From positions 150,238 through 214,237 of the forward strand of contig JAKLEP010000003.1 in assembly GCA_022703055.1 (NCBI GenBank): a DNA stretch of 64,000 nt. Direction: 5' to 3'. Both the position numbers and the translations under genes were made by a program. This DNA comes from Candidatus Omnitrophota bacterium (GTDB lineage: Bacteria > Omnitrophota > Gorgyraeia > VGKH01). The notes under the pieces are model-generated. The model was not told where the DNA came from. It was given only the letters and a program-made list of their open reading frames with translations, and made no database searches. This document shows positions 1-64,000 of this stretch, one piece after another (the first letter of the stretch is position 1; each line of letters starts with the position of its first letter).

Positions 1-145
1 AAAGATAGATATTTCTTTCTCTATCTTCAAAAAAAGGCCTATCTTCAATTCGAGATATTATCCTTCCAAGCCTATCAGTTGATACATGGCTAACTAGTTT
101 TTCTTTCTCTAATGTCTTCAAGTATTCCGCTTCCTGTTCAAACAT
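1..145 (-). CDS. hypothetical protein, N-terminal fragment (gene continues past the window start)
   Basis: ATG at 145-143 with GGAGG 5 nt upstream. 48 open codons (MFEQEAEYLKTLEKEKLVSH...) run to position 1. Shorter than the ORF-track cutoff; no family recognised. Confidence 0.35.
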   Translation of the reverse strand, partial: MFEQEAEYLKTLEKEKLVSHVSTDRLGRIISRIEDRPFFEDRERNIYL

Positions 146-237
146 AAAAACCTCCAGTCGTTTCCTCCTGAAGGTTTTAATTGATTAACGTGGCAGTTCC
201 CCCTTCGAACGTACCACTGGCTGAATTCACTGTTTTT

Positions 238-266
238 ATATTACTGCCTATAAGTAATTTTGTCAA
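238..266 (-). promoter_or_regulatory. sigma70-type promoter candidate for the 1..145 gene
   Basis: Minus strand TTGACA (266-261), 17-nt spacer, TAATAT (243-238), about 90 nt upstream of the ATG. Confidence 0.4.
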
Positions 267-290
267 TTCTTATTTACTCCATTTTCTATC

Positions 291-392
291 AAATCTCAGT
301 CCCGGTTCCCTCTAATTAAATTTTCCTCATCAATGAGCGCTTGACTTATGGAGCCCAGCGACATAAGTCAATTGCGCGAATTGATCCCGAGC
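291..392 (-). repeat. structured palindromic repeat, copy A (three-segment hairpin 329-385)
   Basis: Blocks 302-340 (39 nt) and 373-392 (20 nt) are identical to 996-1034 and 1069-1088. The central arms TTGACTTATG/CATAAGTCAA differ from copy B only by compensatory changes. Confidence 0.7.
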
Positions 393-479
393 CTACGCAG
401 TCAATTTCGAAGAAATTGACAAGTGTTCAGGCGAGGGACAACTGTTCTTTTTTTACTCATCCTCTCCATACCAAATTTA

Positions 480-968
480 TTAAGGGATTGCATCGAATTC
501 CTTATATACCGTCCGTATTTCTGGGCCGCCGATTAGTTCTTGGAAACCACCTATTAAAATTAATTTTTTATTTGAACGGGGAATGACAAACAAACCAAAA
601 GGCTCAGCTTTTTCGGGAGGCTGTCCTGACTGATAAATCATTGCGCGCGTATGAAGGTAAATGGCCTGGCGAGTTTCTCTGACTTTAACCAGATCAATAC
701 CGTCGCAATTGAAAGATTGGCCACCAAAAACCGCAACTACCATATTAGAACGAAAATTGACTCGAGGCATAGCCACGATATTATCCGTATGTCTCTTCCA
801 TAGATTTACCAAATCATCCTGGTTAAAAACTCGATCATATTCTTTTTTAATAATATTACTGTGCGGACCGCTAATTTTTTCTACAATCTTAACCGGCATT
901 CCTTTTATATAAAGAAAGACGAAACTAATTAAAGCTACAACTAACAAAATTAACGCTATTCTTTTCAT
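480..968 (-). CDS. hypothetical exported/membrane-anchored protein (162 aa)
   Basis: N-terminal hydrophobic signal/anchor MKRIALILLVVALISFVFLYI. GGGAGG lies upstream of the ATG. No domain confidently recognised; there is only a weak resemblance to PrcB-type C-terminal domains. Confidence 0.6.
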   Translation of the reverse strand: MKRIALILLVVALISFVFLYIKGMPVKIVEKISGPHSNIIKKEYDRVFNQDDLVNLWKRHTDNIVAMPRVNFRSNMVVAVFGGQSFNCDGIDLVKVRETRQAIYLHTRAMIYQSGQPPEKAEPFGLFVIPRSNKKLILIGGFQELIGGPEIRTVYKEFDAIP

Positions 969-984
969 TTTGCCTCCCTACCAT

Positions 985-1088
985 AAATTTGAGGACCGGT
1001 TCCCTCTAATTAAATTTTCCTCATCAATGAGCGCGCAACTTATGAAACGACAGTGAACATAAGTTGCATGCGCGAATTGATCCCGAGC
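985..1088 (-). repeat. structured palindromic repeat, copy B (three-segment hairpin 1023-1081)
   Basis: Same conserved blocks as copy A. The central arms GCAACTTATG/CATAAGTTGC flank a 13-nt loop. The repeat lies between the XRE gene stop and the 480..968 gene start. Confidence 0.7.
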
Positions 1089-1104
1089 GAAGCCGAGGGA
1101 TTCT

Positions 1105-1148
1105 GGGCGCGCGCCCGAAATTTCAGATTTATGGCGCGCGCCCGAAAT
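1105..1148. repeat. tandem 16-nt direct repeat containing a GC-only palindrome
   Basis: GGCGCGCGCCCGAAAT occurs at 1106-1121 and 1133-1148. The first copy forms the perfect 12-nt palindrome GGGCGCGCGCCC (1105-1116). The second copy encodes the last codons of the XRE-family gene. Confidence 0.7.
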
Positions 1149-1827
1149 CTAATTCATCTAAATTCTCAGGCGCTGCCGCGTTTAAATCGATGGATAGCGG
1201 CGTATCGGAATTGTAGGTCAATCTTACACTGGCATGGTTCTTAAAATGCAGCTCAAAGAATTTATCATTGTAAACGCAGCCTATGAACTCTTTTAATTTA
1301 AAATAAAACCGCGCATGTTTTGCGCTAAAGCCCATAAGATTCTCAGCCTCGTATTCTATGCAATAATTATGCTCGCCAACCGGCAGGGCCGAATGATTAA
1401 CGTAATCGCAAAAAAGCGGATAAATTGCAGTATGCTTGTCCTTGTCTTCATCGGAGCAGCGGAAAAATACAGGCTTATATTTTAACTCGATATTTAACTC
1501 GTTAAACAGATAGCGGGCATCCTTCTCGCTGCGGACAAAATCCACCAGGATCCTGGCATATTTGGCATCCCTGATATTCTTCTTGAATTCCTCCCTGACC
1601 GCCTCATTGATCCTTTTTCCCGCCTGGATAAGATCCGACAGCTTAAAGCCCAAGGCTGCGGCAATCCTGTCAAGCGACTCAAGTGTGCCGGTAATTTGAT
1701 TATCCTCAATCCCGGTAAGTGTCTCTATATTGATGCCGCTTCTTTCCGAGACAATTTGCAGGCTTATCCCCTGCTTTTCTCGAAACTGTCGAATCGTATT
1801 TCCGATTAAAATTTGGGCTTTCTTCAT
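1129..1827 (-). CDS. XRE-family helix-turn-helix transcriptional regulator with an unrecognised ~150-aa C-terminal domain
   Basis: N-terminal Cro/C1-type HTH: IGNTIRQFREKQGISLQIVSERSGINIETLTGIEDNQ. Confidence 0.75.
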   Translation of the reverse strand: MKKAQILIGNTIRQFREKQGISLQIVSERSGINIETLTGIEDNQITGTLESLDRIAAALGFKLSDLIQAGKRINEAVREEFKKNIRDAKYARILVDFVRSEKDARYLFNELNIELKYKPVFFRCSDEDKDKHTAIYPLFCDYVNHSALPVGEHNYCIEYEAENLMGFSAKHARFYFKLKEFIGCVYNDKFFELHFKNHASVRLTYNSDTPLSIDLNAAAPENLDELDFGRAP

Positions 1828-1844
1828 TCTGGATTTTGCTCTAA

Positions 1845-2417
1845 TTATCCTATTTTCTTGCCAAATTCAACTGCTTTGGCTTTGATATCGGCCTTATCCT
1901 TGATATCGCCAGATACCCCGGCGTTGGGGATTAAAAGCGATGCAAATTTCATACCCGAATAATCGGCTGTAAGTTTAAACGGTTGCTCTAAAACATCAAG
2001 GCCGACATCTTCAAAGGCGCTGGAGATCACAGCAAAAGTCTTGCCCTTTAGCACCGTTTGCATTGTGCCTGTCTTATTGTCCCATTTATAGAGCGCAAAC
2101 ATCCGATCAAAAATTACCTTGATCTGGGCGCTGGCGGAAAAGAAATACAAAGGCGTTGCCATGACGATAACATCAGCTTCGGCCATTTTGGAGATGATCG
2201 GGCTTGCCTCATCATTAATTACACATTTATATTCCTTGGATTTCTGGCAAGCCCGGCAGGAATTGCATCCGATGGACTTTATTTTTAAATCCGCAACATT
2301 GATAATTTCCACTTCTGCGCCTTTGTCTTTAGCGCCTTCAGCGAACCAATTCACCAAAATCGCGGTGTTGCCGTCCTTCTTGGGGCTGCCCTGAATCACT
2401 AATATCTTTTTAGACAT
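1845..2417 (-). CDS. flavodoxin-fold NAD(P)H-dependent FMN reductase / iron-sulfur flavoprotein family protein
   Basis: KILVIQGSPKKDGNT N-terminus typical of the family, plus a CNSCRAC cysteine motif. Confidence 0.7.
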   Translation of the reverse strand: MSKKILVIQGSPKKDGNTAILVNWFAEGAKDKGAEVEIINVADLKIKSIGCNSCRACQKSKEYKCVINDEASPIISKMAEADVIVMATPLYFFSASAQIKVIFDRMFALYKWDNKTGTMQTVLKGKTFAVISSAFEDVGLDVLEQPFKLTADYSGMKFASLLIPNAGVSGDIKDKADIKAKAVEFGKKIG

Positions 2418-2423
2418 AAGTTT

Positions 2424-2897
2424 TTATTCCCGGCGCCTGAGCTTGCCGGTGGGAATAATCTCAACAATCTCAATTGCCTTAATTTTCAAGAAAACCACTC
2501 TCTCGGGAAAAGTGGTCTCGAAATCTCCGTGCCTCTTATCGCTACGCAAACCTTCAATAATGCGTGTGGCAGTAAAACGAATCTGCTTTTCCTTATGCTC
2601 CTTAACCAAGGATTCGTATTCTTTGCCTCCGTCAATAATTTCTGCCGGGCCGTTAATCTGATAACCGATAAGCGTATCGGCATCAATCAGGGAAATGGAA
2701 GCTTTGGGATTAATATTTATGTTGTTGAATGTCCTTCCCAGGACGTAATCCACCAGATAAAGGCAGTCCTTTTCTACCTTTAAAATCAATTTGGGAGCGA
2801 CATTGGGCCGGGCTTCAAAATCGCAGGTAGCCACACTAATGAACTCTCTAGCCTCCAAGAATTTCTTAACATTTTCTAATAAAAGCTGTTTTGACAT
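2424..2897 (-). CDS. pyridoxamine 5'-phosphate oxidase-like (FMN-binding split barrel) family protein
   Basis: 157 aa. The N-terminal pattern FISVATCDFEARPNVAPK and the size fit the PNPOx-like family. It lies adjacent to a flavoprotein gene. Confidence 0.6.
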   Translation of the reverse strand: MSKQLLLENVKKFLEAREFISVATCDFEARPNVAPKLILKVEKDCLYLVDYVLGRTFNNININPKASISLIDADTLIGYQINGPAEIIDGGKEYESLVKEHKEKQIRFTATRIIEGLRSDKRHGDFETTFPERVVFLKIKAIEIVEIIPTGKLRRRE

Positions 2898-2915
2898 ATA
2901 ATTCCGTAATTTAAA

Positions 2916-3329
2916 CTATTTTATAAAATCAAAATATAACGCAATGACCAGGGCAATCGCCGAAACAGCAAAGATAAAGAAATAATTCATCCTCTCTTTG
3001 CTTGAGCTCAGTTCGCAGAGGATCTTTCCGATAAGCCTGGCCTCATCGCTGTTTAACTCTTTCTTCTCGGAAACCTTATCAATCAAATTATTTCTGGCGA
3101 CCAGCCTTGTCAGCGACTGGTTTATCGCATACTTGTAAAGAAAAAACAGGAAAAACCCGCCCACGCCCACATACCAGGCGATCTTACCGTAAATCTCATC
3201 TAAATGCGCTAATACCGTCACCACTCGCACCGCGATAGTGGCGACCAGGCCAATGGCGAAAAATATCCATGAGATATAGCTGTCATTGCAAATCTTGTTT
3301 GCTTGGCAATTTTTGCACTGCTTCTTCAT
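2916..3329 (-). CDS. hypothetical membrane protein
   Basis: 137 aa with a Cys-containing N-terminus (CKNCQANKIC) followed by several hydrophobic helices. Confidence 0.5.
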   Translation of the reverse strand: MKKQCKNCQANKICNDSYISWIFFAIGLVATIAVRVVTVLAHLDEIYGKIAWYVGVGGFFLFFLYKYAINQSLTRLVARNNLIDKVSEKKELNSDEARLIGKILCELSSSKERMNYFFIFAVSAIALVIALYFDFIK

Positions 3330-3363
3330 ATTTGCTCCCTAAGCCCTACCTACTAACCCCTAC

Positions 3364-4371
3364 CTACTTTGGGATATGACAGGTCGGCTTAATCCCCTGC
3401 TTTTGAAAATACTGCTGATGATAGCCTTCCGCCTGGTAAAATTCTCCCAAAGGCGCAATTTCAGTGACAATCCTGCCATTGTATTTTTTTGATTTATTTA
3501 ATTTCTCCTTGGATTCAGTCGCCAATTTTTGTTGCTCAGGGTCAGAGTAAAAAATCGCCGAGCGGTATTGCGAGCCCACATCCGGCCCCTGGCGGTCAGG
3601 AGTGGTCGGGTCATGGATGCTCCAGAATACATCCAGTAATTTTTCGTAAGAAATTTTCTTAGGATCATAGGTAACCTCCACCGACTCGGCATGGCCGGTG
3701 GTATGAGACGACACTGTTTCATAAGTGGGATTCTTGGTGTGTCCGCCGGTGTAGCCGACGCGGGTGGAAACGACTCCCTTATCCATAAGTTCCCTGAAAG
3801 CCGCCTCCACTCCCCAGAAACAGCCAGCGGCGAAGACCGCTTTTTCTGTCTTGGCTGAATTATCCATCATCAAAAGCTTCAGCGCGACAGTATTAATGCA
3901 ATAACGCTTGCCAGAGGGCGGCGGGCCGTCGTCAAAGACATGCCCTAAATGCGCGCCGCAGCGGGCGCAGAGAACTTCGGTCCGGGACATCCCAAAACTG
4001 TTATCGGTTTCTAATCTGACATTCAATTTTGAAACCGGTTCCCAGAAACTCGGCCAACCGGTTCCCGACTCAAATTTATTTTCATATTTGAATAAATCTG
4101 TGCCGCAGCCAACGCACTGATAAATCCCTGCTCCTCCTTTCGGCGGGACTGGACAGGTCTTACTAAACGCGGCTTCCGTGCCTTTCTGCCGGGTGACCTT
4201 GAATTGCTCAGGGGTAAGAATCTTTTTCCACTCGGCATCGGATTTGATGACTTTATCAACTTCGATAACCGAATTCGATTTAACATCGAAAATCTTGATT
4301 TTTTCCGCGGCCATGGCATTACCTCCCAAGAAAAATAAAACAAAAATCAATATCAGTATTATTATTCTCAT
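3364..4371 (-). CDS. msrAB: exported bifunctional methionine sulfoxide reductase, MsrB domain followed by MsrA domain
   Basis: Signal peptide MRIIILILIFVLFFLGGNAMA. MsrB motifs are CVGCGTDLF, GWPSF, CARCGAHLGHVF and RYCIN. The MsrA motif is GCFWGVEAAF. Confidence 0.9.
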   Translation of the reverse strand: MRIIILILIFVLFFLGGNAMAAEKIKIFDVKSNSVIEVDKVIKSDAEWKKILTPEQFKVTRQKGTEAAFSKTCPVPPKGGAGIYQCVGCGTDLFKYENKFESGTGWPSFWEPVSKLNVRLETDNSFGMSRTEVLCARCGAHLGHVFDDGPPPSGKRYCINTVALKLLMMDNSAKTEKAVFAAGCFWGVEAAFRELMDKGVVSTRVGYTGGHTKNPTYETVSSHTTGHAESVEVTYDPKKISYEKLLDVFWSIHDPTTPDRQGPDVGSQYRSAIFYSDPEQQKLATESKEKLNKSKKYNGRIVTEIAPLGEFYQAEGYHQQYFQKQGIKPTCHIPK

Positions 4372-4452
4372 TTATCTCATCCTTGCTATAAAAATGATTA
4401 TCGCCACCACCCATATCGTGCCGACAACCAACCATTTCTTTTTTTCATCCAT
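4372..4452 (-). CDS. 26-aa single-TM micro-protein candidate
   Basis: Sequence MDEKKKWLVVGTIWVVAIIIFIARMR. AGGAGG lies 6 nt upstream and overlaps the stop of the 4462..5172 gene. Its TAA directly abuts the msrAB ATG. Below the ORF-track cutoff. Confidence 0.35.
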   Translation of the reverse strand: MDEKKKWLVVGTIWVVAIIIFIARMR

Positions 4453-4461
4453 AACGGCCTC

Positions 4462-5172
4462 CTAAGCTTCGGTTTTAATTTTCCAAGGTTCCTCAACAGA
4501 AACATTATCCTGCTTTTCCTCTTGTTTGGCAAGCTTTCGATGTTCCTTTAGGTGGGCTCTTGCGTCCATGATAATTTTCAAGAAAATGAACAGGCAAAGG
4601 CCGACTATCGGCGAGCCTAGAGCCATTAAAAGGAATCCGCCAAAAAGAATGCTGACATGCAAGAGAACGATCCTCTGGTAAGGCGAAAATAAAAGCAAGC
4701 CCAGATTAGAGCGGCGATATTCGCCCTTTAACAAATAATTCCAGAAAAAGGAAAATGCGTGTCCCAGGAAAATAAACAACGCAGCCTCGCCCAGGCGCTG
4801 ATTTTTTATCGTCGCCATTACCAAATCAAAGTTTGGCGCCTGGCCTTTAAATACCGGCATGCCAAATAAAAAGAATACAAACACCCCATGCACCGCGGTA
4901 AACATTCCGTAATGTACGCAGAAAAACGGAATGATAAATAGCTTGGCTAAATGCTCTTTTGGTTCTTTTGCCGCAACAAAAATCATCCTGGCAACATTGA
5001 ATACGCCGACAATGACATTCTCGAACCAATAAAGGAATATTATCGAGAAAACCGTCCAACCCAAAAAGAAAACGCCAAAAAAAGGAAAAAGATTAACCGC
5101 GATGAGAAATATTACTGACGGGCTGGCAAAATCTAATCGATGTTCTTTAATTTGCGGCTGTGAATTATTCAT
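4462..5172 (-). CDS. polytopic membrane protein (DUF6498-like)
   Basis: Multiple TM helices. The motifs FLGWTVFSIIFLYWFENVIVGVFN and FFCVHYGMFTAVHGVF resemble that family as I recall it. Confidence 0.55.
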   Translation of the reverse strand: MNNSQPQIKEHRLDFASPSVIFLIAVNLFPFFGVFFLGWTVFSIIFLYWFENVIVGVFNVARMIFVAAKEPKEHLAKLFIIPFFCVHYGMFTAVHGVFVFFLFGMPVFKGQAPNFDLVMATIKNQRLGEAALFIFLGHAFSFFWNYLLKGEYRRSNLGLLLFSPYQRIVLLHVSILFGGFLLMALGSPIVGLCLFIFLKIIMDARAHLKEHRKLAKQEEKQDNVSVEEPWKIKTEA

Positions 5173-5971
5173 TGGTCGGTTTAGGCTGCTCCATTACTTC
5201 CTCATTCACCAGATTCCCGTGGCGGTCATATTCCCTGCCCACAACTTTTCCGTTCTCGTTGTAATTAATAATCCCGTGGATAGTTCCGTCTTCGTAATAG
5301 ACTTTGCTTATGGTTTTCTGGTCATTGTCAAATTCCGCCTGCAGCTGGCCGTTTTCGTAATAAATCTTGCTTATGCCGATATCGCGTAAGTCTTTAACAG
5401 TTGCTTGGCGCTGCAATTGTCCGTTTGGATAGTAAGTCTTTAAAGGCCCGTTCATTTCCCCGTCTTTATAAGTGCTTTCCTGAGCGAGATTGCCCTCAGG
5501 GAAATATCTCTTGGCCAGGCCGTTTTGCTTGCCCTCTTTATACATAATCTCTGCGGATAATTTACCGCTGGGATAGAAAGTAGTGCGCATGCCATCAAGC
5601 TTATCATCAATAAAATTAAAAATCTGCTTAGTCTTGCCGTCTTCGAAATATTCCGCTGCCTCACCCTGGCGCATGTTGTTCTTGAAATTCTCCTTAAACT
5701 TCTCCTGGCCGCCTGGGTAATATTCTGCGGCAACCCCATCAGGAATCTCGCCAGTTCTTTGAATAACATTAAAATTCCTGTCTAAACATAGCCGGGCAAT
5801 TTCTTTTTCTTCGATATAATACCCGATGTAGTGAGTGTCGCACTGGGAAGGCCCATAAAATTCCATACTAAGATCCACAGTTTTTCTGATTACTTCCTCC
5901 GGAAAAGCTGAAGCGAAGTTTAACAATAAACCCATGCCGGCGATTATTAGAATAAATAATATTTTTTTCAT
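5165..5971 (-). CDS. exported MORN-variant repeat protein (YwqK-like)
   Basis: Signal peptide, then repeated Y(Y/F)xxGxL/K units (YYPNGQL, YYENGQL, YFPEGNL, FYPSGKL, YFEDGKT). Confidence 0.7.
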   Translation of the reverse strand: MKKILFILIIAGMGLLLNFASAFPEEVIRKTVDLSMEFYGPSQCDTHYIGYYIEEKEIARLCLDRNFNVIQRTGEIPDGVAAEYYPGGQEKFKENFKNNMRQGEAAEYFEDGKTKQIFNFIDDKLDGMRTTFYPSGKLSAEIMYKEGKQNGLAKRYFPEGNLAQESTYKDGEMNGPLKTYYPNGQLQRQATVKDLRDIGISKIYYENGQLQAEFDNDQKTISKVYYEDGTIHGIINYNENGKVVGREYDRHGNLVNEEVMEQPKPTNE

Positions 5972-6003
5972 ATTTCTCCCTAATTGTAATTTTAATCTAG
6001 ATA

Positions 6004-6909
6004 CTATGTGCCTTTTGGAACACTAGTGAAATTTTCCTCATTGCATCTATAAAAAATTCCCAATAAACGCATCTGAATAAGCATAATATAAAAAGAAATA
6101 AGATCCGAGATAAAAAATCCTAAGATAGGCAAACCGATTAAGAGCATTTTTATCGTGCGGCTTACATATGCGGCGGCAAAAAATAAAGCCACGATAATTA
6201 AATATTGAAGCGGCGCCTTGAGGATTGAATTTGCGATTAGAAAAGGATTGAAAGCCACAAATTTTCCTGTCATAGCTATAATCAAAAACATCATAGGATA
6301 AATGAATTGGCCTAAAACGATCAAGGCCAAGAAAACAGCATCGGCTTGTTGCGCTTTAAATAAGTATATAACTGACGGGACAAAACAAACAACAGCAGCC
6401 AGAATAATCAAGAAAAGCCGGCCGAATATCAATTCCGTCCAATCATTCATCCCAGGGAACTCCGGGGGCTGATTATCGCCGTAAGCGGAAGTCTCCAAGA
6501 CCAATAACATATATTCTAGAATATAGCTAACTAAAATCAATAACAGAGGCAGACCAAAAAGCCAGGCCATTCTTGCAATAGCGAAAAATATGGAAAAGAA
6601 TATTGAACCGACCAAAAGCATTATTTTACCATTTTTCCTGAAAGGATAGATGAATGAAGGAATAATCTCTGACCAGAAAGAGGTTGTGATTAGGACTTCT
6701 GCTGTTTCTGACGCCATTACAGGGCCCGAAACATGCTCAGAAGAAGACTCTTTTTGCGCCATCTTTTCGCATCTTCCCCCGCAGGAACGGCAGGTGTATG
6801 GCAGAGAGGCTTTTGCTTCGTTGACATAGACACATTCCTGGCAGAAATAACCGCCACAACCCATGCAATAAAAAAGAGCGTCTCTGTCGATATGTTTTTT
6901 ACATAACAT
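6004..6909 (-). CDS. membrane protein with an N-terminal B-box-like zinc finger
   Basis: N-terminus CKKH-x10-CMGCGGYFCQEC...CRSCGGRC, followed by about six hydrophobic helices. Confidence 0.6.
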   Translation of the reverse strand: MLCKKHIDRDALFYCMGCGGYFCQECVYVNEAKASLPYTCRSCGGRCEKMAQKESSSEHVSGPVMASETAEVLITTSFWSEIIPSFIYPFRKNGKIMLLVGSIFFSIFFAIARMAWLFGLPLLLILVSYILEYMLLVLETSAYGDNQPPEFPGMNDWTELIFGRLFLIILAAVVCFVPSVIYLFKAQQADAVFLALIVLGQFIYPMMFLIIAMTGKFVAFNPFLIANSILKAPLQYLIIVALFFAAAYVSRTIKMLLIGLPILGFFISDLISFYIMLIQMRLLGIFYRCNEENFTSVPKGT

Positions 6910-6924
6910 TTGGCTACTTCCTCT

Positions 6925-7584
6925 TTAACCTACCAGATTAATATTTTTCCCAAAGATATAGAATATTATATCACTTCCGGAATAATACCGGAAATATGAC
7001 CTTTTGCCTTCAAACAAAATGTTAAATCCTTCTTTTAAGAAAAATTCTTTTGCTCCGGAGGACGTCGTGCCGAAATGCACGCCCGGTATGCTATTTTCCC
7101 GCAAAAAACTCATATATTTCTCGATAAGCCTTGAGCCGATTCTTTGCCCGCGGAAGCCATCATCGATATTAATATGCAAAGTCGCAGGATAATCCCTGGA
7201 GAAATCCGGCTCAGAGAACTCACCCTTCCCAAAGCTCGCCAATAGATGAAACAGGAATCTGGAAGTATTTTTCTTAAAGAACAGCCCGCGCAGCAAAGAT
7301 TTGAAAAACAACCTGGGATAAATCTTAAAATTATTAATCCTCGCCATCGACTTTACGTTTTTAGAGCCTGTGATATATCCGATTACGCGGTCATTTTGGG
7401 CTGCCACAAAACAAGACTCAGGCTCATAATCTGTAAAATATGATGTCAGGCTGTCGGCAAGAATCTCGTCATCTTCAATGAACTTTTCTCTTGGCTTATC
7501 TAAAAATGCTGTCTGGCAGCTTATCCGGCGCAATCCTGCCCTGTCAGTTTTTTCGAACTTACGGATAATAACATCATCTGTCAT
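6925..7584 (-). CDS. GNAT-family N-acetyltransferase
   Basis: 219 aa. Acetyl-CoA binding motif RGQRIGSRLIEKY and the overall GNAT pattern. Confidence 0.8.
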   Translation of the reverse strand: MTDDVIIRKFEKTDRAGLRRISCQTAFLDKPREKFIEDDEILADSLTSYFTDYEPESCFVAAQNDRVIGYITGSKNVKSMARINNFKIYPRLFFKSLLRGLFFKKNTSRFLFHLLASFGKGEFSEPDFSRDYPATLHINIDDGFRGQRIGSRLIEKYMSFLRENSIPGVHFGTTSSGAKEFFLKEGFNILFEGKRSYFRYYSGSDIIFYIFGKNINLVG

Positions 7585-7585
7585 G

Positions 7586-8974
7586 CTATTTTATTTTTAA
7601 AATCCTCCAGGCAGTGGCATCATAATCTACTCCTTTAAAATGAGAAGTGACACAGCTTAAGATATAACTTGTGTCTTTGAGGCTTATCAATGGGACTTTT
7701 AATATAAGATATTTACCCTTAAATTTAAATTCCATGCCCGGAATAAATTGCGGCTCTCTGCCGTCATGTATAGACATCCCTTCAGGTTTTGCTATCGAAA
7801 CACGGATCTTAGGCATGACGGAAAACGGAATATACCTGTTGTATCCAAACAAGTAAATATTAATACCTGTTAATTCTGCCACCCATCTTCTTAACTTAAC
7901 CCTGACATAGAGAAATCCGTCCTGCTTTACATATTCAACCGATTCAATGTTTCTTTCGCCCGAGAGATCTTCATCGATTTTTTCGCCCTGAATGACCTTG
8001 ATTTCTTTAAGATTATCCCAATCTATCTGGCCTTGAGCGTACTCATTCAAGACAATCTGCGGATAGTTGGCAAATAGCTCATTTTTGCGCACAAAAGAAA
8101 AAAGATATTTGGGGCAACATTCATTTTGAGTCTTATATACTGCGACCATTTCCTGTTTTTTAGCTGCCTGGTCGGGGCTTAAATCGAATTTGTACCATAA
8201 AATGCCATTGTTGGCTAATCCAGGCGGTGGATCCAAGGCCAAATCCGGATTAGAACCACGGGGCAGAGGCCATTTAGGATAATGAACAAGGTAGGTATAG
8301 ACTTCCGGCGCAGGAATCTTCCCCTCTAAATCCCATAATGCTACCTGTAAAAATAGAAAAAGCGAACGATGGTCCTTATTGGTATCGACCGGTCCAGTCA
8401 CGAAAATCTTAGTTGGCCTAAAGTCTTTTAAAACCTTTTTTACATCATAGAGAATACTCTCTCCGACATATTCTGCGTCATAAGAGATACATTCCTTGTA
8501 AGGAACATGGGTAACCCGGGTAAGCATGCTCTTAAAAGGCTTGGTATTGCCCCAATATTGCGTAAAGATTTCTAATGTGCCGAAGTCCGGATATCCCAGA
8601 AAAACCAGCTGATTATCTTTAAGGCCCAAAAGCTTCATTGCCGCCGCAGATTCTTTTCTCCTTGTCTCCCCCAAAAGGATAAACGCCTGCTTACGAAACA
8701 CCAGGTGCTTTTTATAGACTATGAACGCGACCTCGTTATTGTCTCCGTTAGTATAATAAACCACCCCAAGCGGCAATTTCAGGCGGACGGCCTCCTGCAT
8801 TATCCCTGCAGCGCCTATTGTCTCATCATCGGGGTGCGGGGCAAATACAAGTATCCTGTCGCCGTCTTTGAATTGCGGCAGATGATTAATTTCTCCGGCA
8901 AGACAAATACTGGCGGAAAAAAAGATTTGAACGCAAATAAATAAAAATAAATATTTTCTTCTAATATTTATCAT
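7586..8974 (-). CDS. secreted PIG-L/LmbE-family deacetylase with an unrecognised ~220-aa C-terminal domain
   Basis: Signal peptide. PIG-L signature ILVFAPHPDDETIGAAG. Confidence 0.8.
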   Translation of the reverse strand: MINIRRKYLFLFICVQIFFSASICLAGEINHLPQFKDGDRILVFAPHPDDETIGAAGIMQEAVRLKLPLGVVYYTNGDNNEVAFIVYKKHLVFRKQAFILLGETRRKESAAAMKLLGLKDNQLVFLGYPDFGTLEIFTQYWGNTKPFKSMLTRVTHVPYKECISYDAEYVGESILYDVKKVLKDFRPTKIFVTGPVDTNKDHRSLFLFLQVALWDLEGKIPAPEVYTYLVHYPKWPLPRGSNPDLALDPPPGLANNGILWYKFDLSPDQAAKKQEMVAVYKTQNECCPKYLFSFVRKNELFANYPQIVLNEYAQGQIDWDNLKEIKVIQGEKIDEDLSGERNIESVEYVKQDGFLYVRVKLRRWVAELTGINIYLFGYNRYIPFSVMPKIRVSIAKPEGMSIHDGREPQFIPGMEFKFKGKYLILKVPLISLKDTSYILSCVTSHFKGVDYDATAWRILKIK

Positions 8975-9010
8975 ATTGAATTGCTTAAAAGTTTATCGGT
9001 TCTTGATTTT

Positions 9011-9388
9011 CTACGCGTTCTTCAGCGCTTTTGCTGCCAGTAAAAACATAAGCAAAAATCCTAAATCCACAAACGCAAAGAATAGCCACATCGAAGGAAT
9101 TCCTTTAGTCAGCCAATACGAAAATACCACGGCGCAATAAGAAAATTTAAGAAGAACCGCGTAAATCATAAGGTTTTTATTGGCAATTGGATTGGCAGCA
9201 ATGTTAAAAAACATTATACCGAATACAATCAATAAACACCCGGGGAACTGAATATAACCAAGATGATTCGGCGGCGGGATATTGACGACTTTAAAAATCT
9301 CAAGCGGGATAGAGACAAACAGAATACCAATTACCGCATCAACCAACCCTGCGAAGATAAAGAAAGGCTTTATCCATTTTGGAACCAT
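9011..9388 (-). CDS. hypothetical 4-TM membrane protein
   Basis: 125 aa and almost entirely hydrophobic. AAGGAGG lies upstream of the ATG. Confidence 0.55.
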   Translation of the reverse strand: MVPKWIKPFFIFAGLVDAVIGILFVSIPLEIFKVVNIPPPNHLGYIQFPGCLLIVFGIMFFNIAANPIANKNLMIYAVLLKFSYCAVVFSYWLTKGIPSMWLFFAFVDLGFLLMFLLAAKALKNA

Positions 9389-9452
9389 ATCTACCTCCTT
9401 TTTGTTTTTTATTCTATATTAAGCGGGCTTAAAAATCAAGCCGCAAGAGCCC

Positions 9453-10769
9453 TTATTGGAGCTTCTCGCAGAGCCGCATCTTTTTATATAATGGCACTTC
9501 CGGACCGGGATCAAGATTATCGATGATACTCTTGGATTTATCTTTTTTTATCGGAAAGCCTCTTATATTATTCTCCCTGGCACATCTTACAACAGAGGCA
9601 TTCTCGGTATTGCAAAGCCAGTTCAGGCCCGGCCTTCTGAACCTCTGTTTCATACGATCATAAATATCGATAAATTCCTCATCCTGGACATTGCCAAAGG
9701 AGATATTCAGGAATTCACAGGGTTGTACCTCGCCATTGGCATTGACATAAAACCTTTCAATCCCTCCTGCCGTGCAGCCAAAGGCCATAACCGAAGATTC
9801 AAAGACCTGCATGGACAAAGACGGGTAATCTTTGAATTCCCCCTCAGTATTAAAATCGAGATGCATTTTGCATAGATCGTCTAAAAGATCTTCCTCCATA
9901 ACTGTATTGCCGCGGTTAATCCACCCTCCCGATGGCTTTTCATGAATAATCTGCACGAAACTACAGTTGAGTTTCTTCGCAAGGTCCATAATCTTGCCTA
10001 TACCATTATCATTAATCATTTCGGATGAAGCCACGCAATTGATCACGGTATTTACTCCCACGCTCTGGAAAATCTTAATGGCATTTACAGCGATATCAAA
10101 TGCCCCCTTAAAAGAAACAAACTCATTATGTTTTTCCGGCAGCCAATGATGGATTGATACCATCGCTCCGAAAAGCCCTGATTCTTTAAGTTGCCTGGCC
10201 TTTTCAGGGGTAAGGCTATGTCCGGTGGTATTTATCCAGACCTCGCTTCTTGCATCGATATTTTGGACAAGAGTAAGCAATCGCTCAAATCTTAAAAGCG
10301 GCTCTCCTCCTTCGATGTCAAAGAGGCTTACGCCCATATCTTGAATATCTTTTGCCACCTTAATCAAGCGGTTAATATCCAGATCCTCTCCTGCGTCTTT
10401 TTTCTGATAACAATGCTGACAATTATAACCGCATGCCTTAGTCATGGAGAAAACCACGCTCATAGGGATAGTTTTCCCGTCTAGGCGAAAGAATTTATCT
10501 ATGGCTTGATAAAATGCTTCAGAAGGGAACGCCGGAAGGTAAAGATGAATCTTGTACTTATCATTGATACGCACTGCTTTATTGTACCTTAATACTTCTG
10601 CCAAAAGCATTATGCGCTTTAAGAAGATTATATACTGCTTTAAGTTAATTTCCCCGCTTATCAATAAACCCAGGTACCTGAATGCGATTGTCCGGGCCAT
10701 ACGGGCTTCCAATAGCGTCCTTTTATATCCCGTAACATAGCTTTGATTTAAAGCAGTGTTTCCACTCAT
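9453..10769 (-). CDS. radical SAM protein with a SPASM/twitch-like C-terminal Cys cluster and a ~100-aa N-terminal extension
   Basis: CGYNCQHCY (Cx3Cx2C) motif and GGEPLL. C-terminal cysteines include FGCTAG...QPCEF...WLC. Confidence 0.85.
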   Translation of the reverse strand: MSGNTALNQSYVTGYKRTLLEARMARTIAFRYLGLLISGEINLKQYIIFLKRIMLLAEVLRYNKAVRINDKYKIHLYLPAFPSEAFYQAIDKFFRLDGKTIPMSVVFSMTKACGYNCQHCYQKKDAGEDLDINRLIKVAKDIQDMGVSLFDIEGGEPLLRFERLLTLVQNIDARSEVWINTTGHSLTPEKARQLKESGLFGAMVSIHHWLPEKHNEFVSFKGAFDIAVNAIKIFQSVGVNTVINCVASSEMINDNGIGKIMDLAKKLNCSFVQIIHEKPSGGWINRGNTVMEEDLLDDLCKMHLDFNTEGEFKDYPSLSMQVFESSVMAFGCTAGGIERFYVNANGEVQPCEFLNISFGNVQDEEFIDIYDRMKQRFRRPGLNWLCNTENASVVRCARENNIRGFPIKKDKSKSIIDNLDPGPEVPLYKKMRLCEKLQ

Positions 10770-10778
10770 CTCGTATTA

Positions 10779-11108
10779 TTAGGCAGGCAGGACAAAAATC
10801 TTTAAAGTGGTATGGGCTCCATCCTGCCAGGGCCAGAACATTGCCATTACGTGCCTGCCGTCAATCTCTTTTTTGAACAAAGACTGATCATTACGAATAC
10901 CGCCAAATTCTTCTGCCAGGCTGAGGACGTCTTTATTTGGCTTGGCTCCGGCCGGTTTTAGCGCCGGTCCAAATAGTTCTTGCGATATCTTATTCCATTC
11001 TTCAGACTGCTTATTCAATACTACGACTTCGACATATTCGTCATCAACACACCTTTTCTCAGCGAATTCAATTGAATTGAACTTTTCGAATATCTGCTTT
11101 AAGCTCAT
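10779..11108 (-). CDS. hypothetical protein
   Basis: The track ORF runs to 11156. I prefer the ATG at 11108 (MSLKQIFEKF), which follows AAAGGAAAA and avoids overlap with rsmA. No family recognised. Confidence 0.5.
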   Translation of the reverse strand: MSLKQIFEKFNSIEFAEKRCVDDEYVEVVVLNKQSEEWNKISQELFGPALKPAGAKPNKDVLSLAEEFGGIRNDQSLFKKEIDGRHVMAMFWPWQDGAHTTLKIFVLPA

Positions 11109-11121
11109 TTTTCCTTTCGTT

Positions 11122-11889
11122 TTAAGAAGAGTTTGCCAGCCTGCCAAAATCATCAAGGCTTAAGTCCTCGGGGCGGATGCTCGGGCTTATACCGGTCTGG
11201 CAGATTTTTTCCTGGTCCACCAATCCTTTTAAGGTATTGGAAATCATTTTCCTGCGTTGGCCAAATGCCGCGCGGACTATTTTGAAAAAGAACTCCTCAT
11301 CTTTAACCGTAACTGCCGGGGTTTTTCTTATTACAAATTCAACGAATGCCGAATCAACCTTAGGCCGCGGCCGAAAACTCCCTCTTTTTATAATGAATTT
11401 TATGGTCGGAACAGAATGATACTGCACAAAAATACTAAAAGAACTGTATGCTTTGGTCCTGGGCTTGGCTATAATCCTCTCGGCCAGCTCTTTCTGCAGG
11501 GTAAGATAGATTACGCTGATCTTATCCTTCTGCATTAAAAGATGCTCGATCAGCGGCGAGGATATGTTGTAAGGGATATTACCTATGACTTTAGTGTTCG
11601 ATTGGCTGATCCGGTAAGTAAGGATATCCTGATTAACCAAAGATAAATTAAGATATCCTCCCAATGTCTGACAAAGCATCTGAAAAAGCCTTACATCTTT
11701 TTCAACTGCCACCACCCCTTTTGCCAACTTTACCAATTCCTGGGTAAGAGCACCTTTTCCCGGGCCAATTTCTAAGACAAATTCTTCACTGGATACGTTG
11801 CAGGCTTGGATAATTTTAACTTTGATATTATCGTCGATAAGAAAATTCTGGCCTAAGGATTTCCTGGGATAGAATTCTGCAATATTCAT
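11122..11889 (-). CDS. rsmA: 16S rRNA (adenine1518/1519-N6)-dimethyltransferase
   Basis: LGQNFLID motif, EIGPGKGALT SAM-binding loop, NIPYNISS. Confidence 0.9.
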   Translation of the reverse strand: MNIAEFYPRKSLGQNFLIDDNIKVKIIQACNVSSEEFVLEIGPGKGALTQELVKLAKGVVAVEKDVRLFQMLCQTLGGYLNLSLVNQDILTYRISQSNTKVIGNIPYNISSPLIEHLLMQKDKISVIYLTLQKELAERIIAKPRTKAYSSFSIFVQYHSVPTIKFIIKRGSFRPRPKVDSAFVEFVIRKTPAVTVKDEEFFFKIVRAAFGQRRKMISNTLKGLVDQEKICQTGISPSIRPEDLSLDDFGRLANSS

Positions 11890-12830
11890 TTTTTGGTATT
11901 GCGAGCCAGTTTATTGGCTAGCTTGATCGCTTCGACCATAGAAGTTGGATCAGCTTTATTCTTTCCTGCTATATCAAATGCCGTGCCATGGCAGGGCGAT
12001 GTGCGCACAAAAGGCAGGCCGATAGTCAAGTTAACCGACCGGTTCGGAAATAACGTCTTTAAAGTAATCAGAGACTGGTCGTGATACATAACTACGATCG
12101 CGTCATATTTGCCTTTTAGGCTGTCATGAAAAATAGAGTCTGACGCAATCGGACCAAACACCAAACCAAACTTTTTATTAGCTTTTTTAACAGCTGGTAT
12201 AATTTTGGTCTTTTCTTCTTCTCCTAGTATTCCATGTTCGCCTAAATGAGGATTTAGGGCGCTTACGGCAATTCTTGGTCTTTTAATCGAAAAAAGAGTT
12301 TTGAGCGCTTTATAAACCAAAGCTATGGCTTGATAAATATCATCTTTCGTTAAATTATCAGATACTTTTTTTAGAGGAAGATGTCGGGTAACGGTGAGCG
12401 TCCGTAGATTCTCGGCCAACAACATCATCTCAAACTTCTTTGTATTGGTTTTGCGTGCCAAATATTCGGTGTGGCCGGTGATTTTATAGCCAGCCAGATT
12501 CGCTGATTCTTTGCTAATCGGGGCAGTCACCAGACAATCGATCAAATTTTGGCGCAAAAGATATAAAGCGAAATTTATATACTCCATGGAAGCGGCTCCG
12601 AATTCGGCCCTGATCTTGCCAAAAGAAAAATCTCCCGGGTTTACATTCGAAAGGTCAAGCAACTTAACATTTTTAGGCAAAGGTCTGTTGCTAACCTTAG
12701 AAAAGATGAATTTATCGCCGATGACTAAATAATGTGCCAAGCGACTAACATCTTTTTTTTGAAGCGCTTTTATGATTACCTCCGGCCCTATCCCGGAAGG
12801 ATCACCCATAGTTATTCCGATAGTTATCAT
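11886..12830 (-). CDS. pdxA: 4-hydroxythreonine-4-phosphate dehydrogenase
   Basis: ITMGDPSGIGPEVIIKA N-terminus and C-terminal HGTAFDIAGK. Confidence 0.9.
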   Translation of the reverse strand: MITIGITMGDPSGIGPEVIIKALQKKDVSRLAHYLVIGDKFIFSKVSNRPLPKNVKLLDLSNVNPGDFSFGKIRAEFGAASMEYINFALYLLRQNLIDCLVTAPISKESANLAGYKITGHTEYLARKTNTKKFEMMLLAENLRTLTVTRHLPLKKVSDNLTKDDIYQAIALVYKALKTLFSIKRPRIAVSALNPHLGEHGILGEEEKTKIIPAVKKANKKFGLVFGPIASDSIFHDSLKGKYDAIVVMYHDQSLITLKTLFPNRSVNLTIGLPFVRTSPCHGTAFDIAGKNKADPTSMVEAIKLANKLARNTKK

Positions 12831-12831
12831 C

Positions 12832-13758
12832 TTATTTTACAAGTATATAGGCTTTTTCTTTTAATCCGTCGAGCCAAGAAGCAAGTTTCTCGGTGAATTT
12901 CTTTTCAAATAGCATTTGATAAATCTGTTCCCTTGTTTCTTCTAATCCCTGTTCCGACTCGGGAATCTTGTTAATTAATTTGAACAGATAAATACCATTA
13001 TTGGTCTTCACCGGCTTAGATACTTCTTGCGGCTTTAAATTGAATACTACTTTCTCGATTTCTTCATTGAGCGTGCCTTTTTTGACTGTTCCGATAGGCT
13101 GGCTATCAGAATACTCTTGTCTTAGTTTAGAGAAATCCTGACCGGCCCTAAGCTTCTTTAATATTTCCTGCATCTTGGCCTCGGTATCCCATTCATTCCC
13201 AGCATTCTTTACCAAAATCGAATCTAATTCTATTCTTTCTGGCTCTTTGAGCTCCACCTTATGAGTGTTGTAATATTCGGTGACTTCTTGAGGATGGACA
13301 AAAACCTTATCCTTGACTTCTGTCTCGATAATAGTGCGCATCAACAACTGGTCTTTAATCTTATTTTTGATATCCGCAGGCGTAAGCTTATGCATCTTTA
13401 AATACAGGTCGAATTCTGTTTCGGATTGAAAATTATTTTTAATCGCCTTATATCTCTGCTCTATCTCGCGGTCATCTATGTTTAAACCTTTATTCTTAGC
13501 TTCCTGCACAATAAGCTTATCTTCAATTAGGCGGGTTACCGCTTCGTCCTCGGCTTTTTTCATTTCTGATTTCAGCTGTTCTCCATCTATCTGATCGGAA
13601 AGCTGCAAGAACAGAATATTTAGATATTCCTTTTTATCATGTTCGGTTATAACCTCATTGTTAACTATCGCTACCAGCTTATCCTCTTCTGCCTTGGCAA
13701 AATTGACGCTGAATAAAATTAGCGATAAAACGCATAAAACTAAACGTAAAGTTCTCAT
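12832..13758 (-). CDS. SurA-like periplasmic chaperone / parvulin-type peptidyl-prolyl isomerase
   Basis: Signal peptide, a SurA-N-like helical region, and one parvulin-like domain near the C-terminus. Confidence 0.75.
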   Translation of the reverse strand: MRTLRLVLCVLSLILFSVNFAKAEEDKLVAIVNNEVITEHDKKEYLNILFLQLSDQIDGEQLKSEMKKAEDEAVTRLIEDKLIVQEAKNKGLNIDDREIEQRYKAIKNNFQSETEFDLYLKMHKLTPADIKNKIKDQLLMRTIIETEVKDKVFVHPQEVTEYYNTHKVELKEPERIELDSILVKNAGNEWDTEAKMQEILKKLRAGQDFSKLRQEYSDSQPIGTVKKGTLNEEIEKVVFNLKPQEVSKPVKTNNGIYLFKLINKIPESEQGLEETREQIYQMLFEKKFTEKLASWLDGLKEKAYILVK

Positions 13759-13760
13759 TT

Positions 13761-15641
13761 TTATCCTTTCTTGATGTCTGAAATGGCTTCTTTAAGAAGC
13801 CGGCAGTACAAATCGAATCCGACTGCGCTTATGTATCCATGCTGCTCGGTTCCTAAGAGGTTACCCGCTCCTCTTATCTGTAAATCTTCAAAAGCGATCT
13901 TAAAACCGGAGCCTAATTCATTATATTCTTCAATAGCTTTTAATCTTTTTTGCGCCTCAGGGCTTAGGTTCGCGGTTTTAGGAAATAAAAAATATGCGTA
14001 TGCCTGGCGATTGAATCTGCCCACCCTTCCTCGAAGCTGATGAAGATCCGCCAAGCCGAAACTCTCCGCATGATTAACGATTAAGGTGTTGGCATTGGGA
14101 ACATCTATCCCGGCTTGGATTATCATTGTAGAAACTAAAACATCAATTTTACCTTTTATGAAATCTAGCATTATGCTTTCAAGCTCATGCGACGCCATCT
14201 GTCCATGCGCAACCGCAATATTGGCTTTATTTATTAGACCGGAAATTCTATGTTTAAGTTTCTCAATGCCCTGGATATGATTATTGACAACATAGACCTG
14301 ACCGTTTCTATCAAGCTCTCTTGTAACCGCCTGTTTTACAAGATCATCGTCGTATTCAGCGACAAAAGTCTTTATGGGTATCCTGTCCTGCGGCGGAGTG
14401 TTTATCGTTGACATATCCTTGGCATCCATAATCGCCATATAAAGCGTACGGGGAATGGGCGTTGCGGTAAGTGTCAAGACATCAACCAAAAGCCTCAAAC
14501 GTTTTAATTTTTCTTTCGCCTCTACGCCAAAACGCTGCTCCTCATCAATGATAACTAATCCCAAATCTCTAAATTTTATATCGTCGCTTAAAAGCCTGTG
14601 GGTTCCGATAACTATGTCCACCGAACCATTTTTGACGTTTTCGATTATTTCTCTCTGCTGGCTCTCGGTCTTAAAACGTGACAGCATCTGGACGTTAACC
14701 GGAAAATCCTTGAGCCTCTGCGAAAAATTATAGTAATGCTGCTCTGCTAAAATTGTGGTAGGAACCAAAAAAGCAACCTGTTTATTATCCATTACAGCTT
14801 TGAATGCGGCGCGCATAGCGACTTCAGTCTTGCCATAGCCCACATCGCCGCAGATTAACCTATCCATGGGCTTTTCTTCTTCCATATCATGTTTTACTGC
14901 CGTTACTGCAATCTCTTGGTCGGGAGTTTCTTTAAAAGGAAATGTCTTCTCGAACTGTTTTTGCCAATCGGTATCGGAGGAAAATTTGATACCCGGGAGA
15001 GAATCGCGGATTGCCTGAATCTGCAATAGATCAAGCGCCAGGCGTTTTATGCCCTTAGCGGTTCTGTCCTTTACCCTTTGCCATTCTTGAGAACCTAATT
15101 TGTATAATCTAGGAGAACGGTGTTCAAATCCGATATATTTCTGGATAAGATGCAATTGGTCAGTAGGAACATATAGCTTATCGCCGCCGTCATATTCCAA
15201 GACAAAATGGTCCTGATATTTATTTTGGACCTGCAGCTTATCAATACCCAAATACCTGCCGATCCCGTGCTGGCTATGCACTGCATAATCGCCGACTTCT
15301 AAATCCACGAAGTTATTTAATGGCGTCTCCTCGGAGAAACCTAAGGATTTTGTGGCGCGCGAGGTCTTCTTAGGAAGGATAATAGCCGAACGGTGTTCCC
15401 AGATGCGCCTTCCGTTTACGACATTAAAACTGTAAATGGAAGCAATTTTATCCATGTCGAATTCGATACGCAAGGGACAATCGAAGCTGACAGGAAAAAC
15501 ATCAAGGATTCCGCCCCTGACGGAAAAATCCCCTTCTTCGGAAACAGCCTGAAGTCTTTTATAACCCAAATCCACCAGCTCTTCCTGGAGAGTACGGATT
15601 TTTATCTCCTGGGAAACATATAATTTTAGAGATTTAAACAT
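13761..15641 (-). CDS. mfd: short transcription-repair coupling factor (RID + translocase only)
   Basis: CarD/RID-like GDYAVHSQHGIGRYLG...KLYVP. Helicase motifs GDVGYGKTEVA, DEEQRFG, TATPIPRT and QLRGRVGR. The track ORF starts at 15683; the ATG at 15641 (ATGTTTAA overlap with the secDF stop) is more likely. Confidence 0.8.
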   Translation of the reverse strand: MFKSLKLYVSQEIKIRTLQEELVDLGYKRLQAVSEEGDFSVRGGILDVFPVSFDCPLRIEFDMDKIASIYSFNVVNGRRIWEHRSAIILPKKTSRATKSLGFSEETPLNNFVDLEVGDYAVHSQHGIGRYLGIDKLQVQNKYQDHFVLEYDGGDKLYVPTDQLHLIQKYIGFEHRSPRLYKLGSQEWQRVKDRTAKGIKRLALDLLQIQAIRDSLPGIKFSSDTDWQKQFEKTFPFKETPDQEIAVTAVKHDMEEEKPMDRLICGDVGYGKTEVAMRAAFKAVMDNKQVAFLVPTTILAEQHYYNFSQRLKDFPVNVQMLSRFKTESQQREIIENVKNGSVDIVIGTHRLLSDDIKFRDLGLVIIDEEQRFGVEAKEKLKRLRLLVDVLTLTATPIPRTLYMAIMDAKDMSTINTPPQDRIPIKTFVAEYDDDLVKQAVTRELDRNGQVYVVNNHIQGIEKLKHRISGLINKANIAVAHGQMASHELESIMLDFIKGKIDVLVSTMIIQAGIDVPNANTLIVNHAESFGLADLHQLRGRVGRFNRQAYAYFLFPKTANLSPEAQKRLKAIEEYNELGSGFKIAFEDLQIRGAGNLLGTEQHGYISAVGFDLYCRLLKEAISDIKKG

Positions 15642-17844
15642 TAGCCTGTTTTTTCTGCCAGGCCAAAACCAAAGGCGAGGCAATATAAACAGTAGAATAA
15701 ACTCCAGAAATAAATCCTACCAAAAGGCTAAAGGCAAGGCCGTTTAAAACCTCGCCGCCGAACATCAAAAGTGAGATAACCACAAGCAGCGTTACCCCTG
15801 AAGTCAAGATTGTGCGGCTGAAGGTTTGATTCACGCTTAAGTTAATTATCTCCGCTAAATTGACTTTCCTCGCTAATCTTAAGTTCTCCCGGACACGGTC
15901 ATAAATAACAATTGTGTCGTTGATAGAATAACCAGCGATGGTTAAAAGCGCAGTAACGATTAAAAGGTCCATTTGCCTGCCAGTGAGCGCCACAAATCCA
16001 ATAGTGACTAAAATATCATGGAATAAAGCGATAACGCCAGCAAAGGCAAAATTAAAATGCTTAAATCTAAAAGCTACGTAGATGAGAATTCCCAGAAGGG
16101 AATAAATAATCGCGAGTGTTGCTTTTTTTCTTAGGTCTCTGCCTACTGCCGGACCAACCTTCTCAATCCTTAAAACATCAAACTTATTGTCAGCAAATTT
16201 ATCCCGCAATACCTGTTCAACAGTTGAGGCGGTATCGGAGGTAGAACGCACAATAATAATTTTGGGATTCTCTCTGAACTGCTGGATGGAAACATCGGAA
16301 AGCCCTGCGTCTCTTAGACTGCTGCGCAAAGATTCAACTGCGATAGGCTGGCTAAAACTGTACTCCTGCAGTTGTCCGCCGGCAAAATCAAGCCCATAGG
16401 CCTGTTTGCCCTTCGAGAAGAAAGCAAACATACCTACGATAATTATAACTGCTGAAACTGTATACCAAATTTTTCTTTTTCCGATAAAATCAATCTTGGT
16501 CGCTTTAATTAATCTTAACATCGGAAGATTCTTTACAATTTTATTCGTCACTAAAAACTCCATGATAGCACGGGTAACATATATTGCAGTGAACATGCTG
16601 GCAACAAGACCGATGGTCAAAGTCACGGCAAACCCTCTGATAGGACCTGTACCGAATTGAAAAAGTAAGAATGCCGCTATAAGGGTAGTAAGGTTAGAAT
16701 CGAAGATCGCGCTGAAAGCCTTATGATAACCGTTGGTAACGGCTGTCAAAAGCGGCCTGCCCGAAGCAAGCTCCTCTCTAATCCTTTCGTTAATCAGAAC
16801 ATTGGCATCTACTGCCATGCCAAGCGTCAAAACAATACCTGCAATGCCAGGCAAAGTTAAGGTCACCTGCTGAGCCGGCATCATAGCTTTTAAAAATCCT
16901 AATGAACCAAGTATAATCAATAAGTTAAAGATTAATGCTATGTCGGCTACTATGCCAGCGATTAAATAATAAAAAGCCATGAAGAAAAATACTAAAGCAC
17001 AACCAATAATGCTGGCTTTAATGCCGCTTCTGATTGAATCCTGGCCCAACAATGGGCCAATCGTCCTTTCTTCTTCGATGTAAATCGGCGCCGGCAATGC
17101 TCCGACTCGCAATACTATTGCCAAATCGCTTGCTTCCTGAAAACTGAACCTGCCAGTAATCTGCGCTTCACCCGACGGGATGGGTTCGCGGATTACCGGA
17201 GCAGAATGAACCTTGCCATCCAGAACAATTGCCAATTGCTTACCGACGTTTTCTGCCGTAATCGCAGCAAATTTTTTGGTTCCCTCGGCATTAAACTTAA
17301 GGCTAACATAAGGCTCCCCAAAAGCTTGGTTATCGAATCTAACCTGGGCATCAACTATGGAATCCCCGGTTAAAACCGCATTCTTTTCCAGTAAAACCTG
17401 CTGCTTCTCTTCGTTTTTTTCTAAAGTCTTTAACTCATATCCTTCTGGGATATTGCCGGCTAATGCTGCCTGCATCTTCTCGAGGTCTGAGCTTACAATC
17501 CTAAATTCAAGATGGGCGGTTTTTCCAATAAGATCGATAGCCCTATTTCGGTCAGTAACGCCTGGGAGCTGGATAACAATTTCTTCTGTTCCCTGACGGG
17601 CGATTGAAGGCTCGCCTACCCCGAACTCATCTATTCTGTTTCTGACAACTTCCAGCGCCCGTTCAACCGCGTCCTTTTTGGCATCGGCAGACAGTTTGGA
17701 GGTATCGACCCTCAATACCAAGTGCATCCCTCCCTGCAAATCAAGGCCTAGATCAATTCGTTTATTAAGCGGGAATGCAAAATATGCAAAGAAACCCGCT
17801 ACTGCGATAATGATTAGGATTCGTAATTTTAAATTCTTTATCAT
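15634..17844 (-). CDS. secDF: fused protein-export membrane protein SecD/SecF
   Basis: 736 aa. SecD-type periplasmic domain plus 6 TM helices, then a SecF-type second half (YGLDFAGG...). Confidence 0.9.
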   Translation of the reverse strand: MIKNLKLRILIIIAVAGFFAYFAFPLNKRIDLGLDLQGGMHLVLRVDTSKLSADAKKDAVERALEVVRNRIDEFGVGEPSIARQGTEEIVIQLPGVTDRNRAIDLIGKTAHLEFRIVSSDLEKMQAALAGNIPEGYELKTLEKNEEKQQVLLEKNAVLTGDSIVDAQVRFDNQAFGEPYVSLKFNAEGTKKFAAITAENVGKQLAIVLDGKVHSAPVIREPIPSGEAQITGRFSFQEASDLAIVLRVGALPAPIYIEEERTIGPLLGQDSIRSGIKASIIGCALVFFFMAFYYLIAGIVADIALIFNLLIILGSLGFLKAMMPAQQVTLTLPGIAGIVLTLGMAVDANVLINERIREELASGRPLLTAVTNGYHKAFSAIFDSNLTTLIAAFLLFQFGTGPIRGFAVTLTIGLVASMFTAIYVTRAIMEFLVTNKIVKNLPMLRLIKATKIDFIGKRKIWYTVSAVIIIVGMFAFFSKGKQAYGLDFAGGQLQEYSFSQPIAVESLRSSLRDAGLSDVSIQQFRENPKIIIVRSTSDTASTVEQVLRDKFADNKFDVLRIEKVGPAVGRDLRKKATLAIIYSLLGILIYVAFRFKHFNFAFAGVIALFHDILVTIGFVALTGRQMDLLIVTALLTIAGYSINDTIVIYDRVRENLRLARKVNLAEIINLSVNQTFSRTILTSGVTLLVVISLLMFGGEVLNGLAFSLLVGFISGVYSTVYIASPLVLAWQKKQANV

Positions 17845-18152
17845 ATTCTCAACCCTTGTTCCTGCTGTGCTGGTGCCGATCTTTTTAAAACACTAATTGA
17901 GTTTTTCTCGACTTCGATTTTAACTTCGTCATCCACGCGGATAACAAAAGTGGCGTCTTTGATATTAACAATCGTACCGTGAATGCCGCCGACGGTTATT
18001 ACTTCGTCATTTTTCTTCAAGCCCGCAATCATCATCTGGTGCTCCGATTGTTTCTGCTTCTGTGGGCGAAAAATCAGAAAATAGAAAATGACAAAAATCA
18101 AAATCAAAGGAACAAAACTCAAGATCGGATTCGGCGTTGGACCTTGTCCCAT
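17841..18152 (-). CDS. yajC: preprotein translocase subunit YajC
   Basis: FRPQKQKQ after a single TM helix, and VITVGGIHGTIV. Confidence 0.9.
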   Translation of the reverse strand: MGQGPTPNPILSFVPLILIFVIFYFLIFRPQKQKQSEHQMMIAGLKKNDEVITVGGIHGTIVNIKDATFVIRVDDEVKIEVEKNSISVLKRSAPAQQEQGLRI

Positions 18153-18153
18153 T

Positions 18154-18396
18154 TTATTTCTCCTTTTTTATCAAGCTTTTTAAGGTATCGGAGGGCGTTG
18201 CTCCCCGTTTTAACCAAAATGCGAGCTTCTCTTTATCAATTTTAAGCGCTGCAGGTTTCTTAGACGGATCATAATATCCGATGTCGTCTAAAGACCTGCT
18301 GTCTCTGGCGGAAGTTTTATCGCAAACGATTATGCGAAAATTGAATCTCTTTTTCGCCTTTGCGCTTATCTTTCTCATTCTGATAACAACTGACAT
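18154..18396 (-). CDS. rpsP: 30S ribosomal protein S16
   Basis: VVIRMRKISAKAKKRFNFRIIVCD...IGYYDP pattern; 80 aa. Confidence 0.9.
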   Translation of the reverse strand: MSVVIRMRKISAKAKKRFNFRIIVCDKTSARDSRSLDDIGYYDPSKKPAALKIDKEKLAFWLKRGATPSDTLKSLIKKEK

Positions 18397-18420
18397 TTAC
18401 TACACCTCCTTTAAAGTCTT

Positions 18421-19941
18421 TTAAGAAATTTCTTTGGCTAGATTTATGGCGTAAATTTGTGCTTTCGCCTTGTTTAATGTTTCCTGGTATTCTTTTGCGG
18501 GAATAGAATCAGCGACAATCCCCGCCCCTGCCTGGATATAGGCTCGTTTATCTTTTACGATAATCGTTCGTATAGTAATGCAGGTATCTAAGTTGCCAGA
18601 AAAGCTGAAATATCCGACGCAGCCGGCATAAGGACCGCGCTTGATATTTTCAAGCTCATCTATAATCTCCATAGCCCTGACCTTTGGAGCGCCAGTGACG
18701 GTTCCGGCGGGAAAAGTAGCGCGCAGCAGATCAAATATATCCTTGTTTTTATCCAGGACTCCTGTAACGTTACTTACGATATGCATTACATGCGAATATC
18801 TTTCTATGTTCATAAATTCGCTGACCTTAACGGTTGTCTTTTTGCAAACCCTTCCCAAATCGTTTCTGCCTAAATCTACGAGCATGATATGTTCAGCCTT
18901 CTCTTTAGCGTCATTTAATAGCTCAATTCCCAAGCGATTATCTTCAGCCTCATCTTTGCCTCTCTGCCTGGTACCGGCAATCGGACGCGTCTGGACAATT
19001 CCATCTTCGCAGCGAATTAATAATTCCGGGGATGAACCGATTACTTCTAATTTTGCGAATTTCAAATAATACATATAAGCGGAAGGGTTAATATTTCTTA
19101 ACGCCCTGTAGATATTAAACGGCGGGCACTTAAAATCAATATGAAATCTTTGGGATAAGACTGTCTGGATTATATCGCCTTTTTTAATGTATTCTTTGCC
19201 CTTCCTGACTATCGATTCGAATCCGTTTTTTGTGAAATTAGAAGCTAGTCTATATTTCTGGTTGAATGGTATGATTTCATTTACTTGAAGATCTAGATTA
19301 GACTTCAAACGGTTTAAAATTCCCTCGATTTTTCTCAGCGTCTGATTATAAATTTTATTGATTTCTTTTTGTTTGTTTTTTGCTTCCTCACCAATAAATG
19401 CGCAGGCAACAATCTTGATTTTGTGATTTAAGTGGTCAAATATCACCATGGTATCAGCCAAAACAAAAACGCAATCTGGCACTCTTAAATCATCGGCGTT
19501 TTTATCGGCGGAATTTTTAAGTTTTGGCTCAAAAAACCTGACCATGTCATAGCCCATATAGCCGACGAATCCGCCAAAAAACCGAGGCAGGCCTTTTACG
19601 TGGACTAGCCTGTATTTTCTTAAAATCTTCTTTATTTCTTCCAGGGGATCATTTTCGGCAATAATCTGTCTCTGTTTTTGTTTTGAGCCATGGAATTCTG
19701 TGATTGTAACCGCCCTGCCTTTACTCTTGAATACCAAAGACGGACTATCGCCTAAAAATGAAAATCTGGCATACTTTTCCTGGCCTTCAACAGATTCAAG
19801 CAAAAATGAATAGTCCGATTTCTGAATCTTTAAGAACGCTGAGACAGGCGTCTCGGTATCTGCCAGAATCTCTTTGTAGACCGGAATCAAATTCCCCTTC
19901 TTGGCTAATTTTACAAAATCTTTTTTTATCGGATAGTACAT
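18421..19941 (-). CDS. trpE: anthranilate synthase component I (chorismate-utilising enzyme)
   Basis: LLESVEG N-terminal motif and a C-terminal chorismate-binding domain ([25 protein letters not shown]). No trpG in the window. Confidence 0.8.
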
Positions 19942-20270
19942 AGTTTCCTAAAGAAACAGCTTCTATTTTTTGTATGGCAGGCCACGCCTGTCTGTTTGAC
20001 CTTAATCAAAAGCGCATCTGCGTCGCAATCGTAATAAATCGCTTTTACTTGCTGGATATTTCCCGACGTCTCGCCCTTGACCCAATATTCTTTCCGGGAA
20101 CGCGACCAAAAACAGGTCTTACCAAATTTTATCGTCCTCTTTATAGATTCTTTATTCATGTAGGCGACCATAAGGACGTCGTTTTTCTTATAATCCTGGA
20201 TTATCGCAGGGATCAAGCCTGATTTATCAAACTTCAGCTTGTTGATAGTTTTTGAATTAATCTTTGTCAT
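19926..20270 (-). CDS. hisI: phosphoribosyl-AMP cyclohydrolase
   Basis: 114 aa. GLIPAIIQD...MVAYMN...WSRSR...W.KGETSG...DCD motifs. No fused HisE domain. Confidence 0.9.
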
Positions 20271-21022
20271 AATCGTACCTTTATTCCTTTTTTTTGCAGA
20301 TATTCTTTAACCTGCTTTATTGATAGTTCTTTGTAATGAAACACAGATGCCGCTAAAGCTGCGTCAGCCCCAGTCTCAGTCAATACTTCGGCGAAATGCT
20401 CTAATTTTCCTGCTCCACCGGATGCGATAACCGGAATATTAACTGCCTTGCAAATTTTCTTGGTCAGTTCCAAATCATATCCGTCCTTGGTCCCGTCATA
20501 ATCCATACTAGTTAACAAAATTTCTCCTGCGCCGAGTTTTTCCGCCTCTTTTGCCCATTCAATAGCATCTTTTTCAACCGGCGTTCTGCCGCCATGGATA
20601 TAAACCTGCCAGCTGTCTTGGACGCGCTTGGCATCTATTGCCACAACGATACATTGGCTGCCGAATTTAGCCGAAGATTCTGTAATCAAAATGGGATTTT
20701 TTACGGCTGAAGTATTTATTGAAACTTTATCTGCGCCAGAATTCAAAAGAATTCTGATGTCTTCTAAATCTCTTATTCCGCCGCCGACGGTAAGCGGCAT
20801 AAATACCGATTCAGCGGTCTTTTTAACTACGTCTAAAAGAATCGGCCTTTTCTCGTGGCTCGCGGTAATATCAAGAAAAACGATTTCATCGGCGCCTTCT
20901 TTATCGTAAAAGCCGGCTATCTCTGCCGGATCGCCTGCATCGCGAAGGCCTACAAATTTTATGCCTTTTACGACTCTACCCTCTTTAACATCAAGACAGG
21001 GAATTATTCTCTTTGTGAGCAA
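20267..21022 (-). CDS. hisF: imidazole glycerol phosphate synthase, cyclase subunit
   Basis: [16 protein letters not shown] start and a TIM-barrel HisF pattern. Confidence 0.95.
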
Positions 21023-21735
21023 AATTCAATCGCCTCCCTCAAAGAAAGTGTGCGTTCGTATATCGCTCTTCCTAAAATAATCCCACGAAGACCTTCTTTT
21101 TCCAACTCTTTTAGCCTCTTTAAATCATTTAGATTTGATATTCCGCCTGAAGCGACTACGGGTATATCAACCGCATCTAAAATACTTTTTATACCGTCGA
21201 TGTTCGGCCCCTTGAGCATTCCGTCTCTAGCTATATCTGTATAGACTATTCCTTTCACACCCAAATCTTGTAATTCCTTAGCAAAGTCTGTGGCATTGAT
21301 TAAAGATATTGATGTCCATCCTTCCTTAGCGAGTTTACCATGCGATGCATCGATACTGACGATAATCTTATCCGGCCATTGCTCTAGAGCCTTTTTAAGA
21401 AACTCCTTATCTTCTATCGCCTTTGTACCCAAAACCACACTTGAGACACCAACACTAATAAGCCTCTGTATGGTATCTAAGTCTCTTATCCCGCCTCCAA
21501 CCTGAACCTGTGCTTTGGTATATCTGACGATATTATTAATAAGCACTATATTTTTAATTTGGCCGGTTGCTGCACCGTCAAGGTCAACTATATGCATGAA
21601 CTGAGCGCCGTGAGAAATCCATTGCTGGGCGATATCAAAGGGATGCTCGGAATAAACAGTCACCTCTTGAAATTTACCTTGCTTTAGCCGTACGACTTTT
21701 CCGTCTAAAATATCAATTGCCGGTATAACAATCAT
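21004..21735 (-). CDS. hisA: 1-(5-phosphoribosyl)-5-[(5-phosphoribosylamino)methylideneamino]imidazole-4-carboxamide isomerase
   Basis: [17 protein letters not shown] start and VGGGIRD. Confidence 0.9.
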
Positions 21736-21736
21736 T

Positions 21737-22345
21737 TTACACCTTCAGGAAATTCTCCAATATCTTTAAGCCCAGCCGCTGGCTTTTCTCCGGGTGAAAC
21801 TGTACCCCGAACGTATTGCCTCTTGAAACAGCAGAAACAAAACCAGTGCCATATTCTGTCTTAGATGCAATGATATCCTTATCATCAGGATTGACAAAAT
21901 ATGAATGGCAAAAATACATGTTTGCACCATCATTGATTCCTTTAAACAATTGGCAATTATCTTTAGAATTCTTATTTAGCTGATTCCAACCGATATGCGG
22001 AACTTTCACACCCTTGAATTTATCGACACTGCCTTTAAATATATCCAGCCCCTTTAAGCCTTTTGCCTCCTGGCTTGAGCTAAATAATAACTGTAGTCCG
22101 AGACAAATACCTAAAAATGGCTTATCGGATTTAATAAAATCTTTTATACTCTCGATCAAACCTAAATCTGCCAGCTTCTCCATCGCCACGGCAAATGCTC
22201 CGACTCCTGGCAAGACAAGCTTGTCCGCCTTTGAGATATCATCTGCCGACTGGGTAATTTTAGTTTTCGCACCTACGAATTCCAAAGCCTTTTGGACGCT
22301 TCTAAGATTACCCGAATCATAGTCAATGATTACCACTGTTGACAT
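21737..22345 (-). CDS. hisH: imidazole glycerol phosphate synthase, glutamine amidotransferase subunit
   Basis: VVIIDYDSGNLRSV, PGVGAF, GICLGLQ (catalytic Cys) and FHPEKS. Confidence 0.9.
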   Translation of the reverse strand: MSTVVIIDYDSGNLRSVQKALEFVGAKTKITQSADDISKADKLVLPGVGAFAVAMEKLADLGLIESIKDFIKSDKPFLGICLGLQLLFSSSQEAKGLKGLDIFKGSVDKFKGVKVPHIGWNQLNKNSKDNCQLFKGINDGANMYFCHSYFVNPDDKDIIASKTEYGTGFVSAVSRGNTFGVQFHPEKSQRLGLKILENFLKV

Positions 22346-22965
22346 TAATCGATCCTGCCCTTGGTTGAAGGTATCCCTTTTCTGCGCGGCTCGATCTGGG
22401 TTGCCTGGTCTAGAGCTACGCCCATGGCCTTGAAAATCGCTTCCAAGACGTGATGAGAATCCATATCCTGCGACATGGGAACCCTAACATTTAAAGAAAT
22501 TCTGGCGTGAGAAATGAATCCTTCCAAGAAAATCTTAAAATCATCAGTCTTAAGATCGGAAAATTTCTCAATCAAAGGATGCAATAATCCGGCTCCTTCT
22601 CCGATATTAAAAGTCAAATATGGCCTGCCGCTGATATCTACGCTCACATTAGCGACAACACTATCCATGGGAATCGAAGCGTAGCCGTATCGTTTGATAC
22701 CCTTAGCATCACCCAAAGCCTTTTTAAAGGCATCGCCCAAAGCGATACCTATATCTTCGACGATGTGGTGCTTAAGATCTCCATGTTTTAATTCAATCTC
22801 CAAATCAAATAAACCGTGAAAGCAGAAAAGCTCAAGCATATGATTCAGCGAATCAAAACCGGTGTTTATCTTCGACTTCGACTTGCCGTCTATCGCAAAC
22901 TTGACCGTCATATCGACTTCGTTGGTCTTTCTTTTGATAGTGGCTTCTCGTATCTTTGTCGCCAT
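22345..22965 (-). CDS. hisB: imidazoleglycerol-phosphate dehydratase
   Basis: IGPD motifs HHIVEDIGIALG and DSHHVLEAIFKA. Confidence 0.9.
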   Translation of the reverse strand: MATKIREATIKRKTNEVDMTVKFAIDGKSKSKINTGFDSLNHMLELFCFHGLFDLEIELKHGDLKHHIVEDIGIALGDAFKKALGDAKGIKRYGYASIPMDSVVANVSVDISGRPYLTFNIGEGAGLLHPLIEKFSDLKTDDFKIFLEGFISHARISLNVRVPMSQDMDSHHVLEAIFKAMGVALDQATQIEPRRKGIPSTKGRID

Positions 22966-22977
22966 AAATATTCTCCT

Positions 22978-24198
22978 TTATTTAAATCTGACTCGCACAG
23001 ATTCCAAATGTTCTTTCAATCCTTCGATACCGGCGATTTTTTCCAAAGGTTGCCTTACTTTTTCCAAAGCCTTTTTAGAATAAAAAATCAAGTGGCTGGA
23101 TTTGATAAAATCCTCGATGCCAAGCCCTGAGAAAAATCTTGCGGTTCCCGAAGTCGGCAATACATGACTAGGCCCGGCAACATAATCTCCTACCGCTGTA
23201 GGGCTATACGGGCCTAAGAAAACCGCGCCAGCATTTTTTATCTTCTTAACTATATTTAAAGGATTGTTAGTCAATATCTCCAAGTGTTCAGGAGCAATCC
23301 TATTGGAAATCTCAACTGCCTGCTCTAAATTCTTAGCCAAGATGATATATCCGGCTCCTGCCTGACTCTTGACTTGTTTAATCAACGATTTAGAAGTCGT
23401 TATAAGTATCGAAAGCCCACCGATGTGTTCAGACTGTGATTTCAAATCGGCAATAATGAAATTAGGATTACTGTAACGGTTAGCAATAACCACAAGTTCG
23501 GTTGGCCCGGCTAACATATCAATATCAACATAACCAAAAACTTGTCTTTTTGCTTCAGTGACATAGCAGTTCCCCGGGCCGACGATTTTATCTACCTTAG
23601 GCACCGTCTTAGTCCCTAATGCCATTGCGGCTATAGCTTGCGCTCCGCCGATTCTATAGATTTCATTAACCTTCAACAAATTAGCTACGACTAAGATATG
23701 CGGGTTGATTCTGCCGCGCGGATCCGGCGGAGTAGCCAAAACAATTCTTTTTACTCCTGCCATCTTTGCGGGAAGAACGGTCATATAAACTGTAGATACT
23801 AAAGGCGCAGTCCCCGACGGGATATATATTCCTACACTTTCCAGTGGCTGAATACTTTCTCCCAGAATAACACCGTCATCGTCTCTGGTCCGCCAGGATT
23901 TTCTCATCTGCCTTTTATAGAATTTAGTGACATTTTCAATGACGACTTTAAGGCTGGAAATAAAATCTGGGGTTATATCCTGATAAGCTCCGCTAATCTC
24001 GCTTTCGCTCACCCTCAGCTGCTTTACCGATAATTTGACCTTGTCAAACTTTTTGGTATATCTAAGCAGCGCTTCATCTCCGTTTGCCCTGACATCGTCT
24101 ACGATACTTCTGACTTTTTCCTGGATGCGTTTTTTCTGGCTGAATTTACGGTTATAAAGCTTATCAAACTCTTTCTGGGAAAATTTTATAAGTTTCAT
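22978..24198 (-). CDS. hisD: histidinol dehydrogenase
   Basis: 406 aa. IAGPTE-like LAGPTELVV, GDYVAGPSHVLPT. Confidence 0.9.
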   Translation of the reverse strand: MKLIKFSQKEFDKLYNRKFSQKKRIQEKVRSIVDDVRANGDEALLRYTKKFDKVKLSVKQLRVSESEISGAYQDITPDFISSLKVVIENVTKFYKRQMRKSWRTRDDDGVILGESIQPLESVGIYIPSGTAPLVSTVYMTVLPAKMAGVKRIVLATPPDPRGRINPHILVVANLLKVNEIYRIGGAQAIAAMALGTKTVPKVDKIVGPGNCYVTEAKRQVFGYVDIDMLAGPTELVVIANRYSNPNFIIADLKSQSEHIGGLSILITTSKSLIKQVKSQAGAGYIILAKNLEQAVEISNRIAPEHLEILTNNPLNIVKKIKNAGAVFLGPYSPTAVGDYVAGPSHVLPTSGTARFFSGLGIEDFIKSSHLIFYSKKALEKVRQPLEKIAGIEGLKEHLESVRVRFK

Positions 24199-26837
24199 TA
24201 TCTAACTTTCCTCTCAGATATCTCTATCGCTTTGGACAATGCCTCGCCAAGCTTGCTGGCGTTGCTGCCGCCGGCCTGGGCGAGATCGGATCTCCCGCCG
24301 CCTTTTCCTTCCACAACTTCGGCGACTGATTTTATCATGTCCGAGGCATCAATACCTTTATCCTTTAGATTATCCGTTACTCCCATAACAATCATCACTG
24401 CGCCGTCTTTTACCGAACCCAATGTGATAATCGCACTTTTAATATTCTTTTTTAACATATCCATCACCGAACGTAAAACTCCAAAATCGGCATCATCTAT
24501 TTTATAAGCAATGATTTTCACGGCATTAACTACTTTTCCTGAGGCTATTATATCGTTAAGAGATTTTTGAACTGATTCTAGCTTTGCACTGCTCAATCTT
24601 CTGTCCAATGCCTTAGATGAATCTATCAGCTTAGACAGACTTGAAATTAGGTTACCTTCGTCGGTTTTTAGCATATTTGATAATTCCTGAATTAATTCTT
24701 CCTTTTGCTTCATATTTTTGTAAGCTACTTTTCCCGTTGTGGCCTCGATTCTCCTAATACCCTGAGCAACTGAGCCTTCGCTTAAAATCTTAAAAAGACC
24801 AATTTGCCCAGTGGCTTTTAAATGCGTGCCGCCGCAAAGCTCTTTGGAATGGGCGCCGATCTTTACCACGCGGGATTTGTCAGCATATTTCTCGGCGAAG
24901 AAAGCTAGGGCACCCTCTTTTTTTGCTTGAGCAGTAGTTTTTTCTTCCACTTTTAAAGTATCATTATTAATAATGTATTCATTAACCAATTCTTCCACAC
25001 GGGATAATTCCTCTTTGGTCAATTGTTTAAAATGCGTGAAGTCAAACCTCAATCTGTCTTCGGCCACCAATGATCCTTGCTGCTGGACATGTTCACCCAA
25101 GACTTTTCTTAATGCTGCCTGTAAGAGATGGGTCGCAGTGTGATTCCTGGCTATAGCCAGCCTTCTTTCAATATCTACCTCGGCATTCACTTTATCGCCC
25201 ACTTTAAACTCTCCTTTTATTGAACCGCAAATATGTATAATCGATTGGTGAATCTTCTTTACGTCAACGACTTCAAGCTTGGCATCTTTATCTTGAGAAA
25301 TTATTCCTTTATCGCAGATTTGACCGCCGGATTCTGCATAAAACGGTGTCTTATCTAAAATAATCTTTGCGGTCTTTAATCCTTTGGTAGTTTTTACTTC
25401 ATTGTTCTCTTGATCAAAGATTTTAAGAATCTTAGATTTCTCTTCCATGGTTTCATAGCCGACGAATTCAGTGGCTTCTAAATCCCCTTTAATTTCCGCA
25501 TCTACGAAGACATCGCCAGCCATGGAACTGGCACTTTTGGAGCGCTGTTTTTGTTCCTGCATGAGAACATCAAAATATTTTTCATCAAAAGGCACATTAT
25601 TGTCTTTGGCGAAATTTTGTGTCATCTCTTTAGGATAGCCGTAAGTATCATGCAGTTCAAAAGCAAATTCAGCAACTTTTTTCGCTAGCTCGCTGGTTGA
25701 CTTCAATTCTTTCCTGAATAGTTCAAAGGAAGAAATCATTTTCGGCTCTGTTTCTTTTAACACATTCCAGAAAGATTCTTCTTCTCTTTTAATGATTGCA
25801 GCGATGTTTTCTCGTCTATCAAGGAGTTCAGGATATGGCTCTTTCATCACCTCGGATACCACTGACACTAATTTATACAGAAAAGCCTTCTTGATCCCGA
25901 TTTGTCGACAGTTATTTACCCCCCGCCTTATCAGTTTTCTTACTACATATCCTCTGTTGTCATTAGAGGGCAAAACGCCATCTAAAATTGCGAAGGACAT
26001 GGCTCTTATATGATCGGCAACAACATAAACAATTTTTAAATTTGGGCTACGCCCAGCTTCTTTAACTATCTCTTTGACTATCGGCTCAAATAAATCGGTC
26101 TCAAAATTGCTTTTAACGCCCTGCATCACAGCAGCTAAACGTTCCAACCCCATTCCAGTATCGATATTTCTATTGGGAAGCGGCTCTAAGCTGCCGCCTT
26201 CTTTGCGGTTAAACTGGGTAAAAACCAGATTCCAGATTTCGGCGAATCTTCCACAGCTGCAAGCAGGATCGCAATCTTTTTTGCCGCAACCTATATCCTT
26301 GCCGTAATCATAAAAAATCTCCGAGCAAGGCCCGCAGGGACCGTTAGGGCCTTTTTGTTTTGCTTCAGACGGCCAGAAATTTTCTTTATCGCCTAATTTA
26401 ACAATCTTATCTTTACCAATCTTGATGTCTTTTAACCAAATCTGATAAGCCTCATCGTCCTCTTTATAAACCGATACCCAAAGTTTATCTTGGGGAATCT
26501 TGAGCCATTCAGTTAGAAATTCCCAGGCCCAGGCAATTGCTTCTTTTTTGAAATAATCGCCGAAAGAAAAATTTCCCAGCATTTCAAAGAAAGTGTGATG
26601 AAACGGAGTTTGGCCTACCTTGTCCAGGTCGTCAGTCCTTAGACATTTTTGGCTGCTTGCAGCGCGGCGAAAATCTGTAATCTGTCCCAGGAATTGTTTT
26701 TTGAATTGATTCATACCCGCAGATGTAAATAAAACTGTAGGATCACCGGCAGGAACCAAAGAATCGCTTACGACAATCTTGTGTTTTTTACCAGCAAAAA
26801 ACTCTAGGAATTTTTTTCTTAATAAATCTGCTTTCAT
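24198..26837 (-). CDS. alaS: alanine--tRNA ligase
   Basis: 879 aa. FTSAGMNQFK, the editing-domain HTATHLL motif, and a C-terminal DHHA1-like region. Confidence 0.95.
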   Translation of the reverse strand: MKADLLRKKFLEFFAGKKHKIVVSDSLVPAGDPTVLFTSAGMNQFKKQFLGQITDFRRAASSQKCLRTDDLDKVGQTPFHHTFFEMLGNFSFGDYFKKEAIAWAWEFLTEWLKIPQDKLWVSVYKEDDEAYQIWLKDIKIGKDKIVKLGDKENFWPSEAKQKGPNGPCGPCSEIFYDYGKDIGCGKKDCDPACSCGRFAEIWNLVFTQFNRKEGGSLEPLPNRNIDTGMGLERLAAVMQGVKSNFETDLFEPIVKEIVKEAGRSPNLKIVYVVADHIRAMSFAILDGVLPSNDNRGYVVRKLIRRGVNNCRQIGIKKAFLYKLVSVVSEVMKEPYPELLDRRENIAAIIKREEESFWNVLKETEPKMISSFELFRKELKSTSELAKKVAEFAFELHDTYGYPKEMTQNFAKDNNVPFDEKYFDVLMQEQKQRSKSASSMAGDVFVDAEIKGDLEATEFVGYETMEEKSKILKIFDQENNEVKTTKGLKTAKIILDKTPFYAESGGQICDKGIISQDKDAKLEVVDVKKIHQSIIHICGSIKGEFKVGDKVNAEVDIERRLAIARNHTATHLLQAALRKVLGEHVQQQGSLVAEDRLRFDFTHFKQLTKEELSRVEELVNEYIINNDTLKVEEKTTAQAKKEGALAFFAEKYADKSRVVKIGAHSKELCGGTHLKATGQIGLFKILSEGSVAQGIRRIEATTGKVAYKNMKQKEELIQELSNMLKTDEGNLISSLSKLIDSSKALDRRLSSAKLESVQKSLNDIIASGKVVNAVKIIAYKIDDADFGVLRSVMDMLKKNIKSAIITLGSVKDGAVMIVMGVTDNLKDKGIDASDMIKSVAEVVEGKGGGRSDLAQAGGSNASKLGEALSKAIEISERKVR

Positions 26838-27301
26838 AACTCATTTACAACTTCGTTTATCACATCGATGGAAAATCCTCGGCGGATAAGAAAACTGTAA
26901 ATTCTCGCTTTTGCTTTCTTGGAATCAATATTCTTTAACTTTTTTAATTTCTCTCGGGCCAATTCCGAGACAACTTCGTATTCGCTGTAATTATCCTTTA
27001 AGCTGTCTCTTGCCTGCTCGATTATTTCTGAAGGAATCCCTTTTTGCCTAAGCTCCAAAGAAATCCGTCTCAACCCCAAAGGCTTAGCCAGCCGGCTCTT
27101 CATCCAACCGGCGGCGAATTCTTCATCATTAATTAATGCTAATTTGTCAAAATAATCGATAGCTGAATTAATCGTCGCTGTGGTAAACTTCTTTCTCTTA
27201 AGCCTATCCTCTATTTCCTTACGGCTCCTGGCACGGAATTTCAACAGCTGAAAAACTATTCCTTTGGCTTTTGTTAAGTCACTGCTCGATTCTTGAGCCA
27301 T
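26834..27301 (-). CDS. recX: recombination regulator RecX
   Basis: 155-aa helical-repeat protein immediately downstream of recA. Confidence 0.8.
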   Translation of the reverse strand: MAQESSSDLTKAKGIVFQLLKFRARSRKEIEDRLKRKKFTTATINSAIDYFDKLALINDEEFAAGWMKSRLAKPLGLRRISLELRQKGIPSEIIEQARDSLKDNYSEYEVVSELAREKLKKLKNIDSKKAKARIYSFLIRRGFSIDVINEVVNEL

Positions 27302-27308
27302 ATGATAA

Positions 27309-28316
27309 CTATTCTTTTATGCTGTCTCTTATCAATTTTTCGATTTTATTGAGAACTTTTTCGTGTTCTTTAAGGTACTGACGGGCATTCTCAAAACCTT
27401 GGCCTATCTTTTCATCTTCAAAGATCAACCAGGCACCTGACTTCTTAACGATCTCTTTTTCAACGGCGACGGTAAGAACAGTTCCGGATCTCGAGATGCC
27501 TTCCTCATGAAGAATATCAAACAAAGCTTCTCTAAAGGGCGATGCAACTTTATTTTTTACTACCTTGGCTCTGACGTGGCTTCCGATAACCAGCTCGCCG
27601 ACTTTGATTGCGCCGATTCTTCTTAAGTCTATCCTGACAGACGAGTAAAATTTAAGCGCTCTGCCGCCGGGAGTAGTCTCGGGAGAACCAAACATTACCC
27701 CGATTTTCTCCCTGATCTGGTTAATAAACACGACACAGGTCTTGGACTTGCTGATTGCGCCGGTCAATTTCCTTAAAGCCTGAGACATCAACCTTGCCTG
27801 AAGACCGATCTGGGCTTCGCCCATTTCTCCTTCAATTTCAGCCCGAGGCGTAAGCGCGGCTACTGAATCAATAACAACCATATCCACCGCGTTAGACCTA
27901 ACTAAGGTTTCAGCAATCTCTAAAGCCTGTTCTCCGGTATCCGGCTGGGAAATCAATAAGTCGTCCAAATTAACTCCTACTTTCTTGGCATAAGTTGAAT
28001 CAAAAGCATGTTCAGCGTCGATAAAAGCAGCTACGCCTGCGTTTTTCTGGGCCTGAGCGATAACGCTTAAAGTAAGCGTAGTTTTTCCCGAAGCTTCCGG
28101 ACCAAAGATTTCAATAACTCTTCCCCTGGGAAGACCACCAATCCCTAAAGCTATATCAAGCGAAATAGCTCCTGTTGGCAGAGCCTCGACATCCATTTTT
28201 GTCTCTTGACCTAACTTCATTATCGAGCCTTTTCCGAACTGCTTTTCAATCTGAGACAGAGCTAATTCGAGGGCTTTTTGCCTGCTTGAAACATCAGGTT
28301 TTTTCTCCTGTGACAT
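27309..28316 (-). CDS. recA: recombinase RecA
   Basis: Walker [10 protein letters not shown]; [10 protein letters not shown]; L2-loop region and overall sequence. Confidence 0.97.
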
Positions 28317-28397
28317 AAAATACCTCCGTATTTTGAAATATAGTTTTTAGATTAAGGCGGACCCCAAAGTACTCTTTCCTCTGAAGAAGTAGAAAGA

Positions 28398-28426
28398 ATT
28401 ATACCCTAAAAAATAAACAATGTCAA
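28398..28426 (-). promoter_or_regulatory. consensus sigma70 promoter upstream of recA
   Basis: Minus strand TTGACA (28426-28421), 17-nt spacer, TATAAT (28403-28398). It lies about 80 nt upstream of the recA ATG, which has a GGAGG SD. Confidence 0.6.
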
Positions 28427-28466
28427 ACAATTCTTAAGGCTTAGAAATTAAATAAGTTAAGTATTC

Positions 28467-29750
28467 TTAGACAGGCACAGAAAGTGAGGAATCGGGAGTT
28501 ACTGCGGTTATCTTAACCTTCTTGAGTTTGTTGCCCAAAATAGGCTTTTTACTATTTATAAAAGTTTTTATATAGTTATCTGAATAGCCCTGGAAAAATC
28601 CGGTTTCTTTTTCAATTTGCTGTTCAACAAGCACCTCCAGGATTTTATGCAAAAACTTCTTTCTGTATTGATAGGACATTTCTCTTGCCAAGCCCTGGAG
28701 GATTAGCATCCTTGCTTTTGTTGTGGCGCTGTCAATCCTCTCTCCAAAACAATAGGCAGGCGTATGTTCCCTTGGGCTAAAAGGAAAAATGTGCACCCTT
28801 GAAGGCTTGATCTCTTTTAAAAACCCAACCGTATTCTTAAACCTTTTTTCTGTCTCTTGAGTAAAACCGACCATTATATCTGTAGTGATAGCGATTTGGG
28901 GGATTTCCTTGCGGATTCTGTTGACTAATTCTATGTAGGATTCTGCGGTGTATTTCCTGTTCATCTTTTTTAGAACCGAATCATCGCCGCTTTGAAAAGG
29001 AATATGTAAATGTCGGCACATTTTCTTGGAGCCGGCAATCCTATCAATCAGCTTATCCGTAACATCCTTGGCTTCAATTGAACTTAAGCGGATGCGAAAA
29101 TCACCGTCGAGCTTTTCAATCGAATCAATAACGCTGACTAAATCTGTTCCTTGTTTTAAATCCCTGCCGTAGGCACCAAGGCAAATCCCGGTTAAGACTA
29201 TTTCTTGAAAACCATTCTTGATTAACCGCTCTGTTTCTTTTACTATGCTTTGAAAATCCCTGCTTCTTGATCTTCCCCTGACAACAGAAACCTTACAGTA
29301 AGAACAATGATTATCGCAGCCATCCTGAATCTTCACGAAAGCCTTATCGTGATCAAAGAAATTACTTATCTCTAAATCAGTAAATTTCTGATTGTTTCTA
29401 CCGACAGGCTTGATTTCTTTGGATAATAATAAATCGGAAATAACATTTTTTTGTTCATTTGATATTATTAAATCTACCCCTTCAATACCTGTAATCTTGT
29501 CCCTATCCTTTTCTACGTAACAACCAGTAACAATCACTTTTGCCTTAGGATTCTCCCTTACAGAACGATAGATATACTCCCGGGATTTCCTATCGGCGGC
29601 GCTAGTTACAGTGCAGGTGTTAATGACATAGCAGTCTGCCTTACCGTTTCCTGCTTCTTTAAACCCTCTTTTTAAACAGGCTTCTCTGATAGCTTGAGTT
29701 TCGTATTGATTGACTTTACAGCCTAAGGTATGGAATTTTATCGTTGGCAT
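28467..29750 (-). CDS. mtaB: tRNA (t6A37) methylthiotransferase MtaB (MiaB-like radical SAM)
   Basis: UPF0004 N-domain (FHTLGCKVNQYE, YVINTCTVT), radical SAM CDNHCSYC, and a TRAM-like C-terminus. Confidence 0.8.
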   Translation of the reverse strand: MPTIKFHTLGCKVNQYETQAIREACLKRGFKEAGNGKADCYVINTCTVTSAADRKSREYIYRSVRENPKAKVIVTGCYVEKDRDKITGIEGVDLIISNEQKNVISDLLLSKEIKPVGRNNQKFTDLEISNFFDHDKAFVKIQDGCDNHCSYCKVSVVRGRSRSRDFQSIVKETERLIKNGFQEIVLTGICLGAYGRDLKQGTDLVSVIDSIEKLDGDFRIRLSSIEAKDVTDKLIDRIAGSKKMCRHLHIPFQSGDDSVLKKMNRKYTAESYIELVNRIRKEIPQIAITTDIMVGFTQETEKRFKNTVGFLKEIKPSRVHIFPFSPREHTPAYCFGERIDSATTKARMLILQGLAREMSYQYRKKFLHKILEVLVEQQIEKETGFFQGYSDNYIKTFINSKKPILGNKLKKVKITAVTPDSSLSVPV

Positions 29751-29765
29751 TTTATAGGCAGGTTT

Positions 29766-30506
29766 TTATATTTTTGATTCTAAAATAGAATTCAATACAG
29801 CAACTACCGTAATTGCTGCGGTATCCACCTTCAGCACATTTTCTCCTAAAGTCACTAGCTTGCAACCTGATTTCCTTGCTAAATCTGCCTCTTCCTCGGA
29901 AAAGTCGCCTTCTGGGCCGATAAAAATAATAATTCTTCTTTCTTTAAAGCCTTTTAGGGCTTCAGCCAAATGAACCCTTTCGCCCTCCAACGTTGGGAAA
30001 AGAGCTAAGTCATAATTTTCTAGTTTTGAAATAACGTTTTTAAAGTTTTGCACTTCCTCTATCTGCGGGATGTAACTTCTCTGGCTTTGTTTAGAGGCAT
30101 TGATAGCAACTTGCCTCCAGTGGCCGACCTTTTCCAACATTCTATCTTTTTTGTATCTTACTTCAGACCGCTCTGTCTCGAGTGGAATTATCCTATCTAC
30201 TCCCAATTCAGTAAGTTTCTCGACGATAAAATCAAACTTTGCCTTTTTGGGAACCGCGCAGGCTAAAGTAATCTCAAATGGCCTTCTCTTTGACTCATAT
30301 TTGTTCTCAATCATAATTCTTATGCTATTCTTAGAAATTTCTTTTATTTTTCCTTCGAACTCAAAGCCTTCTCCATTAAAGATTGTAATATCACTCTCAA
30401 TCCCAAATCTTAAAACATCAACGATATGATGAATTTCCTTTTTGTCATTTATAGTTATAACTTTTTCGCTTATATTTTCCGATGGGCAGAAAAACCGGTT
30501 ATGCAT
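29766..30506 (-). CDS. rsmE: 16S rRNA (uracil1498-N3)-methyltransferase
   Basis: 246 aa. PUA-like N-terminus and the SPOUT C-terminal motif FIGPEGDFSEEE...LGENVLKVDTAA. Confidence 0.85.
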   Translation of the reverse strand: MHNRFFCPSENISEKVITINDKKEIHHIVDVLRFGIESDITIFNGEGFEFEGKIKEISKNSIRIMIENKYESKRRPFEITLACAVPKKAKFDFIVEKLTELGVDRIIPLETERSEVRYKKDRMLEKVGHWRQVAINASKQSQRSYIPQIEEVQNFKNVISKLENYDLALFPTLEGERVHLAEALKGFKERRIIIFIGPEGDFSEEEADLARKSGCKLVTLGENVLKVDTAAITVVAVLNSILESKI

Positions 30507-30509
30507 AAT

Positions 30510-31184
30510 TTAAAACCTCGCCAGCTGATAATTCCAGGCTGATATAAAAAGTTGGAGCCCTAAAAAACAAAGTATAAATCCGCAGATTTTCTGAAATATA
30601 ATAAAAAAACGCTCCTTATCTTTAAACAGTTTATTGATGAAACTTGAAAAAACCACTAAAAAAATCAAAGGCGAAATAACCGTACCCAATCCAAAAGATA
30701 GACTCAATAATAAACCCTTAACCCAAGAAAAAGAAACCATGCCGATATAGGAAAGTACCCCGATAAGAGGCGCGCATGGGGAAATCCCGATGACCAATCC
30801 AAAAATGAATATGCTTTTTGCATCGTTCTCTATCAGGTTTTTTCTTAGCAATCTGCAGAGCTTGAAACGTGGTTCCTTCCCTAAAATTATCAATAGTCCT
30901 ATAGCAAATATGAAGATCCCGCCGGCAAAATAAAAAAACCGAGAAAGATGCATTTGATAATTCTGATAAATAAATAATTCGCTTAAAAATCCGACGAGCA
31001 CCCCCAAAATCAGATAGGCGATTATTCTGCTCAAGGAGAAAATTAGATATAAGCGAATGCTGTCTTTTAATCCGGTTTTAGTGGCGGCGGAATAACTTAT
31101 CAACAAAGGACCGCAGCTTGCCATGCATGGCCCCATACCTAAAGCGACGCCGCTCAAAAACAGGCTAATGACTAAATTCAACAT
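30510..31184 (-). CDS. CcdA/DsbD_2-like thiol-disulfide transfer membrane protein
   Basis: Six predicted TM helices, with GMGPCMASCGP in TM1 and ISPCAP in a later helix. Confidence 0.55.
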   Translation of the reverse strand: MLNLVISLFLSGVALGMGPCMASCGPLLISYSAATKTGLKDSIRLYLIFSLSRIIAYLILGVLVGFLSELFIYQNYQMHLSRFFYFAGGIFIFAIGLLIILGKEPRFKLCRLLRKNLIENDAKSIFIFGLVIGISPCAPLIGVLSYIGMVSFSWVKGLLLSLSFGLGTVISPLIFLVVFSSFINKLFKDKERFFIIFQKICGFILCFLGLQLFISAWNYQLARF

Positions 31185-32726
31185 TTATTTTATTGTTTTC
31201 TCCGAGAAGACTTCGGCGCTAAAAATTGAAATTTGAGTGGTTTTATCTTTCCAAGCGTCTTCGGGAAGCCCGGCCTTCAGACAGGTTTGTTTTAAGAATG
31301 TTTCCCTGTTCCATCCGTATTCTGTGGCAACCTGCGGAAGAAGCAACCCTTGAAAAAACCCTCTTCGTATAATGATGCCGTGCTTTCCCACTTCTATTTT
31401 ATTTACGTCTTTTATCTCTTCGATTGGAGAAAGCGCAGATATATCAATTTCAATATCGTTTAACTCTTTGGCAGTAACTGGATAAAAACGCGGATCATCT
31501 ATTGCCGCTTCGATTGCCATGCTTGCCACGACTTCATAAAGCGGATCATCAGCAACGATTCTCCCAATACACCCACGAAGCTGGCCATTTTTATTCAATG
31601 TTACAAATGCACCTTGGTGTCTTTTTAACACCGGATCGTCGACGGCAAATTCCTTGCGTTTGCCGGTTTTTACATAATTCTCCATAGATTCTCTGGCTAT
31701 TGTAAGTAATGTCTTTTTCTGTTCATTCGAAAGCATGGTTTCTCCTTTCGGATCATCCTCCCGATAAATCACGGCGCTGGCATATCCTACGACTTTAGAA
31801 AGATCTCCCAAGACATCGCCGGAATTAGCGCGTTTTAATATTTTTATCTTGGCCTGGACGTCTTTTGCGTAAGTAAGCAAAGTTATTACCGGCGCAATGC
31901 CACATAATTCAGCCTTGCCTGCTAAATCTGCCTGCCAAAGACCTTTACAATCTAAACCTTGAAAATATCCGACGGTAGTTTTATCTATTGAGTTTGCTTC
32001 GGCATAAGGATGATAATGAGATAAATCGGTTGAAGCAATGATCAAAACATCTTCCCTTTTTCCGATGATGTCCCTGAGAACACCCGCCAAGGATTCCGAG
32101 TCAGCCAGATTAGGGCTTCCCATTACAATCGGGACAATCTTGGCTGTTGGCAGAACCTTTTGCACAAACGGCAGCTGCACCTCCAAAGAGTGCTCCTTGG
32201 CAAAAGCTTCAGGAATGAATTTTGCCCGATCTAAACGCTTTAATATCTGGCCTGTAAACTCGCTATCCACTTTCATATCCCCTAAAGGTGTTTTAAACTC
32301 CCCCTCTGGCCAGATAGATATTCCATTAAAACCGTAATAATGGCTCGGCGCCATGACCACAACAGTATTATAGTTCTTCCCCTGAATTAACTTATATCCA
32401 TGCGCTGCTATTGCTGCCGAATATTCATAGCCAGCGTGAGGAGAAATTAATCCGATTATCTTGCCATTGACCCCAGGAACAATCGCGTCTTTCAAATATG
32501 AATCAATTTTATCGGAAAGGACTTTTGGATCGGCAGGATAGAAGCTTCCGCTTACATTAGGATTTTTCGTCTCTTGAGCACCCGAATAACAGGCGCTTAA
32601 TAGGATCGAACAAAAAACTAATAAAGTTATAACCCTACTTCCAGATGCCAGGAATTTTCGTGCCACAAAATTTACATTTTCCATTTTCGATATTATTTTC
32701 CGTGATGGTATATCCGGAACGGCCAA
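31185..32726 (-). CDS. amrB/amrA: AmmeMemoRadiSam system protein B (Memo-like) fused to protein A (AMMECR1), with a lipoprotein-type signal
   Basis: Memo motif SPHAGYEYS and DLSHYH. AMMECR1 motif GAFVTLNKNGQLRGCIG. The N-terminus ends in the lipobox LSAC (Cys46). The start is uncertain (ATG 32726 or 32684, GTG 32666), and all candidates overlap the upstream gene. Confidence 0.8.
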   Translation of the reverse strand: MAVPDIPSRKIISKMENVNFVARKFLASGSRVITLLVFCSILLSACYSGAQETKNPNVSGSFYPADPKVLSDKIDSYLKDAIVPGVNGKIIGLISPHAGYEYSAAIAAHGYKLIQGKNYNTVVVMAPSHYYGFNGISIWPEGEFKTPLGDMKVDSEFTGQILKRLDRAKFIPEAFAKEHSLEVQLPFVQKVLPTAKIVPIVMGSPNLADSESLAGVLRDIIGKREDVLIIASTDLSHYHPYAEANSIDKTTVGYFQGLDCKGLWQADLAGKAELCGIAPVITLLTYAKDVQAKIKILKRANSGDVLGDLSKVVGYASAVIYREDDPKGETMLSNEQKKTLLTIARESMENYVKTGKRKEFAVDDPVLKRHQGAFVTLNKNGQLRGCIGRIVADDPLYEVVASMAIEAAIDDPRFYPVTAKELNDIEIDISALSPIEEIKDVNKIEVGKHGIIIRRGFFQGLLLPQVATEYGWNRETFLKQTCLKAGLPEDAWKDKTTQISIFSAEVFSEKTIK

Positions 32727-33777
32727 TAATCAGTTTTCTGCAGACCGGACAGAAGGTAGATTCTGCAAGGCTGCCAGGAATGTTTCCGATATAAACATAA
32801 TTTAAACCAGCATCCTTGGCGATTTTTTCAGCCCTTTCAAGAGTCTCGACGGGAGTTGGTGAAATATTAGTCAATTTATACATCGGGAAAAACCTTGAGA
32901 AATGCAAAGGCGTATCGGAACCTAAATTATCTTTTATCCAAACGCACATATTCTTTATCATTTCGGGATCATCGTTAAAACCTGGCACTATTAGATTTGT
33001 TATTTCGACCCAAACACCTTCCTGTTTCAATATTTTTAAGGTTTGCAGAACTGAATCCAGGTTTCCTAGGCTCATCTGGCTATAAAAATCCTGGCTGAAA
33101 CCCTTTAAATCAATATTCGCAGCATCCAAATATTTGCAAAGTTCTCTTAGGGGCGGCTCATTGATATGGCCTGCTGAATGCATCACATTCATCAGCCCCT
33201 CTTTTTTGGCAATCTTTGCGGTATCTAACATATACTCATAAAATATCGTAGGTTCGGAATAAGTATAGGCAATAACCCGGGAACCGGCTTTTTTAGCCCT
33301 TTCTACCAATTCTTGCGGACTTAAATTAAAAGATTCTACTTCTTCGGGAAGAGCCTGAGAAATATCCCAGTTCTGGCAGAATTTACATCTTAGATTGCAA
33401 CCTGCAGTCGCAACCGAATAAGCTGTGTTTCCTGGCAAAACGTGGAATAACGGCTTTTTTTCGATAGGATCTATATGCACGGCGCACGGCCTGGCATAAA
33501 CTAAAGTGTAAAGAACTCCGCCGCGATTTTCCCGCACTCCGCAAAAACCGCGTTTTTTATCTGGGATAACACAGTTACGCGGGCAAAGGTGGCATTGAAC
33601 AACAAAATCCTTCAGCTTCTGGTAATACATCGCTTCTTTTAAATCCTGATTTGAAGCGCTGTGCAGAGACGAATACAGTGCTAATCCCAACAAAATAAAC
33701 AAAACTAATATCCCTAATATAAGTTTTCTCATGATTATTTCTATCAAGGGTGGCGCCGAAACACATTGTTTCGGCAT
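32635..33777 (-). CDS. amrS: AmmeMemoRadiSam system radical SAM enzyme with an N-terminal TM anchor
   Basis: GCNLRCKFCQNW motif and a C-terminal CPVC...CKFC zinc-ribbon-like pair. An alternative start is at 33732 (MRKLILGILV...). Confidence 0.85.
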   Translation of the reverse strand: MPKQCVSAPPLIEIIMRKLILGILVLFILLGLALYSSLHSASNQDLKEAMYYQKLKDFVVQCHLCPRNCVIPDKKRGFCGVRENRGGVLYTLVYARPCAVHIDPIEKKPLFHVLPGNTAYSVATAGCNLRCKFCQNWDISQALPEEVESFNLSPQELVERAKKAGSRVIAYTYSEPTIFYEYMLDTAKIAKKEGLMNVMHSAGHINEPPLRELCKYLDAANIDLKGFSQDFYSQMSLGNLDSVLQTLKILKQEGVWVEITNLIVPGFNDDPEMIKNMCVWIKDNLGSDTPLHFSRFFPMYKLTNISPTPVETLERAEKIAKDAGLNYVYIGNIPGSLAESTFCPVCRKLIIGRSGYTITENNIENGKCKFCGTKIPGIWK

Positions 33778-33782
33778 CCACC
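33749..33782 (-). other. GC-rich hairpin between tRNA-Ala and the amrS coding start
   Basis: Minus strand GGTGG-at-GCCGAAAC-aatgt-GTTTCGGC-g-CCACC (13 bp). No U-tract follows it. It overlaps the first codons of the longest amrS ORF. Confidence 0.4.
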
Positions 33783-33805
33783 AATCCTTTCATCAATGAA
33801 AGGAC

Positions 33806-33881
33806 TGGTGGAGCAGATGAGATTTGAACTCACGACCCCCTCGTTGCGAACGAGGTGCTCTCCCAACTGAGCTACTGCCCC
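33806..33881 (-). tRNA. tRNA-Ala (anticodon CGC), CCA encoded
   Basis: Reverse complement: GGGGCAGTAGCTCAGTTGGGAGAGCACCTCGTTCGCAACGAGGGGGTCGTGAGTTCAAATCTCATCTGCTCCACCA. It forms a cloverleaf with a G3:U70 pair, the anticodon loop TTCGCAA, and GTTCAAATC in the T-loop. Confidence 0.95.
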
Positions 33882-33972
33882 ATTTTTTACCTTATTAAAT
33901 TAACACAATCCTAAAATTTTTGCAAATGAAAAGAATTCCACGACATAGCAATTTAAAGGGAAGGAACCGAGA

Positions 33973-34572
33973 CTATCTTTGCGAGGCTGAACGTAAAAAC
34001 ACTCTGGCTTCTAAATACACGTTAGGATTATCTGCGGATGCTACAACGGAGGGATTATCCCTGGAACCTAAACGCAAGAAAACTACGCCCGGAACTGTCG
34101 TTCCATCTTCGGCAAAATACACTAGTCTTCTGGCAATAACTTCGCCGTTTTCAAGGTAGGTCAATGTATGATTTGCAGCACTATAACAAAAAGTATTATA
34201 AGTATCTGTTGTGGTTGGGTCTTCACGAATTCCATTTTGGTTAAAATCTATTACAAAACGACAACCTGCTGAATATCCTGCGCAAAAAGCAGTTCCGGTA
34301 GCATCGCTCTCATAAGCCGCATTGCCGGAAGTCATATCTCCAATTGACTGTTCCCCGCTTCTCTGCAGATATTCCATGGCCAAACTGACATCCTGAAGCG
34401 CGGCAGCGCCTTTTTCTGTACGGGAGTAGAATTTTCTAGCGGCAAAATCTAGCGAAGCCGCTCCAAGAACAATAATAATAAGTAACCCGGCAGCAATTAT
34501 CAACTCAGCCAAGGTCAAACCAAAACATCTGTATCTTTTGTCACCGGATAATATGAAACGTAAACTATTCAT
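33973..34572 (-). CDS. minor (pseudo)pilin with a prepilin-type N-terminal methylation domain
   Basis: N-terminus ...RCFGLTLAELIIAAGLLIIIVLGAASL, with Glu at +5 after the Gly. Confidence 0.7.
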   Translation of the reverse strand: MNSLRFILSGDKRYRCFGLTLAELIIAAGLLIIIVLGAASLDFAARKFYSRTEKGAAALQDVSLAMEYLQRSGEQSIGDMTSGNAAYESDATGTAFCAGYSAGCRFVIDFNQNGIREDPTTTDTYNTFCYSAANHTLTYLENGEVIARRLVYFAEDGTTVPGVVFLRLGSRDNPSVVASADNPNVYLEARVFLRSASQR

Positions 34573-35008
34573 TCCAACTTACTCCTACGCTTACGCTCCT
34601 CGGACAGTCAATGTAGCAATTAGGATTTGCGACCTTATCCCCAACTAAGTCAATTGTCAAAGTTACGGTCGTGCTGTATCCAGCTGGGGCTAAAGGATTG
34701 TTGGCATCCAGGGTATAATCCGTACCCGCCACAGCAGTCTTGTTACAAGGGTAAGCGGAATTATTTACACCACAATAAAGAAGACCACTAGCTGTCCAGG
34801 TATCTCCAGCTACACTGGTATAAAGCCTTTCGGACACCTGTCTGGCTAAGTTCACCGCTGCCATGCGCCGTTTAGACATATTCACATATCTATTAGCGGC
34901 AACAAAACTGGCAAAAACTCCAGACGCAGCTATGACCAAAATTAAAGCTGAGATTAGTATCTCAGCTAAAGTGAAACCCCTGCTTTTAATTATTTTATAA
35001 CGAAGCAT
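34565..35008 (-). CDS. minor (pseudo)pilin with a prepilin-type N-terminal methylation domain
   Basis: KSRGFTLAEILISALILVIAASG prepilin motif. Confidence 0.75.
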   Translation of the reverse strand: MLRYKIIKSRGFTLAEILISALILVIAASGVFASFVAANRYVNMSKRRMAAVNLARQVSERLYTSVAGDTWTASGLLYCGVNNSAYPCNKTAVAGTDYTLDANNPLAPAGYSTTVTLTIDLVGDKVANPNCYIDCPRSVSVGVSWNE

Positions 35009-35098
35009 TCTTATTATTAACGCCTCTTATATAAATAAAAAATAGTCTTGTATTATTTGGATAAAATCAAAATTATTTGTTAATTTACCACACTCTAT

Positions 35099-35509
35099 TT
35101 ACTGGCAAGCAGGGCAAACGGCAAACCCATACGAATTACAGGGAGTCCCTACTAAGTTATTGCAACACAAGCAACCAGTTGCATCAATTTGCAGTGAATA
35201 TGCACCACCTGTTCTTGTCATGGTTATCGTGCCCGTTCCTGCTCCGCTACAGGCCGGAGCTCCAAAATTCTTGATAGTTGTCCAGGTAGTATCCAGACCA
35301 GTACAGGATGCTTCTACTAAATAGTTACCGTTATTTGCTGCGGCATATCTTTCATTAGCTGTTCTTAAGTCGCCCAACAAACTCATTGCCTCTGTGGCGC
35401 GCCCCTTTTCTGTACCTCCAGTAAATCTAGGAATAGCTATCGATACGATTATACCCAAGATAATTACTACGATGATTAATTCCAATAATGTAAAGGCTTT
35501 GTTTTTAAT
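35099..35509 (-). CDS. cysteine-rich type IV pilin, paralogue 2 (probable ATT start)
   Basis: About 80% identical to the 35631..36038 pilin. The track ORF begins at a TTG inside the conserved FTLLE motif. The in-frame sequence upstream reads IKNKAFTLLE back to a TAA stop, with no ATG/GTG/TTG. ATT at 35509-35507 lies 5 nt after GGGGG. Confidence 0.6.
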   Translation of the reverse strand: MKNKAFTLLELIIVVIILGIIVSIAIPRFTGGTEKGRATEAMSLLGDLRTANERYAAANNGNYLVEASCTGLDTTWTTIKNFGAPACSGAGTGTITMTRTGGAYSLQIDATGCLCCNNLVGTPCNSYGFAVCPACQ

Positions 35510-35630
35510 AGCGACCCCCTTTCCCGGTTAAACACTTTTGAACCTTTTTAGCCAGCATGCAAAAATCTATAAATATGCCAATTTAACTTTTTCTGCTCTG
35601 TTAAGAAAAAAATCTCCGTACCTTCAGATA

Positions 35631-36038
35631 CTACTGGCAAGCAGGGCAAACTGCCATTCCGTAGCCAGCGCAAGGCGTTCCCACAAGATTATTGCAGCAT
35701 AAGCATCCGGTTGCGTTAATCTGTATTGAATACGCGCCGCCGGTTCTTGTCATAGTTATTACGCCGTTTGCTGCATCGGTACAGACTGGTGTTCCAAAGT
35801 TCTTAAGGGTAGTCCAGGTAGTATCTAAACCTGTGCAAGTAGCATTTACCAAATAGTTGCCGCTATTTCCTGCAGCATATCTTTCATTGGCAGGCCTTAA
35901 TGACCCCAATAAACTAATTGCTTCCGTAATTCTGCTCTTTTCAGTTCCACCAGTGAATCTGGGAATAGCAATCGATACAAGTATGCCTAAAATTATTACT
36001 ACAATGATTAGTTCCAGTAATGTAAAACCTCTTTTCAT
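35631..36038 (-). CDS. pilA: cysteine-rich type IV (major) pilin, paralogue 1
   Basis: MKRGFTLLELIIVVIILGILVSIAIPRF prepilin leader with Gly-1/Phe+1/Glu+5. AGGAGG SD. 8 Cys in the globular part. Confidence 0.85.
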   Translation of the reverse strand: MKRGFTLLELIIVVIILGILVSIAIPRFTGGTEKSRITEAISLLGSLRPANERYAAGNSGNYLVNATCTGLDTTWTTLKNFGTPVCTDAANGVITMTRTGGAYSIQINATGCLCCNNLVGTPCAGYGMAVCPACQ

Positions 36039-36168
36039 CTGTTAACCTCCTGTATTATTAAAATTAAGTTTAGAATTTCTTCTTTTTGTTGCTTAGTTAG
36101 AACTATCACCTCCTTCGACAAACTTGCCATGCTTTTTGAACTATTCTAACTAATTGTCTGAGCAAGCG

Positions 36169-37401
36169 TTAGTTTACACTGCCTCCTCTTAAAGTAACTA
36201 TATCAAATATGGGTAAAAACATTGCAATTACAATCGTTCCTATGACGACACCCATAAAAATAAGCATAACCGGTTCAAAAATTATAGAAAAACGTTTTAA
36301 GAAAGTCCCTATAATACTTTCATAAAAAGCAGCGACTTTCTTAAGCATTCCTCCCAATTCACCGGTTTCCTCTCCGATTGTAACCATTTGAATTACCATC
36401 GGAGGGAAGAAATCAGTCTGCTGCATAGGTTCAGCGATAACTTTACCCTCGCGAACCTTTTCTTTAATTTTATTTATTATAGCAGAAACTGTTAAATTGT
36501 CAACCATGCGTTCAGAAATCTCAAGCGCATAAAGAAGCGGGACTCCGCTCTCAACCAGAATTGATAAATGCGAAGTAAATCGTTCTATATAAAGATCGCG
36601 CATAAAAGTGCCTATTATAGGCAACTTAAACAACACTGTCTCAAACCAACGCCTGCCGATAGGGGTAGAAACATATTTTTTAACTAGGGAAATGAGAATA
36701 AATACAACAAAGGCGATCAAGAAGAATTTTGAACGTATATATTGAAAAACTCCCAATATCGCTGCAGTTAACGGTGGTAACTTCATATTAAAGCTGCCAA
36801 ATAATTCTGTGAATTTAGGGATTATCAAAAACGAGAAGATCACCAAAGCTATTATACAAATTCCAACAAGAATAAGGGGATACAACATTGCTGAAAGTAT
36901 TGTCCTCTCAAATTCTGCTTTCTGCTCTAAATAAAAAGCTAAGCGTTCCAGGACTACTGGTAAAGTACCGGATGACTCTCCCACCTCGGCTAGACTTACC
37001 CAAAACTGATTGAACACTTTAGGGTGGTGTGATAAAGATTGGCTCAAAGATGAGCCCTTCTCGAGATCCCTCTTGACTCTTTCCAGAACCAGAGCAAACC
37101 TCTGGCTCTCAACCTGAGAAGATATGACTTCAAGACTTTTCAAAAGAGGGACGCCAGCATTTAACATAGTTGCCAGCTGCCGGGCAAAAAGGACTAAATC
37201 CTCTAACTTTATACGGCCGCGTTTAAATACAGGTTTGCCTGAGGTCTTCTGGGGCTTTGTCGCTAACTCAGGAACAACTTTAATCACGTATAGACCCTGA
37301 GCCTGCAATCTTTCTATCAAAGTCTCTTTATCACGGGCTTCCTCAATAGAGGCCTTCTTTTTACCATCTTTATCTCTGGCAATATAGCGAAAATAAGGCA
37401 T
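36169..37401 (-). CDS. pilC: type IV pilus / T2SS platform protein (GspF/PilC family)
   Basis: 410 aa. Two T2SSF repeats and three TM segments. Confidence 0.9.
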   Translation of the reverse strand: MPYFRYIARDKDGKKKASIEEARDKETLIERLQAQGLYVIKVVPELATKPQKTSGKPVFKRGRIKLEDLVLFARQLATMLNAGVPLLKSLEVISSQVESQRFALVLERVKRDLEKGSSLSQSLSHHPKVFNQFWVSLAEVGESSGTLPVVLERLAFYLEQKAEFERTILSAMLYPLILVGICIIALVIFSFLIIPKFTELFGSFNMKLPPLTAAILGVFQYIRSKFFLIAFVVFILISLVKKYVSTPIGRRWFETVLFKLPIIGTFMRDLYIERFTSHLSILVESGVPLLYALEISERMVDNLTVSAIINKIKEKVREGKVIAEPMQQTDFFPPMVIQMVTIGEETGELGGMLKKVAAFYESIIGTFLKRFSIIFEPVMLIFMGVVIGTIVIAMFLPIFDIVTLRGGSVN

Positions 37402-39113
37402 TAACCTTCTCCTAAAGTTACGCTAAGGACCTCTTCCAAACTAGTAGCACCCGCTTCCACTTTCTTTAAACCGCTCTCAAAAAGACTTGTCATCCCGGCT
37501 TTTTTTGCTACTTCTCGTATTTTACCGTAATCCGCCTTGTTATGAATCAAAGTCTTTATCTCATCATTTATCATCATTACCTCGCAAATAGCCAATCTTC
37601 CTCTGTATCCGATCTGATTACAATTTGGGCAGCCTTTGGCGCGATATATCGGCTGATTGGAAGAAATTTTTATGCTACCAAGATCGCTCTGCTTAGGTTC
37701 ATATGCCTCTTTGCATTTAGGGCATAACTTTCTGATTAATCTCTGGGCTACCACACACAATAATGAAGGCATCAAAAGATATGATTCAACTCCAATATCG
37801 ATTAACCGGGTTACAGCTGAAGGGGCATCATTGGTATGAAGCGTGCTTAAAACTAAATGTCCGGTTAAGGCTGCACGCACACATATCTGCGCTGTCTCAA
37901 GATCTCTAACCTCTCCTACTAACATTATATCGGGATCCTGACGTAAAAATGAACGTAGCGCCGCGGCGAAAGTTAAACCAATCTCTGGTTTTGCCTGCAC
38001 CTGATTAATTCCTTCTATCCTATACTCAACAGGTTCCTCGATAGTAATAATATTCTTCCTGGGATCCATTACCTCTTTTAAAGCTGCATACAAGGTTGTA
38101 GTCTTGCCGCAACCAGTGGGACCGGTTAAAAATACTAAGCCATAAGGACTGTAAATCGCTTTTTTAAAATTTTCGAGTTGCTTTGGCTCAAAACCAAGCT
38201 TGACCAAATCCAAAGGGGCTAGCCCTCTATCCAAAATACGTATGACGACTTTTTCGCCGTGAATTGTAGGAATCGTAGAAACTCTCAAATCGACAATTCT
38301 ATCTTCAAGCTTAACAATAAAAGCACCATCCTGAGGCAGGCGTTTTTCCGCGATATCTAACTTAGAAAGGATTTTAATTCTCGAGACTATTGGCAGGTGC
38401 AAGTGTTTCGCCGGAGGAGGAATCTCATATAAAACTCCATCAATACGGTATCTTAAACTGATTCTTTCGGGAAATGGCTCAATATGGATATCGGAGGCGC
38501 GTTCGTCGATTGCCTGCCGGATAACCAGGTCTACCAATTTGACAACCGGGGCCTCTTCTGCCTTGGCAATCAATTTATCGAGGCTTAGCTCTTCTTCTTC
38601 GCGGCCTTCTTCTTCAATAACAATCCTATCTATGTGGTAAGAATCCTTGACCGCTTCGCCCAGTAAAGAACTTTTACTGTAGAATTCTTCTATGGCTCTT
38701 AAGATATCAGTTTTAGTAGCGATGACTAAATTGATTTCGCAACCAGTCATCTTTTTTATATTATCAATTAATATTAAATCCAGCGGATCAAAAACAGCGC
38801 AGGTCAATGAATTCAGGTTTCTGGAAAGCGGAAGGACTAAATTTTTCTGGGCAAAGTCCCTGGGAATCAATTCTTCTAAGCCCTGTTCTGGCGCAGGGGC
38901 TAGCAAACCGGAACTTTTAGTCGCGTACGGGATGGATAATTGCTTTCCCAACGCTTCAATTAAATTTTCTTCGCTGATTGATCCTAACTTTACCAGCGCC
39001 TCTCCAATGCGGAGCCCTTCTTGCTTCTGAAGATCAATAGCCTTCTGAAGCTGCTCCTTAGTCACTAAGCCGCGCTTACTTAGAATCTCTCCCAGTTTAA
39101 GATGAACTGCCAT
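37401..39113 (-). CDS. pilB: type IV pilus / T2SS assembly ATPase (GspE/PilB family) with an N-terminal MshEN-type domain
   Basis: Walker A GPTGCGKTT, Asp/His boxes, and the tetracysteine CPKC...CPNC. The N-terminus carries two RLGxx..G..-type motifs. Confidence 0.9.
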   Translation of the reverse strand: MAVHLKLGEILSKRGLVTKEQLQKAIDLQKQEGLRIGEALVKLGSISEENLIEALGKQLSIPYATKSSGLLAPAPEQGLEELIPRDFAQKNLVLPLSRNLNSLTCAVFDPLDLILIDNIKKMTGCEINLVIATKTDILRAIEEFYSKSSLLGEAVKDSYHIDRIVIEEEGREEEELSLDKLIAKAEEAPVVKLVDLVIRQAIDERASDIHIEPFPERISLRYRIDGVLYEIPPPAKHLHLPIVSRIKILSKLDIAEKRLPQDGAFIVKLEDRIVDLRVSTIPTIHGEKVVIRILDRGLAPLDLVKLGFEPKQLENFKKAIYSPYGLVFLTGPTGCGKTTTLYAALKEVMDPRKNIITIEEPVEYRIEGINQVQAKPEIGLTFAAALRSFLRQDPDIMLVGEVRDLETAQICVRAALTGHLVLSTLHTNDAPSAVTRLIDIGVESYLLMPSLLCVVAQRLIRKLCPKCKEAYEPKQSDLGSIKISSNQPIYRAKGCPNCNQIGYRGRLAICEVMMINDEIKTLIHNKADYGKIREVAKKAGMTSLFESGLKKVEAGATSLEEVLSVTLGEG

Positions 39114-39145
39114 TTACGACCTCATTTATTATAGATATTATATCA

Positions 39146-40693
39146 TTAACGGCGTTTGTTTTCAAATTTTGATAGAGCCTTGTTAACCTCTGCCATCTTT
39201 GACCTTGGAAGCTCCTGCTCTCTTGAGAAAGGCAATATCGGACTGAATCTGTTTTTTATGCTGGAAATTTCTTTTTCTTTGACTATGTGCGGAGTAATAA
39301 ATATAATCAATTCTCTATCCTCGTCCTTGGTTTTACTCCTATATTTAAAGGCGTTGCCTAAGATAGGAATATCTCCCAAAAATGGAACCTTGGTTATAGA
39401 GTCATTAACCCTGTTTCGAATTAGCCCTCCGATAACGATTGTCTCCCCATCTTTAACTCTAAGCAGGGATTTAGTTTGCCTTCTTTCAGGATCCCTGAAA
39501 CTAGTACTAAGGCTACTTGTCGCTGCCTCGCTGACGGTAGGCTCAACAAACATTGTGATATCTCCAGTTTCTTTATTTACCTGTGGGGTAACCCTTAAAG
39601 CGACACCCGTCTCTGACCTCTCGGCCTCTTGAGTTGATAAAGCCGTATTGCCTTCTCCTGACACCGATTGTTTAAGGCCTATCGCCTCATCGGTAACTAT
39701 TTTTATTTCAGCGGTTTCATTGCTTAGTGTCAATATGCGTGGCCTTGCGAGATACCTAGTGTCTGAATCGGTAGCCACAAAATTCAAAGCAATATCTAAA
39801 CCCGCAGCGCTTATCGTACCCATGGTAAACGTCTTACTGGTCACCATACCAGTAGCATCTCCAATGTATCCACCGCTAAAAGGGAATTTAGTTTGTCTTG
39901 ATGCTCCGCTAAAAGTCAAAGAATCATCCGACGGAGAAGCATCCCAATTAACTCCCAGTTTATCAACTAAATTCTTAGCTACATCCAGCATCTCAACTTC
40001 AATTACTACTTGCGGCGTAGGTATATCAAGGCTGGCAATAGTCTTTTCAATTATAGGGAACTGTTCAGGCTTATCAGTAACGACTAAACTGTTGGTCCTT
40101 GAGTCTTCTATAACCTTGCCTTCTTCTGTAAGGACGTTCTCTACTATTTTCTTAATGTTCGTGACTTCAGCCTGCTGCTGTCCTGAACTACTACTCGTAG
40201 AGCTAGTACTCGAGGTACTTTCATCGCTAGTACCCGAGGCTCCGCCAAAATCCTCTTTTCTCTCCATACCATCCAATATTTCAGATTTTATCCTGGAGCT
40301 TGAGACTGACGCATACTTTAGAAAGAAGATTTTCGTCACAGTCTTTAGACCAGCGGTAAGTTCTCTGACTACAAAGATGCTACTACCTTCCTTTATATCA
40401 TAGGTTAAGTTATTAGCAGAAAGGATCTTGTCCAAAGCCTCTTCTACGGGAACATTCTCCAAGAATACTGTTACCGTCCTATTCTTGACCTCATCAGAAG
40501 CTATGAAATTCAAACCTGATTGTTGGGATAGAATCTTCAAAACGTCTTTTAAGTTGGCGTCCTGAAAATCCATTGAGATCATCTTTGAATAATCAGGCAA
40601 GCTAATCCCTTTTGATATCTCCGCGGAAACAGAAGGAATGACAAATACTAGAAATATTCCTATTGAAATCACTCTTACAAAAAATCTTTTCAT
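39146..40693 (-). CDS. pilQ: secretin (PilQ/GspD family)
   Basis: Signal peptide, N-domain SRTNSLVVTD, and C-terminal secretin motif VPFLGDIPILGNAFKYRS...LIIFITPHIV. Confidence 0.85.
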   Translation of the reverse strand: MKRFFVRVISIGIFLVFVIPSVSAEISKGISLPDYSKMISMDFQDANLKDVLKILSQQSGLNFIASDEVKNRTVTVFLENVPVEEALDKILSANNLTYDIKEGSSIFVVRELTAGLKTVTKIFFLKYASVSSSRIKSEILDGMERKEDFGGASGTSDESTSSTSSTSSSSGQQQAEVTNIKKIVENVLTEEGKVIEDSRTNSLVVTDKPEQFPIIEKTIASLDIPTPQVVIEVEMLDVAKNLVDKLGVNWDASPSDDSLTFSGASRQTKFPFSGGYIGDATGMVTSKTFTMGTISAAGLDIALNFVATDSDTRYLARPRILTLSNETAEIKIVTDEAIGLKQSVSGEGNTALSTQEAERSETGVALRVTPQVNKETGDITMFVEPTVSEAATSSLSTSFRDPERRQTKSLLRVKDGETIVIGGLIRNRVNDSITKVPFLGDIPILGNAFKYRSKTKDEDRELIIFITPHIVKEKEISSIKNRFSPILPFSREQELPRSKMAEVNKALSKFENKRR

Positions 40694-40716
40694 TACAACC
40701 TCCTGCTTAATAATGT

Positions 40717-41118
40717 CTATTTCTTCTCAAAATTAATTTTCGGCTTCGCCGTAATAATCTTTCCCCTGTATAAAAATTTGACCCCTTCTTTTGAAATATC
40801 AATGATTTTAGCTTCCTTAATATCATCTCCCAGACGCAAAACCTGTCCATCAATAATTGCCTGAGGATTATCACTAGACCAAATCATGCCCTGAACGACA
40901 AATTCTGGAGGCGCTTCTTGCACTCCCTGAGGCAAGTTTTCGCCCTTCTTCTTTTCTTCTTTTCTAATCTCAGGCATGAAAGGATCTCGATAGCTTACCG
41001 CATCGTAGCTGTTTGTTAACTGGCTATCAAAATCAACTTCGGCCTCATTGCCTTGGGCAAATACGTAAAAACAACTAGCCGATAAAAAAACAAAAAATAA
41101 TAAACACGATTTTCTCAT
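40717..41118 (-). CDS. PilP/GspB-like periplasmic pilus assembly protein
   Basis: Signal peptide. The C-terminal beta-domain pattern QGMIWSSDNPQAIIDGQVLRLGDDIKEAKIIDISKEGV and its position between the pilO and secretin genes. Confidence 0.5.
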   Translation of the reverse strand: MRKSCLLFFVFLSASCFYVFAQGNEAEVDFDSQLTNSYDAVSYRDPFMPEIRKEEKKKGENLPQGVQEAPPEFVVQGMIWSSDNPQAIIDGQVLRLGDDIKEAKIIDISKEGVKFLYRGKIITAKPKINFEKK

Positions 41119-41120
41119 TT

Positions 41121-41666
41121 TTACTTTTTCTTTATATAAACCGCATATAAATTTAAAACTATTTCGCTCTCAGTCGGTGTTTCAGAATGATATGATTGCC
41201 TATTATCAACGTATAATGTCCTGATTTTCAAAAACCCTGTATTTTCAATATCGCTTACTAAATTGCCTAATTTATGGTAATTACTTTCAATTCTTAAAGT
41301 TATCGGCAGCAACTGATAATTCTTTTTATCTAAAGAAGTCTGGGCATCAATAGAATTTATCCGAATATTATTCTCTTTCGCAAAAACAGAGATTTTTTCA
41401 ATAACTCTGTCTGTAGTTAAATTTACCTGAAAATTCTTTTGGAGTTTATCTAACTTATCTTCCTGAGCTTTTAAACTATCAATAAACTCAGTAATTTCGT
41501 TTTCTTTCTTAATCTGGTCTTTTAATAAATTTATTTTTTGTACTTGTCCAACATGCATATTTCTTATAACAACTAAAGCAAGCACAATAATACCTATATT
41601 GGCTAATAAATTCTTATTCTTGATAATCTGTGAAACATCGATTTTTGATAAACTTTTTATATCCAT
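41121..41666 (-). CDS. pilO: PilO-like pilus assembly protein
   Basis: N-terminal TM helix, a coiled coil and a ferredoxin-like C-terminus, located after pilM/N. Confidence 0.6.
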   Translation of the reverse strand: MDIKSLSKIDVSQIIKNKNLLANIGIIVLALVVIRNMHVGQVQKINLLKDQIKKENEITEFIDSLKAQEDKLDKLQKNFQVNLTTDRVIEKISVFAKENNIRINSIDAQTSLDKKNYQLLPITLRIESNYHKLGNLVSDIENTGFLKIRTLYVDNRQSYHSETPTESEIVLNLYAVYIKKK

Positions 41667-41667
41667 C

Positions 41668-43194
41668 TTATTTACAGGTTATGCCGAACTCGCTTACGGC
41701 AAAGTCGTCGATCATTGTTTGTTTTACATAATCCAAATCTATAATATTAAAAATTTTCTTAAATTCTTTATTTTCCTTAATAACAGAGGCTAATTTATTC
41801 ACTGCCTTTATCTGCTCCGCCTCGTCCTCCAAATAGGCTTTTCCTTCAAGCCTAAAAACAAGTTCTGGATCAAGTCTAAGATCTATTCTGGACAACCATA
41901 CTCCCTTTGGCATTAGCGAGGGTAAAGTATTTAATAAAGGCGTGATAAAGGTTGTCTTTTTTGCTTCAGTTAGAGAAGTTAACTGTTCTTCATAAATATT
42001 CTTTATTGACTGCAAGTCAACCAAATTTAGAGAGCTCAATTTATGCTTCAGAGATAACCTTTTTTGAGATAGGTTATTAAGTTTATTTTTAAGCCCAACT
42101 ATCTGGCTATAATCAACGAATAAATAAAACAGAAGAATAAACACCGCCGATATAATTGAAGTGCGAATGACGGTTTTTACAGAAATAGGGACTTCGGGTA
42201 TCTCAACATCTTCCTTTTTCTCTTTTTGCTCCGCTGGCCGCTTCTTCTTATATAGGTCTATCGCTATAGTTGGAGTAAAGGAACTTCTCAGCGCCGCACC
42301 GTAAGCCTTCAATTCACCGATTTTTATGTCTTCTCTTAAACCAACAAGTTCACCTGGGTTGACTAAAGACGTCTTTATATTGAACTCTCTAGTTAAGTGT
42401 TCTTTAATCGATTCATCCCTTTCCTCGCTGAAAACAAAAATTTGATCGATCTCATACTTAGTCGTCTGTCTTCGGTAATAGTCAAAAGAGTGGCGCAGCT
42501 CTTTGTCCAAAACCGCCAATATCGTTTCCTGATCCTTGGCATAAATATCTTTACTAATAGAAGCTAATTTGAAATCTCTTATTAAATGCGGATAACCCTT
42601 CTCGATTATGCAGATATTGCCTTCGTTTCTATTGGTTTCGACAATCGCAATATTGGAGTTGATTTTTGCAAGCTTCTTATAAATTAAAACTCTAAATAAA
42701 CTAAGCGGAGAAGTCTCCATACCTAAGACTTTTAAGCTCGATTGCTCCAGTGAATATATGAATTTGTCCAAGACATCCTGTTTGATTCCGATAAAATGAG
42801 TCTTGAACTTGGCCCCGCTTTTTTCCTTAACTTTCTGCAAAATATAGTCAAAAGATAATAAATCAAGTTTTATAGGGACGTATTTTCTTGCTTCAAAATC
42901 TATAACTGGTTTGATTTCGCGTTGCGGTAATATCGGTATAAGAAATGACCTGAGTAGAACTTCTTTTGCAGGAATAGTAGCAATAACCTCATCTGTTTTA
43001 ATTTGTTTTTCCCTCAGAGTTTTCTGCAGGACAGCCGCCAGCATTATCTGATCAGCGACATCTACCACCTCTGCCTTGTCCTGAGACTCTAAATAAGGAA
43101 TATGATAATGGCAGATGATCCTTTGCTTTTCAACCTCAACAATATTTAAATCTTCTGGCCCGAAATTGATTCCTAGTTTTCTTCTACTTGCCAT
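41668..43194 (-). CDS. pilM: fused PilM (actin-like ATPase fold) / PilN (TM + periplasmic) protein, GspL-like architecture
   Basis: 508 aa. PilM-like N-terminal ~330 aa, a TM helix (IISAVFILLFYLFVDY), then a PilN-like coiled-coil/periplasmic part. Confidence 0.7.
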   Translation of the reverse strand: MASRRKLGINFGPEDLNIVEVEKQRIICHYHIPYLESQDKAEVVDVADQIMLAAVLQKTLREKQIKTDEVIATIPAKEVLLRSFLIPILPQREIKPVIDFEARKYVPIKLDLLSFDYILQKVKEKSGAKFKTHFIGIKQDVLDKFIYSLEQSSLKVLGMETSPLSLFRVLIYKKLAKINSNIAIVETNRNEGNICIIEKGYPHLIRDFKLASISKDIYAKDQETILAVLDKELRHSFDYYRRQTTKYEIDQIFVFSEERDESIKEHLTREFNIKTSLVNPGELVGLREDIKIGELKAYGAALRSSFTPTIAIDLYKKKRPAEQKEKKEDVEIPEVPISVKTVIRTSIISAVFILLFYLFVDYSQIVGLKNKLNNLSQKRLSLKHKLSSLNLVDLQSIKNIYEEQLTSLTEAKKTTFITPLLNTLPSLMPKGVWLSRIDLRLDPELVFRLEGKAYLEDEAEQIKAVNKLASVIKENKEFKKIFNIIDLDYVKQTMIDDFAVSEFGITCK

Positions 43195-43369
43195 ACTCTG
43201 CCTTTCGGAACTGAGACCTCAGCCATTTATCTACGTCCCGTTTATCAAAACGCCAGACTCCTCCGACCTTTATGCCGGAAATTTTCCTCATATGGAGCCA
43301 GTTGTAGATAGTCTGTTTCTCCAGCCTTAAATACTTCGCCAACTCATCGATATTCATTAAGCTTGTCAT
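43184..43369 (-). CDS. excisionase-family (MerR-like) helix-turn-helix DNA-binding protein
   Basis: 61 aa. MNIDELAKYLRLEKQTIYNWL...GGVWRFDKRDVDKWL. It overlaps the pilM start by 11 nt. Confidence 0.75.
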   Translation of the reverse strand: MTSLMNIDELAKYLRLEKQTIYNWLHMRKISGIKVGGVWRFDKRDVDKWLRSQFRKAEYGK

Positions 43370-43394
43370 ATCATTATAAAATTAACTAGATATA

Positions 43395-43423
43395 ATTAAA
43401 CTATAATTAATTTAACTTGTCAA
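43395..43423 (-). promoter_or_regulatory. sigma70-type promoter candidate for the HTH-pilus operon
   Basis: Minus strand TTGACA (43423-43418), 17-nt spacer, TTTAAT (43400-43395), about 25 nt upstream of the HTH ATG. No SD precedes that ATG. Confidence 0.45.
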
Positions 43424-43516
43424 GTGTTTTTTTTAATAATCTTACTTAAACTTACCGATATTTATCTATATTACTGCGTGGATTGTATTATTTAGAATTT
43501 TTATAGGAAGAGAAAT

Positions 43517-43855
43517 CTAGTAGCTCACTGTGGCTTCTAGACATTGCGAGGTAGCTCCGCCTGTTGGACAACCAGCAGGAAAAGGCGTGCTATAAGAGGT
43601 TACGTTAACAGAATAGCTCCCGATAGTAATGGGGCTAGTGCAAAGTATAGGCTTTGAATTGCAATCTATTAAGTATTGAATACCCGCCTGCGCAGCATAG
43701 TTAGCTTGTATTCGTTTAATATTTATATCAGTTATCCTAGCATCATTCGTCATTACATACAATACGCTTGCAGCCAATAAAGATAAAATCATCACAAATA
43801 TAACAACCGTAATCAAGATAACGCCACTTTCTTTATTTTTAAAATTTACTACCAT
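43517..43855 (-). CDS. PilX-N-like pilus-associated protein
   Basis: An N-terminal hydrophobic helix followed by RIQANYAAQAGIQY, the pattern of PilX N-terminal domains. Confidence 0.5.
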   Translation of the reverse strand: MVVNFKNKESGVILITVVIFVMILSLLAASVLYVMTNDARITDINIKRIQANYAAQAGIQYLIDCNSKPILCTSPITIGSYSVNVTSYSTPFPAGCPTGGATSQCLEATVSY

Positions 43856-43859
43856 TTAG

Positions 43860-44060
43860 TTATTTCCTTAAAGCTATACTGTAATCTCCATTTTCTTTCT
43901 GGAGTATCACGTGGCCTTCGCGAGCTAACCACCCTAGGCTCATGAGAATTAAATCCTTCGGTTTATCAAGCCCGGAAATTAAGCTAGTCAACTTCGTCTC
44001 GCCATGTTGATCAAGATAGTGCCAGATATCCCCGGCCACTATTCCGATTTCGATAATCAT
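43860..44060 (-). CDS. small winged-helix protein (DUF2582-like)
   Basis: 66 aa. GDIWHYLDQHGETKLTSLISGL...LGWLAREGHV pattern. Confidence 0.55.
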   Translation of the reverse strand: MIIEIGIVAGDIWHYLDQHGETKLTSLISGLDKPKDLILMSLGWLAREGHVILQKENGDYSIALRK

Positions 44061-44285
44061 TTATACTCCTCCTTTTTTTGAATAGCTATTGCACCTTGGG
44101 CATCTCGAGAGCTCCATGGAACTAAAATCAAGATACATATAAAAACAAATCGGGCATTGATACAAAGACCCGGAACTGGATAATTTTATCTGTTTGTCCC
44201 TGGCAATCAGCCAGCTTAAAAACAGAAATAATAGATATCCAATTAAAACAACTGACAAGCACAAATAAAAATTAATTTTTATCAT
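44061..44285 (-). CDS. small membrane-anchored zinc-ribbon protein
   Basis: 74 aa. One TM helix, then CPIC-x17-CPRC. Confidence 0.5.
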   Translation of the reverse strand: MIKINFYLCLSVVLIGYLLFLFLSWLIARDKQIKLSSSGSLYQCPICFYMYLDFSSMELSRCPRCNSYSKKGGV

Positions 44286-44736
44286 CTGCCTTTAACCTTA
44301 AATTATCTCCCCAGCTTGAAGGAATGCTTGTTGCGCCGCTCTCTTCAATGGCGCTCTTATTCTCAATTCTATAATTTGAGGCCACCCCAATAAATTTCGA
44401 AGACAGCTTCCCTCCTATAGGCAATCCTGCCTTAGCAACAGGAGGTTTCCTTACCGCTGCATAGCTAATCTCAGCATCAGCTTTTTGTGCCGGATTAACA
44501 AAAAATTTATCAGAAAGATCGACAGACGAATAATTCTTTGCGATTTTACTGCCCGCTGACAAATCCGATTTCCTTAAAATAGAACCTAAGAAATCTATGC
44601 TTGGCGGTTCCATCGGATAGCTTATTTTATCCTGAAATGTAAACACAATGCAAGAAAAATAAAATATATGGATACCCAGCGAGATAAACACGACATTTAA
44701 CATTTGCTTGTCAAAAGCAAAATTATGGATTCTCAT
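44272..44736 (-). CDS. TonB/TolA-like membrane anchor protein (no recognisable TonB C-terminal domain)
   Basis: 154 aa with a single N-terminal TM helix. It lies directly after exbB-exbD with a 4-nt overlap. Confidence 0.4.
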   Translation of the reverse strand: MRIHNFAFDKQMLNVVFISLGIHIFYFSCIVFTFQDKISYPMEPPSIDFLGSILRKSDLSAGSKIAKNYSSVDLSDKFFVNPAQKADAEISYAAVRKPPVAKAGLPIGGKLSSKFIGVASNYRIENKSAIEESGATSIPSSWGDNLRLKADDKN

Positions 44737-45137
44737 CTTCCCTGGTCAGTCGCGATATTTATTTTGGTAATACCCAATTCCCGGCACAAATCCCATACTT
44801 CGACTATCCTACCCATAGAAGCCCTTTTGTCTGACTTGATCAGCAATGGACTCTGCTTCCTTGCAGCTACGGTTAGCTCCTTTCTTAGCTCCGCCGTGGT
44901 AACTACCTTACCGCCTATATAAAGCACATCCTCTCCGGAAACAGTCACAACAACGCTTTCCTTTTTTACTATCTCACTAGTAACTGCCTTGGGTAAATTG
45001 ACCTTTATGCCGGGCAGGAAAACAAACGAAGATGTCAGCATGAAAAAAATAAGCAGCTGAAAAACCATATCGATTAATGGGGCTATGTCTATCTGACCTA
45101 AACCGTGCTCTATTTTAGTGTGTCTTTTGAATCTCAA
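44733..45137 (-). CDS. exbD: biopolymer transport protein ExbD/TolR
   Basis: IDIAPLIDMVFQLLIFFM, with the conserved Asp in the TM helix; 134 aa. Confidence 0.85.
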   Translation of the reverse strand: MRFKRHTKIEHGLGQIDIAPLIDMVFQLLIFFMLTSSFVFLPGIKVNLPKAVTSEIVKKESVVVTVSGEDVLYIGGKVVTTAELRKELTVAARKQSPLLIKSDKRASMGRIVEVWDLCRELGITKINIATDQGR

Positions 45138-45142
45138 TTTAC

Positions 45143-45802
45143 CTACTCCTTCTTCCTTGCCAAGCCGGAATGTTGGGTGATAAAATTGACTAACTCGGTT
45201 GCAGCCCTTTCCATATTCACTATCACAGAATTAACTCTGCTTACGAAGAAATTATACGCAACAAATGTTGGTATCGCTACCATAAGGCCGGCAACAGTTG
45301 TAAGCAATGCCTCCCATATTCCTCCTGCCAAATCTCCGGGGCTAACAGGATTTAAAGATGTCGCCTTAACCTGGATCACCTGAAAAGCCCTAACCATACC
45401 CGTGACTGTACCTAAAAGGCCTAAAAGCGGAGAAATGTGTGCTATCGTAGCAAGCGCGCTTAAGTTCTTTTCTAGACGGGGGACTTCATAGAGACTAGCA
45501 TCCTCCATGGCTTCCTTTATTTCATCGCGAGAAAAATTGTATTTTAATATCCCTGCCTTAAGAATGCTGGCTACGGGAGCGTTGCTATTTTCGCATAAAG
45601 AAACGGCGTCTTTGACATTTCCGTGTTTTAGCTTTTCTACAACCGAATCTAAGAATGCCTTCACATCTATACTGATTTTATGCAAGTATAACATCTTTTC
45701 TACCATTATAGCCAAGGCAAAAATTGAACAAAGCAAAATCGGCCACATTATAGGTCCGCCTGCGATAAATATCTGCCAGGCACTCATCTTCCAAAAATCC
45801 AT
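45143..45802 (-). CDS. exbB: MotA/TolQ/ExbB proton-channel protein
   Basis: 219 aa. Three TM helices; PLLGLLGTVTGMVRAF. Confidence 0.85.
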   Translation of the reverse strand: MDFWKMSAWQIFIAGGPIMWPILLCSIFALAIMVEKMLYLHKISIDVKAFLDSVVEKLKHGNVKDAVSLCENSNAPVASILKAGILKYNFSRDEIKEAMEDASLYEVPRLEKNLSALATIAHISPLLGLLGTVTGMVRAFQVIQVKATSLNPVSPGDLAGGIWEALLTTVAGLMVAIPTFVAYNFFVSRVNSVIVNMERAATELVNFITQHSGLARKKE

Positions 45803-45817
45803 AGCGCTTTCCTCCTT

Positions 45818-48316
45818 CTAATTCTTTATATTGCTATCGATCCACTCAATTCTCTCTCTAGCAAACTTTGATTCTTCCACATTTTCATTTGCGATTTTCT
45901 CGTAAATCTTCCTTGCTTCCTTCCAGCTCTCTCTATTTTCAAAAATTCTTGCCGCCCTAAGATAAGCCTTAACTGATAGAGGACTATCGGAACTGGATAA
46001 GTAAGCCACTTTTAAATATGTCTGCGTTGCTTTATCCAAATCCTGTTTTGATTCGTACAGCTCTGCGATTTTAAAATATATATCCGGGTCGTCAAAATCT
46101 GAAGACCCGCCAGTCTTAGTTAGCGCAGTTTCATAAGCCTTTAAAGAATCATCAAATTTAGATTGGGCCTTAAAGTAATCCCCTATTCTGATAAAAACAT
46201 CCCTGGCCGATTCAGGATTGGTCTCGGCTAATTTTCTGCATATCTTTATAGCTAAATCAATATTTTCTTTCTCAACATATATATTAGCTAAATACAGAGA
46301 TGCCTGAACAAATAATTTGCTGTAAGGTTTAGACCTGATGGCCTCTAAATTCTTTATTGCTTCATCGGAATTACCCGATTCAAAAAAAGATTCGGCAATG
46401 CCATAATATGCGTTATCGGCTAAATCTGATTCGGGATATTCTTCTACAATCTTCTGAAAATAACGCCTCGCAGTTTCGTATTCCTTTGTCTTTAGATAAT
46501 AATCGGCAGTGTAATACAATGAATCTTCGGCAACCTTGGTGTGCGGGTAATTATAAGATAAAATCTTCAATCTCTTGAGGCCCTCTTTCTCATTACCTAA
46601 ATAGAAAAATGATACAGCCAGATCGTATTCTGCCGAGCCCGCCACCTCTTTATTTGCCGAATATTCCTTGGTTATTCTTTCGAAGATGTTCGCCGATTCT
46701 TTAAATTTCTTGAGCTCTCTATACACCAGGCCTAAAAGCTGCATCGCCTGTGGCCTTAATTCGTTATCCTTAGAGATACTATCAACAAAACCCTGCAGCT
46801 GCTCTTGCGAAGCCTGATAGTCGCCTTTATTAAAATACGCCAGCCCCAGATAATATCCAAGATTAGAAATAAACTTACTCTGTGGAAAATTTATTTTTAA
46901 ACTCTGCAAGGCAATTATCGCGGCATCTGTATTTCTCATCTTAAGCAGTGTTAAGGCCAGCTGGTACTGGGCATAATCGCTATAGAGACTATCCTGATAG
47001 TCTTTCAGAAGGCTGTCGTAGATATCTACCGCTTTCTGGTATTCGCCCATCTCCTGGTAGAGATCACCTAATTGGCTCAGTGCATTAATTCTAACAAGCT
47101 TATCCTTAGTCCTGTTTATCAATTCCTGGAAACTCTTAACTGCCTCCGGCATCCTTCCCATCTTTAGATTAGTCCAGGAGATACCGAAATATACCTTGGA
47201 TAGCAAATCGCTGAATTCCTCCTGCCAGGATAACCTGTTGGATAGCTCTTCGTAGGCCTCTAACGCTTCCTTGTATTTCGCCAGTTTATAAAGAGAATTG
47301 GCTTTACCTAAATACGCGTTGAGTAGCAAAGATGAATCCTGAAAATTATTAATTAACTCGTCATAGACAGTTAAAGCTTCTTGGTCCTTGTTTGATTCGG
47401 AAAGCAATGACGCTTTACCCAATATCACATTGTCCAGGCCGATAGATTTCTGCCTGGCCATAGTCTCGGCCTCCTTAAAGGCCTGTTCTGCTTCCGGAAA
47501 ATTCTTCAGCATCAGATACGACCAACCTAAGGCCGTTTTTGAAAGGACCTGCAATTTATCATCTTTGCTAATCTGGATTACCTTTTTATAATCTTCAGCC
47601 GCCTCCTGGTAATTCTCCAGATAATAATTCGACTCTGCCTTATAGAAATATGCCTGGTCTATCTTTTTTGACTCAGAATACTTTTCTACAAACAAAGCGA
47701 AACTTTTCTTTGCATCATCGTACTTCTTAAGATTGAAATATGACTCGCCGATTTTAAAATAGCTGTCTTCAATAAATTCATTTTGGGGATAAAGCCTCAC
47801 AAGCTGGGTAAACCCATCTATCGCCTCTTTATAATTCCCTTCTTCGAATAGGCACCAGGCTAAAGAATAATTCGCATCTTGGATGTATTTTGAGTTAGGG
47901 TATTTGGTGATAACCTCTTTGTAAAAAGTCTTGGCATTTGGATAATCTTTAGCCCTGAAATAAACCTCGGCTTTCCAGTAAGAGATGGTGTCTCTAATCT
48001 TGTCTATCTGCGGGAGCTCCAAAATTTTATCGAATTCCTGAATCGCATCCAAATACTTGTCCTTATTCAAATAACATTGGCCAATAAGAAGGTAGACTTC
48101 ACCCAACCTTTTAGTCTGTGGGAATTCTTTTAAGAAACGGTCAAGATAGCCGAGCGAAACATCATAGAAACCGTCCTCTAGGGCTTTCTGGGCGACAAAG
48201 AAAAGTTCGTCCTCTTTGCTATTTTCAGCCTGGCTAAACGCAAAAGAAACACAAATTTGGCTAAAAAATAACATCAATAACAGAATAAGAAAAATTTGCT
48301 TGAAGGAATGTTTCAT
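45818..48316 (-). CDS. exported tetratricopeptide-repeat protein (YbgF/CpoB-like repeats)
   Basis: More than 15 TPR units after a signal peptide. The track start at 48334 is a TTG; the ATG at 48316 (MKHSFKQIFLILLL) is preferred. Confidence 0.8.
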   Translation of the reverse strand: MKHSFKQIFLILLLMLFFSQICVSFAFSQAENSKEDELFFVAQKALEDGFYDVSLGYLDRFLKEFPQTKRLGEVYLLIGQCYLNKDKYLDAIQEFDKILELPQIDKIRDTISYWKAEVYFRAKDYPNAKTFYKEVITKYPNSKYIQDANYSLAWCLFEEGNYKEAIDGFTQLVRLYPQNEFIEDSYFKIGESYFNLKKYDDAKKSFALFVEKYSESKKIDQAYFYKAESNYYLENYQEAAEDYKKVIQISKDDKLQVLSKTALGWSYLMLKNFPEAEQAFKEAETMARQKSIGLDNVILGKASLLSESNKDQEALTVYDELINNFQDSSLLLNAYLGKANSLYKLAKYKEALEAYEELSNRLSWQEEFSDLLSKVYFGISWTNLKMGRMPEAVKSFQELINRTKDKLVRINALSQLGDLYQEMGEYQKAVDIYDSLLKDYQDSLYSDYAQYQLALTLLKMRNTDAAIIALQSLKINFPQSKFISNLGYYLGLAYFNKGDYQASQEQLQGFVDSISKDNELRPQAMQLLGLVYRELKKFKESANIFERITKEYSANKEVAGSAEYDLAVSFFYLGNEKEGLKRLKILSYNYPHTKVAEDSLYYTADYYLKTKEYETARRYFQKIVEEYPESDLADNAYYGIAESFFESGNSDEAIKNLEAIRSKPYSKLFVQASLYLANIYVEKENIDLAIKICRKLAETNPESARDVFIRIGDYFKAQSKFDDSLKAYETALTKTGGSSDFDDPDIYFKIAELYESKQDLDKATQTYLKVAYLSSSDSPLSVKAYLRAARIFENRESWKEARKIYEKIANENVEESKFARERIEWIDSNIKN

Positions 48317-48325
48317 TTCGTTAAC

Positions 48326-48353
48326 ATTATACAACTTTATTATATTTTTTCAA
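48326..48353 (-). promoter_or_regulatory. sigma70-type promoter candidate giving a near-leaderless TPR-exbBD transcript
   Basis: Minus strand TTGAAA (48353-48348), 16-nt spacer, TATAAT (48331-48326). The ATG at 48316 is only 9 nt after the -10 box, and no SD is present. Confidence 0.45.
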
Positions 48354-48376
48354 ATAGAAAACTATAAGAATAAAAG

Positions 48377-51175
48377 TTAAGCTAATTTCTCACGCAGGTA
48401 TTCCGCAGTATAAGAAGCTTTATTATTGGCGATTTGTTCGGGACTGCCGCAAGCGACAACCTTGCCACCCCGGTCTCCGCCTTCAGGGCCCAAATCCACA
48501 ACATAATCTGAGCATTTTATGACCTCTAGGTTATGCTCGATGACTATCACGGTATTACCCTTATCTACCAAGCGCTGCAAGACATTAATCAGCTTATCCA
48601 CATCGGCAAAATGCAAGCCTGTAGTAGGCTCATCCAACAAATATAAGGTTTTTCCGGTTGAGAATTTGCTTAATTCGGAAGATAGCTTAACTCTTTGAGC
48701 TTCGCCGCCGGAAAGCGTGGTCGCCGATTGGCCCAATTGAATATATCCTAGCCCAACGTCTTTCAAGGTTGATAAGGTCTGTTTTATTTTAGGGATATTC
48801 TCAAACACAACTAGAGCATCTTCTACTGACATATTAAGGATATTAGCTATTGAATAGCCTTTGTATTTTACTTCCAGGGTTTGTTCATTAAATCTTAAGC
48901 CGTTGCAGACCTCGCAGACAACATAGACATCAGGCAGAAAATGCATTTCGATTTTCTTGATGCCGTCTCCCTGACAGGCCTCGCATCTTCCGCCTTTAAC
49001 ATTAAAACTGAATCTTCCCGGTTTGTAACCGCGCAGCTTAGCTTCGGGAAGCATACTAAAAATATTCCTGATATGGCTGTATACTCCGGTGTAAGTTGCC
49101 GGATTTGAACGAGGAGTTCTTCCAATGGGCGATTGATCCACCACGATTACTTTATCGATATTATCAACGCCCTTAATCTGTGAATGCTCTCCCGGCCTTT
49201 CTTTAGATTTATATATTTTCTTGGCCAAGGCCCGATACAGAGTCTCGTCTATCAAAGTAGATTTTCCTGAGCCGGACACACCTGTTATGCAAATAAAATT
49301 CCCCAAAGGAAACTTAACGTTGATATCTTTCAGATTGTGTTCCTTGGCCCCTATAATCTCAATCGATTTATTTTTTCGATAATCTCTTTTATTGGGGACT
49401 TTTATATCCAGTTTCCCGTTAAGATATTTTGCCGTCAAAGATGCATGGGACTTAAGCAGCTCATTTAACGGTCCGGCAAAGACCACTTCTCCACCGTGCT
49501 TTCCGGCGCCCGGGCCCAAATCTATCACATAATCCGCAGCCTTAATCGTTGCTTCATCATGCTCAACAACAATAAGGGTATTGCCCAAATCGCGCAATGT
49601 TTTTAACGTGGCGAGCAACTTTGAATTATCTCTTTGATGCAATCCAATACTTGGTTCATCTAAAATATAAACTACGCCCACCAAACCTGAACCAACTTGT
49701 GTGGCAAGCCTGATTCTTTCTGATTCTCCGCCGGAAAGCGTGCTGCTTTTTCTATCCAGCGTCAGATAATCCAGGCCGACATCAATACAAAAAGACAATC
49801 TTCTTATGATTTCTTTTAGAACCTGATGTGCGATAATGGTCTTTTCTTGAGACAGCTTTAGGCCAACAAAGAACTCTTTGGTATCCTTAATAGACATCTT
49901 GGTGATGTCCCAGATTGACTTCTCTTTAATCCTTATAGCCAGGCTCTCTTTTTTTAACCTTGCGCCATTACAGACCGGACACGGCAGAACCGACATAAAA
50001 CGCGAAATCTCATTTTTTAGATAATCACTTTCCGTCTGATGAAATAATCTTTCTAGATGCGGAATCAGCCCTTCAAATCTCCTGCCCCAAATCCATTGAT
50101 CAGCGCCATAAAGAATAGCCTTCTGTATGTCTTTGCTTAGTTTATTAAAAGGTGTTTCAATATTAAAATTTAAATTATGAGCCAGCTCCCGTAGCATTCC
50201 GCGATAATAAAGAATGTAGCCTCTTCCGCCTCGTTTCCAAGGCTCGATCGCCTCAAGCACCGGCTTGGTTTTATCCGGGATAACTAAGTCTGCATCGAAT
50301 TCTAACTTTGTACCTAAGCCATTGCACGCCCCGCAGGCGCCGTAGGGAGAATTGAAAGAAAAAATCCGCGGCTCGACTTCCGGTAAGCTTATTCCGCAAA
50401 CCGGACAACTGTATTGTTCGCTAAACAGGATATCTTTCTTTTTATCAATATTATGAACGATTACTATGCCCTGGCCGACATTCAAAGCTGTCTCTATAGA
50501 ATCAGCAAGCCTTTTTTTGACCTCCGCGTCAATAGATAGCCTGTCGACAACTACTTCAATATTGTGAATCTTGTATTTATCTAATTTGACTTTATTCTCA
50601 ACTTCGTATATCTTGCCGTCAATGCGTAGTCTGACAAAACCGGCTTTCTGAGCTTGAGAAAAAACATCTTTATATTCACCCTTTCTACCACGGATCAAAG
50701 GAGCCAATATCTCAATCTTGGTTTTCTTGGGCAAAGCTAATACCTGAGCGACTATTTCTTGAGATGACTGTTTTTGTATCGGACGATTGCAGTTATGGCA
50801 ATAGACCGTACCAATCCTAGCAAATAAAAGCCTCAAGTAATCGTAAATCTCTGTTTGGGTGGCTACTGTTGAACGCGGATTGCCGCTGGCCGTACGCTGC
50901 TCAATAGCTATCGCCGGAGACAAACCCTCGATATATTCGATATTGGGCTTCTGGAGCTGCTCTAAGAATTGACGGGCATAACTGGAAAGACTTTCAACGT
51001 AGCGTCGCTGGCCTTCGGCATAAATTGTATCAAAAGCTAAAGATGATTTTCCTGAGCCGCTTAATCCGGTAACCACTACGAGCTTATTACGCGGAATCTT
51101 TAAGTTGATATCCTTAAGATTATGCTCTTTTGCTCCATGAATAATAATGAAATTATTTTCTATTTGTTTTGTCAT
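48377..51175 (-). CDS. uvrA: excinuclease ABC subunit A
   Basis: 932 aa. Two ABC modules ([18 protein letters not shown]; LSGGE signatures) and zinc-finger Cys pairs. Confidence 0.95.
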
Positions 51176-51184
51176 ATTATTGAA

Positions 51185-52306
51185 TTACAACGATTTTAAA
51201 ATCTCTATCGGCGATGGTGGGCACCCCGACGCAGCGCAATATCCGAATTCTTCCGCATATTTCATCGAGCAATTCCCGAGACAAATAACTTTGCCCTTAC
51301 CATCTTTCATTTTAGGCTTGGCTCCTGCAGTGAATTGAACACCCTTAAACAAAATCAGATATATCCACTTTGGCATATATTTGATAAAAAGTCTTGGAGA
51401 CTTCAAAGTCATTTTCATCGCTTCCCTAAGAGAATCGGTACACATGCTACAAGCATTTTTGTTACGGATATTCAACAATCTAAACATTCTAAAATAGTCC
51501 ATATTGGGTAATTTAAACGTTCTTTTTAGGGCGTCTATATCATCTCCGGCAAGCTCCGGCTCTATATCGCCAATACCTATTTTAGAGGCGATATTTATGT
51601 GAGGGACAGAAAACGGATCTATCCCCATCAACCTACAGCAGATTGCATCCACGGCCACAATGTCTTCTCCGAAAACACAAACATTGCTTTTAATTTTCTT
51701 ACCCTGTAATAACGGCCCATCTCCTTCTATCCCCACTATACCATCAACAATAGTCAAATTTGGCTTAACAACCTTTGCCAATTCGGCTATAGGCTCATCC
51801 AAACCCCAAGAAATATGGAAACCTTTTTTATATTCGCTTCTTAGCAAGCCCTTCTGATTTTTCAATCCTAAAGAAACCAAAGTCTGCATATGTGTCTTAA
51901 GCTTGGGGACATTGATATAATAAGATTCAGTTATTATCCGTGGTATTCGTATTTTTCCAAACTTCCAGCTTTTCTCAACTGTTTCAGCCTTTTCAAGATT
52001 CAATAATTGAACGTTTTCTTCTCGGGCAAGCCGCTCAAAGCCGCTTACTTTAAAAGCAAGCTCAACATCGACATTTAAACCGGGTGATTCACCAATGATT
52101 ATTCTCTTTACGCCGGATTCCTTTAGATATTTGATAATAGCTTTTACTAGCCTAAAATCAGTTACTACAGCGGAATGCGGCTTTGCCGCAATAACGATAT
52201 TTGGCTTTATCAATACGGTTTCCCCATTGATACGCGCAGAAACAGTCTTTAAATGCTGGTAGACCTGTTTTGGATTTTTTGTCTTAAAAATATAAACTTT
52301 ACTCAT
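51185..52306 (-). CDS. DUF362 domain protein with a Cys-rich C-terminus
   Basis: N-terminal VLIKPNIV...IIIGESPG pattern of DUF362. C-terminal cysteines CSMCTDS...CLGNCSMKY...CAASGCPP. Confidence 0.65.
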   Translation of the reverse strand: MSKVYIFKTKNPKQVYQHLKTVSARINGETVLIKPNIVIAAKPHSAVVTDFRLVKAIIKYLKESGVKRIIIGESPGLNVDVELAFKVSGFERLAREENVQLLNLEKAETVEKSWKFGKIRIPRIITESYYINVPKLKTHMQTLVSLGLKNQKGLLRSEYKKGFHISWGLDEPIAELAKVVKPNLTIVDGIVGIEGDGPLLQGKKIKSNVCVFGEDIVAVDAICCRLMGIDPFSVPHINIASKIGIGDIEPELAGDDIDALKRTFKLPNMDYFRMFRLLNIRNKNACSMCTDSLREAMKMTLKSPRLFIKYMPKWIYLILFKGVQFTAGAKPKMKDGKGKVICLGNCSMKYAEEFGYCAASGCPPSPIEILKSL

Positions 52307-52470
52307 TTTTTAAAATCACCAGGATCGAATATCGGTTTCTGTGTAAAATATTGCTCTTGCCTGCCGCGCAAAATCGCGACAACAGAGATAACAAGCAAAA
52401 GAACGCTAGTCCCAATAAACATTACTAACCAAATCAAAACATAAAAAATTGACTTGAGAAATCTTATCAT
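52303..52470 (-). CDS. 55-aa single-TM protein candidate
   Basis: MIRFLKSIFYVLIWLVMFIGTSVLLLVISVVAILRGRQEQYFTQKPIFDPGDFKK. It has ATGA overlaps with both the upstream stop (52467-52470) and the downstream DUF362 start (52303-52306). Below the track cutoff. Confidence 0.5.
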   Translation of the reverse strand: MIRFLKSIFYVLIWLVMFIGTSVLLLVISVVAILRGRQEQYFTQKPIFDPGDFKK

Positions 52471-53279
52471 TCTTCTCCAATAACATAGAGATGGTGCGCA
52501 GTCAGCTGCTTAAACCATCTAGGCATATTATCCTCAATATTTGAAAGCACTCTAATAGGAAGATATTTGTCAATATCAGGATCAAGTATGCTCCAAAGCC
52601 ATTTTTTACCGACAGCATTTTTGACATATGTCATGCTGCCTTGTATCATTGAATCTCCCGTATCCAGCCATGGCGGATTATCAACACCGTTGGAATCTAT
52701 GACTCGCAAGCCTGCTTCCTTATAATATTTTTTCATCCCTGTTATGGTCATAAATTTTATATTGCCGTGATCCCAAGGTTTCCTTCTGATTTTATGCACG
52801 AGATTGTGAATCCAATACCCTATTCCATAAGGATTGAGCGTACTGGTATAAACCAACTTTCGCGAAAGTCTTTTCATTTCTAATAATAGGTCTAAAGGCG
52901 ACGGACTGTCGTACTGTTCAATCACCAGATGGTTCCAAACCAAATCAAAAGAATTAGATTCTAAATTTGCATGCAAATCATCATTATGCTCTATTATCTT
53001 TACCCTATCCAACAAGCCTGCTCCCTTCCAGATACTCAGCGCTTCTTGGTAATCTCTTGAATGGACAAGTATCGTAACGTCATAGCCGGCTAAAGCAAGC
53101 AAGACGCTACTAAAAGCAGGAACGCCGCATATAAATGTAGCGTTTAACTCGAGAATTTTTTTAACGTTGTTTATTTTGCAAACTCTATCCAAGACATGGA
53201 ATATGGCCAGCCTTTCATAGGCGCCGCCTAGCCCGTCGTCATATTTATTATATAAATCTAAATTCTGTTTTCTTCCCAT
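52467..53279 (-). CDS. methyltransferase-like (Rossmann-type) protein, divergent
   Basis: 270 aa. KILELNATFICGVP...GYDVTIL resembles a degenerate SAM-binding motif I and acidic loop. Assignment is tentative. Confidence 0.4.
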   Translation of the reverse strand: MGRKQNLDLYNKYDDGLGGAYERLAIFHVLDRVCKINNVKKILELNATFICGVPAFSSVLLALAGYDVTILVHSRDYQEALSIWKGAGLLDRVKIIEHNDDLHANLESNSFDLVWNHLVIEQYDSPSPLDLLLEMKRLSRKLVYTSTLNPYGIGYWIHNLVHKIRRKPWDHGNIKFMTITGMKKYYKEAGLRVIDSNGVDNPPWLDTGDSMIQGSMTYVKNAVGKKWLWSILDPDIDKYLPIRVLSNIEDNMPRWFKQLTAHHLYVIGEE

Positions 53280-53281
53280 TT

Positions 53282-54775
53282 TTAGCAGTTTCTAAATTGT
53301 TTTATTTTTTTGAACTTCTTATTGATAAGTGAAGTAAAAAAATATCTTAAATACCTTTTCCAATTTAATAAATTCTCTTTTATCAAGATATATCTCACTG
53401 GGTTGCGGAAGAATTTATGCATCTCGAATTTTAAGTAAGCTTCGTTACGCAGGCTTTCAATCTCATCAGCAGTTAATAAATCGGTTGATTGCGCGGCGCA
53501 CTTTGGTCTTAATCTGGCATAATAATCCAAAGACGAATTGTCATCTTTATTATAAAATCTCCATAAATCGGTCCCGGGATATGCGGAAGCGATATTAAAA
53601 AGTACGTCATCCAACCCCAAGGAACAAGCAAAGTTGATGGTATCTCTTATTTCTTTTTTTGTTTCGCCAGGCAAGCCGATGACAAAAAAACCAACAGTTT
53701 CTATTTTTAGCTTCTTCATAAGTCTTATTTTCGATTTGACCTCATCTAAAGAGATATCTTTTTTCTTTATGATGTTTCTAAGTACATTGGCATTGCCAGA
53801 TTCAATACCAAGGAACAAACGGTAGCAACCGCTCTCTTTCATTTTGCTCAATAGTTCCTCATCTAAATTAGAGATATGTACGCCGTTGGGTGTGGTCCAG
53901 GCAATATCGATTTTTCGAGCTATAATTTCGTTGCATATATCCATCATTCTTGCCCTATCAAATGTGAGATTATCATCTTCAAAATGTATTTCTTTTATGC
54001 CATGTTCTTTAACTAGCAGCTCTATTTCATCAACAACATTCTGGCAACTTCTTGAGCGCCATCTATAGCCAAAAGAAACATGAATTGAACAAAATATACA
54101 ATTACCCGGACAACCTCTAGACGTCAAAACCGGCATATAGGGGGTTCGCCTCAAAAAGTTGCTATGAGGGTTCTTAGAATGCAAATATTTTTCTTTAGCA
54201 GGAAATAAATCCCATACTGGAAACGGAATATTATCTAAATCAGAAATATAATCTTTTTTAGGATTAACTTTGATAGTTCCATTATTTTTATACGATAAGC
54301 CTTCTACAGTATCAAGGCTTTGTTTTTTTTCTAAATTGTTAACCAATGACAAGAAAGACTTTTCTCCTTCTCCTATGATAACAAAATCAATATTCTTATT
54401 TTTCAAGATCTCATGAGGTATAGCTGAAGGATGCGCTCCCCCCAGTACGACTTTGGCATTGCAGTTTCTTTTTACAAAATCGACCAGCTGTAAAACACTC
54501 GGCGCCTGCACTGAATAGCTGTTACTGATCCCAACTAATTCAGGTCCTATAAGCTTTATCTTCTCTTTTATCATATCCCAGGGCATTCCTATTCTGCACA
54601 TTCCATCTTCATAATTATTGATTGTCTGGTCTTCAGTTAAACAATCAATTACCGAAACCTCATGATTATTTTCTCTCAAAACTGATGCCAAGTATCCTAT
54701 GCCTAAAGGAAAAGTACAAAAAGGAATCTCACCTTGAAGAAAAATTCCGGGCGGAACCATCAACAGGATCTTCAT
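53282..54775 (-). CDS. B12-binding-domain radical SAM protein
   Basis: N-terminal cobalamin-binding-like domain (MKILLMVPPG...GIGYLASVL) and SRGCPGNCIFCS (Cx3Cx2C). Confidence 0.85.
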   Translation of the reverse strand: MKILLMVPPGIFLQGEIPFCTFPLGIGYLASVLRENNHEVSVIDCLTEDQTINNYEDGMCRIGMPWDMIKEKIKLIGPELVGISNSYSVQAPSVLQLVDFVKRNCNAKVVLGGAHPSAIPHEILKNKNIDFVIIGEGEKSFLSLVNNLEKKQSLDTVEGLSYKNNGTIKVNPKKDYISDLDNIPFPVWDLFPAKEKYLHSKNPHSNFLRRTPYMPVLTSRGCPGNCIFCSIHVSFGYRWRSRSCQNVVDEIELLVKEHGIKEIHFEDDNLTFDRARMMDICNEIIARKIDIAWTTPNGVHISNLDEELLSKMKESGCYRLFLGIESGNANVLRNIIKKKDISLDEVKSKIRLMKKLKIETVGFFVIGLPGETKKEIRDTINFACSLGLDDVLFNIASAYPGTDLWRFYNKDDNSSLDYYARLRPKCAAQSTDLLTADEIESLRNEAYLKFEMHKFFRNPVRYILIKENLLNWKRYLRYFFTSLINKKFKKIKQFRNC

Positions 54776-54776
54776 T

Positions 54777-55844
54777 TCAAGCCTTCCTCATTATTCCTAA
54801 TAGACATTTTGCGTTTAACAACATATTCGTATATGAAGAATTTGCTAAAGGACAAAAACAATCACTATTTTTTATTTTCTTGCGTATATCAACTGCCCTG
54901 CTGCTTCTCCAGATTTTCTTGAAATCATAACCCGCCTCTTTAAGATTTCCTATTTTCTCTGATTTTATACAGCAGGCCCAGACATCGCCATTAGGAATGA
55001 TATGGCAAGATGCTAATCCGGCATAACAAGGGATGACCCGTTTCTTATCCTGCAAAATCTTTTTTACCATTTCGTAATACCTTATCCTAAATGCCTCAGT
55101 AGTTTTAGCCAAACCTGAAAACTTAATTTTTTTAATACTATCTACTAAGAAATCTATGGCCTGACAATAATCTTCAACCGCTGGAGTAATATCGGAACCT
55201 ACAGTACCCAACTCTTCCCTTTCTTCTGCGATCTCGGTGATATAGGAATCAGGGCCCAATTCATTCATCACAAAATTATAGATCTCCGGTAATCTTTTTA
55301 CATTAAACTTAGAGATAACGGTGTGCACGCCTAAAACCAAATTATGCGCCTTCAAGCTTTTCAAGGCTCGATAAGTATTCAACGCCTTAACGAAATTTCC
55401 TTCAACTCCCCGAATAAAATCATGCTTTTCTTTGATATCGTCCAAAGACAGATTAATTACAACTTTTGTTTTTTTGCAGATATCTAAGATTTTTTTGACT
55501 TTATCCGGAATAACTTCGCATAATAAACCATTTGTGGGTATGGTGATTACTTTTGGCTGGCAATTTATATAAGCACTTTCGCAGATATCCACAAAATCAT
55601 TTCTTAAGAAAACTTCCCCTCCGCTAAAGGTTATCCAATATATCTGGTTTTTTCCGATAGATTTAAAGACCTGACCAAGCTCATCCCTGCTTAATTCTTC
55701 GCTCTTCTTATTATATATATGGCAAGTTTGACAACGGGAATTGCACCTAAAAGTAACACTAACCGTCAAATTCATAGGGAAAGGCGGATTTAGGTTAAAC
55801 TTCCTGGCTAAATTGTATTTAATAATTTTAATCGGAATAATCAT
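54777..55844 (-). CDS. radical SAM / SPASM-type protein
   Basis: FRCNSRCQTCH motif, FSGGEVFL, and a C-terminal Cys cluster CYAG...ACCIKS...CFCP. The track ORF starts at 55925; the ATG at 55844 makes an ATGA overlap with the upstream GT2 stop. Confidence 0.85.
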   Translation of the reverse strand: MIIPIKIIKYNLARKFNLNPPFPMNLTVSVTFRCNSRCQTCHIYNKKSEELSRDELGQVFKSIGKNQIYWITFSGGEVFLRNDFVDICESAYINCQPKVITIPTNGLLCEVIPDKVKKILDICKKTKVVINLSLDDIKEKHDFIRGVEGNFVKALNTYRALKSLKAHNLVLGVHTVISKFNVKRLPEIYNFVMNELGPDSYITEIAEEREELGTVGSDITPAVEDYCQAIDFLVDSIKKIKFSGLAKTTEAFRIRYYEMVKKILQDKKRVIPCYAGLASCHIIPNGDVWACCIKSEKIGNLKEAGYDFKKIWRSSRAVDIRKKIKNSDCFCPLANSSYTNMLLNAKCLLGIMRKA

Positions 55845-56722
55845 TGTAGCTGCTTGGTTGATTTTGCGGTTTGCCAAATGTAAGGATTTTTCTTTAATAT
55901 ATAAATATCGAAAGTGCCAAGGCAACGCGCCCAGAATTCTAGGAGCATAACTCCGAAAGTCCAGAACAAATTCTTAATATTGAACCTTACTGCGCGCGGC
56001 AATAACCTAAGGATTCTAAAAATTTTATTTGTTGAAACCTCATATCCGGTTTTTTCTTTAAGCCATAGATGACCGGAGCAAATTCTGCGTCTCTGCATTA
56101 TGAAATCCTTTATATTCTCCGGCCCCTTGTTTCTTACCACTGCCTCGGGAACATACTTTAACTTTAATCCTTTTTGAGAAATTATTGCTTCAAAGCTAGC
56201 CTCATCAACTGCGCTATCTCCCGGGATACTTTCAACAATATTCCTGAAGGCGATCATTTCTCCCAATTTTGGCGCTTCCAGAGCGACAAAATGGTGCAGC
56301 TGCCAAAGCAAATTCACCGCAAAACCGATAAAAGTATCGGAACTGTTAACAGGTAATGACCTAGTACCAGTCATGCCGATTTCTTTGTCTAAAAACGGAG
56401 CGACAAGATTTTCTATGGTATTTTTATCCGGCAAGATATCCGCGCTTGAAACAACCACGATTTCTTCCTCGGCTAAATTAAGGAATTCATTTATTGCTAT
56501 AGATTTTCCCTTTCTCTGGTTATGCGCAAACAAAGTGATGCGATTGTCTGTTCTCGCCCATTCTTCAACAATCCTGTTGGTATTATCGGTACTACCGCTA
56601 GACACTACTACTATCTTATTAATTTTTACTTTAAATAAGTCCTGTTTAACCAGACTCTCTAGCAATTGGCCGATATTGGCCTGCTCATTATATGCAATAA
56701 TTCCTATGCTGCAATTAATCAT
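55841..56722 (-). CDS. family 2 glycosyltransferase
   Basis: IGIIAYNEQANIGQLLESL...VVSSGSTDNT...SADILP, a GT-A fold with a DxD-like motif. Confidence 0.8.
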   Translation of the reverse strand: MINCSIGIIAYNEQANIGQLLESLVKQDLFKVKINKIVVVSSGSTDNTNRIVEEWARTDNRITLFAHNQRKGKSIAINEFLNLAEEEIVVVSSADILPDKNTIENLVAPFLDKEIGMTGTRSLPVNSSDTFIGFAVNLLWQLHHFVALEAPKLGEMIAFRNIVESIPGDSAVDEASFEAIISQKGLKLKYVPEAVVRNKGPENIKDFIMQRRRICSGHLWLKEKTGYEVSTNKIFRILRLLPRAVRFNIKNLFWTFGVMLLEFWARCLGTFDIYILKKNPYIWQTAKSTKQLQ

Positions 56723-56725
56723 AAA

Positions 56726-57445
56726 TTATTTAATAAAAAAGCTGCTTAATTTAAGCCACAAAACCTTCCAAACTGCCTCAAAAACAATTTTCCTGCTCAT
56801 CTTGGAACGGCCTTGCTCACGTTCGTAAAAGACGATTGGGAACTCTTTGATTTTGAATCCCTTCCTAAATAATTTAAATACGACTTCTACCTGGAATGCA
56901 TACCCGTTAGAAATAATTTTATCCAAATCAAGCGACCTTATCGCTTGAGTCTTTATACATTTAAAACCGCTGGTAGCGTCTTCAATAGGTATCCCGGTTA
57001 CCATCCTAACATAGATGTTGGCTATCTTGCTAAGCAGCAATCTTCTGAATGGCCAGTTATCCACCCTGACACCATTAACGTATCTACTGCCAATAACCAC
57101 ATCGGAATATTCCGTCTCTTTTAACATATCTGCGAGGTATTTTGGGTCGTGAGAGAAATCTGCGTCCATCTGGATAACAAAATCCATCCCCTGTGAGATA
57201 GCATATTTAAAACCTTCGATGTAGGCAGTGCCGAGGCCGAGCTTGCCGTTTCTGTGGATTATATACAGATTCTTAAACGTTTCTTTTAATCTATCGACGA
57301 GCTGACCAGTACCGTCAGAAGAATTGTCATCAATTACAGTTACGAAGAAACCCGGGTTATGGTTAAAAATTTGGAAAATTATATTCTCGATAGAATCTTT
57401 TTCATTATAAGTCGGGATAAGGACCATTACTTTCTTGAATTCCAT
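56726..57445 (-). CDS. polyprenol-phosphate glycosyltransferase (Dpm1-like GT2)
   Basis: VLIPTYNEKDSIENI, VIDDNSSDGT, QMDADFSHDP. Confidence 0.8.
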   Translation of the reverse strand: MEFKKVMVLIPTYNEKDSIENIIFQIFNHNPGFFVTVIDDNSSDGTGQLVDRLKETFKNLYIIHRNGKLGLGTAYIEGFKYAISQGMDFVIQMDADFSHDPKYLADMLKETEYSDVVIGSRYVNGVRVDNWPFRRLLLSKIANIYVRMVTGIPIEDATSGFKCIKTQAIRSLDLDKIISNGYAFQVEVVFKLFRKGFKIKEFPIVFYEREQGRSKMSRKIVFEAVWKVLWLKLSSFFIK

Positions 57446-57463
57446 TTTGCTTCCTTATTTTTA

Positions 57464-57507
57464 ATGGCCCCTGCAATCTCATTTTGTAAAAGATGTGCAG
57501 GGGCCAT
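57464..57507 (-). other. 12-bp perfect hairpin between the basic-repeat protein gene and the GT2 gene
   Basis: ATGGCCCCTGCA (57464-57475) pairs with TGCAGGGGCCAT (57496-57507) around a 20-nt loop. A T-run follows it only on the plus strand, so it is not a classical minus-strand intrinsic terminator. Confidence 0.5.
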
Positions 57508-57519
57508 TTTTAAAACAGT

Positions 57520-57756
57520 TTATCTCCTCTTTTTACCTCCACGCACCATCTTGGCGCAAGAGATGTCACCTTTCTTATCGATGAAATAGAGGAATCCTAC
57601 TTTCTTCTTTACCCCTACCTTTGCTACCTTTTCCGGCTTTCCGCCTTTTTTCTTTCCGCGTGCCATCTTAGCTCTGGAAACATCGCCTTTTTTGTCGACG
57701 AAATAAAGGTAGCCTTTCACCTTTTTGACTCCAACCTTTGCGACTTTCATTGCCAT
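57520..57756 (-). CDS. 78-aa highly basic protein made of two ~37-aa tandem repeats
   Basis: The repeats are KVAKVGVKKVKGYLYFVDKKGDVSRAKMARG and KVAKVGVKKKVGFLYFIDKKGDISCAKMVRG. A strong GGGGGG SD lies upstream. Confidence 0.65.
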   Translation of the reverse strand: MAMKVAKVGVKKVKGYLYFVDKKGDVSRAKMARGKKKGGKPEKVAKVGVKKKVGFLYFIDKKGDISCAKMVRGGKKRR

Positions 57757-57774
57757 AACTAATTCACCCCCCTT

Positions 57775-58602
57775 CTATGTCCCAATTTTAACAGGCTCTA
57801 AAATATTTTTTAGCATCGCCGTAGCTGAAAGCACTGCCAAGAAACTTGTCTTAGGATTATCCGGACAAGGAAGATTGTCAGTGCAGGTCTTTATAGCACC
57901 GAAATCTCCCTCCGCGATAATTTCATGGGAATTTCGTTTATATTCCGGAGAAGTAACTATCTTAACTTTAATCTTATCTTTGCAGCCGCTGGCTAAGCTA
58001 AGTGTTGCGGCAACATTGATATTCTGAGGGAATAATTCGACTGCTTTATCGACGCTTCCTTCAAAAACAATAGTTTCTTTTTGAATATGATCCAAATCAA
58101 AATTATTTTTCAATAGGTATTCGTTGCCTTTTAATCCAGAAGGCGGTTTTCTGGTAGTAATAGTAATATTATTAATGTTTGAGAAAGATGCCGCTTTAAT
58201 CGCATCTAGACCGGCGATCGCTCCTGAAGGAAAATATATATGGCAACTTTTATCTTTAGCTAATTTAAAAACATCCTGGGCTTCAAGCATCCCGCCAACG
58301 CTCATCACTAATATATCTTTGCCTGCTTCAACGACGGATTTGGCAATAGACTTGGAAGACTTTGCGCTTGCAGACTCAATAACAAAATCACATCTTTTGA
58401 TTAAATCGTCTAAAGTTGAAACGACAATATTGTTTATTTTTAATTCGCTAGCTAAATTATGAGCCTTTTCAAGATTGACATCATAGATACCCGAAAGTTC
58501 TGCCTTATCACCGAAGTTAACCACGACTGCCTTAGCCAATCTTGAACCTATTGCCCCACAACCCACAATACCTATTTTTAATTTTGTTTTTGTCGCTGTC
58601 AT
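57775..58602 (-). CDS. nadX: aspartate dehydrogenase-like NAD(P)-binding protein
   Basis: IGIVGCGAIGSRLAKA Rossmann N-terminus and a size and C-terminal pattern typical of L-aspartate dehydrogenase. Moderate certainty. Confidence 0.6.
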   Translation of the reverse strand: MTATKTKLKIGIVGCGAIGSRLAKAVVVNFGDKAELSGIYDVNLEKAHNLASELKINNIVVSTLDDLIKRCDFVIESASAKSSKSIAKSVVEAGKDILVMSVGGMLEAQDVFKLAKDKSCHIYFPSGAIAGLDAIKAASFSNINNITITTRKPPSGLKGNEYLLKNNFDLDHIQKETIVFEGSVDKAVELFPQNINVAATLSLASGCKDKIKVKIVTSPEYKRNSHEIIAEGDFGAIKTCTDNLPCPDNPKTSFLAVLSATAMLKNILEPVKIGT

Positions 58603-59861
58603 TTTACGATTATATTATCAATTAATCTTGTCTTTCCTACCCAAACCGCCAAAGCAATAAGCGTGTTTTTATGTATTTTATTGACCGGCTTAAGCGTATT
58701 GAAATCAACGCAAGCTACATAATCTATTTTGGCATTTTTCTTAGTTTTTATTAGATCTTTTATGTGGGCGATAATTGCAGGGCTTGAACTTACCCCGCTT
58801 TCTATCATTTGCCTGGCTTTTCTTAGGCTTTCCGATAGAACAGCTGCATCATCTCTCTCTTGTGGGCTAAGATATTTATTCCTTGAGCTCATGGCAAGAC
58901 CATCTGTTTCGCGTACAATCGGCATCATTTTTATTTTAACTGGGATATTCAAATCTCTTGTCATCTGCTGGATCACTTTTACCTGCTGTGCATCTTTCTG
59001 CCCGAAATATGCGATATCCGGCTGGACGATATTAAATAATTTAGACACGATTGTTGCTACGCCTTTAAAATGGCCTAGCCGCGAAGCACCGCATAATCCC
59101 TTCGTAATTTCTTCAACATTAACATAGGTAAGATATTGTTCGGGATACATTTCTTTTACCGAAGGATAGAAAATAACGTCCACGCCTGCAAGGCGCGCTA
59201 ATTTTTCATCACGTTTTAAATCTCTTGGGTATTTTTTAAAGTCTTCGTGTGGACCAAACTGGGTAGGATTGACAAAGATACTTATTATAGAAACATCGCA
59301 ATCTTTTTTTGCCTGGCGCATCAAAGCAAGATGACCTTCATGCAGATAGCCCATTGTAGGGACAAAACCGATAGTCTTGCCTCTTTTCTTTAAATCCCCG
59401 GCTATTTCCTGAATCCTGGAGATCTTTTTGACTGTCTTCATTTTGTTATTCGGTATTACAATATTGGGCGCGATTTCCCTTAAAGGTCTTAATACAAAAT
59501 CTCTTTCATTCATCCTCGGATGTGGGACTATTAATTCTTTTGAATTGATTATAGCCCGATCGTAAAGCAAGATATCTAAATCAATAGTCCGTGGACCGAA
59601 ACGCACAGTTTTCTTTCGTCCAAGCTGCTTTTCGATATTCTTTAGTGTATCCAGTAGTTTGCGCGGCCTTAAATTGGTATCTGCCTCCAAAACTGCATTC
59701 AGAAATTTGCCCTGCTTTGGCCCGCCGACGGGATCGGTTTCGATTATCCTAGAAAGTTTTCTCAATCTTATTTTATTATCTTTTAAAAGAGCTAATGCTT
59801 TTCTGATATTCTCTCTTCTGTTTTTTAGATTTGAACCTATGCCTAGATATATTCTCACCAC
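58599..59861 (-). CDS. folK-panC: fusion of 6-hydroxymethyl-dihydropterin pyrophosphokinase (HPPK) and pantoate--beta-alanine ligase
   Basis: HPPK N-terminus: IYLGIGSNL...ETDPVGGP...DLDILLY...PHPRMNERDFVLRPL. PanC C-terminus: GFVPTMGYLHEGHLALM, IFVNPTQF. Confidence 0.85.
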   Translation of the reverse strand: MVRIYLGIGSNLKNRRENIRKALALLKDNKIRLRKLSRIIETDPVGGPKQGKFLNAVLEADTNLRPRKLLDTLKNIEKQLGRKKTVRFGPRTIDLDILLYDRAIINSKELIVPHPRMNERDFVLRPLREIAPNIVIPNNKMKTVKKISRIQEIAGDLKKRGKTIGFVPTMGYLHEGHLALMRQAKKDCDVSIISIFVNPTQFGPHEDFKKYPRDLKRDEKLARLAGVDVIFYPSVKEMYPEQYLTYVNVEEITKGLCGASRLGHFKGVATIVSKLFNIVQPDIAYFGQKDAQQVKVIQQMTRDLNIPVKIKMMPIVRETDGLAMSSRNKYLSPQERDDAAVLSESLRKARQMIESGVSSSPAIIAHIKDLIKTKKNAKIDYVACVDFNTLKPVNKIHKNTLIALAVWVGKTRLIDNIIVK

Positions 59862-61027
59862 TAAAGTATTTTTTTAATTCTATCCACTGCCTGGTTTATT
59901 CTATCTTTGGATACAGTTAAAGCCATCCGCAGATACCCTTCTCCGTCTTGGCCAAAACCTACTCCTGGCGTAAGAATAATGTCCGATTGATCCAAGAATG
60001 CCTTAGCCGCCTCCATGGATGAATTAAACTTCTTGGGAAGTTTTGCCCAAACATAAAATGTCGCTTGGGGCGGATCAATCTTCCAGCCGATATTTCTTAA
60101 GCCATTAACCAGGTAATCTCTTCTTTCATGATACATCCTGCGCATCTGTTCCGGAAAACTATCGTCAGCCTCCAAGGCAGCTATTCCTGCTAGCTGAAGC
60201 GCCTGAAATATACCTGAATCAACATTGGCCTTAACCTTGGCCAAGGCTGCCACGACTTTACTATTGCCGCAAACCCAGCCCACGCGCCAGCCAGTCATAT
60301 TAAATGTCTTGGAAAGCGAATGAAATTCCACTGCCACATCCTTGGCACCTTCGATTTCAAAGATGCTTGGCGGCTTATCAATATCAAAATAAATCTCCGA
60401 ATAAGCATTATCATAAGCGATAATTGTCTCGTTTTCTTTTGCAATAGAAACAACTTCTTTTAGGAAATCTCGGGAAGCAACTGCGCTAGTAGGATTATTG
60501 GGATAATTAAGAAACATTAATTTTACCCCCTTTGCCTCACGCATCTTGGCTAAATCGGGGAGGAAATTGTTCTTAGACTTTAGCGGCATAATTACTGGTT
60601 TACCCTCGGCAAAAATTGTCCCGGAAAGATACGGTGGATAACCTGGTTGCGGCACCAAAACCTTATCCTTGGGATTTACTATTCCCAGAGGCAAATGTGC
60701 GATTCCTTCCTTTGAACCAATCAAAGGTTGCACTTCCGAATCAGGATTTAAATCTACATTGAATCTCCTCTTGTACCAACCTGCAATTGCCAAACGCAAT
60801 CTTGGAAGACCCGCATCCAAAGCATAATGATGATTTTCTCCTAACGACGCTGCTTTGTCTAACGCTTCAATAATAAAATTAGGCGTTGGCAAATCGGGAT
60901 CGCCGATTCCTAAATCTATAATGTCCCGACCCTGCGCCTTTGCTTCTCTTTTTGCCCTATCTATTTCCACAAATAAATAAGGCGGCAATTTCTTGAGCCT
61001 CTCCGAAAAATCGATGTTTAAAGACAT
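59861..61027 (-). CDS. dapL: LL-diaminopimelate aminotransferase-type class I aminotransferase
   Basis: LPPYLFVEID start region, PLP-lysine motif SLSKTFNMTGWRVGW, and a location within the dapB/dapA/dapF cluster. Confidence 0.7.
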   Translation of the reverse strand: MSLNIDFSERLKKLPPYLFVEIDRAKREAKAQGRDIIDLGIGDPDLPTPNFIIEALDKAASLGENHHYALDAGLPRLRLAIAGWYKRRFNVDLNPDSEVQPLIGSKEGIAHLPLGIVNPKDKVLVPQPGYPPYLSGTIFAEGKPVIMPLKSKNNFLPDLAKMREAKGVKLMFLNYPNNPTSAVASRDFLKEVVSIAKENETIIAYDNAYSEIYFDIDKPPSIFEIEGAKDVAVEFHSLSKTFNMTGWRVGWVCGNSKVVAALAKVKANVDSGIFQALQLAGIAALEADDSFPEQMRRMYHERRDYLVNGLRNIGWKIDPPQATFYVWAKLPKKFNSSMEAAKAFLDQSDIILTPGVGFGQDGEGYLRMALTVSKDRINQAVDRIKKIL

Positions 61028-61036
61028 TAGTCTCCT

Positions 61037-61441
61037 TTAATTTATCTTTAATTTTATCTTGGATGTATTTTCGGGACAGGTCACGCTTATTCGAAAAACC
61101 TTGCCTGCCTTCGGATATAAAACATCCTTAGACATCTTGAGAACGTTGGCATAATCCATTGCTAGCATATTATCTTTTGAATCGTAGTATTCAATCTTTA
61201 AAACTATACTGTCTAAAAGCCTATTGCCGTAATTTTCAATCGCCACATTTATAGCAGCGTTAGTTTTATAAATATTAAAATTGTAATCTTTGACTTTTAC
61301 AAAATCCGCGAGATATTTCTTATTGGCTGAATAAATCCTGTAATATTTCAACGGAATAGACCCAGCCCATGCCACGACTATGGCAATGCAGGCATAAAGT
61401 ATCCACTTTTTGATAACCTTAGAATAATCTTTTTTTGCCAT
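61037..61441 (-). CDS. hypothetical membrane-anchored protein
   Basis: 134 aa with one N-terminal TM helix. No family recognised. Confidence 0.5.
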   Translation of the reverse strand: MAKKDYSKVIKKWILYACIAIVVAWAGSIPLKYYRIYSANKKYLADFVKVKDYNFNIYKTNAAINVAIENYGNRLLDSIVLKIEYYDSKDNMLAMDYANVLKMSKDVLYPKAGKVFRISVTCPENTSKIKLKIN

Positions 61442-61442
61442 C

Positions 61443-62165
61443 TTATTTCTTTATGGTTTCCAAAACATCCTGCATACTAAAAAGTCCCGATTTCTTACCC
61501 TGTAAAAACTTAGCTGCCGTTAAGGCGCCTTTGGCAAAAATATCCCTGGTTTTTGCAGAATGGCTAAGCTTAATCGTATCCCACTGGCTTTCAAAGATAA
61601 CCTCGTGATCTCCAATTATCTCGCCCTCGCGTATCGATTGGATATCCGAGACATCTTTTCCTGCAGAATCCTTAATTACTTGCGCCAGCTGCTTTGCCGT
61701 TCCCGACGGGGCATCCTTTTTATGCACATGATGAGCCTCGATAATCTTGACCGAATAATCGGGAATTCTGCTCGCCGCTTCCTGAGCAAGTTTAAATAAC
61801 AAATTAACTCCTATCGACATATTAGGTGAAAAGACAACTGCAATATTTCTAGCGGAATCAGCGATTATTTTCTTTTGCTCATCATTCATAGCTGTAGTCC
61901 CGATAACCATTGACTTTCTATATTTTACGCAAGCGTTAAGGTGTTCTATTGTTGCTTCTGGCGATGTAAACTCAATCAAACAATCCGCCAGATTAACCAC
62001 GGACAAATCATCGCTAATCTTGATATTGCCGATTTTGCTGCCTATCGCCTGATGGCCTTTGGCTTCAATAGCAGCAACTACCCGGAAATCTTCATCAGAT
62101 AGAGCTAAATCGATAATCCGAGCACCCATCTTTCCTGCGCAACCGCTTACTGCTAACTTTATCAT
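61443..62165 (-). CDS. dapB: 4-hydroxy-tetrahydrodipicolinate reductase
   Basis: IKLAVSGCAGKMG and EAHHVHKKDAPSGTA motifs. The ATG at 62165 follows AAGGGG; the track start at 62189 lies inside the upstream hairpin. Confidence 0.9.
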   Translation of the reverse strand: MIKLAVSGCAGKMGARIIDLALSDEDFRVVAAIEAKGHQAIGSKIGNIKISDDLSVVNLADCLIEFTSPEATIEHLNACVKYRKSMVIGTTAMNDEQKKIIADSARNIAVVFSPNMSIGVNLLFKLAQEAASRIPDYSVKIIEAHHVHKKDAPSGTAKQLAQVIKDSAGKDVSDIQSIREGEIIGDHEVIFESQWDTIKLSHSAKTRDIFAKGALTAAKFLQGKKSGLFSMQDVLETIKK

Positions 62166-62175
62166 TTTACCCCTT

Positions 62176-62381
62176 TTTAATGAGCGCATAACTTACGGAG
62201 TTAGAAACGACGTAAGTTATAAGCGCAAATTAAACCCCGCCCTCTATGCCCGCAATTTAAACTTAACGTTTTAGAGAACGAAATAATCTTTTTTGCGTTT
62301 CCCACCCAATGCCAACGCTTAGAGGGCGGGGCAAATTCAGCCTACAAACTTACGTTCACTTCCGTTCCATAAGTTTGGGCT
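62176..62381 (-). repeat. composite structured element: two ACTTAYG-loop-CRTAAGT hairpins flanking a GC-rich 12-bp stem
   Basis: Hairpin 1 is 62339-62381 and hairpin 2 is 62184-62226 (extended 62176-62234). The long-range stem pairs CCCCGCCCTCTA (62235-62246) with TAGAGGGCGGGG (62320-62331). The element fills the whole dapA-dapB spacer. Confidence 0.7.
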
Positions 62382-63266
62382 TCATTTGCCTTTCAATAAA
62401 CCGTAATCCTTTAAAGCCTTCTTAACTTTCTCCAGATTTTCATCTGACATGGTGCATAGCGGCAGCCTCAAATCCGGACTGCACATACCTAGTAATCCCA
62501 TCGCGGTCTTTACCGGGATAGGATTGGTTTCAATAAACATCGCCTTGGTTAGAGGCAGGAGCTTATAGTGGATTTCTTCGGCCTTCTGAATATTCCCTTT
62601 CTTAAATTCACTGACCATATTGGCTACATCGCGCGGGACAATATTGGCGACGACGGAAATTACTCCTATTCCGCCAATAGCCATAAGCGGCAAGGTCAAA
62701 GAATCATCGCCAGAAATCAATTGAAAACTCTTAGGGCAAATCTGCCTAATCCTTGACATCTGGTCCAAAGAACCCGAAGCCTCCTTGACGCCTACAAGAT
62801 TCTTGCAATCATTGGCGAGCCTAGCAATAGTCTCAGGCTCAATGTTTACTCCTGTCCTTCCGGCAATATTATAAAGGATAATCGGTATCTTGACTGAATC
62901 GGCAATCGCCTTAAAATGCAAATACAGCCCTTTTTGCGTCGGCCGATTATAATAAGGGCTGACCTGTAATGACGCATCAGCTCCGACCTTTTCTGCATGC
63001 TTAGTAAGCATTATCGCTTCTTCGGTGGAGTTAGAACCCGTTCCGGCCATAACGGGAACTCTTTTATTGACTATCTCAACAGTCAATTCAATCACCCGAT
63101 CATGCTCTTCGAAATTCAAAGTAGGCGATTCTCCGGTTGTGCCACAGGGCACTATCCCACTTGTTCCATTCTTAATCTGGAATTCGATTAATTCCGCATA
63201 CTTTTTCTCGTCAATCTTCCCATTCTTAAAAGGCGTGACTATCGCTACCAATGAACCATCAAACAT
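62382..63266 (-). CDS. dapA: 4-hydroxy-tetrahydrodipicolinate synthase
   Basis: GSLVAIVTPF, GTTGES, and the active-site Lys region. The ATG at 63266 follows AAGGGGGA; the track start at 63317 would overlap dapF by 59 nt. Confidence 0.9.
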   Translation of the reverse strand: MFDGSLVAIVTPFKNGKIDEKKYAELIEFQIKNGTSGIVPCGTTGESPTLNFEEHDRVIELTVEIVNKRVPVMAGTGSNSTEEAIMLTKHAEKVGADASLQVSPYYNRPTQKGLYLHFKAIADSVKIPIILYNIAGRTGVNIEPETIARLANDCKNLVGVKEASGSLDQMSRIRQICPKSFQLISGDDSLTLPLMAIGGIGVISVVANIVPRDVANMVSEFKKGNIQKAEEIHYKLLPLTKAMFIETNPIPVKTAMGLLGMCSPDLRLPLCTMSDENLEKVKKALKDYGLLKGK

Positions 63267-64000
63267 TATATTCCCCCTTGCAAATATTTTTGACTTTTCC
63301 TTCCAGCCAAACATCATAAAATTTATTATCTTTATAATTAAAATAAATATTGAGCACTTCCGTGCTTAATGTCTTTGCCTTCATCAAGAAACTTTTTGGT
63401 TTGGGTTTACCTTCAAAAATTTTCAAGAATGCGATTAAGCTTGAAGCCACTACGCCAGTACCACAAGCAAGGGTTTCTCCCTCCACACCTCTCTCGTAAG
63501 TGCGTACTCCGATAGAATCCCGGTCATAAACCTCGACAAAATCGACATTCGTCCCGCGAGGAGAGAATCTTTTGTGATATCTAATCTGCCGGCCGATATT
63601 GGCCACATCGATTTTATTCAAGCCCTCTACGAATACTACCACATGCGGAACTCCAGAATCGATGTAATTTACTTTTAAAGACCTTTGCGGAAGTTGTACC
63701 GAGATATCAAGCTGACAATCCTTGGGATGCGACATCTTTATCTTGGCGACATCCTTATTTATTTTAGCCTCAATAATTCCTGCCCTAGTAAACAATCTTA
63801 AATTCTTGGATTTAAATTTCTCACCAGCATAAATTGCCAGGCAGCGCGCGCCGTTTCCGCACATCTCGGCTTCCGAGCCGTCAGGATTAAAAATGCGCAT
63901 CCTGAAATCCTTGCTGCTTATCTTCCGGATAAGCAAAAGCCCGTCTGCGCCGATACCAGTCTTGCGTTCACAAACCCGTCTGGCTAATAAATGCGGATTA
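63259..64000 (-). CDS. dapF: diaminopimelate epimerase, 5'-truncated by the window end
   Basis: FNPDGSEAEMCGNGARC and ACGTG catalytic Cys motifs. The frame stays open upstream of the track Met to position 64000 (...GIGADGLLLIRK). Confidence 0.9.
   Translation of the reverse strand, partial: NPHLLARRVCERKTGIGADGLLLIRKISSKDFRMRIFNPDGSEAEMCGNGARCLAIYAGEKFKSKNLRLFTRAGIIEAKINKDVAKIKMSHPKDCQLDISVQLPQRSLKVNYIDSGVPHVVVFVEGLNKIDVANIGRQIRYHKRFSPRGTNVDFVEVYDRDSIGVRTYERGVEGETLACGTGVVASSLIAFLKIFEGKPKPKSFLMKAKTLSTEVLNIYFNYKDNKFYDVWLEGKVKNICKGEYNV

Follow-up and report, generated by a model that had tools for sequence, protein, structure and literature searches.

A dispersed family of hairpin repeats at gene boundaries in Omnitrophota, nested at some loci with a minimal GIY-YIG nuclease gene

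Copies A and B around an ORFan gene

In this manuscript, we use the term window to refer to the whole 64-kb stretch of DNA that was analysed. Near its left end, two structured elements, copies A and B, lie on either side of a minus-strand gene for a 162-aa protein. Each consists of a hairpin (H1), an adjacent second module (H2) and a short tail, arranged as follows:

238..266, minus strand: promoter-like site TTGACA-17-TAATAT, downstream of copy A (10/12 matches; a consensus match only)
302-440: copy A as a whole, downstream of the 162-aa gene and upstream of the promoter-like site
302..328, plus strand: 27-nt tail of copy A, identical to 996-1022 and common to A and B only
329..388, plus strand: H1 hairpin of copy A, of the GCGC-clamp type (H1a); covariance model (CM) R1, 72.8 bits, E = 1.3e-17
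386..440, plus strand: second module of copy A (H2A), CCCGAG-GCCTA...inner 9-bp hairpin 400-420...TCAGGC-GAGGG, a conserved nested hairpin
480..968, minus strand: 162-aa gene, predicted membrane or exported protein, between A and B
996-1100: copy B as a whole, upstream of the 162-aa gene
996..1022, plus strand: 27-nt tail of copy B, between H1 and the start of the 162-aa gene
1023..1084, plus strand: H1a hairpin of copy B, 60 nt upstream of the start codon of the 162-aa gene; CM R1, 72.2 bits
1080..1100, plus strand: short H2 module of copy B, TCCCGAG-CGAAGC-CGAGGGA, a GCGAAGC mini-hairpin with a tandem G-A motif

The promoter-like site faces the next gene, an N6_N4 methyltransferase, and since it lies downstream of copy A, copy A falls in the 3' region of the 162-aa gene. 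The first-pass annotation, which put one copy in the 5' region of the gene and the other after it, was thus right about the placement. The 162-aa protein belongs to no Pfam family and a homolog search returned only the protein itself, which makes it an ORFan; its gene is not part of the repeat.

The two copies share exact blocks of 39 nt (302-340 and 996-1034; 0.00 matches expected from dinucleotide shuffles) and 20 nt (373-392 and 1069-1088; 0.02 expected), and both identities held on recheck. Over 93 nt the copies align with 86% identity, and all 11 mismatches and both gaps are confined to the core, where the stems differ by compensatory changes (TTGACTTATG/CATAAGTCAA vs GCAACTTATG/CATAAGTTGC), as had been noted earlier. 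The three-segment fold proposed for each copy was reproduced as a three-tier hairpin, in which an outer ATCAAT/ATTGAT helix is followed by a GA/GA internal loop, a GCGC clamp, a 2-nt bulge and a 10-bp stem. Predicted RNA folding energies are -27.9 kcal/mol for A and -26.4 kcal/mol for B (z = -6.6 and -7.9, respectively), and as DNA each copy folds with -16.6 kcal/mol (z about -5.5). In copy A, the tandem G-A form is on the plus strand.

H2A is 88-92% identical over 49 nt to two other loci (L015 and L028), and 9 of its 19 predicted pairs are compensatory; the first-pass annotation was right that TCCCGAG...CGAGGGA pairs and that a further 9-bp hairpin forms at 400-420, and both features are conserved with covariation in other genomes. 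The short H2 of copy B belongs to a CCYGAG...CGARGG class that also occurs at six other loci (L027, L049, L054, L059, L083 and L117). Neither module is of the CCCnGCAC terminal inverted repeat (TIR) class described below. The 27-nt tail has no counterpart in the other genomes compared; in copy A, its TCCCTC (307-312) can pair with GAGGGA (434-439), and this closing helix is present in the predicted fold.

If A and B had simply arisen by local duplication of one intergenic segment, unconnected to any family, this would fit the 59 flanking nucleotides that are identical between A and B, including the tail found nowhere else. However, the 11 core differences are all compensatory in the stems, none falls in the flanks, and the hairpin occurs in at least 120 other stretches, so that this reading is refuted as a full account, in agreement with the earlier judgement that A and B do not look like a plain duplication. 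Local duplication or an exchange of the core may still be the source of the shared tail.

The 162-aa gene had also been described as cassette-like, and two direct repeats with hairpin potential around one ORFan gene do suggest an integron-type or other recombination cassette, with attC-like repeats and a mobile gene. But the repeats end in CCGGTTCCCTC and GAGGGA and lack RYYYAAC/GTTRRRY core sites, and the Pfam list for the 20-kb neighbourhood holds no integrase within 10 kb. Moreover, the same repeats occur between dapA and dapB, rho and rpmE, and S18 and L9, and consecutive copies in the same orientation around one ordinary gene are common. The A/B arrangement is identical in all 9 assemblies of the window's species, with no presence/absence polymorphism of the gene at 480..968. 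A cassette is therefore barely credible.

Structure, distribution and placement of the H1 family

The H1 consensus is about 60 nt long and reads TTxAAT-GA-GCGC-NNN-ACTTAYG-loop-CRTAAGT-NNN-WW-GCGC-GA-ATTx'A. A pattern scan found the hairpin in at least 120 stretches, nearly all titled Omnitrophota or Omnitrophica, with Velamenicoccus archaeovorus among them, and a covariance model run over 936 kb (0.94 Mb) of sequence yielded 218 non-overlapping copies, including four from the window. The nhmmer program was less sensitive than the covariance model, and missed one of these four (copy D, below). In a 115-sequence alignment, 97.8% of cells pair, and 9 of the 19 pairs change on both sides (156 cells), values reached by none of 500 shuffles. 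The H1 hairpin is a selected secondary structure with real covariation, as had been suspected from the window. The loops, previously called unrelated, are only partly so: most family members have a GA...GA frame around a small variable helix, with loop lengths of 7 to 17 nt. This range of loop lengths, together with a covarying Y/R pair and covarying arms, led us, on reading the sequences, to reject a promoter interpretation of the hairpin (-35/-10 elements in the arms, or an ECF-like AAC...CGT).

The family is dispersed across Omnitrophota and previously undescribed. At the gathering threshold, Rfam matched only a tRNA in the whole window, and a permissive Rfam scan of 150-1250 returned snoRNA and lncRNA matches at chance level only (E >= 3). 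A hairpin scan of 2.9 million viral contigs gave 0 matches, and the literature searched holds no account of the repeat or of a link between GIY-YIG proteins and such a repeat. Copies within one genome are not near-identical, and hence there is no sign of a recent burst.

H1 copies are exclusively intergenic, and most abut either the 5' side of a Shine-Dalgarno site or the 3' side of a stop codon. An open reading frame of at least 60 aa begins no more than 25 nt past the hairpin in 80 of 117 copies; some starts lie only 4-7 nt past it with no visible Shine-Dalgarno site, and copies are also found after tRNA 3' ends. Neighbouring copies form convergent pairs in 49 cases and divergent pairs in 2. 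The median gap is 43 nt, and TIR palindromes make up the spacers; we refer to these arrangements as H1/TIR composites. In the composites, the upstream stop codon lies within the outer helix. The GCGC clamp is on the start-side hairpin in 33 of 39 composites and never on the stop-side hairpin, and polarity relative to transcription is fixed (38/39 composites). In the commonest placement, the three tandem G-A motifs are on the strand antisense to the downstream gene.

A conserved, covarying structure in untranslated regions could also be a cis-regulatory RNA (leader or riboswitch-like) acting on the 162-aa gene or its neighbour. But hundreds of unrelated genes, in more than 100 genomes and at least 120 stretches, have the same hairpin in front of them, most orthologs lack it upstream, and orthologous junctions differ in whether they carry it (see below), so this gene-specific reading is not supported. 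In addition, the elements match no Rfam family, an aptamer-like core of variable length is missing from the hairpin, and the 162-aa gene is an ORFan. The probability of such a regulator is close to negligible; the hairpins probably do not regulate the particular gene that they flank.

Composites, the GIY-YIG nuclease and turnover

A composite in the window is in the dapA-dapB spacer, where the first-pass annotation had reported related hairpins. These are real, and form a pair:

62176..62237, plus strand: copy C, an H1a hairpin that abuts the Shine-Dalgarno site and start codon of dapB on their 5' side; CM, 74 bits
62235..62331, no strand assigned: palindromic C-D spacer, TIRs CCCCGCCCTCTATGC / GCTTAGAGGGCGGGG around 67 nt
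62328..62389, minus strand: copy D, H1 hairpin of the variable-clamp type (H1b, AGCC/GGCT); CM, 43.9 bits, E = 1.7e-09

The identity of dapB was confirmed (ATG at 62165, minus strand), and the dapA stop codon, TGA (62382-62384), is inside the outer helix of copy D. The TIRs of the C-D spacer, asymmetry included, are those that flank a GIY-YIG open reading frame at two other loci (L152 and L199). The spacer itself holds no recognisable remnant of this frame, the TIRs alone matching, and no GIY-YIG gene is present within the 64-kb window. We conclude that the dapA-dapB spacer is a full-length gene-less unit of the family.

Where the spacer between hairpins is large enough for a gene, it encodes a GIY-YIG protein of 76-80 aa (PF01541) in all three cases, with matches above the curated cut-off (E = 2.9e-13 to 6.7e-10) and invariant Y3, Y5, Y16-G18, R25, H30 and E42; the GIY, YIG, Arg and Glu motifs are conserved. 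In a search that started from the protein, the frame is bracketed by H1 hairpins at about ten independent loci, and H1 is on both sides of the nuclease at L131, L132, L133, L136, L210 and L214 and in the L217 group. The family is thus nested with a GIY-YIG/TIR unit. TIR palindromes of the unit read CCCAGCACTAATTTT...AAAATTAGTGCTGGG, and TIRs bracket the frame in 56 of 76 homolog loci vs 0 of 76 shuffled controls. Homologs outside Omnitrophota keep the TIRs but not the outer hairpins; long outer hairpins as a general property of all homolog loci found no support (z < -2 in 29-30% vs 18% of controls). Homologs with the same TIRs also occur within 23S rRNA sequence (L137-L139 and L159).

The frame comprises the catalytic domain only. 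Its score against TIGR01453, for group I intron homing endonucleases, is 21 bits vs a cut-off of 56, and Rfam gave no intron match on the window elements. The closest solved relatives by sequence are PDB 1zg2 (E = 5.5e-05) and 1ywl (0.0026), with similarity confined to the N-terminal 32 residues; both are minimal GIY-YIG proteins of the UPF0213 / YhbQ type. Enzymes of the GIY-YIG superfamily are known as homing or repair nucleases, and we know of none that acts as a transposase or has strand-transfer activity.

One and the same gene junction can hold 130-280 nt in one species, where it is filled, and only -26 to +18 nt in another, where it is empty. For example, the S18-L9 junction is filled at L051 and empty at L108, and a junction filled at L097 and L076 is empty in the window (57756-57774). 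Three species compared at rho-rpmE show a unit with the nuclease gene, a pair without it and a solo hairpin. Among orthologs more generally, the presence of H1 is patchy, and most lack it upstream. The junctions compared gave no clear target-site duplication; TTAA stands at both ends in L051, L075 and L097, where it forms part of the outer helix, but is missing from L100, and a TTAA duplication is thus not consistent across copies.

We therefore favour the view that A and B are solo units (H1 plus adjacent H2) of a modular repeat family that is dispersed and insertion-polymorphic, and assign this reading a probability of about 0.7. Against it speak the lack of a clear target-site duplication and of near-identical copies within a genome, the uniform A/B arrangement in the 9 assemblies, the absence of a GIY-YIG gene from the window, the missing outer hairpins at homologs outside Omnitrophota, the record of GIY-YIG enzymes as homing or repair nucleases, and H2 modules in A and B that are not of the CCCnGCAC class. 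Of the options left in the first-pass annotation (structured RNA, or DNA of the REP, MITE or recombination-site type), the REP/MITE type is the one favoured by the evidence, and the recombination site is not.

A different view is that H1 is a generic RNA element selected by the host, with mobility secondary: the transcribed hairpin would be an RNase III-like intercistronic processing site, would stabilise the 5' or 3' end, or would serve as an insulator presenting the start codon or Shine-Dalgarno site. The near-invariance across the phylum and the exact abutment to stop codons and Shine-Dalgarno sites would fit this, and count against the repeat-family reading. The strict polarity in the composites, the strong RNA folds, the close starts and the copies after tRNA 3' ends described above also fit an RNA element. 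Copies also precede housekeeping genes (rpsJ, rplK, rpmE, groEL, gap and tpiA-like starts, with names read from N-terminal sequences). On the other hand, the element is patchy at orthologs and tightly coupled junctions without it are common, so it is dispensable. Nor do G-U vs A-C counts (10 vs 5 in lower stems and 12 vs 24 in upper stems) show a preferred RNA strand, and the antisense position of the tandem G-A motifs also argues against a function in the mRNA. We consider a host-selected RNA element unlikely, but well short of negligible.

How the repeat family spreads is a more tentative matter. That the GIY-YIG nuclease drives the spread has, in our estimate, close to an even chance; it is just as conceivable that the nuclease parasitises a repeat that was there before it. 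A full-length gene-less unit runs, in order, stop codon, H1b, TIR, short loop, TIR', H1a and Shine-Dalgarno site, and the gene-bearing form has the 76-80 aa nuclease frame between the TIRs, in the same direction as the host genes. The minimal nuclease, probably as a dimer, would make breaks on the CCCnGCAC...GTGCnGGG palindrome or on extruded hairpins, and recombinational repair of the breaks would copy units from site to site. Gene-less composites and solos may be deletion derivatives, or target sites not yet invaded. An insertion would survive only where the stop codon before it and the ribosome-binding site after it stay intact, a filter that would explain the exact abutment and polarity. 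The hairpins are putatively co-transcribed, and may also shape mRNA ends.

Known systems and significance

In behaviour, the family is MITE/REPIN-like, and it looks like a new kind of small mobile element. As in the REP/BIME and REPIN-RAYT systems of Proteobacteria, there are abundant intergenic palindromes, inverted doublets with a short spacer, multi-hairpin mosaics, one small enzyme gene flanked by repeats and, presumably, co-transcription with operons. In contrast, H1 is about 60 nt long with three helices and tandem G-A loops, rather than a 20-35 nt REP with a GTAG-type head; the enclosed frame is a 76-80 aa GIY-YIG nuclease, rather than a Y1 HUH transposase; and H1 is conserved phylum-wide, with strict polarity to flanking genes, where REPs are species- or genus-specific. 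One could still suppose a classical REP/REPIN mobilised by RAYT, with the GIY-YIG gene a mere passenger, given the density of extragenic palindromes (roughly 1-2 per 10 kb), the inverted doublets with short spacers, and the single-strand hairpin hallmarks (GCGAAGC and tandem G-A motifs). But there is no GTAG/GGAG-type 5' tetranucleotide, the consensus starting TTxAATGAGCGC, the unit is about twice REP size, and GIY-YIG is the only frame inside doublets, with no Y1 transposase seen in the sequence covered. We regard this as improbable.

MITEs such as the Neisseria Correia elements, ERIC/IRU, RUP and BOX are likewise 100-200-nt, inverted-repeat-bounded, intergenic, co-transcribed, present or absent at orthologous sites, and able to form long hairpins, which can be RNase III substrates. 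The present family is also a small, TIR-bounded non-coding unit in many copies with insertion polymorphism between species. However, MITEs derive from IS transposases and have target-site duplications, whereas none is evident here and the gene-bearing relative encodes a nuclease.

Small free-standing GIY-YIG frames are reported in intervening sequences, i.e., insertions that are not group I or II introns, in CPR bacteria, sparsely and in rRNA genes only (PMC11270868). These resemble the units described here, but no link to dispersed gene-less hairpin repeats is reported there (PMC11270868). As for free-standing homing endonuclease genes, the nuclease gene lies amid what appears to be its own split palindromic target, and filled and empty sites coexist; a homing endonuclease targets one allele, whereas the candidate target here is a repeat at about a hundred or more intergenic sites per genome. 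Proteins of the UPF0213 / YhbQ type are similarly single-domain, with conserved GIY, YIG, Arg and Glu motifs, and to our knowledge have no assigned function or repeat association.

Taken together with the presumed route of spread, the H1/TIR composites may be the non-autonomous population of a new class of interspersed element, with a minimal GIY-YIG nuclease (about 77 aa) as its sole enzyme: a counterpart of REPIN-RAYT that is driven by a nuclease and copied by recombination, with end hairpins built to sit harmlessly between stop codon and ribosome-binding site in operons, which may double as phylum-wide signals for mRNA processing or insulation. We offer this as a tentative proposal, with somewhat less than an even chance of being correct.

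Omnitrophota are widespread, mostly uncultured, ultra-small and partly predatory bacteria, and we know of essentially no description of their non-coding DNA. The observed density points to around a hundred or more copies in each genome. Being so common, and occupying entire spacers in housekeeping operons, such a repeat has consequences for gene calling, operon prediction and, because repeats break contigs, assembly; H1 is also a sequence marker specific to the phylum. Should the GIY-YIG link prove causal, small palindromic repeats would have a further, non-transposase route for their spread and persistence, and the minimal GIY-YIG (UPF0213-like) proteins, which are widespread, would gain a first biological role. 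Processing of the hairpins in mRNA, if it takes place, would make them natural insulators positioned exactly upstream of ribosome-binding sites.

Conservation and covariation of the H1 hairpin

The window contains four copies of a hairpin of about 60 nt, here termed H1; copies A and B flank the gene of a 162-aa protein, and copies C and D lie in the dapA-dapB spacer. Units with a GCGC clamp are designated H1a, and those with a variable clamp H1b. The core motif, ACTTAYG-N(5-25)-CRTAAGT, is found four times in the window versus 0.01 expected, and the hairpin has no match in Rfam. When one genome per species was scanned with the pattern GCGC-NNN-ACTTAYG-N(7-17)-CRTAAGT-N(3-6)-GCGC, at least 120 stretches matched, nearly all with Omnitrophota or Omnitrophica titles; copy number and taxonomic range as given here are minimum estimates. 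The matches listed include the complete genome of Velamenicoccus archaeovorus, and the single Calditrichia match among them looks like chance. The window organism is itself an Omnitrophota MAG from anaerobic digesters, and the hairpin had no match in 2.9 million scanned viral contigs.

H1 is a conserved, covarying family. An alignment of 115 copies gives the consensus TTxAAT-GA-GCGC-NNN-ACTTAYG-GA-(small helix and loop)-GA-CRTAAGT-NNN-WW-GCGC-GA-ATTx'A-CCC, with 97.8% of paired cells able to pair and two-sided changes in nine of the 19 pairs (156 cells). None of 500 shuffles reached any of the observed pairing or covariation measures, and pairing drops to 16-41% in slid registers. The selected secondary structure proposed in the first-pass annotation is therefore borne out by covariation. 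A covariance model built from this alignment finds exactly four copies in the window and 218 non-overlapping copies in 936 kb (fetched loci from other genomes plus the window), or approximately one per 10 kb with one seed copy per locus removed, a rough figure and a biased one, since the loci had been selected by a match. In some intergenic regions, two or three near-identical units are repeated directly in tandem (L014 4495-4774, L020 6602-6820, L111 5145-5406).

Position, polarity and turnover at gene boundaries

H1 units are confined to gene boundaries, and they have a polarity. When the element is taken on the neighboring gene's strand, an ORF of at least 60 aa starts within 25 nt after 80 of 117 copies, usually as GCGC-TCATTxA-AGGAGG-N-ATG. 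Many of these genes are housekeeping genes, as read from their N-terminal sequences (S10, L11, L31, L24, S14, GroEL, GAPDH and TPI-like starts). In the second type of placement, the hairpin lies in the opposite orientation directly 3' of a stop codon, which is the TAA or TGA within TTxAATGA; tRNA 3' ends precede some copies. Convergent pairs of neighboring copies outnumber divergent ones by 49 to two (median gap 43 nt), and 37 of the neighboring pairs lie between co-directional genes, where they occupy the full space from stop codon to Shine-Dalgarno site. In composites (H1b-palindrome-H1a units), the start-side hairpin has the GCGC clamp in 33 of 39 and the stop-side hairpin in none, having instead GGAC (15), AGCC (7), CGAC (6) or others; the start side scores better in 38 of the 39. 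At L109 ~6733 (minus orientation), L028, L031, L039, L101 and L112, a hairpin is located 4-7 nt before the ATG with no visible Shine-Dalgarno site, and the genes preceded in this way include an rpsJ-like start.

The dapA-dapB spacer, where related hairpins had been noted from the sequence, is such a composite, consisting of D (with the dapA stop codon), a palindrome, C, and the dapB Shine-Dalgarno site. Both hairpins match the covariance model:

62176-62237, plus strand: copy C, H1a
62328-62389, minus strand: copy D, H1b

Units have been gained and lost at orthologous sites. Within orthologous gene families of the fetched loci, the hairpin is usually upstream of only one of three or four members, and many syntenic gene pairs are separated by -26 to +18 nt (tight or overlapping) in one species and by 130-280 nt with one to three hairpins in another. 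The S18-L9 junction is TAA-GAG-ATG in L108 versus a 215-nt composite in L051; L097 and L076 have a filled junction where the window (57756-57774) has an empty one. A gene-specific regulator was rejected on this patchiness among orthologs, with junctions filled or empty by species. Between a stop and a start codon in L066 (1119-1146) lies a 27-nt fragment that is similar to the start of H1b (GCGAGGACATAAGTTAAGTG) and may be a deletion scar; in related genomes this site is either empty or occupied by a full composite.

Copies A and B and the 162-aa gene

All genes around copies A and B are on the minus strand, so that B is upstream and A downstream of the 162-aa gene:

329-388, plus strand: copy A, H1 (covariance model)
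1023-1084, plus strand: copy B, H1 (covariance model)
266-238: promoter-like TTGACA-17-TAATAT site, with copy A ahead of it
minus strand, next after the 162-aa gene: N6_N4 methyltransferase gene
480..968, minus strand: 162-aa ORFan, predicted membrane or exported protein
1129..1827, minus strand: HTH gene

Both are solo (single-unit) H1a-type copies oriented in the usual way, the strand with the tandem G-A form being antisense to the genes. The fold first drawn for them holds: ATCAAT/ATTGAT form the outer helix, the internal loop is symmetric (GA/GA), and the GCGC clamp leads via a 2-nt bulge to a 10-bp stem. Calculated RNA free energies are -27.9 (A) and -26.4 kcal/mol (B), with z of -6.6 and -7.9, respectively, and the DNA value is -16.6 kcal/mol for each. 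The two identity blocks also stand (302-340 and 996-1034, 39 nt; 373-392 and 1069-1088, 20 nt), neither of them expected by chance, and the stem differences between them are indeed compensatory. An alignment of the two copies (86% over 93 nt) places every one of its 11 mismatches and both of its gaps in the core. Uniform drift cannot give identical flanks with swapped cores: across 302-392 and 996-1088, 59 identical flanking nucleotides contrast with a core of ~35 nt that has 11 differing positions and two gaps. Since the flanks are identical while the cores are swapped, with all stem changes compensatory, the pattern suggests exchange or gene conversion between hairpin copies.

A second hairpin module follows H1 in both copies. 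In A it spans 386-440, includes the previously noted 9-bp hairpin at 400-420, and is itself a conserved family (88-92% identity to L015 and L028 over 49 nt; 19 predicted pairs, nine of them compensatory); in B it is a short hairpin, CCCGAG-CGAAGC-CGAGGG. For the 27-nt tail common to A and B (302-328, 996-1022), no counterpart was found elsewhere, and in the predicted fold its TCCCTC could pair with GAGGGA to close the whole unit. Just past copy B, at 1099-1150, are two tandem or inverted copies of a GC-rich palindrome (GGGCGCGCGCCCGAAAT-type), which overlap the 3' end of the HTH gene.

The first-pass annotation also regarded the bracketed gene as cassette-like. This was not borne out: the repeat ends have no attC core sites, no integrase was found nearby, and a single ordinary gene between same-orientation copies is common (L041, L077, L033, L051, L092). 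Nine independent assemblies of the window's species are identical over this 1.1-kb region, with no presence/absence difference among them. The 162-aa protein finds only itself among 5.8 billion proteins and has no Pfam family. Its bracketing simply follows from the occupation of each intergenic space by one repeat unit.

Nesting with a GIY-YIG nuclease, and possible origins

The spacers of the 49 convergent pairs are palindromes made of terminal inverted repeats (TIRs), which fall into a few classes (CCCAGCACTAATTTT, CCCTTGACA, CCCCACACCCAG, CCCCCCACCACTTT, CCCCGCACC, CCCCGCCCTCTA). Only three spacers are gene-sized (258-262 nt), and each of them codes for a GIY-YIG domain protein of 76-80 aa (PF01541, E down to 2.9e-13). 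In the reverse approach, a metagenome scan with an alignment of this protein yielded 80 loci. Next to the closest homologs (63-70% identity), H1 lies no more than ~16 nt from the ORF, on both sides in L131, L132, L133 and L136, and on one side in L130 and L155. Six more homologs came from the protein database, the named members all labelled Omnitrophota; H1 is on both sides in three (L210, L214, L217 group), at the contig edge in one, and absent in two. H1 is thus physically nested with the GIY-YIG/TIR unit, and the ORF is co-directional with host genes in every context (stop, H1b, TIR, ORF, TIR', H1a, Shine-Dalgarno site). TIRs with a CCCnGCAC core directly bracket 56 of 76 homolog ORFs versus none of 76 shuffled controls, and more distant homologs keep the TIRs and have no H1. 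The TIRs of the C-D spacer (CCCCGCCCTCTATGC / GCTTAGAGGGCGGGG), and their asymmetry, are the same as those around the nuclease ORF in L152 and L199. The orthologous rho-rpmE junction is in three states in three species:

L214 1432-1826: nuclease-bearing composite
L115 7029-7205: gene-less H1b-palindrome-H1a pair
L104 3838-3951: solo H1a and a small palindrome

Some of the more distant homologs, with CCCAGCACT-type terminal repeats, interrupt 23S rRNA domain I sequence in the manner of intervening sequences (L137, L138, L139, L159), which agrees with a report of GIY-YIG ORFs within rRNA insertions that are not introns in CPR bacteria (PMC11270868).

Spacers of one type, ~95-100 nt long, have terminal repeats of different classes and an internal sequence in common (TTTTGAGAAAGCACTT...TTACAAAAA); they may represent a small RNA or a second cargo:

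L086 2481-2717, 7583-7814
L109 4847-5115, 5584-5843
L112 2621-2853
L122 7003-7290

In L218 and L219, the genes flanking the GIY-YIG/H1 unit (1501-1734) have called products of 23,706 (19,857 in L219) and 2,989 residues. Many contigs with the Omnitrophota GIY-YIG subfamily (proteins P0002-P0121) are just 0.4-2 kb, as expected if surrounding repeats break metagenome assemblies.

We envisage that the nuclease, probably as a dimer, would cut the palindromic TIR site or extruded hairpins, that repair of the breaks by recombination would spread the units, and that only insertions preserving the upstream stop codon and downstream ribosome-binding site would survive. Gene-less units may have arisen by deletion from nuclease-bearing ones; alternatively, a repeat that already existed may have been invaded by the nuclease gene. 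One strand has GCGAAGC mini-hairpins and three tandem G-A motifs, features typical of very stable hairpins in single-stranded DNA, and G-U versus A-C counts give no RNA strand preference; on both grounds we tend to favor an interpretation at the DNA level. Polarity this strict and abutment this exact would also suit a possible role of the hairpins in RNA processing, stabilization or insulation.

We found no description of the H1 repeat, or of a GIY-YIG gene linked to dispersed hairpin repeats, in a literature search of incomplete coverage, which is absence of evidence only. We rate the H1 family as an interspersed palindromic repeat of the MITE/REPIN type, unusual in its partner enzyme and its phylum-wide conservation.

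Follow-up and report, generated by a model that had tools for sequence, protein, structure and literature searches.

A putative extracytoplasmic form of the AmmeMemoRadiSam system, linked to a DsbD_2 membrane protein, in an Omnitrophota bacterium

Genes and features of the locus

The window analysed here is the whole of a 64,000-nucleotide stretch from a Candidatus Omnitrophota bacterium. It contains three tightly packed genes on the minus strand, whose products are a radical SAM enzyme of TIGR04337, a protein that fuses Memo to AMMECR1, and a membrane protein of the DsbD_2 family. The AmmeMemoRadiSam models TIGR04335, TIGR04336 and TIGR04337 all match with scores well over their cutoffs, and the genes lie side by side, in agreement with the initial annotation, which had recognised the system as two genes, one for the radical SAM enzyme and one for the fusion. 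This identity is already public, identical proteins being annotated as AmmeMemoRadiSam, including 'protein B/protein A' fusions. The canonical description of the system implies soluble cytoplasmic proteins, whereas both of the window proteins are signal-bearing, and the form found here adds the DsbD_2 membrane protein as a conserved extra component.

The radical SAM gene occupies 32635..33732 on the minus strand (365 aa), within an ORF that extends to 33777 (380 aa from ATG 33777). NCBI and JGI both place the start at 33732. A tRNA-Ala(CGC) gene identified by ARAGORN (33806..33881, minus strand) lies directly upstream of the operon, and the stretch from the tRNA to the radical SAM start contains two stable RNA hairpins (33756..33809, minus strand; folding -35.9 kcal/mol, z = -6.7). 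The first engages the 3' end of the tRNA and sequesters the sole SD-like sequence, AAGGA, while the second spans codons 2-8 of the longer ORF, and the pair makes ATG 33732 the more likely start.

The radical SAM protein scores 388.4 bits against TIGR04337 (cutoff 220) and 82 bits against PF04055, and is 100% identical to P0121, a protein named by NCBI as a member of the AmmeMemoRadiSam system. The CX3CX2C cluster motif (CNLRCKFC; 33376..33399, minus strand) comprises C112, C116 and C119 in the 365-aa numbering, which are invariant columns of the alignment. C47, C64, C328 and C353 are also invariant in the family, and conservation is 90% or more at C50, C54, C331 and C356. The AlphaFold2 model has a pLDDT of 91.5, and its best PDB fold is the PFL-activating enzyme (TM 0.81 normalised to the target, Foldseek E=1.5e-14). 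PflA (PDB 3C8F/3CB8) and other glycyl-radical activases are thus the closest proteins in structure, as they are in sequence (phmmer 4e-10), and they share the CX3CX2C motif. Unlike PflA, the window enzyme has extra cysteine clusters, N-terminal (C47/C50/C54/C64) and C-terminal (C328/C331/C353/C356), as well as an export signal, and a search of the locus found no glycyl-radical enzyme gene as a partner. The PFLA, YjjW and NrdG models give 53-59 bits on this protein, all under their cutoffs of 131-250.

The Memo+AMMECR1 fusion gene lies at 31185..32684 on the minus strand, with its ORF reaching 32726. The product is 513 aa long from TTG 32726, 499 aa from ATG 32684 (the public call, P0001, 499 aa and 100% identical) or 493 aa from GTG 32666, and the corresponding overlap with the radical SAM gene is 92, 50 or 32 nt, which bears out the length of 513 aa and the overlap of 32-92 nt given initially. 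From the ATG, the overlap (32635..32684, minus strand) joins the radical SAM 3' end, with the tail ENGKCKFCGTKIPGIWK before the stop codon, to the n-region of the fusion signal. Homologues share conserved 'MENVNFAxRKLxVSG' N-termini, which merely reflect, in the other reading frame, the conserved CxxC tail of the radical SAM protein.

The Memo domain (31770..32561, minus strand; residues 56-319) scores 203 bits against PF01875 and 266.9 bits against TIGR04336 (cutoff 26), and the AMMECR1 domain with its LRGCIG motif (31206..31703, minus strand; residues 342-507) scores 200 bits against PF01871 and 193.2 bits against TIGR04335 (cutoff 99). Both align with known structures, namely human MEMO1 (3BCZ/7KQ8) and the archaeal AMMECR1 homologues (1VAJ, 1ZQ7, 1WSC), the match to 1VAJ/PH0010 having E=8e-41. 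LRGCIG is kept, and in the alignment to 3BCZ the segments PHAGY, PSHY and TDLSHY of the window protein preserve the MEMO1 residues H49, H81, D189 and H192. The metal ligands of MEMO1 include H49 and H81 (PMC11081632). These relatives are separate cytosolic single-domain proteins, whereas in the window the pair is fused and carries a signal peptide.

The start codon of the DsbD_2 gene (30510..31184, minus strand) abuts the stop codon of the fusion gene. Beyond it, also on the minus strand, are rsmE (29766-30506), 3 nt downstream, and an mtaB/MiaB-like gene (28467-29750), 15 nt further on. This gene order is kept within Omnitrophota, and is probably a phylum-specific context with no functional tie to the system.

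N-terminal signals

The radical SAM protein starts MRKLILGILVLFILLGLALY, and its N-terminus (33649..33732, minus strand) has the form of a Sec-type signal or signal-anchor, with MRK, a 17-residue hydrophobic core and a c-region HSAS↓NQD (↓ marks a candidate cleavage site). The layout is that expected for SPase I, with a positive n-region, h-region and c-region and small residues at -3 and -1, either as S-A-S↓N or as H-S-A↓S. The Tat motif [ST]-R-R-x-F-L-K is absent, the sequence being M-R-K-L-I-L followed by a very hydrophobic core. In the AlphaFold2 model, residues 2-26 form a separate helix, with a low-confidence linker at 24-28 leading to the globular domain. The homologue consensus at the c-region is CFYLPxIxA↓QEKLKEA, or more generally P-x-[IL]-x-A↓QE, with Ala at -1 in 67/120. 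The topology of this protein and of the fusion was read from hydropathy and charge rules. The N flank of the radical SAM segment has a net charge of +2.1, compared to 0 for the C flank, and it is the more positive of the two in 99/114 homologues, so that the signal-like N-terminus is predicted to be N-in/C-out.

The export signal of the fusion (32577..32684, minus strand) has R23, K24 and R31 in its n-region, the h-region VITLLVFCSILL, and two candidate sites, LSA↓C46 and SGA50↓QE. The lipobox L-S-A-C noted initially is indeed present, Cys46 (codon 32591-32589) being preceded by an n-region rich in K/R and by a hydrophobic core of 13 residues. It agrees with the pattern [LVI][ASTVI][GAS]C, and the Cys is at position 32 counted from ATG 32684 or 26 from GTG 32666, where a lipobox was taken to need a charged n-region, a hydrophobic core and a Cys 15-35 residues from the start. 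The second site has the SPase I layout, with n(+), h and c regions and small -3/-1 residues, as S48-G-A50↓Q. The only in-frame starts ahead of the Memo domain are at codons 1, 15 and 21; there is no in-frame ATG, GTG or TTG between codons 21 and 78, and codon 78 is already within the Memo domain. Every start ahead of Memo therefore precedes the hydrophobic segment, which must be translated, and this disposes of the reservation made initially that the true start might lie downstream of it.

A survey of homologues, as the initial annotation had proposed, found a hydrophobic 12-mer ahead of the Memo domain in about 111/120 fusion homologues and a hydrophobic N-terminal segment in 114/119 radical SAM homologues, so that these features are kept far beyond chance. 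Where the fusion segment is present, its N flank exceeds the C flank in positive charge in 106/111. Ala is found at -1 in 94-98/120. The column of Cys46 holds Cys in 9/13 of the closest homologues (in 3 more, it comes two residues later) and in 14/120 overall, while the A50↓Q51 site (A↓QE) is present in 13/13 and 98/120 respectively. The family-wide SPase I site is thus better conserved than the lipobox Cys, and lipidation of the fusion specifically is uncertain.

Orthologous loci and the DsbD_2 protein

The radical SAM signals in 80 GTDB species-level loci, from more than 20 phyla, are classic Tat-type in 45, Sec/TM-type in 21 and absent in 14. The mean hydropathy of the 12-residue h-region is 1.77 for the Tat-type, compared to 3.01 for the Sec-type. 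A second sample, of 150 family representatives clustered at 50% identity, contains at least 27 Tat-type proteins, and about two thirds of its members have no signal. The signal states of radical SAM enzyme and partner co-vary (signal/signal 23, signal/none 1, none/signal 3, none/none 6; Fisher p=5e-4, a significance inflated by kinship). The N-terminal extensions keep an open frame and a signal architecture even in proteins with as little as about 48% identity and in different phyla, and the cytoplasmic orthologues (L043, L048, L082, L089) begin right at the domain boundary, as do their partners.

The gene for DsbD_2 adjoins that for the radical SAM enzyme in 16/21 Sec-type loci, 0/45 Tat-type and 0/14 signal-less (p=2e-11, also kinship-inflated). 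The linked Sec-type loci belong to at least 8 phylum-level lineages and vary in gene order, and in three loci (L016, L023, L036) DsbD_2 follows the radical SAM gene even though Memo-AMMECR1 is absent. The neighbour is thus relevant, as suggested initially, and signals and neighbourhood, which it was feared might be lacking in homologues, are both conserved.

DsbD_2 scores 80.8 bits against PF13386 and 32.3 bits against PF02683 (cutoff 27.1). It is a six-TM protein with a putative CcdA-like fold, predicted from its sequence to be N-out/C-out, loops 1-2, 3-4 and 5-6 being rich in K/R. Three intramembrane cysteines are invariant among 63 sequences, C20 and C24 in TM1 (GPCxxxCGP) and C137 in TM4 (PCAP), as are the Pro-Cys motifs P19-C20 and P136-C137-A-P139. 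The AlphaFold2 model (pLDDT 78.7) has CcdA 5VKV as its top Foldseek match, full-length and with a probability of 1.00, but with TM 0.55 and E 0.037; the second-best matches are NqrD/NqrE, which hold an intramembrane 2Fe-2S cluster. A search of the PDB at sequence level found no match. CcdA/DsbD resembles the window protein in its six TM, its predicted topology, its Pro-Cys in TM1 and TM4, and its PF02683 match. The window protein differs in its branch, DsbD_2 (PF13386), in the CxxxC pair of its TM1, and in its presumed client, a radical SAM enzyme in place of cytochrome c or DsbC/G. It also differs in having no thioredoxin-like periplasmic partner encoded nearby, such a gene being absent from the operon and from the Pfam-annotated neighbours of L001-L009, and the radical SAM enzyme may itself serve as acceptor.

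Several relatives are fused to further domains. P0249 and P0251 are TM+FMN_bind+rSAM, with no TM in between, P0241 and P0242 are FMN_bind+NapH-like+TM+rSAM, P0259 is DsbD_2+FMN_bind+NapH-like+TM+rSAM, P0246 and P0250 are DsbD_2+rSAM, and P0257 is TM+rSAM+Memo+AMMECR1 in a single chain. The FMN_bind/NapH-like module is fused to or encoded beside the radical SAM gene in L019, L025 and L026. The ApbE flavinylation motif Dxx[ST]GAT is present in these FMN_bind domains, a domain type that is extracytosolic (PMC8238504). Being fused to such a domain, or located behind one TM, the rSAM domain would be on the extracytoplasmic side. These modules resemble the NapH-like/NosR-type modules (FMN_bind PF04205 + Fer4_5 PF12801) in their ApbE and CX3CP motifs, and appear to share the same electron-feeding logic, in that flavinylated transmembrane modules feed electrons to extracytosolic redox enzymes (Meheust et al., 2021; PMC8238504); the main text of that paper names neither radical SAM nor Memo nor AMMECR1 proteins as clients. 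The window operon differs in containing neither an FMN_bind domain nor a NapH-like (PF12801) gene.

A proposed envelope-located system and its alternatives

On balance, we are inclined to regard the locus as encoding an AmmeMemoRadiSam system of an extracytoplasmic, envelope-located form, in which DsbD_2 would supply reducing power to a Sec-exported, cysteine-rich enzyme. The two partners are predicted to share one side of the membrane, the outer one. The radical SAM enzyme would be N-in/C-out by virtue of its Sec-type signal or signal-anchor, its catalytic domain with 11 conserved Cys facing the periplasm, and the fusion would be exported to the same side. Two enzymes could process its signal: SPase II, which would cleave at LSA↓C46 and leave a lipoprotein, or SPase I, with A50↓QE as its site. 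DsbD_2 would pass reducing equivalents across the membrane to the exported, unfolded enzyme and keep its thiols reduced for metal cluster formation, by analogy with CcdA holding apocytochrome c reduced after Sec export; it might also feed electrons. In sister lineages this role would be extended by an electron conduit across the membrane, a flavinylated FMN_bind/NapH-like module to which DsbD_2 is fused. All three domains, radical SAM, Memo and AMMECR1, would jointly act on an envelope substrate, with Fe-S clusters and SAM presumably delivered to the outside.

This proposal has to face some difficulties. As far as is known, cells have their SAM, low-potential reductant and machinery for Fe-S assembly in the cytoplasm. 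The signal in the window is Sec-like and not Tat, so that unfolded crossing followed by cluster insertion outside would be needed, for which we know of no precedent. Thiol/disulfide potentials are too high for direct reduction of a radical SAM [4Fe-4S] cluster. Two loci (L063, L077) in which a signal-less radical SAM gene is paired with a NapH-like gene also count against it. The biochemistry would be better served if the radical SAM enzyme were N-out/C-in, tethered by its helix and facing the cytoplasm, and communicated across the membrane, possibly via DsbD_2, with a periplasmic lipoprotein; this is close to the initial annotation, which placed the partners on opposite sides if the lipoprotein prediction was right. 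The Omnitrophota signal has no twin-arginine motif and does not predict folded export, and DsbD_2 could connect both sides. We nevertheless consider such an arrangement improbable. The charge bias of the homologues indicates N-in, and the c-region has a conserved -3/-1 cleavage motif with Pro at -5. The Tat signals of more than half of the orthologous loci would export the whole domain, single chains join rSAM to extracytosolic FMN_bind or, behind one TM, to Memo-AMMECR1, and the signal states of the partners co-vary.

It is somewhat less improbable, though still rather unlikely, that the system is exported but that DsbD_2, a member of a LysE/TauE-like clan, transports a small molecule or metal, such as iron, Fe-S species, SAM or by-products. 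Its NCBI name ('sulfite exporter TauE/SafE family') and its best NCBIfam match, a weak one to the ArsG organoarsenical efflux permease that is far under cutoff, make such a role possible. The three invariant cysteines could ligate a thiophilic cargo, the exclusive association with Sec-type radical SAM genes would fit cofactor delivery after unfolded export, and NqrD/NqrE are the next fold matches. However, the top match, with full-length alignment, is to an electron transporter, TM1 and TM4 bear the PC motifs that mark CcdA/DsbD, and a genuine electron-transfer module, FMN_bind+NapH-like, is fused to DsbD_2 in L019, L025, L026 and P0259. Tat-type systems would need a SAM transporter too, yet lack DsbD_2 nearby. 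Finally, the extensions could be artefactual or non-functional, leaving an ordinary cytoplasmic system with DsbD_2, rsmE and mtaB as mere syntenic neighbours. A few public calls (P0122, P0146, P0158) do start the radical SAM protein downstream of the hydrophobic segment, ATG 33630 is in frame as codon 50 (M50) of the 380-aa ORF, and the rsmE/mtaB synteny is probably not functional. We find this very hard to believe, as the fusion has no usable start past its signal, the extensions stay open and signal-like in distant homologues, truly cytoplasmic orthologues and their partners begin at the domain boundary, and the DsbD_2 linkage survives changes in gene order and recurs as gene fusions.

To our knowledge, no characterised radical SAM enzyme works outside the cytoplasm, and literature searches for the phrases periplasmic, extracytoplasmic, secreted and exported radical SAM returned no match. 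In the envelope-located form proposed here, an iron-sulfur, SAM-dependent enzyme seems to be active outside the cytoplasm, as part of the AmmeMemoRadiSam system, which is itself uncharacterised.

Genes of the operon and their assignment

The system, part of a Candidatus Omnitrophota genome, lies on the minus strand, where a tRNA-Ala gene (33881-33806) and two strong RNA hairpins are followed by five closely packed genes. In order, these encode the radical SAM protein (rSAM; 33732-32635; TIGR04337, 388 bits against a cutoff of 220), the Memo-AMMECR1 fusion (32684/32726-31185; TIGR04336, 267 bits, and TIGR04335, 193 bits), a CcdA-like membrane protein of the DsbD_2 family (31184-30510; PF13386, 81 bits), and, as fourth and fifth genes, rsmE and an mtaB-like gene (28467-30506). 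The rSAM and fusion genes overlap by 32-92 nt, and the DsbD_2 start directly abuts the fusion stop codon. The operon proteins are 100% identical to public proteins named by NCBI. The Memo domain of the fusion keeps H49, H81, D189 and H192 of MEMO1, and its AMMECR1 domain retains LRGCIG. Every sequence detail of the initial annotation was borne out. On sequence grounds the family assignments of rSAM, fusion and DsbD_2 are unambiguous and the locus belongs to the AmmeMemoRadiSam family, with all the defining models present and adjacent.

The last two genes, for a 16S rRNA methyltransferase (rsmE) and a MiaB-like radical SAM methylthiotransferase (mtaB-like), follow DsbD_2 with gaps of 3 nt and 15 nt. 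The order DsbD_2-rsmE-mtaB is kept in Omnitrophota-like loci, even where identity between the fusions drops to about 49% (homologous loci L004, L006, L008, L010-L015 and L022). It is probably a phylum synteny, and the two genes are likely to be co-transcribed with the exported system. They were considered as a clue to RNA modification and set aside, the synteny being found only in Omnitrophota-like loci and an RNA substrate being unlikely because the proteins of the system carry export signals. Just upstream of tRNA-Ala is a type IV pilus/T2SS-like cluster (PilB, PilC, secretin) containing two tandem paralogous pilin-like genes (35099-35485 and 35631-36038, both minus strand), with the class III signal motif GFTLLELIIVV and a near-identical Cys-rich C-terminus, CLCCNNLVGTPC...AVCPACQ.

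Export signals on both proteins

The initial annotation gave the fusion a lipoprotein signal. Counted from TTG 32726 (513-aa ORF), the only in-frame starts before the Memo domain are codons 1 (TTG), 15 (ATG) and 21 (GTG), the next being codon 78, within the Memo domain. There being no start between codons 21 and 78, the hydrophobic segment belongs to the fusion protein, and a start downstream of it is ruled out. Among the best 120 homologues (48-100% identity, all fusions of about 470-550 aa), 111 have a strongly hydrophobic 12-mer right before the Memo domain, with more positive charge on its upstream flank in 106 of these 111. The conserved junction, [S/C]-F-A↓Q-E-[I/V]-K-x-P-N-V-[A/S]-G-x-F-Y-P, with Ala at -1 in 94-98 of the 120, reads as a textbook SPase I site, and the protein of the window has S-G-A50↓Q-E. 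The export signal is thus upheld by the start codons and by conservation, and export of the fusion is well supported as a prediction. Lipidation is a weaker case: the lipobox L-S-A-C46 is indeed present, four residues ahead of A50↓Q-E, but its Cys, shared by 9 of the 13 closest relatives, occurs in only 14 of 120 overall, and modification at Cys46 is possible.

A seemingly conserved N-terminal peptide of the fusion homologues (public proteins P0001-P0120) reads MENVNFAxRKLxVSG. This is the +2-frame reading of the rSAM C-terminal ENGKCxFCGxxIxG, and as a functional motif it was ruled out, being the other-frame shadow of the conserved GKCxFCG (32635-32726, minus strand). It follows that the overlap and the gene order are conserved. 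Gene callers pick variable starts because the fusion N-terminus overlaps the frame of the rSAM tail. A very unlikely rival explanation takes the N-terminal extensions for an annotation artefact; against it stand the absence of usable starts in codons 21-78 of the fusion and the conservation of the extensions in the homologues of both proteins.

For rSAM, a hydrophobic segment with a K/R-rich n-region is found in 114 of 119 close homologues. The N flank has a net charge of +2.1 and the C flank 0, the N flank being the more positive in 99 of the 114, and the c-region consensus is C-F-Y-L-P-x-[I/L]-x-A↓Q-E-K-L-K-E-A. By the positive-inside rule the arrangement is N-in/C-out, and the catalytic domain is therefore predicted to be outside; the rSAM N-terminus too is predicted to be an export signal. 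Topology here rests on simple hydropathy and charge rules. In the AlphaFold2 model there is a detached helix at residues 2-26, a disordered linker at 24-28 and a globular domain with pLDDT 91.5, for which the PFL-activating enzyme is the best PDB match. A cryptic Tat signal on the Omnitrophota rSAM proteins was ruled out, since they have RK, KK or KN in place of RR and a hydropathy of about 3.0 versus 1.8.

An rSAM start downstream of the hydrophobic segment is unlikely, as the extension is conserved among homologues. ATG 33777 has the only Shine-Dalgarno-like sequence, but it is buried with codons 2-8 in the two hairpins; ATG 33732, also chosen by NCBI and JGI, is favoured, and the predicted topology is the same with either. 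The hairpins (33756-33809, minus strand; -35.9 kcal/mol, z = -6.7) lie between tRNA-Ala and the rSAM start. In the first, the tRNA 3' CACCA pairs with a downstream UGGUG and so hides the sole Shine-Dalgarno-like AAGGA. They could be a tRNA processing, terminator or translational control element.

A pattern scan that took one genome for each GTDB species yielded 80 loci (48-69% identity, more than 20 phyla, Altiarchaeota and Aenigmatarchaeota included), which were annotated with HMMs built for this analysis. Their rSAM N-termini comprise 45 Tat, 21 Sec/TM and 14 without a signal, with mean h-region hydropathies of 1.77 (Tat) and 3.01 (Sec), as expected for genuine signals of the two kinds. In same-locus pairs of rSAM and fusion, both have a signal in 23, neither has one in 6, and 4 are discordant (Fisher p=5e-4). 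The initial annotation, provided that its lipoprotein prediction is right, would place the two proteins on opposite sides of the membrane. Such a split would keep the enzyme inside, and radical SAM chemistry is, to our knowledge, held to be strictly cytoplasmic. However, the co-variation of the signals contradicts the split, and indicates that the two proteins share one location, outside or in the cytoplasm. In one relative, P0257, a single chain has the order TM+rSAM+Memo+AMMECR1, which places all three domains on one side of the membrane.

The rSAM enzymes of two archaeal loci, L027 (Altiarchaeota) and L044 (Aenigmatarchaeota), have Tat signals, so that the exported variant spans both prokaryotic domains; the fusion beside rSAM in L027 has a lipobox-like LVGC. 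At two exceptional loci (L063:4228-6987 and L077:4584-7077), rSAM starts at its first Cys motif, without a signal, after an FMN_bind/NapH-like gene in which a pattern search for Dxx[ST]GAT found no flavinylation motif. Here the same electron module may be used facing the cytoplasm, or the starts may be mis-assembled. Several recurrent neighbour families from the clustering of the loci, including the largest checked, were discarded as antisense or shadow ORFs.

Membrane redox modules and other neighbouring genes

When the representatives of all clusters at 50% identity were scanned, 150 rSAM relatives emerged. An N-terminal extension is lacking in about two thirds of them. Canonical Tat signals (SRRDFIKK, TRREFLQQ and TRRRFLAA, among others) occur in at least 27 and Sec/TM-type segments in at least 10, and 7 are fused behind membrane redox modules, as judged by Pfam and hydropathy. 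The fusions are TM+FMN_bind+rSAM, with no TM between the last two (P0249, P0251), TM+FMN_bind+NapH-like(Fer4_5)+TM+rSAM (P0241, P0242), DsbD_2+FMN_bind+NapH-like+TM+rSAM (P0259) and DsbD_2+rSAM (P0246, P0250). TM counts and the positive-inside rule put the rSAM domain outside in every architecture that could be counted (P0242, P0259, P0249, P0251, P0246). The FMN_bind domains contain Dxx[S/T]GAT, the motif for flavinylation by ApbE, and FMN_bind/NapH-like modules have been described as extracytosolic devices for electron transfer (PMC8238504). A distinct group of representatives comprises signal-less triple fusions of about 1000-1150 aa, rSAM+AMMECR1+Memo with long extra regions (P0286, P0320, P0334, P0336, P0342, P0360, P0362, P0369); P0264 has the opposite order, Memo+AMMECR1+rSAM.

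A DsbD_2 gene adjoins the rSAM gene in 16 of 21 Sec-type loci and in none of the 45 Tat-type or 14 signal-less ones (p=2e-11, a value inflated by relatedness). The linked Sec-type loci are from Omnitrophota, Planctomycetales, Auribacterota, Chlamydiae, UBP3, Elusimicrobia, Lentisphaerae and Verrucomicrobiota. The position of DsbD_2 varies: after the fusion, directly after rSAM, ahead of rSAM, or fused to FMN_bind+NapH-like; at L016, L023 and L036 it is beside rSAM with no Memo-AMMECR1 gene nearby. Invariant in the family are C20 and C24 (GPCxxxCGP, TM1) and P136-C137-A-P139 (TM4). A sequence search against the PDB gave no match. The AlphaFold2 model (pLDDT 78.7) has as its top match the CcdA electron transporter 5VKV (prob 1.0, TM 0.55), followed by NqrE/NqrD. 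The K/R-rich loops 1-2, 3-4 and 5-6 imply an N-out/C-out topology, which agrees with P0259, where an extracytosolic FMN_bind comes after DsbD_2.

Two further genes recur beside rSAM. One, adjoining it in 37 of 80 loci (26 Tat-type, 8 Sec-type, 3 others; for example L036:7709-9856, L023:7506-10058 and L076:3672-5816, with 34 other loci), encodes a polytopic membrane protein of about 650-860 aa whose central domain is like spermidine synthase (PF01564; NF037959, 'fused MFS/spermidine synthase'). Hydropathy gives 7 TM, N-in (e.g. KKKK before TM7), which puts the SAM/dcSAM-fold domain outside, and the protein is a possible fourth member of the exported system. The survey found no such gene in Bacteroidales cytoplasmic-type loci, nor was one found in the window. 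The other, a DUF362 (PF04015) protein with a Tat signal, is directly upstream of Tat-type rSAM genes in 15 of 80 loci (L040:4919-5923, L085:4784-5872 and 13 others). The DUF362 ORF of the window (51185-52306, minus strand) is 18 kb from the rSAM system and has no signal; next to it are a methyltransferase-like ORF and two others that contain Cys motifs of the radical SAM type (52467-55925).

A possible envelope function

The locus is assigned, as a purely computational finding, to a variant of the system that carries export tags and has a membrane redox partner. Enzymes exported by Tat come out folded, with their clusters loaded, whereas those exported by Sec come out unfolded. The specific need of the Sec-type rSAM, which has 11 conserved Cys, would thus most simply be to have its thiols reduced or its cofactors assembled once outside. 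By likeness to CcdA in cytochrome c maturation, DsbD_2 would meet this need. A less probable rival explanation is a transporter role for DsbD_2, against which the top fold match, CcdA, has to be weighed. It is also conceivable, though we consider it rather unlikely, that the Sec-routed rSAM, exported unfolded and cofactor-free, gains and uses its Fe-S clusters outside with DsbD_2 as the dedicated enabling device. DsbD_2, with its three invariant intramembrane cysteines, might then act by reducing thiols or by delivering electrons, Fe-S or metal.

Burroughs et al. 2019 (JBC 294:10211) reportedly analysed Memo-AMMECR1-radical SAM contexts. An earlier mention in that most relevant work is possible; otherwise full-text searches of the literature turned up no radical SAM enzyme that is exported or periplasmic, no report of signals in proteins of the AmmeMemoRadiSam system, and no description of the export-tagged variant with its membrane redox partner.

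The TIGR04337 enzymes with Tat signals, Sec signals or membrane-module fusions form a large and phylogenetically broad set, and this would be the first radical SAM family predicted to work in the periplasm. Predicted export raises the question of the source of SAM, electrons and, for Sec-routed forms, Fe-S clusters; no low-potential electron source was identified in the window. If export is true, radical SAM chemistry could no longer be assumed to be cytoplasmic. The less likely reading, in which the Sec-routed rSAM gains its clusters outside, would imply that Fe-S maturation has an unrecognised route outside the cytoplasm and that SAM is supplied to the periplasm. Memo and AMMECR1 are linked to human disease and have, as far as we know, no known molecular function. 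With export, their function would move to the cell envelope in many lineages; the less likely reading would make their chemistry envelope chemistry in about one third of prokaryotic lineages. The strict association of DsbD_2 with Sec-type loci is a testable genetic handle, and the search for Memo/AMMECR1 function would be narrowed, in many prokaryotes, to an envelope substrate and a need for transmembrane redox supply.

Follow-up and report, generated by a model that had tools for sequence, protein, structure and literature searches.

The window, the whole 64-kb stretch of DNA analysed here, comes from an uncultured Omnitrophota bacterium and holds seven open reading frames at 51185-57445, all on the minus strand. 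The earlier note had described a cluster of seven genes at this position, and independent gene annotation of the identical contig in the public record recovers all seven, a 55-aa ORF among them. Three ATGA overlaps, already pointed out before and read here directly in the sequence, join the second glycosyltransferase gene (GT2b) to that of a radical SAM/SPASM enzyme and couple the 55-aa ORF on both sides, to the genes for a methyltransferase-like (MT-like) protein and a DUF362 protein. The seven-gene set is a real operon. The upstream boundary of the island is a conserved GC-rich hairpin on the minus strand (57466..57505), directly downstream of orf78, with two perfect 10-bp arms and a folding energy of −30.8 kcal/mol (z = −6.45); it is retained, with compensatory changes, in three related loci (L006, L007, and L001). 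orf78 stays beside AspDH, set apart from the island by the conserved hairpin, even where DUF2079 intervenes. Genes for a flippase, a GT-C, an SDR, an initiating transferase, or NDP-sugar synthesis are all missing from the window cluster itself, and profiles for SDR, flippase-like, and GT4 proteins found no match elsewhere within the 64 kb.

Two glycosyltransferases and two radical SAM enzymes

The first gene in the direction of transcription encodes GT2a (56726..57445, minus strand), a Dpm1/DPMS-like putative polyprenyl-phosphate hexosyltransferase of 239 aa with a PF00535 domain (3e-24). Among solved structures, the dolichol-P-mannose synthase (DPMS) of P. furiosus (PDB 5mlz) scores highest, at 116 bits, followed by ArnC at about 46 bits; the top NCBIfam matches, AglJ, PpgS, and ArnC, all lie below the cut-off. 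No hydrophobic or TM segment is found in GT2a. Judged by these matches, GT2a is clearly of the Dpm1-like, polyprenyl-phosphate type, as had been proposed, which points to a lipid carrier. GT2b (55841..56722, minus strand, 293 aa) is a Glyco_tranf_2_3-type GT2 with PF00535 (3.6e-23) and PF13641 domains and a QRRRI motif at 56081-56095. In the PDB it most resembles 6yv7, a family 2 glycosyl transferase (55 bits), and weak matches to Glyco_transf_21 (ceramide glucosyltransferase-type) occur among its relatives.

The radical SAM enzyme coupled to GT2b (54777..55844, minus strand, 355 aa from ATG) combines PF04055 with a C-terminal SPASM/twitch domain (PF13186) and carries its CNSRCQTC motif at 55722-55745. 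The family has more than 120 homologues in bacteria and archaea, at 52-60% identity and none of them named, with four invariant cysteines (C273, C292, C329, and C331). The AF2 model (pLDDT 89.5) and the sequence contain no N-terminal RRE domain, for which there is no room because the radical SAM motif begins at residue 34. Foldseek neighbours comprise peptide-modifying enzymes as well as sugar- and nucleotide-modifying ones, including BlsE and DesII, and this mixture counts against the sugar-tailoring reading.

The peptide maturases ScmE, WgkB, MftC, SkfB, CteB, and SuiB are indeed among the best NCBIfam and Foldseek matches of the SPASM enzyme, GT2b weakly matches MftF and SunS, and small ORFs exist. 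These features would suit a RiPP cluster in which a precursor of 55 or 78 aa is matured by the SPASM enzyme, C-methylated by the B12 radical SAM enzyme, and glycosylated by a GT2. We nevertheless give this very little credence, since no RRE domain fits in front of the radical SAM motif and since GT2b and SDR, with no peptide gene, are the neighbours of the SPASM gene throughout its family. Moreover, the 55-aa protein consists of a TM helix and a short invariant tail, and its gene follows the MT-like gene in one subfamily only; orf78 keeps to AspDH and the hairpin irrespective of the intervening DUF2079. With neither an RRE domain nor a precursor peptide, the RiPP reading, which the earlier note had raised as an alternative, is not supported.

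The second radical SAM enzyme (53282..54775, minus strand, 497 aa) is of the cobalamin-binding-domain type (class B; PF02310 and PF04055), with its CPGNCIFC motif at 54089-54112. Its top NCBIfam matches all fall short of their cut-offs: the Sden_1168 P-MT at 263 bits (cut-off 575), HpnJ at 201 (577.6), and BchE at 178 (481). Among solved proteins the sugar diol-dehydratase AprD4 comes closest, with a match of 91 bits confined to the radical SAM core. Relatives of this B12 enzyme occur in glycan loci, where tandem paralogues are common; the enzyme belongs to a glycan-associated family of its own and is an optional addition to the gene set.

The MT-like, 55-aa, and DUF362 proteins

The MT-like protein (52467..53279, minus strand, 270 aa) belongs to a small family (43 matches; 76 representatives at E ≤ 1e-30) and matches Pfam only below threshold (PF08241, 17.7 versus a cut-off of 21.2). 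In its AF2 model (pLDDT 86), for which Foldseek ranks the sugar O-methyltransferases RebM and AtmM highest, the protein is predicted to have a genuine class I methyltransferase fold, which agrees with the divergent methyltransferase suspected earlier. The canonical GxGxG loop is absent, and the invariant residues (G16, G18, Y21, E22, E44, D76, D112, H158, H162, H171, D200, D206, H262, and H263) include a His/Asp cluster whose histidines could indicate metal-dependent, non-methyltransferase chemistry.

The sole integral membrane component of the cluster is the single-pass 55-aa protein (52303..52470, minus strand), with a TM segment at residues 15-33. In L006, L007, and L089, too, its gene follows that for the MT-like protein, and the C-terminal tail RGRQEQYF.QK.IFDPG is invariant. 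Between the window and L006, 21 codon changes are synonymous and 12 non-synonymous, a pattern that shows purifying selection on this ORF.

The last gene encodes a DUF362 protein of 373 aa (51185..52306, minus strand; PF04015 at 6.5e-47). Its Cys-rich C-terminal extension, noticed before, holds six cysteines (residues 286, 289, 342, 346, 357, and 362) and includes the motifs ACSMC (51440-51454), CLGNC (51269-51283), and GCPP (51215-51226). This type of tail recurs in five other loci (L017, L091, L094, L107, and L115), and other DUF362 members associated with the same gene set have 2x[4Fe-4S] ferredoxin motifs in its place. K34, N36, T49, K137, H139, K149, N150, H164, and D188 are invariant, and DUF362 belongs to the same Pfam clan (CL0471) as the N-terminal domain of LarA. 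Pfam thus bore out the domains first assigned by eye, and both radical SAM motifs are where they had been read.

Genomic neighbourhoods and related systems

The earlier note had made its reading depend on co-conservation of the genes. All seven are syntenic in two relatives, L006 and L007, but they are not one fixed unit. L001 occupies the same chromosomal site (AspDH-orf78 / island / UvrA) and retains only GT2a-GT2b-SPASM-B12 of the window set, with DUF2079, SDR, methyltransferase, PMT_2 (GT-C), a second B12 radical SAM enzyme, and an extra GT2 as additions; such a shared start and swapped remainder is typical of a variable surface-glycan island. We then anchored neighbourhoods on the SPASM gene without bias, using simple ORF calling and clustering, in the only 30 loci that had at least three genes on each side. 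SDR genes were present in 22/30, GT2b in 17/30 (directly beside the SPASM gene and on the same strand in 14/30), GT2a in 12/30, flippase-like genes in 9/30, MT-like in 7/30, DUF362 in 4/30, and B12 radical SAM in 1/30. The recurrent cassette comprises a Dpm1-like GT2, a membrane-type GT2, the SPASM enzyme, an SDR, and the divergent class I methyltransferase, sometimes with DUF362 or a flippase-like protein. Its conserved core is GT2b, the SPASM enzyme, the MT-like protein, and the usual SDR partner that is missing from the window cluster; DUF362 and the B12 enzyme are optional additions.

The variable distal part of the island and the rarity of the B12 gene beside the SPASM gene (1/30 loci) could also reflect unrelated adjacent genes with separate functions and no common pathway. 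To this we assign only a minimal probability, given the single strand, the tight packing with three ATGA overlaps, and the co-occurrence repeated across phyla. Fusions of MT-like with DUF362 and of SDR with MT-like bind the accessory genes together, and a B12 radical SAM enzyme fused to a class I methyltransferase was also seen.

The cassette is found inside polysaccharide loci with GT-C enzymes, WbaP, ManC, Wzy, GtrA, and GT4. Flanking genes include the GT-C types PMT_2, YfhO, TMEM260, and DUF2079, as well as GtrA, LPG_synthase_TM, Wzy_C, MBOAT/SGNH, GT4, Wzx, and GT9, and some cassettes contain an FPP/GGPP synthase (polyprenyl synthase) and a UbiA-family prenyltransferase. In Megamonas funiformis, the order is WbaP-ManC-GT2a-GT2b-SPASM-SDR-MTlike-flippase-like, followed by a 1132-aa multi-TM protein and Glf.

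This context resembles polyprenyl-phosphate-sugar systems (Dpm1/DPMS; ArnC-ArnT; GtrA/GtrB/GtrV; mycobacterial PpgS-Rv3632-Rv3779), in that GT2a matches the catalytic domains of DPMS and ArnC and the relatives' cassettes adjoin GtrA/flippase-like and GT-C proteins (PMT_2, YfhO, DUF2079, TMEM260). Those systems, however, lack radical SAM enzymes, DUF362, and this MT-like family, whereas the window cluster encodes neither a flippase nor a GT-C and its GT2a has no TM helices. DprE1/DprE2, which epimerise decaprenyl-phosphoryl-ribose, likewise oxidise and then reduce a sugar on polyprenyl phosphate with an SDR as the reductase, and the UbiA-family prenyltransferase and polyprenyl synthase of some cassettes add to the likeness; the oxidant there is a flavoenzyme rather than a radical SAM enzyme, and in the absence of any sequence relationship this is an analogy only.

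Tailoring of a membrane-lipid head group is a possible, though unlikely, alternative, analogous to the hopanoid BHT-cyclitol ether (HpnI/HpnJ/HpnA/HpnL) or archaeal calditol (Cds). In this reading, GT2b would attach a sugar to a membrane lipid alcohol, contraction or rearrangement by one or both radical SAM enzymes would turn that sugar into a carbocycle, and the flippase-like protein would carry the product outward. The gene types parallel hpnA, B, H, I, J, and L, which make BHT glucosamine and cyclitol ether: an SDR (best NCBIfam match HpnA, 87 bits), two GT2s (weakly matching HpnB and HpnI), a plain and a B12 radical SAM enzyme (HpnJ, 201 bits), and an LPG_synthase_TM/TIGR00374-type flippase-like protein. 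This last type we take to be that of HpnL as well. HpnJ and Cds are established examples of radical SAM ring contraction on lipid-bound sugars; the Glyco_transf_21 matches of GT2b relatives and the FPP/GGPP synthase and UbiA genes would also fit. Yet GT2a is clearly of the polyprenyl-phosphate type, the cassettes are surrounded by GT-C, WbaP, Wzy, and GT4 polysaccharide genes and also occur in archaea, and every hpn cut-off is missed widely (HpnJ 201 versus 577.6, HpnH 48 versus 225, HpnI 21 versus 310). No squalene-hopene cyclase occurs among the annotated ORFs, and the hopanoid reading, a known locus that would have accounted for the cluster, is not supported. Calditol synthase (Saci_1489, Sulfolobus) is likewise a radical SAM enzyme, of the stand-alone kind, whose substrate is a glycosylated membrane lipid; it is proposed to act once a glycosyltransferase has attached the sugar. 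Its homologues are reported mainly from acidophiles, whereas the SPASM family occurs widely in neutral anoxic environments and in the gut.

Aminoglycoside tailoring (AprD4/AprD3 deoxygenation, BtrN dehydrogenation, GenK C-methylation) pairs a radical SAM enzyme with an SDR reductase on a glycoside, and the SPASM/twitch architecture resembles that of BtrN-type dehydrogenases. AprD4, from apramycin biosynthesis, as the top solved B12 match, BlsE and DesII among the SPASM matches, and the natural-product sugar methyltransferases RebM and AtmM as nearest MT-like structures would be consistent with a cluster for a soluble specialised metabolite (aminoglycoside, cyclitol, or nucleoside-like), with a free glycoside as the substrate of the radical SAM enzymes and the methyltransferase. 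We hold this to be improbable. The substrates of the aminoglycoside enzymes are soluble pseudo-oligosaccharides of actinomycete secondary metabolism, and identity to these enzymes is low; the Dpm1-like GT2a points to a lipid carrier, and the cassette is embedded among genes for surface polysaccharides, flippase-like proteins, and GT-C enzymes. No scaffold enzyme (cyclitol synthase, NRPS, or PKS) lies inside or adjoining the cluster, and the very wide distribution of the cassette over phyla, at 52-60% identity, does not resemble typical secondary metabolism.

Proposed pathway

We consider it reasonably likely that the island is a variable cell-envelope glycan locus that builds and radically tailors a polyprenyl-phosphate-linked sugar at the cytoplasmic membrane face. 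The envelope glycolipid or glycan tailoring first suggested for this cluster gains support from sub-modules that recur in cell-surface polysaccharide loci. No gene of the seven attains the NCBIfam equivalog cut-off of any characterised family, as expected of a system with no characterised counterpart, and beyond the established family of GT2a we infer all steps from superfamily and context only.

GT2a would transfer a hexose, plausibly mannose because ManC adjoins the Megamonas cassette, from an NDP-sugar to polyprenyl phosphate, and GT2b would add or extend a sugar on the lipid-linked acceptor. The SPASM/twitch enzyme may then abstract hydrogen from the sugar and, by dehydrogenation or dehydration of the kind seen in BtrN or AprD4, yield an intermediate that carries a keto group or is rearranged; in most cassettes the adjoining SDR would reduce it to an epimerised or deoxygenated sugar. 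In the Omnitrophota version, where the SDR is absent, the cobalamin-type enzyme directly downstream of the SPASM gene would act instead (C-methylation or rearrangement). The Fe-S/Cys-rich DUF362 protein may provide a redox or epimerase step, the MT-like protein may O-methylate the sugar, and the 55-aa protein could serve as a membrane anchor for enzymes that are otherwise soluble. For export and final transfer, the pathway would depend on flippase and GT-C genes, which lie in the island of relatives but were not found in the 64-kb window. The core cassette is uncharacterised and is shared by many anaerobes, bacterial and archaeal, among them Megamonas funiformis, a gut bacterium that can be cultured.

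Gene content and chromosomal site of the cluster

Our own ORF calls recovered, all on the minus strand, the seven genes that an earlier note had placed between positions 51185 and 57445, and independent gene calls on the identical public sequence yielded the same set. In order of transcription, they encode two family 2 glycosyltransferases (GT2a, 56726-57445, 239 aa; GT2b, 55841-56722, 293 aa), a radical SAM enzyme with a SPASM domain (SPASM-rSAM, 54777-55844, 355 aa), a B12-binding radical SAM enzyme (B12-rSAM, 53282-54775, 497 aa), a methyltransferase-like protein (MT-like, 52467-53279, 270 aa), a 55-aa transmembrane (TM) protein (52303-52470) and a DUF362 protein (51185-52306, 373 aa). Pfam searches confirmed the domains named in that note, namely two GT2 domains, radical SAM plus SPASM, B12-binding plus radical SAM, and DUF362, and gave no match for the 55-aa protein. 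Direct reading of the sequence showed, as had been described, the CNSRCQTC and CPGNCIFC motifs, three start/stop overlaps of the form ATGA and a cysteine-rich tail on the DUF362 protein.

The upstream neighbours are housekeeping genes, comprising dapF, dapA, dapB, an aminotransferase gene, an HPPK-PanC fusion and aspartate dehydrogenase, together with a gene for a basic 78-aa repeat protein, orf78. The fusion (58599-59861, minus strand) is a single 420-aa protein that unites HPPK with pantoate-beta-alanine ligase, of the folate and pantothenate pathways, and it also occurs in L001, L006 and L007, the loci of three close relatives at the same chromosomal site. The very basic orf78 product (57520-57756, minus strand) consists of two copies of the repeat KVAKVGVKK.KGYLYF[VI]DKKGD[VI]S.AKM.RG and may possibly bind nucleic acids; in the window and in all three relatives alike, its gene directly follows that of aspartate dehydrogenase and is itself followed by a conserved hairpin. 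This hairpin (57466-57505, minus strand) has a folding energy of -30.8 kcal/mol (z = -6.45) and is kept with compensatory changes in the three relatives; we read it as the operon boundary. At the other end, uvrA starts 9 nt past the DUF362 gene. Scans for promoter and terminator consensus sequences performed no better than on shuffled sequence, and an Rfam search returned no riboswitch.

The earlier note had treated the seven genes as a unit, and this view holds in two of the relatives, in which all seven lie in the same order between the aspartate dehydrogenase-orf78 pair and UvrA, with B12-rSAM proteins 89% and 71% identical to that of the window. The third relative, L001 (B12-rSAM 67% identical), retains only GT2a-GT2b-SPASM-B12 at this site. 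It carries a DUF2079 gene before this core and, after it, genes for an SDR, a methyltransferase, a PMT_2 (GT-C) protein, a 73-aa ORF, a GT2 and a further B12-rSAM. With its fixed site, conserved core and exchangeable distal part, the locus thus behaves like a surface-glycan diversity locus.

Elsewhere in the window, the minus strand encodes at 31185-33881 a Memo-AMMECR1 fusion (513 aa) overlapping a radical SAM gene (380 aa), which together make up a trio of the AmmeMemoRadiSam type in which two members are joined; a tRNA gene occupies 33809-33881. A type IV pilus/type II secretion set (36169-43194, minus strand), with GspF, GspE carrying an MshEN domain, a secretin, PilO and a PilM-like protein, has its upstream part in the region where the GC content of the window is lowest (0.35-0.37, around 40-44 kb).

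The two radical SAM enzymes

SPASM-rSAM was the most informative anchor for neighbourhood analysis. It matches PF04055 with 57.4 bits and PF13186 with 31.8 bits (cut-off 21.5), and its CxxxCxxC core together with a C-terminal cysteine-rich auxiliary-cluster domain makes it a SPASM/twitch enzyme. Across 34 family members, C273, C292, C329 and C331 never vary, and C291 is kept in about 90%; since only four C-terminal cysteines are invariant, versus the seven of the full SPASM motif, a single twitch-like auxiliary cluster is suggested. More than 120 homologues share 52-60% identity with it (430-480 bits), in Desantisbacteria, Nitrospiraceae, Chloroflexota, Aminicenantes and Desulfatiglans and, among archaea, in Promethearchaeota, Methanoperedens and Methanomassiliicoccales. 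None of these homologues bears a specific name and no NCBIfam equivalog cut-off was reached. Neither the SPASM nor the MT-like profile found anything relevant in viral contigs, and the plasmid collection yielded a single distant match (29.5% identity). Two further radical SAM proteins are encoded on the minus strand of the window: a 438-aa protein (9453-10769) that matches the SPASM-family profile with 124 bits and the B12 profile weakly, and a MiaB/RimO-like 427-aa protein (28467-29750) with UPF0004 and radical SAM domains.

The structural neighbours of SPASM-rSAM found with Foldseek, at TM-scores of about 0.6, include the peptide enzymes SkfB, CteB, SuiB and anSME as well as the sugar and nucleotide enzymes BlsE, MoaA, DesII and viperin, and because of this mixture the fold does not identify the substrate. 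A RiPP pathway is a possibility that the earlier note had proposed to exclude; neither an N-terminal RRE domain nor an adjacent precursor peptide gene, as in systems of sactipeptide, ranthipeptide or mycofactocin type, was found. In the model (pLDDT 89.5), a single N-terminal helix leads into the radical SAM barrel, the radical SAM motif starts at residue 34, and an RRE domain is absent. The genes that neighbour the family are GT2b and SDR, with no precursor conserved alongside. Of the small ORFs at the cluster, one, the 55-aa protein, is a conserved probable TM anchor and the other behaves like a member of the neighbouring operon. We therefore rejected the RiPP reading; it finds little support, as do the readings of a soluble natural product and of chance adjacency.

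B12-rSAM has an N-terminal B12-binding domain (PF02310, 69.7 bits) and a radical SAM core (PF04055, 88.3 bits) with CPGNCIFC at residues 222-229, the architecture of class B enzymes. Its scores lie below the NCBIfam cut-offs for Sden_1168 (263.5 versus 575), HpnJ (201 versus 577.6), BchE (178.5 versus 481), PhpK (135.5 versus 600) and AprD4 (109.9 versus 500). The best of these matches, to the P-methyltransferase Sden_1168, raised a phosphonate reading, which was rejected on that score (263 against 575) and on the lack of a PEP mutase in the cluster. Many homologues at 39-52% identity occur in Omnitrophota, Thermodesulfobacteriota and several archaeal lineages (Woesearchaeota, Aenigmarchaeota, Nanoarchaeota, Hadarchaeales and Methanoperedenaceae), to which a profile scan of GTDB added Planctomycetes, Bathyarchaeia and Patescibacteria. 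No relative above 47% identity was found in the GTDB genomes, so that the cluster's own lineage appears only in metagenome collections. Fusions of B12-rSAM with a class I methyltransferase (766-769 aa) were seen in two proteins, P0076 and P0091, the latter from an Omnitrophica MAG.

The B12-rSAM contexts that we inspected proved to be polysaccharide clusters, whose genes include GT2, GT4, Wzx, SDR, sulfotransferase, GtrA/YfhO and PMT_2. Within five genes on either side of the anchor at 47 GTDB loci anchored on this family, we counted a further B12-rSAM in 18, a GT2a-type gene in 15, an SDR in 13, a GT4 in 12 and SPASM-rSAM in 11. The most serious rival reading is a membrane glycolipid head-group pathway akin to hopanoid cyclitol ether or calditol synthesis. 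Its enzyme types, those of hpnA/B/H/I/J/L, parallel the ones found here, and there is precedent for radical SAM enzymes that contract the ring of a lipid-bound sugar; however, the equivalog scores for HpnH, HpnI, HpnJ, HpnA and HpnB all fall far under their cut-offs, which led us to reject membership of the hopanoid hpn system, and the neighbours are polysaccharide genes. No squalene-hopene cyclase is present among the annotated ORFs of the window. As for a link to calditol synthase (Cds, Saci_1489), PTO1314 (TIGR03961) gave a weak match to the core only.

Glycosyltransferases and distal proteins

GT2a (PF00535, 3e-24) aligns over residues 4-226 with residues 23-241 of 5mlz, the dolichol-phosphate mannose synthase of P. 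furiosus, at 116 bits and over its whole length; ArnC structures reach about 46 bits. This end-to-end alignment of the GT-A catalytic domain is that of Dpm1/DPMS/ArnC-type GT2 enzymes, and GT2a is accordingly a predicted polyprenyl-phosphate glycosyltransferase by type, with scores under every curated equivalog cut-off (AglJ, 75.7 versus 325; PpgS, 60.5 versus 370; ArnC, 48.6 versus 529). No hydrophobic stretch in GT2a reaches the threshold for a TM segment, and the operon also encodes the separate 55-aa TM protein. For GT2b, the closest solved structure is the family 2 glycosyl transferase 6yv7, a membrane mannosyltransferase from Pyrobaculum whose fold is a minimal version of the cellulose-synthase-like one.

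The AF2 model of the MT-like protein (pLDDT 86.2) shows the Rossmann-like, seven-stranded fold of class I methyltransferases. Foldseek returned 854 PDB matches at E<=1e-3; the best 50 of the 854 are methyltransferases without exception, and at their top stand RebM and AtmM, which O-methylate sugars. With PF08241 (Methyltransf_11), the window protein scores 17.7 against a gathering threshold of 21.2, and relatives pass at 29.4. Motif I reads E44-x7-G52, not the canonical GxGxG, and H158, H162, H171, H262, H263, D200 and D206 are invariant in the family. The family is small: a word-indexed search gave 43 matches, and 76 of 1.84 billion representatives match at E<=1e-30. Its relatives were found in three contexts, GT2-SPASM-(MT)-SDR-MTlike-55aa, GT-C-GtrA-x-MTlike-GT2-rSAM-SDR and GT2-SPASM-DUF362-MTlike-flippase-like-SDR-GT2-GT4-GT2-...-GT9, none of which contains a B12-rSAM. 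Natural fusions of MT-like with DUF362 (P0309) and of SDR with MT-like (P0330, P0411, P0415) provide independent support for a recurrent gene set, described below as the cassette; P0348 is also listed among the MT-like/SDR fusions.

The 55-aa protein is the sole integral membrane protein of the cluster. It is kept, with an invariant tail and under purifying selection, 3' of the MT-like gene in one subfamily. DUF362 and the N-terminal domain of LarA share Pfam clan CL0471. We compared the DUF362 protein with LarA for R75, H108, H174, K184 and H200; the invariant H139-K149-H164 of DUF362 (spacings 10 and 15) resembles H174-K184-H200 of LarA (10 and 16) in spacing, the residues themselves being unaligned. 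The DUF362 profile found no LarA chain in the PDB, and as a sequence-level match to LarA was not obtained, the possible relation stays a lead. Cassette-associated DUF362 proteins end either in a cysteine tail of the window type or in two ferredoxin-type CxxCxxCxxxCP motifs, which points to a redox role. Tandem DUF362 paralogues lie beside radical SAM genes at two loci (L017, 1623-3931; L107, 10512-12849), one copy of each pair having the window-type tail and the other two ferredoxin-type [4Fe-4S] motifs.

A recurrent cassette and a candidate pathway

Metagenome contigs were scanned with the SPASM profile, followed by our own ORF calling, BLASTP clustering and re-scoring by family HMMs, and neighbours were counted within five genes on either side at 30 loci with at least three genes on each side. 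An SDR (PF01370) was present at 22 of the 30 loci, a GT2b-type gene at 17, a GT2a-type gene at 12, a flippase-like LPG_synthase_TM gene at 9, MT-like at 7, DUF362 at 4, GT4 at 3 and B12-rSAM at 1. The gene directly adjoining SPASM-rSAM on the same strand was GT2b in 14/30 and SDR in 12/30. Canonically, the genes run GT2a-GT2b-SPASM-SDR-MTlike-(GT2 or flippase-like) and are flanked by genes for PMT_2-type GT-C proteins, Wzy_C and MBOAT/SGNH O-acylation. In a subgroup of four loci (L101, L105, L133, L165), genes for an FPP/GGPP synthase (PF00348) and for a prenyltransferase of the UbiA family (PF01040) accompany the cassette, a hint that in these organisms the pathway has a prenyl carrier or prenylated acceptor made specially for it. 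A related gene block, GT-C (TMEM260-like)-GtrA-315aa-MTlike-GT2-rSAM-SDR, lies at about 5850-12573 of L090 (Logan SRR18595299_15694), where its surroundings comprise dozens of short ORFs that lack annotation, together with genes for a Zot-like ATPase, a beta-helix protein and an SNF2 helicase. L090 may be a mobile element or virus with a glycan-modification module; PHROGs and viral-contig scans did not support a viral origin.

Compared with the recurrent cassette, the window cluster is a variant that differs in three respects. The place behind SPASM-rSAM, usually that of the SDR, is taken by a glycan-associated B12-rSAM; DUF362 and the 55-aa membrane protein are added at the cluster end; and the SDR, flippase-like protein and GT4 are missing, their profiles finding no match anywhere in the 64 kb.

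The cassette is also present in a cultured human-gut bacterium, Megamonas funiformis (loci L116, L176 and L177). The SPASM protein of L116 is WP_370763610.1, and the gene order of the M. funiformis locus is WbaP-like phosphoglycosyl transferase, ManC, GT2a, GT2b, SPASM, SDR, MT-like and flippase-like, then a 1132-aa multi-TM protein, UDP-galactopyranose mutase (Glf), an acyltransferase, DUF4422 and a GT2. The L116 contig has a GC content of 25%, and its SPASM protein occurs in 335 blocks of the sequence collection. As M. funiformis can be cultured, the function of the cassette is open to experiment.

The earlier note had proposed an envelope glycolipid or glycan tailoring pathway. Alongside the domain identities, gene order, co-occurrence statistics, fusions and polysaccharide context that we observe, we infer all catalytic steps of such a pathway and the identity of its sugar. 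GT2a would load a hexose onto polyprenyl phosphate, and GT2b would lengthen this lipid-linked sugar. SPASM-rSAM would then generate a sugar radical, leading to a keto or rearranged intermediate, which in other cassettes the SDR would reduce, so that on balance the sugar would be epimerised or deoxygenated, in analogy to BtrN, AprD4/AprD3 and DprE1/DprE2. In the window cluster, B12-rSAM would add a C-methyl group or bring about a rearrangement, and a redox or epimerase step might fall to DUF362. O-methylation of the sugar would be the task of the MT-like protein, and the 55-aa protein would keep the soluble enzymes at the membrane.

A more far-reaching, tentative and rather doubtful reading is that the SPASM/twitch family and the SDR (here DUF362) form oxygen-independent machinery by which a hexose attached to polyprenyl phosphate is oxidised and re-reduced, deoxygenated or ring-contracted, an anaerobic counterpart of DprE1/DprE2 or HpnJ/Cds chemistry. 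Its product would be an undescribed surface sugar or carbocycle of many anaerobic bacteria and archaea, including Megamonas of the human gut, which in Omnitrophota the cobalamin radical SAM enzyme would also C-methylate. All components belong to known superfamilies, and lipid-carrier glycan assembly is an already known kind of system; the central radical SAM family is large and highly conserved and has no named member. Our literature searches found no description of the gene combination or cassette, nor is it listed in a review from 2026 on radical SAM enzymes that modify lipids.

In uncultured microbes, which are often episymbionts or associated with a host (for example Omnitrophota, DPANN archaea, Patescibacteria and the Negativicutes of the gut), surface glycans shape the interactions with partners, phages and hosts. 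Now that a cultured host is known, the cassette has a stronger appeal for radical SAM enzymologists and glycobiologists. Once characterised, the SPASM family would extend radical SAM carbohydrate chemistry by a new reaction and probably bring a new sugar to light; DUF362 and a small, unusual family with a methyltransferase fold would gain a function as well.
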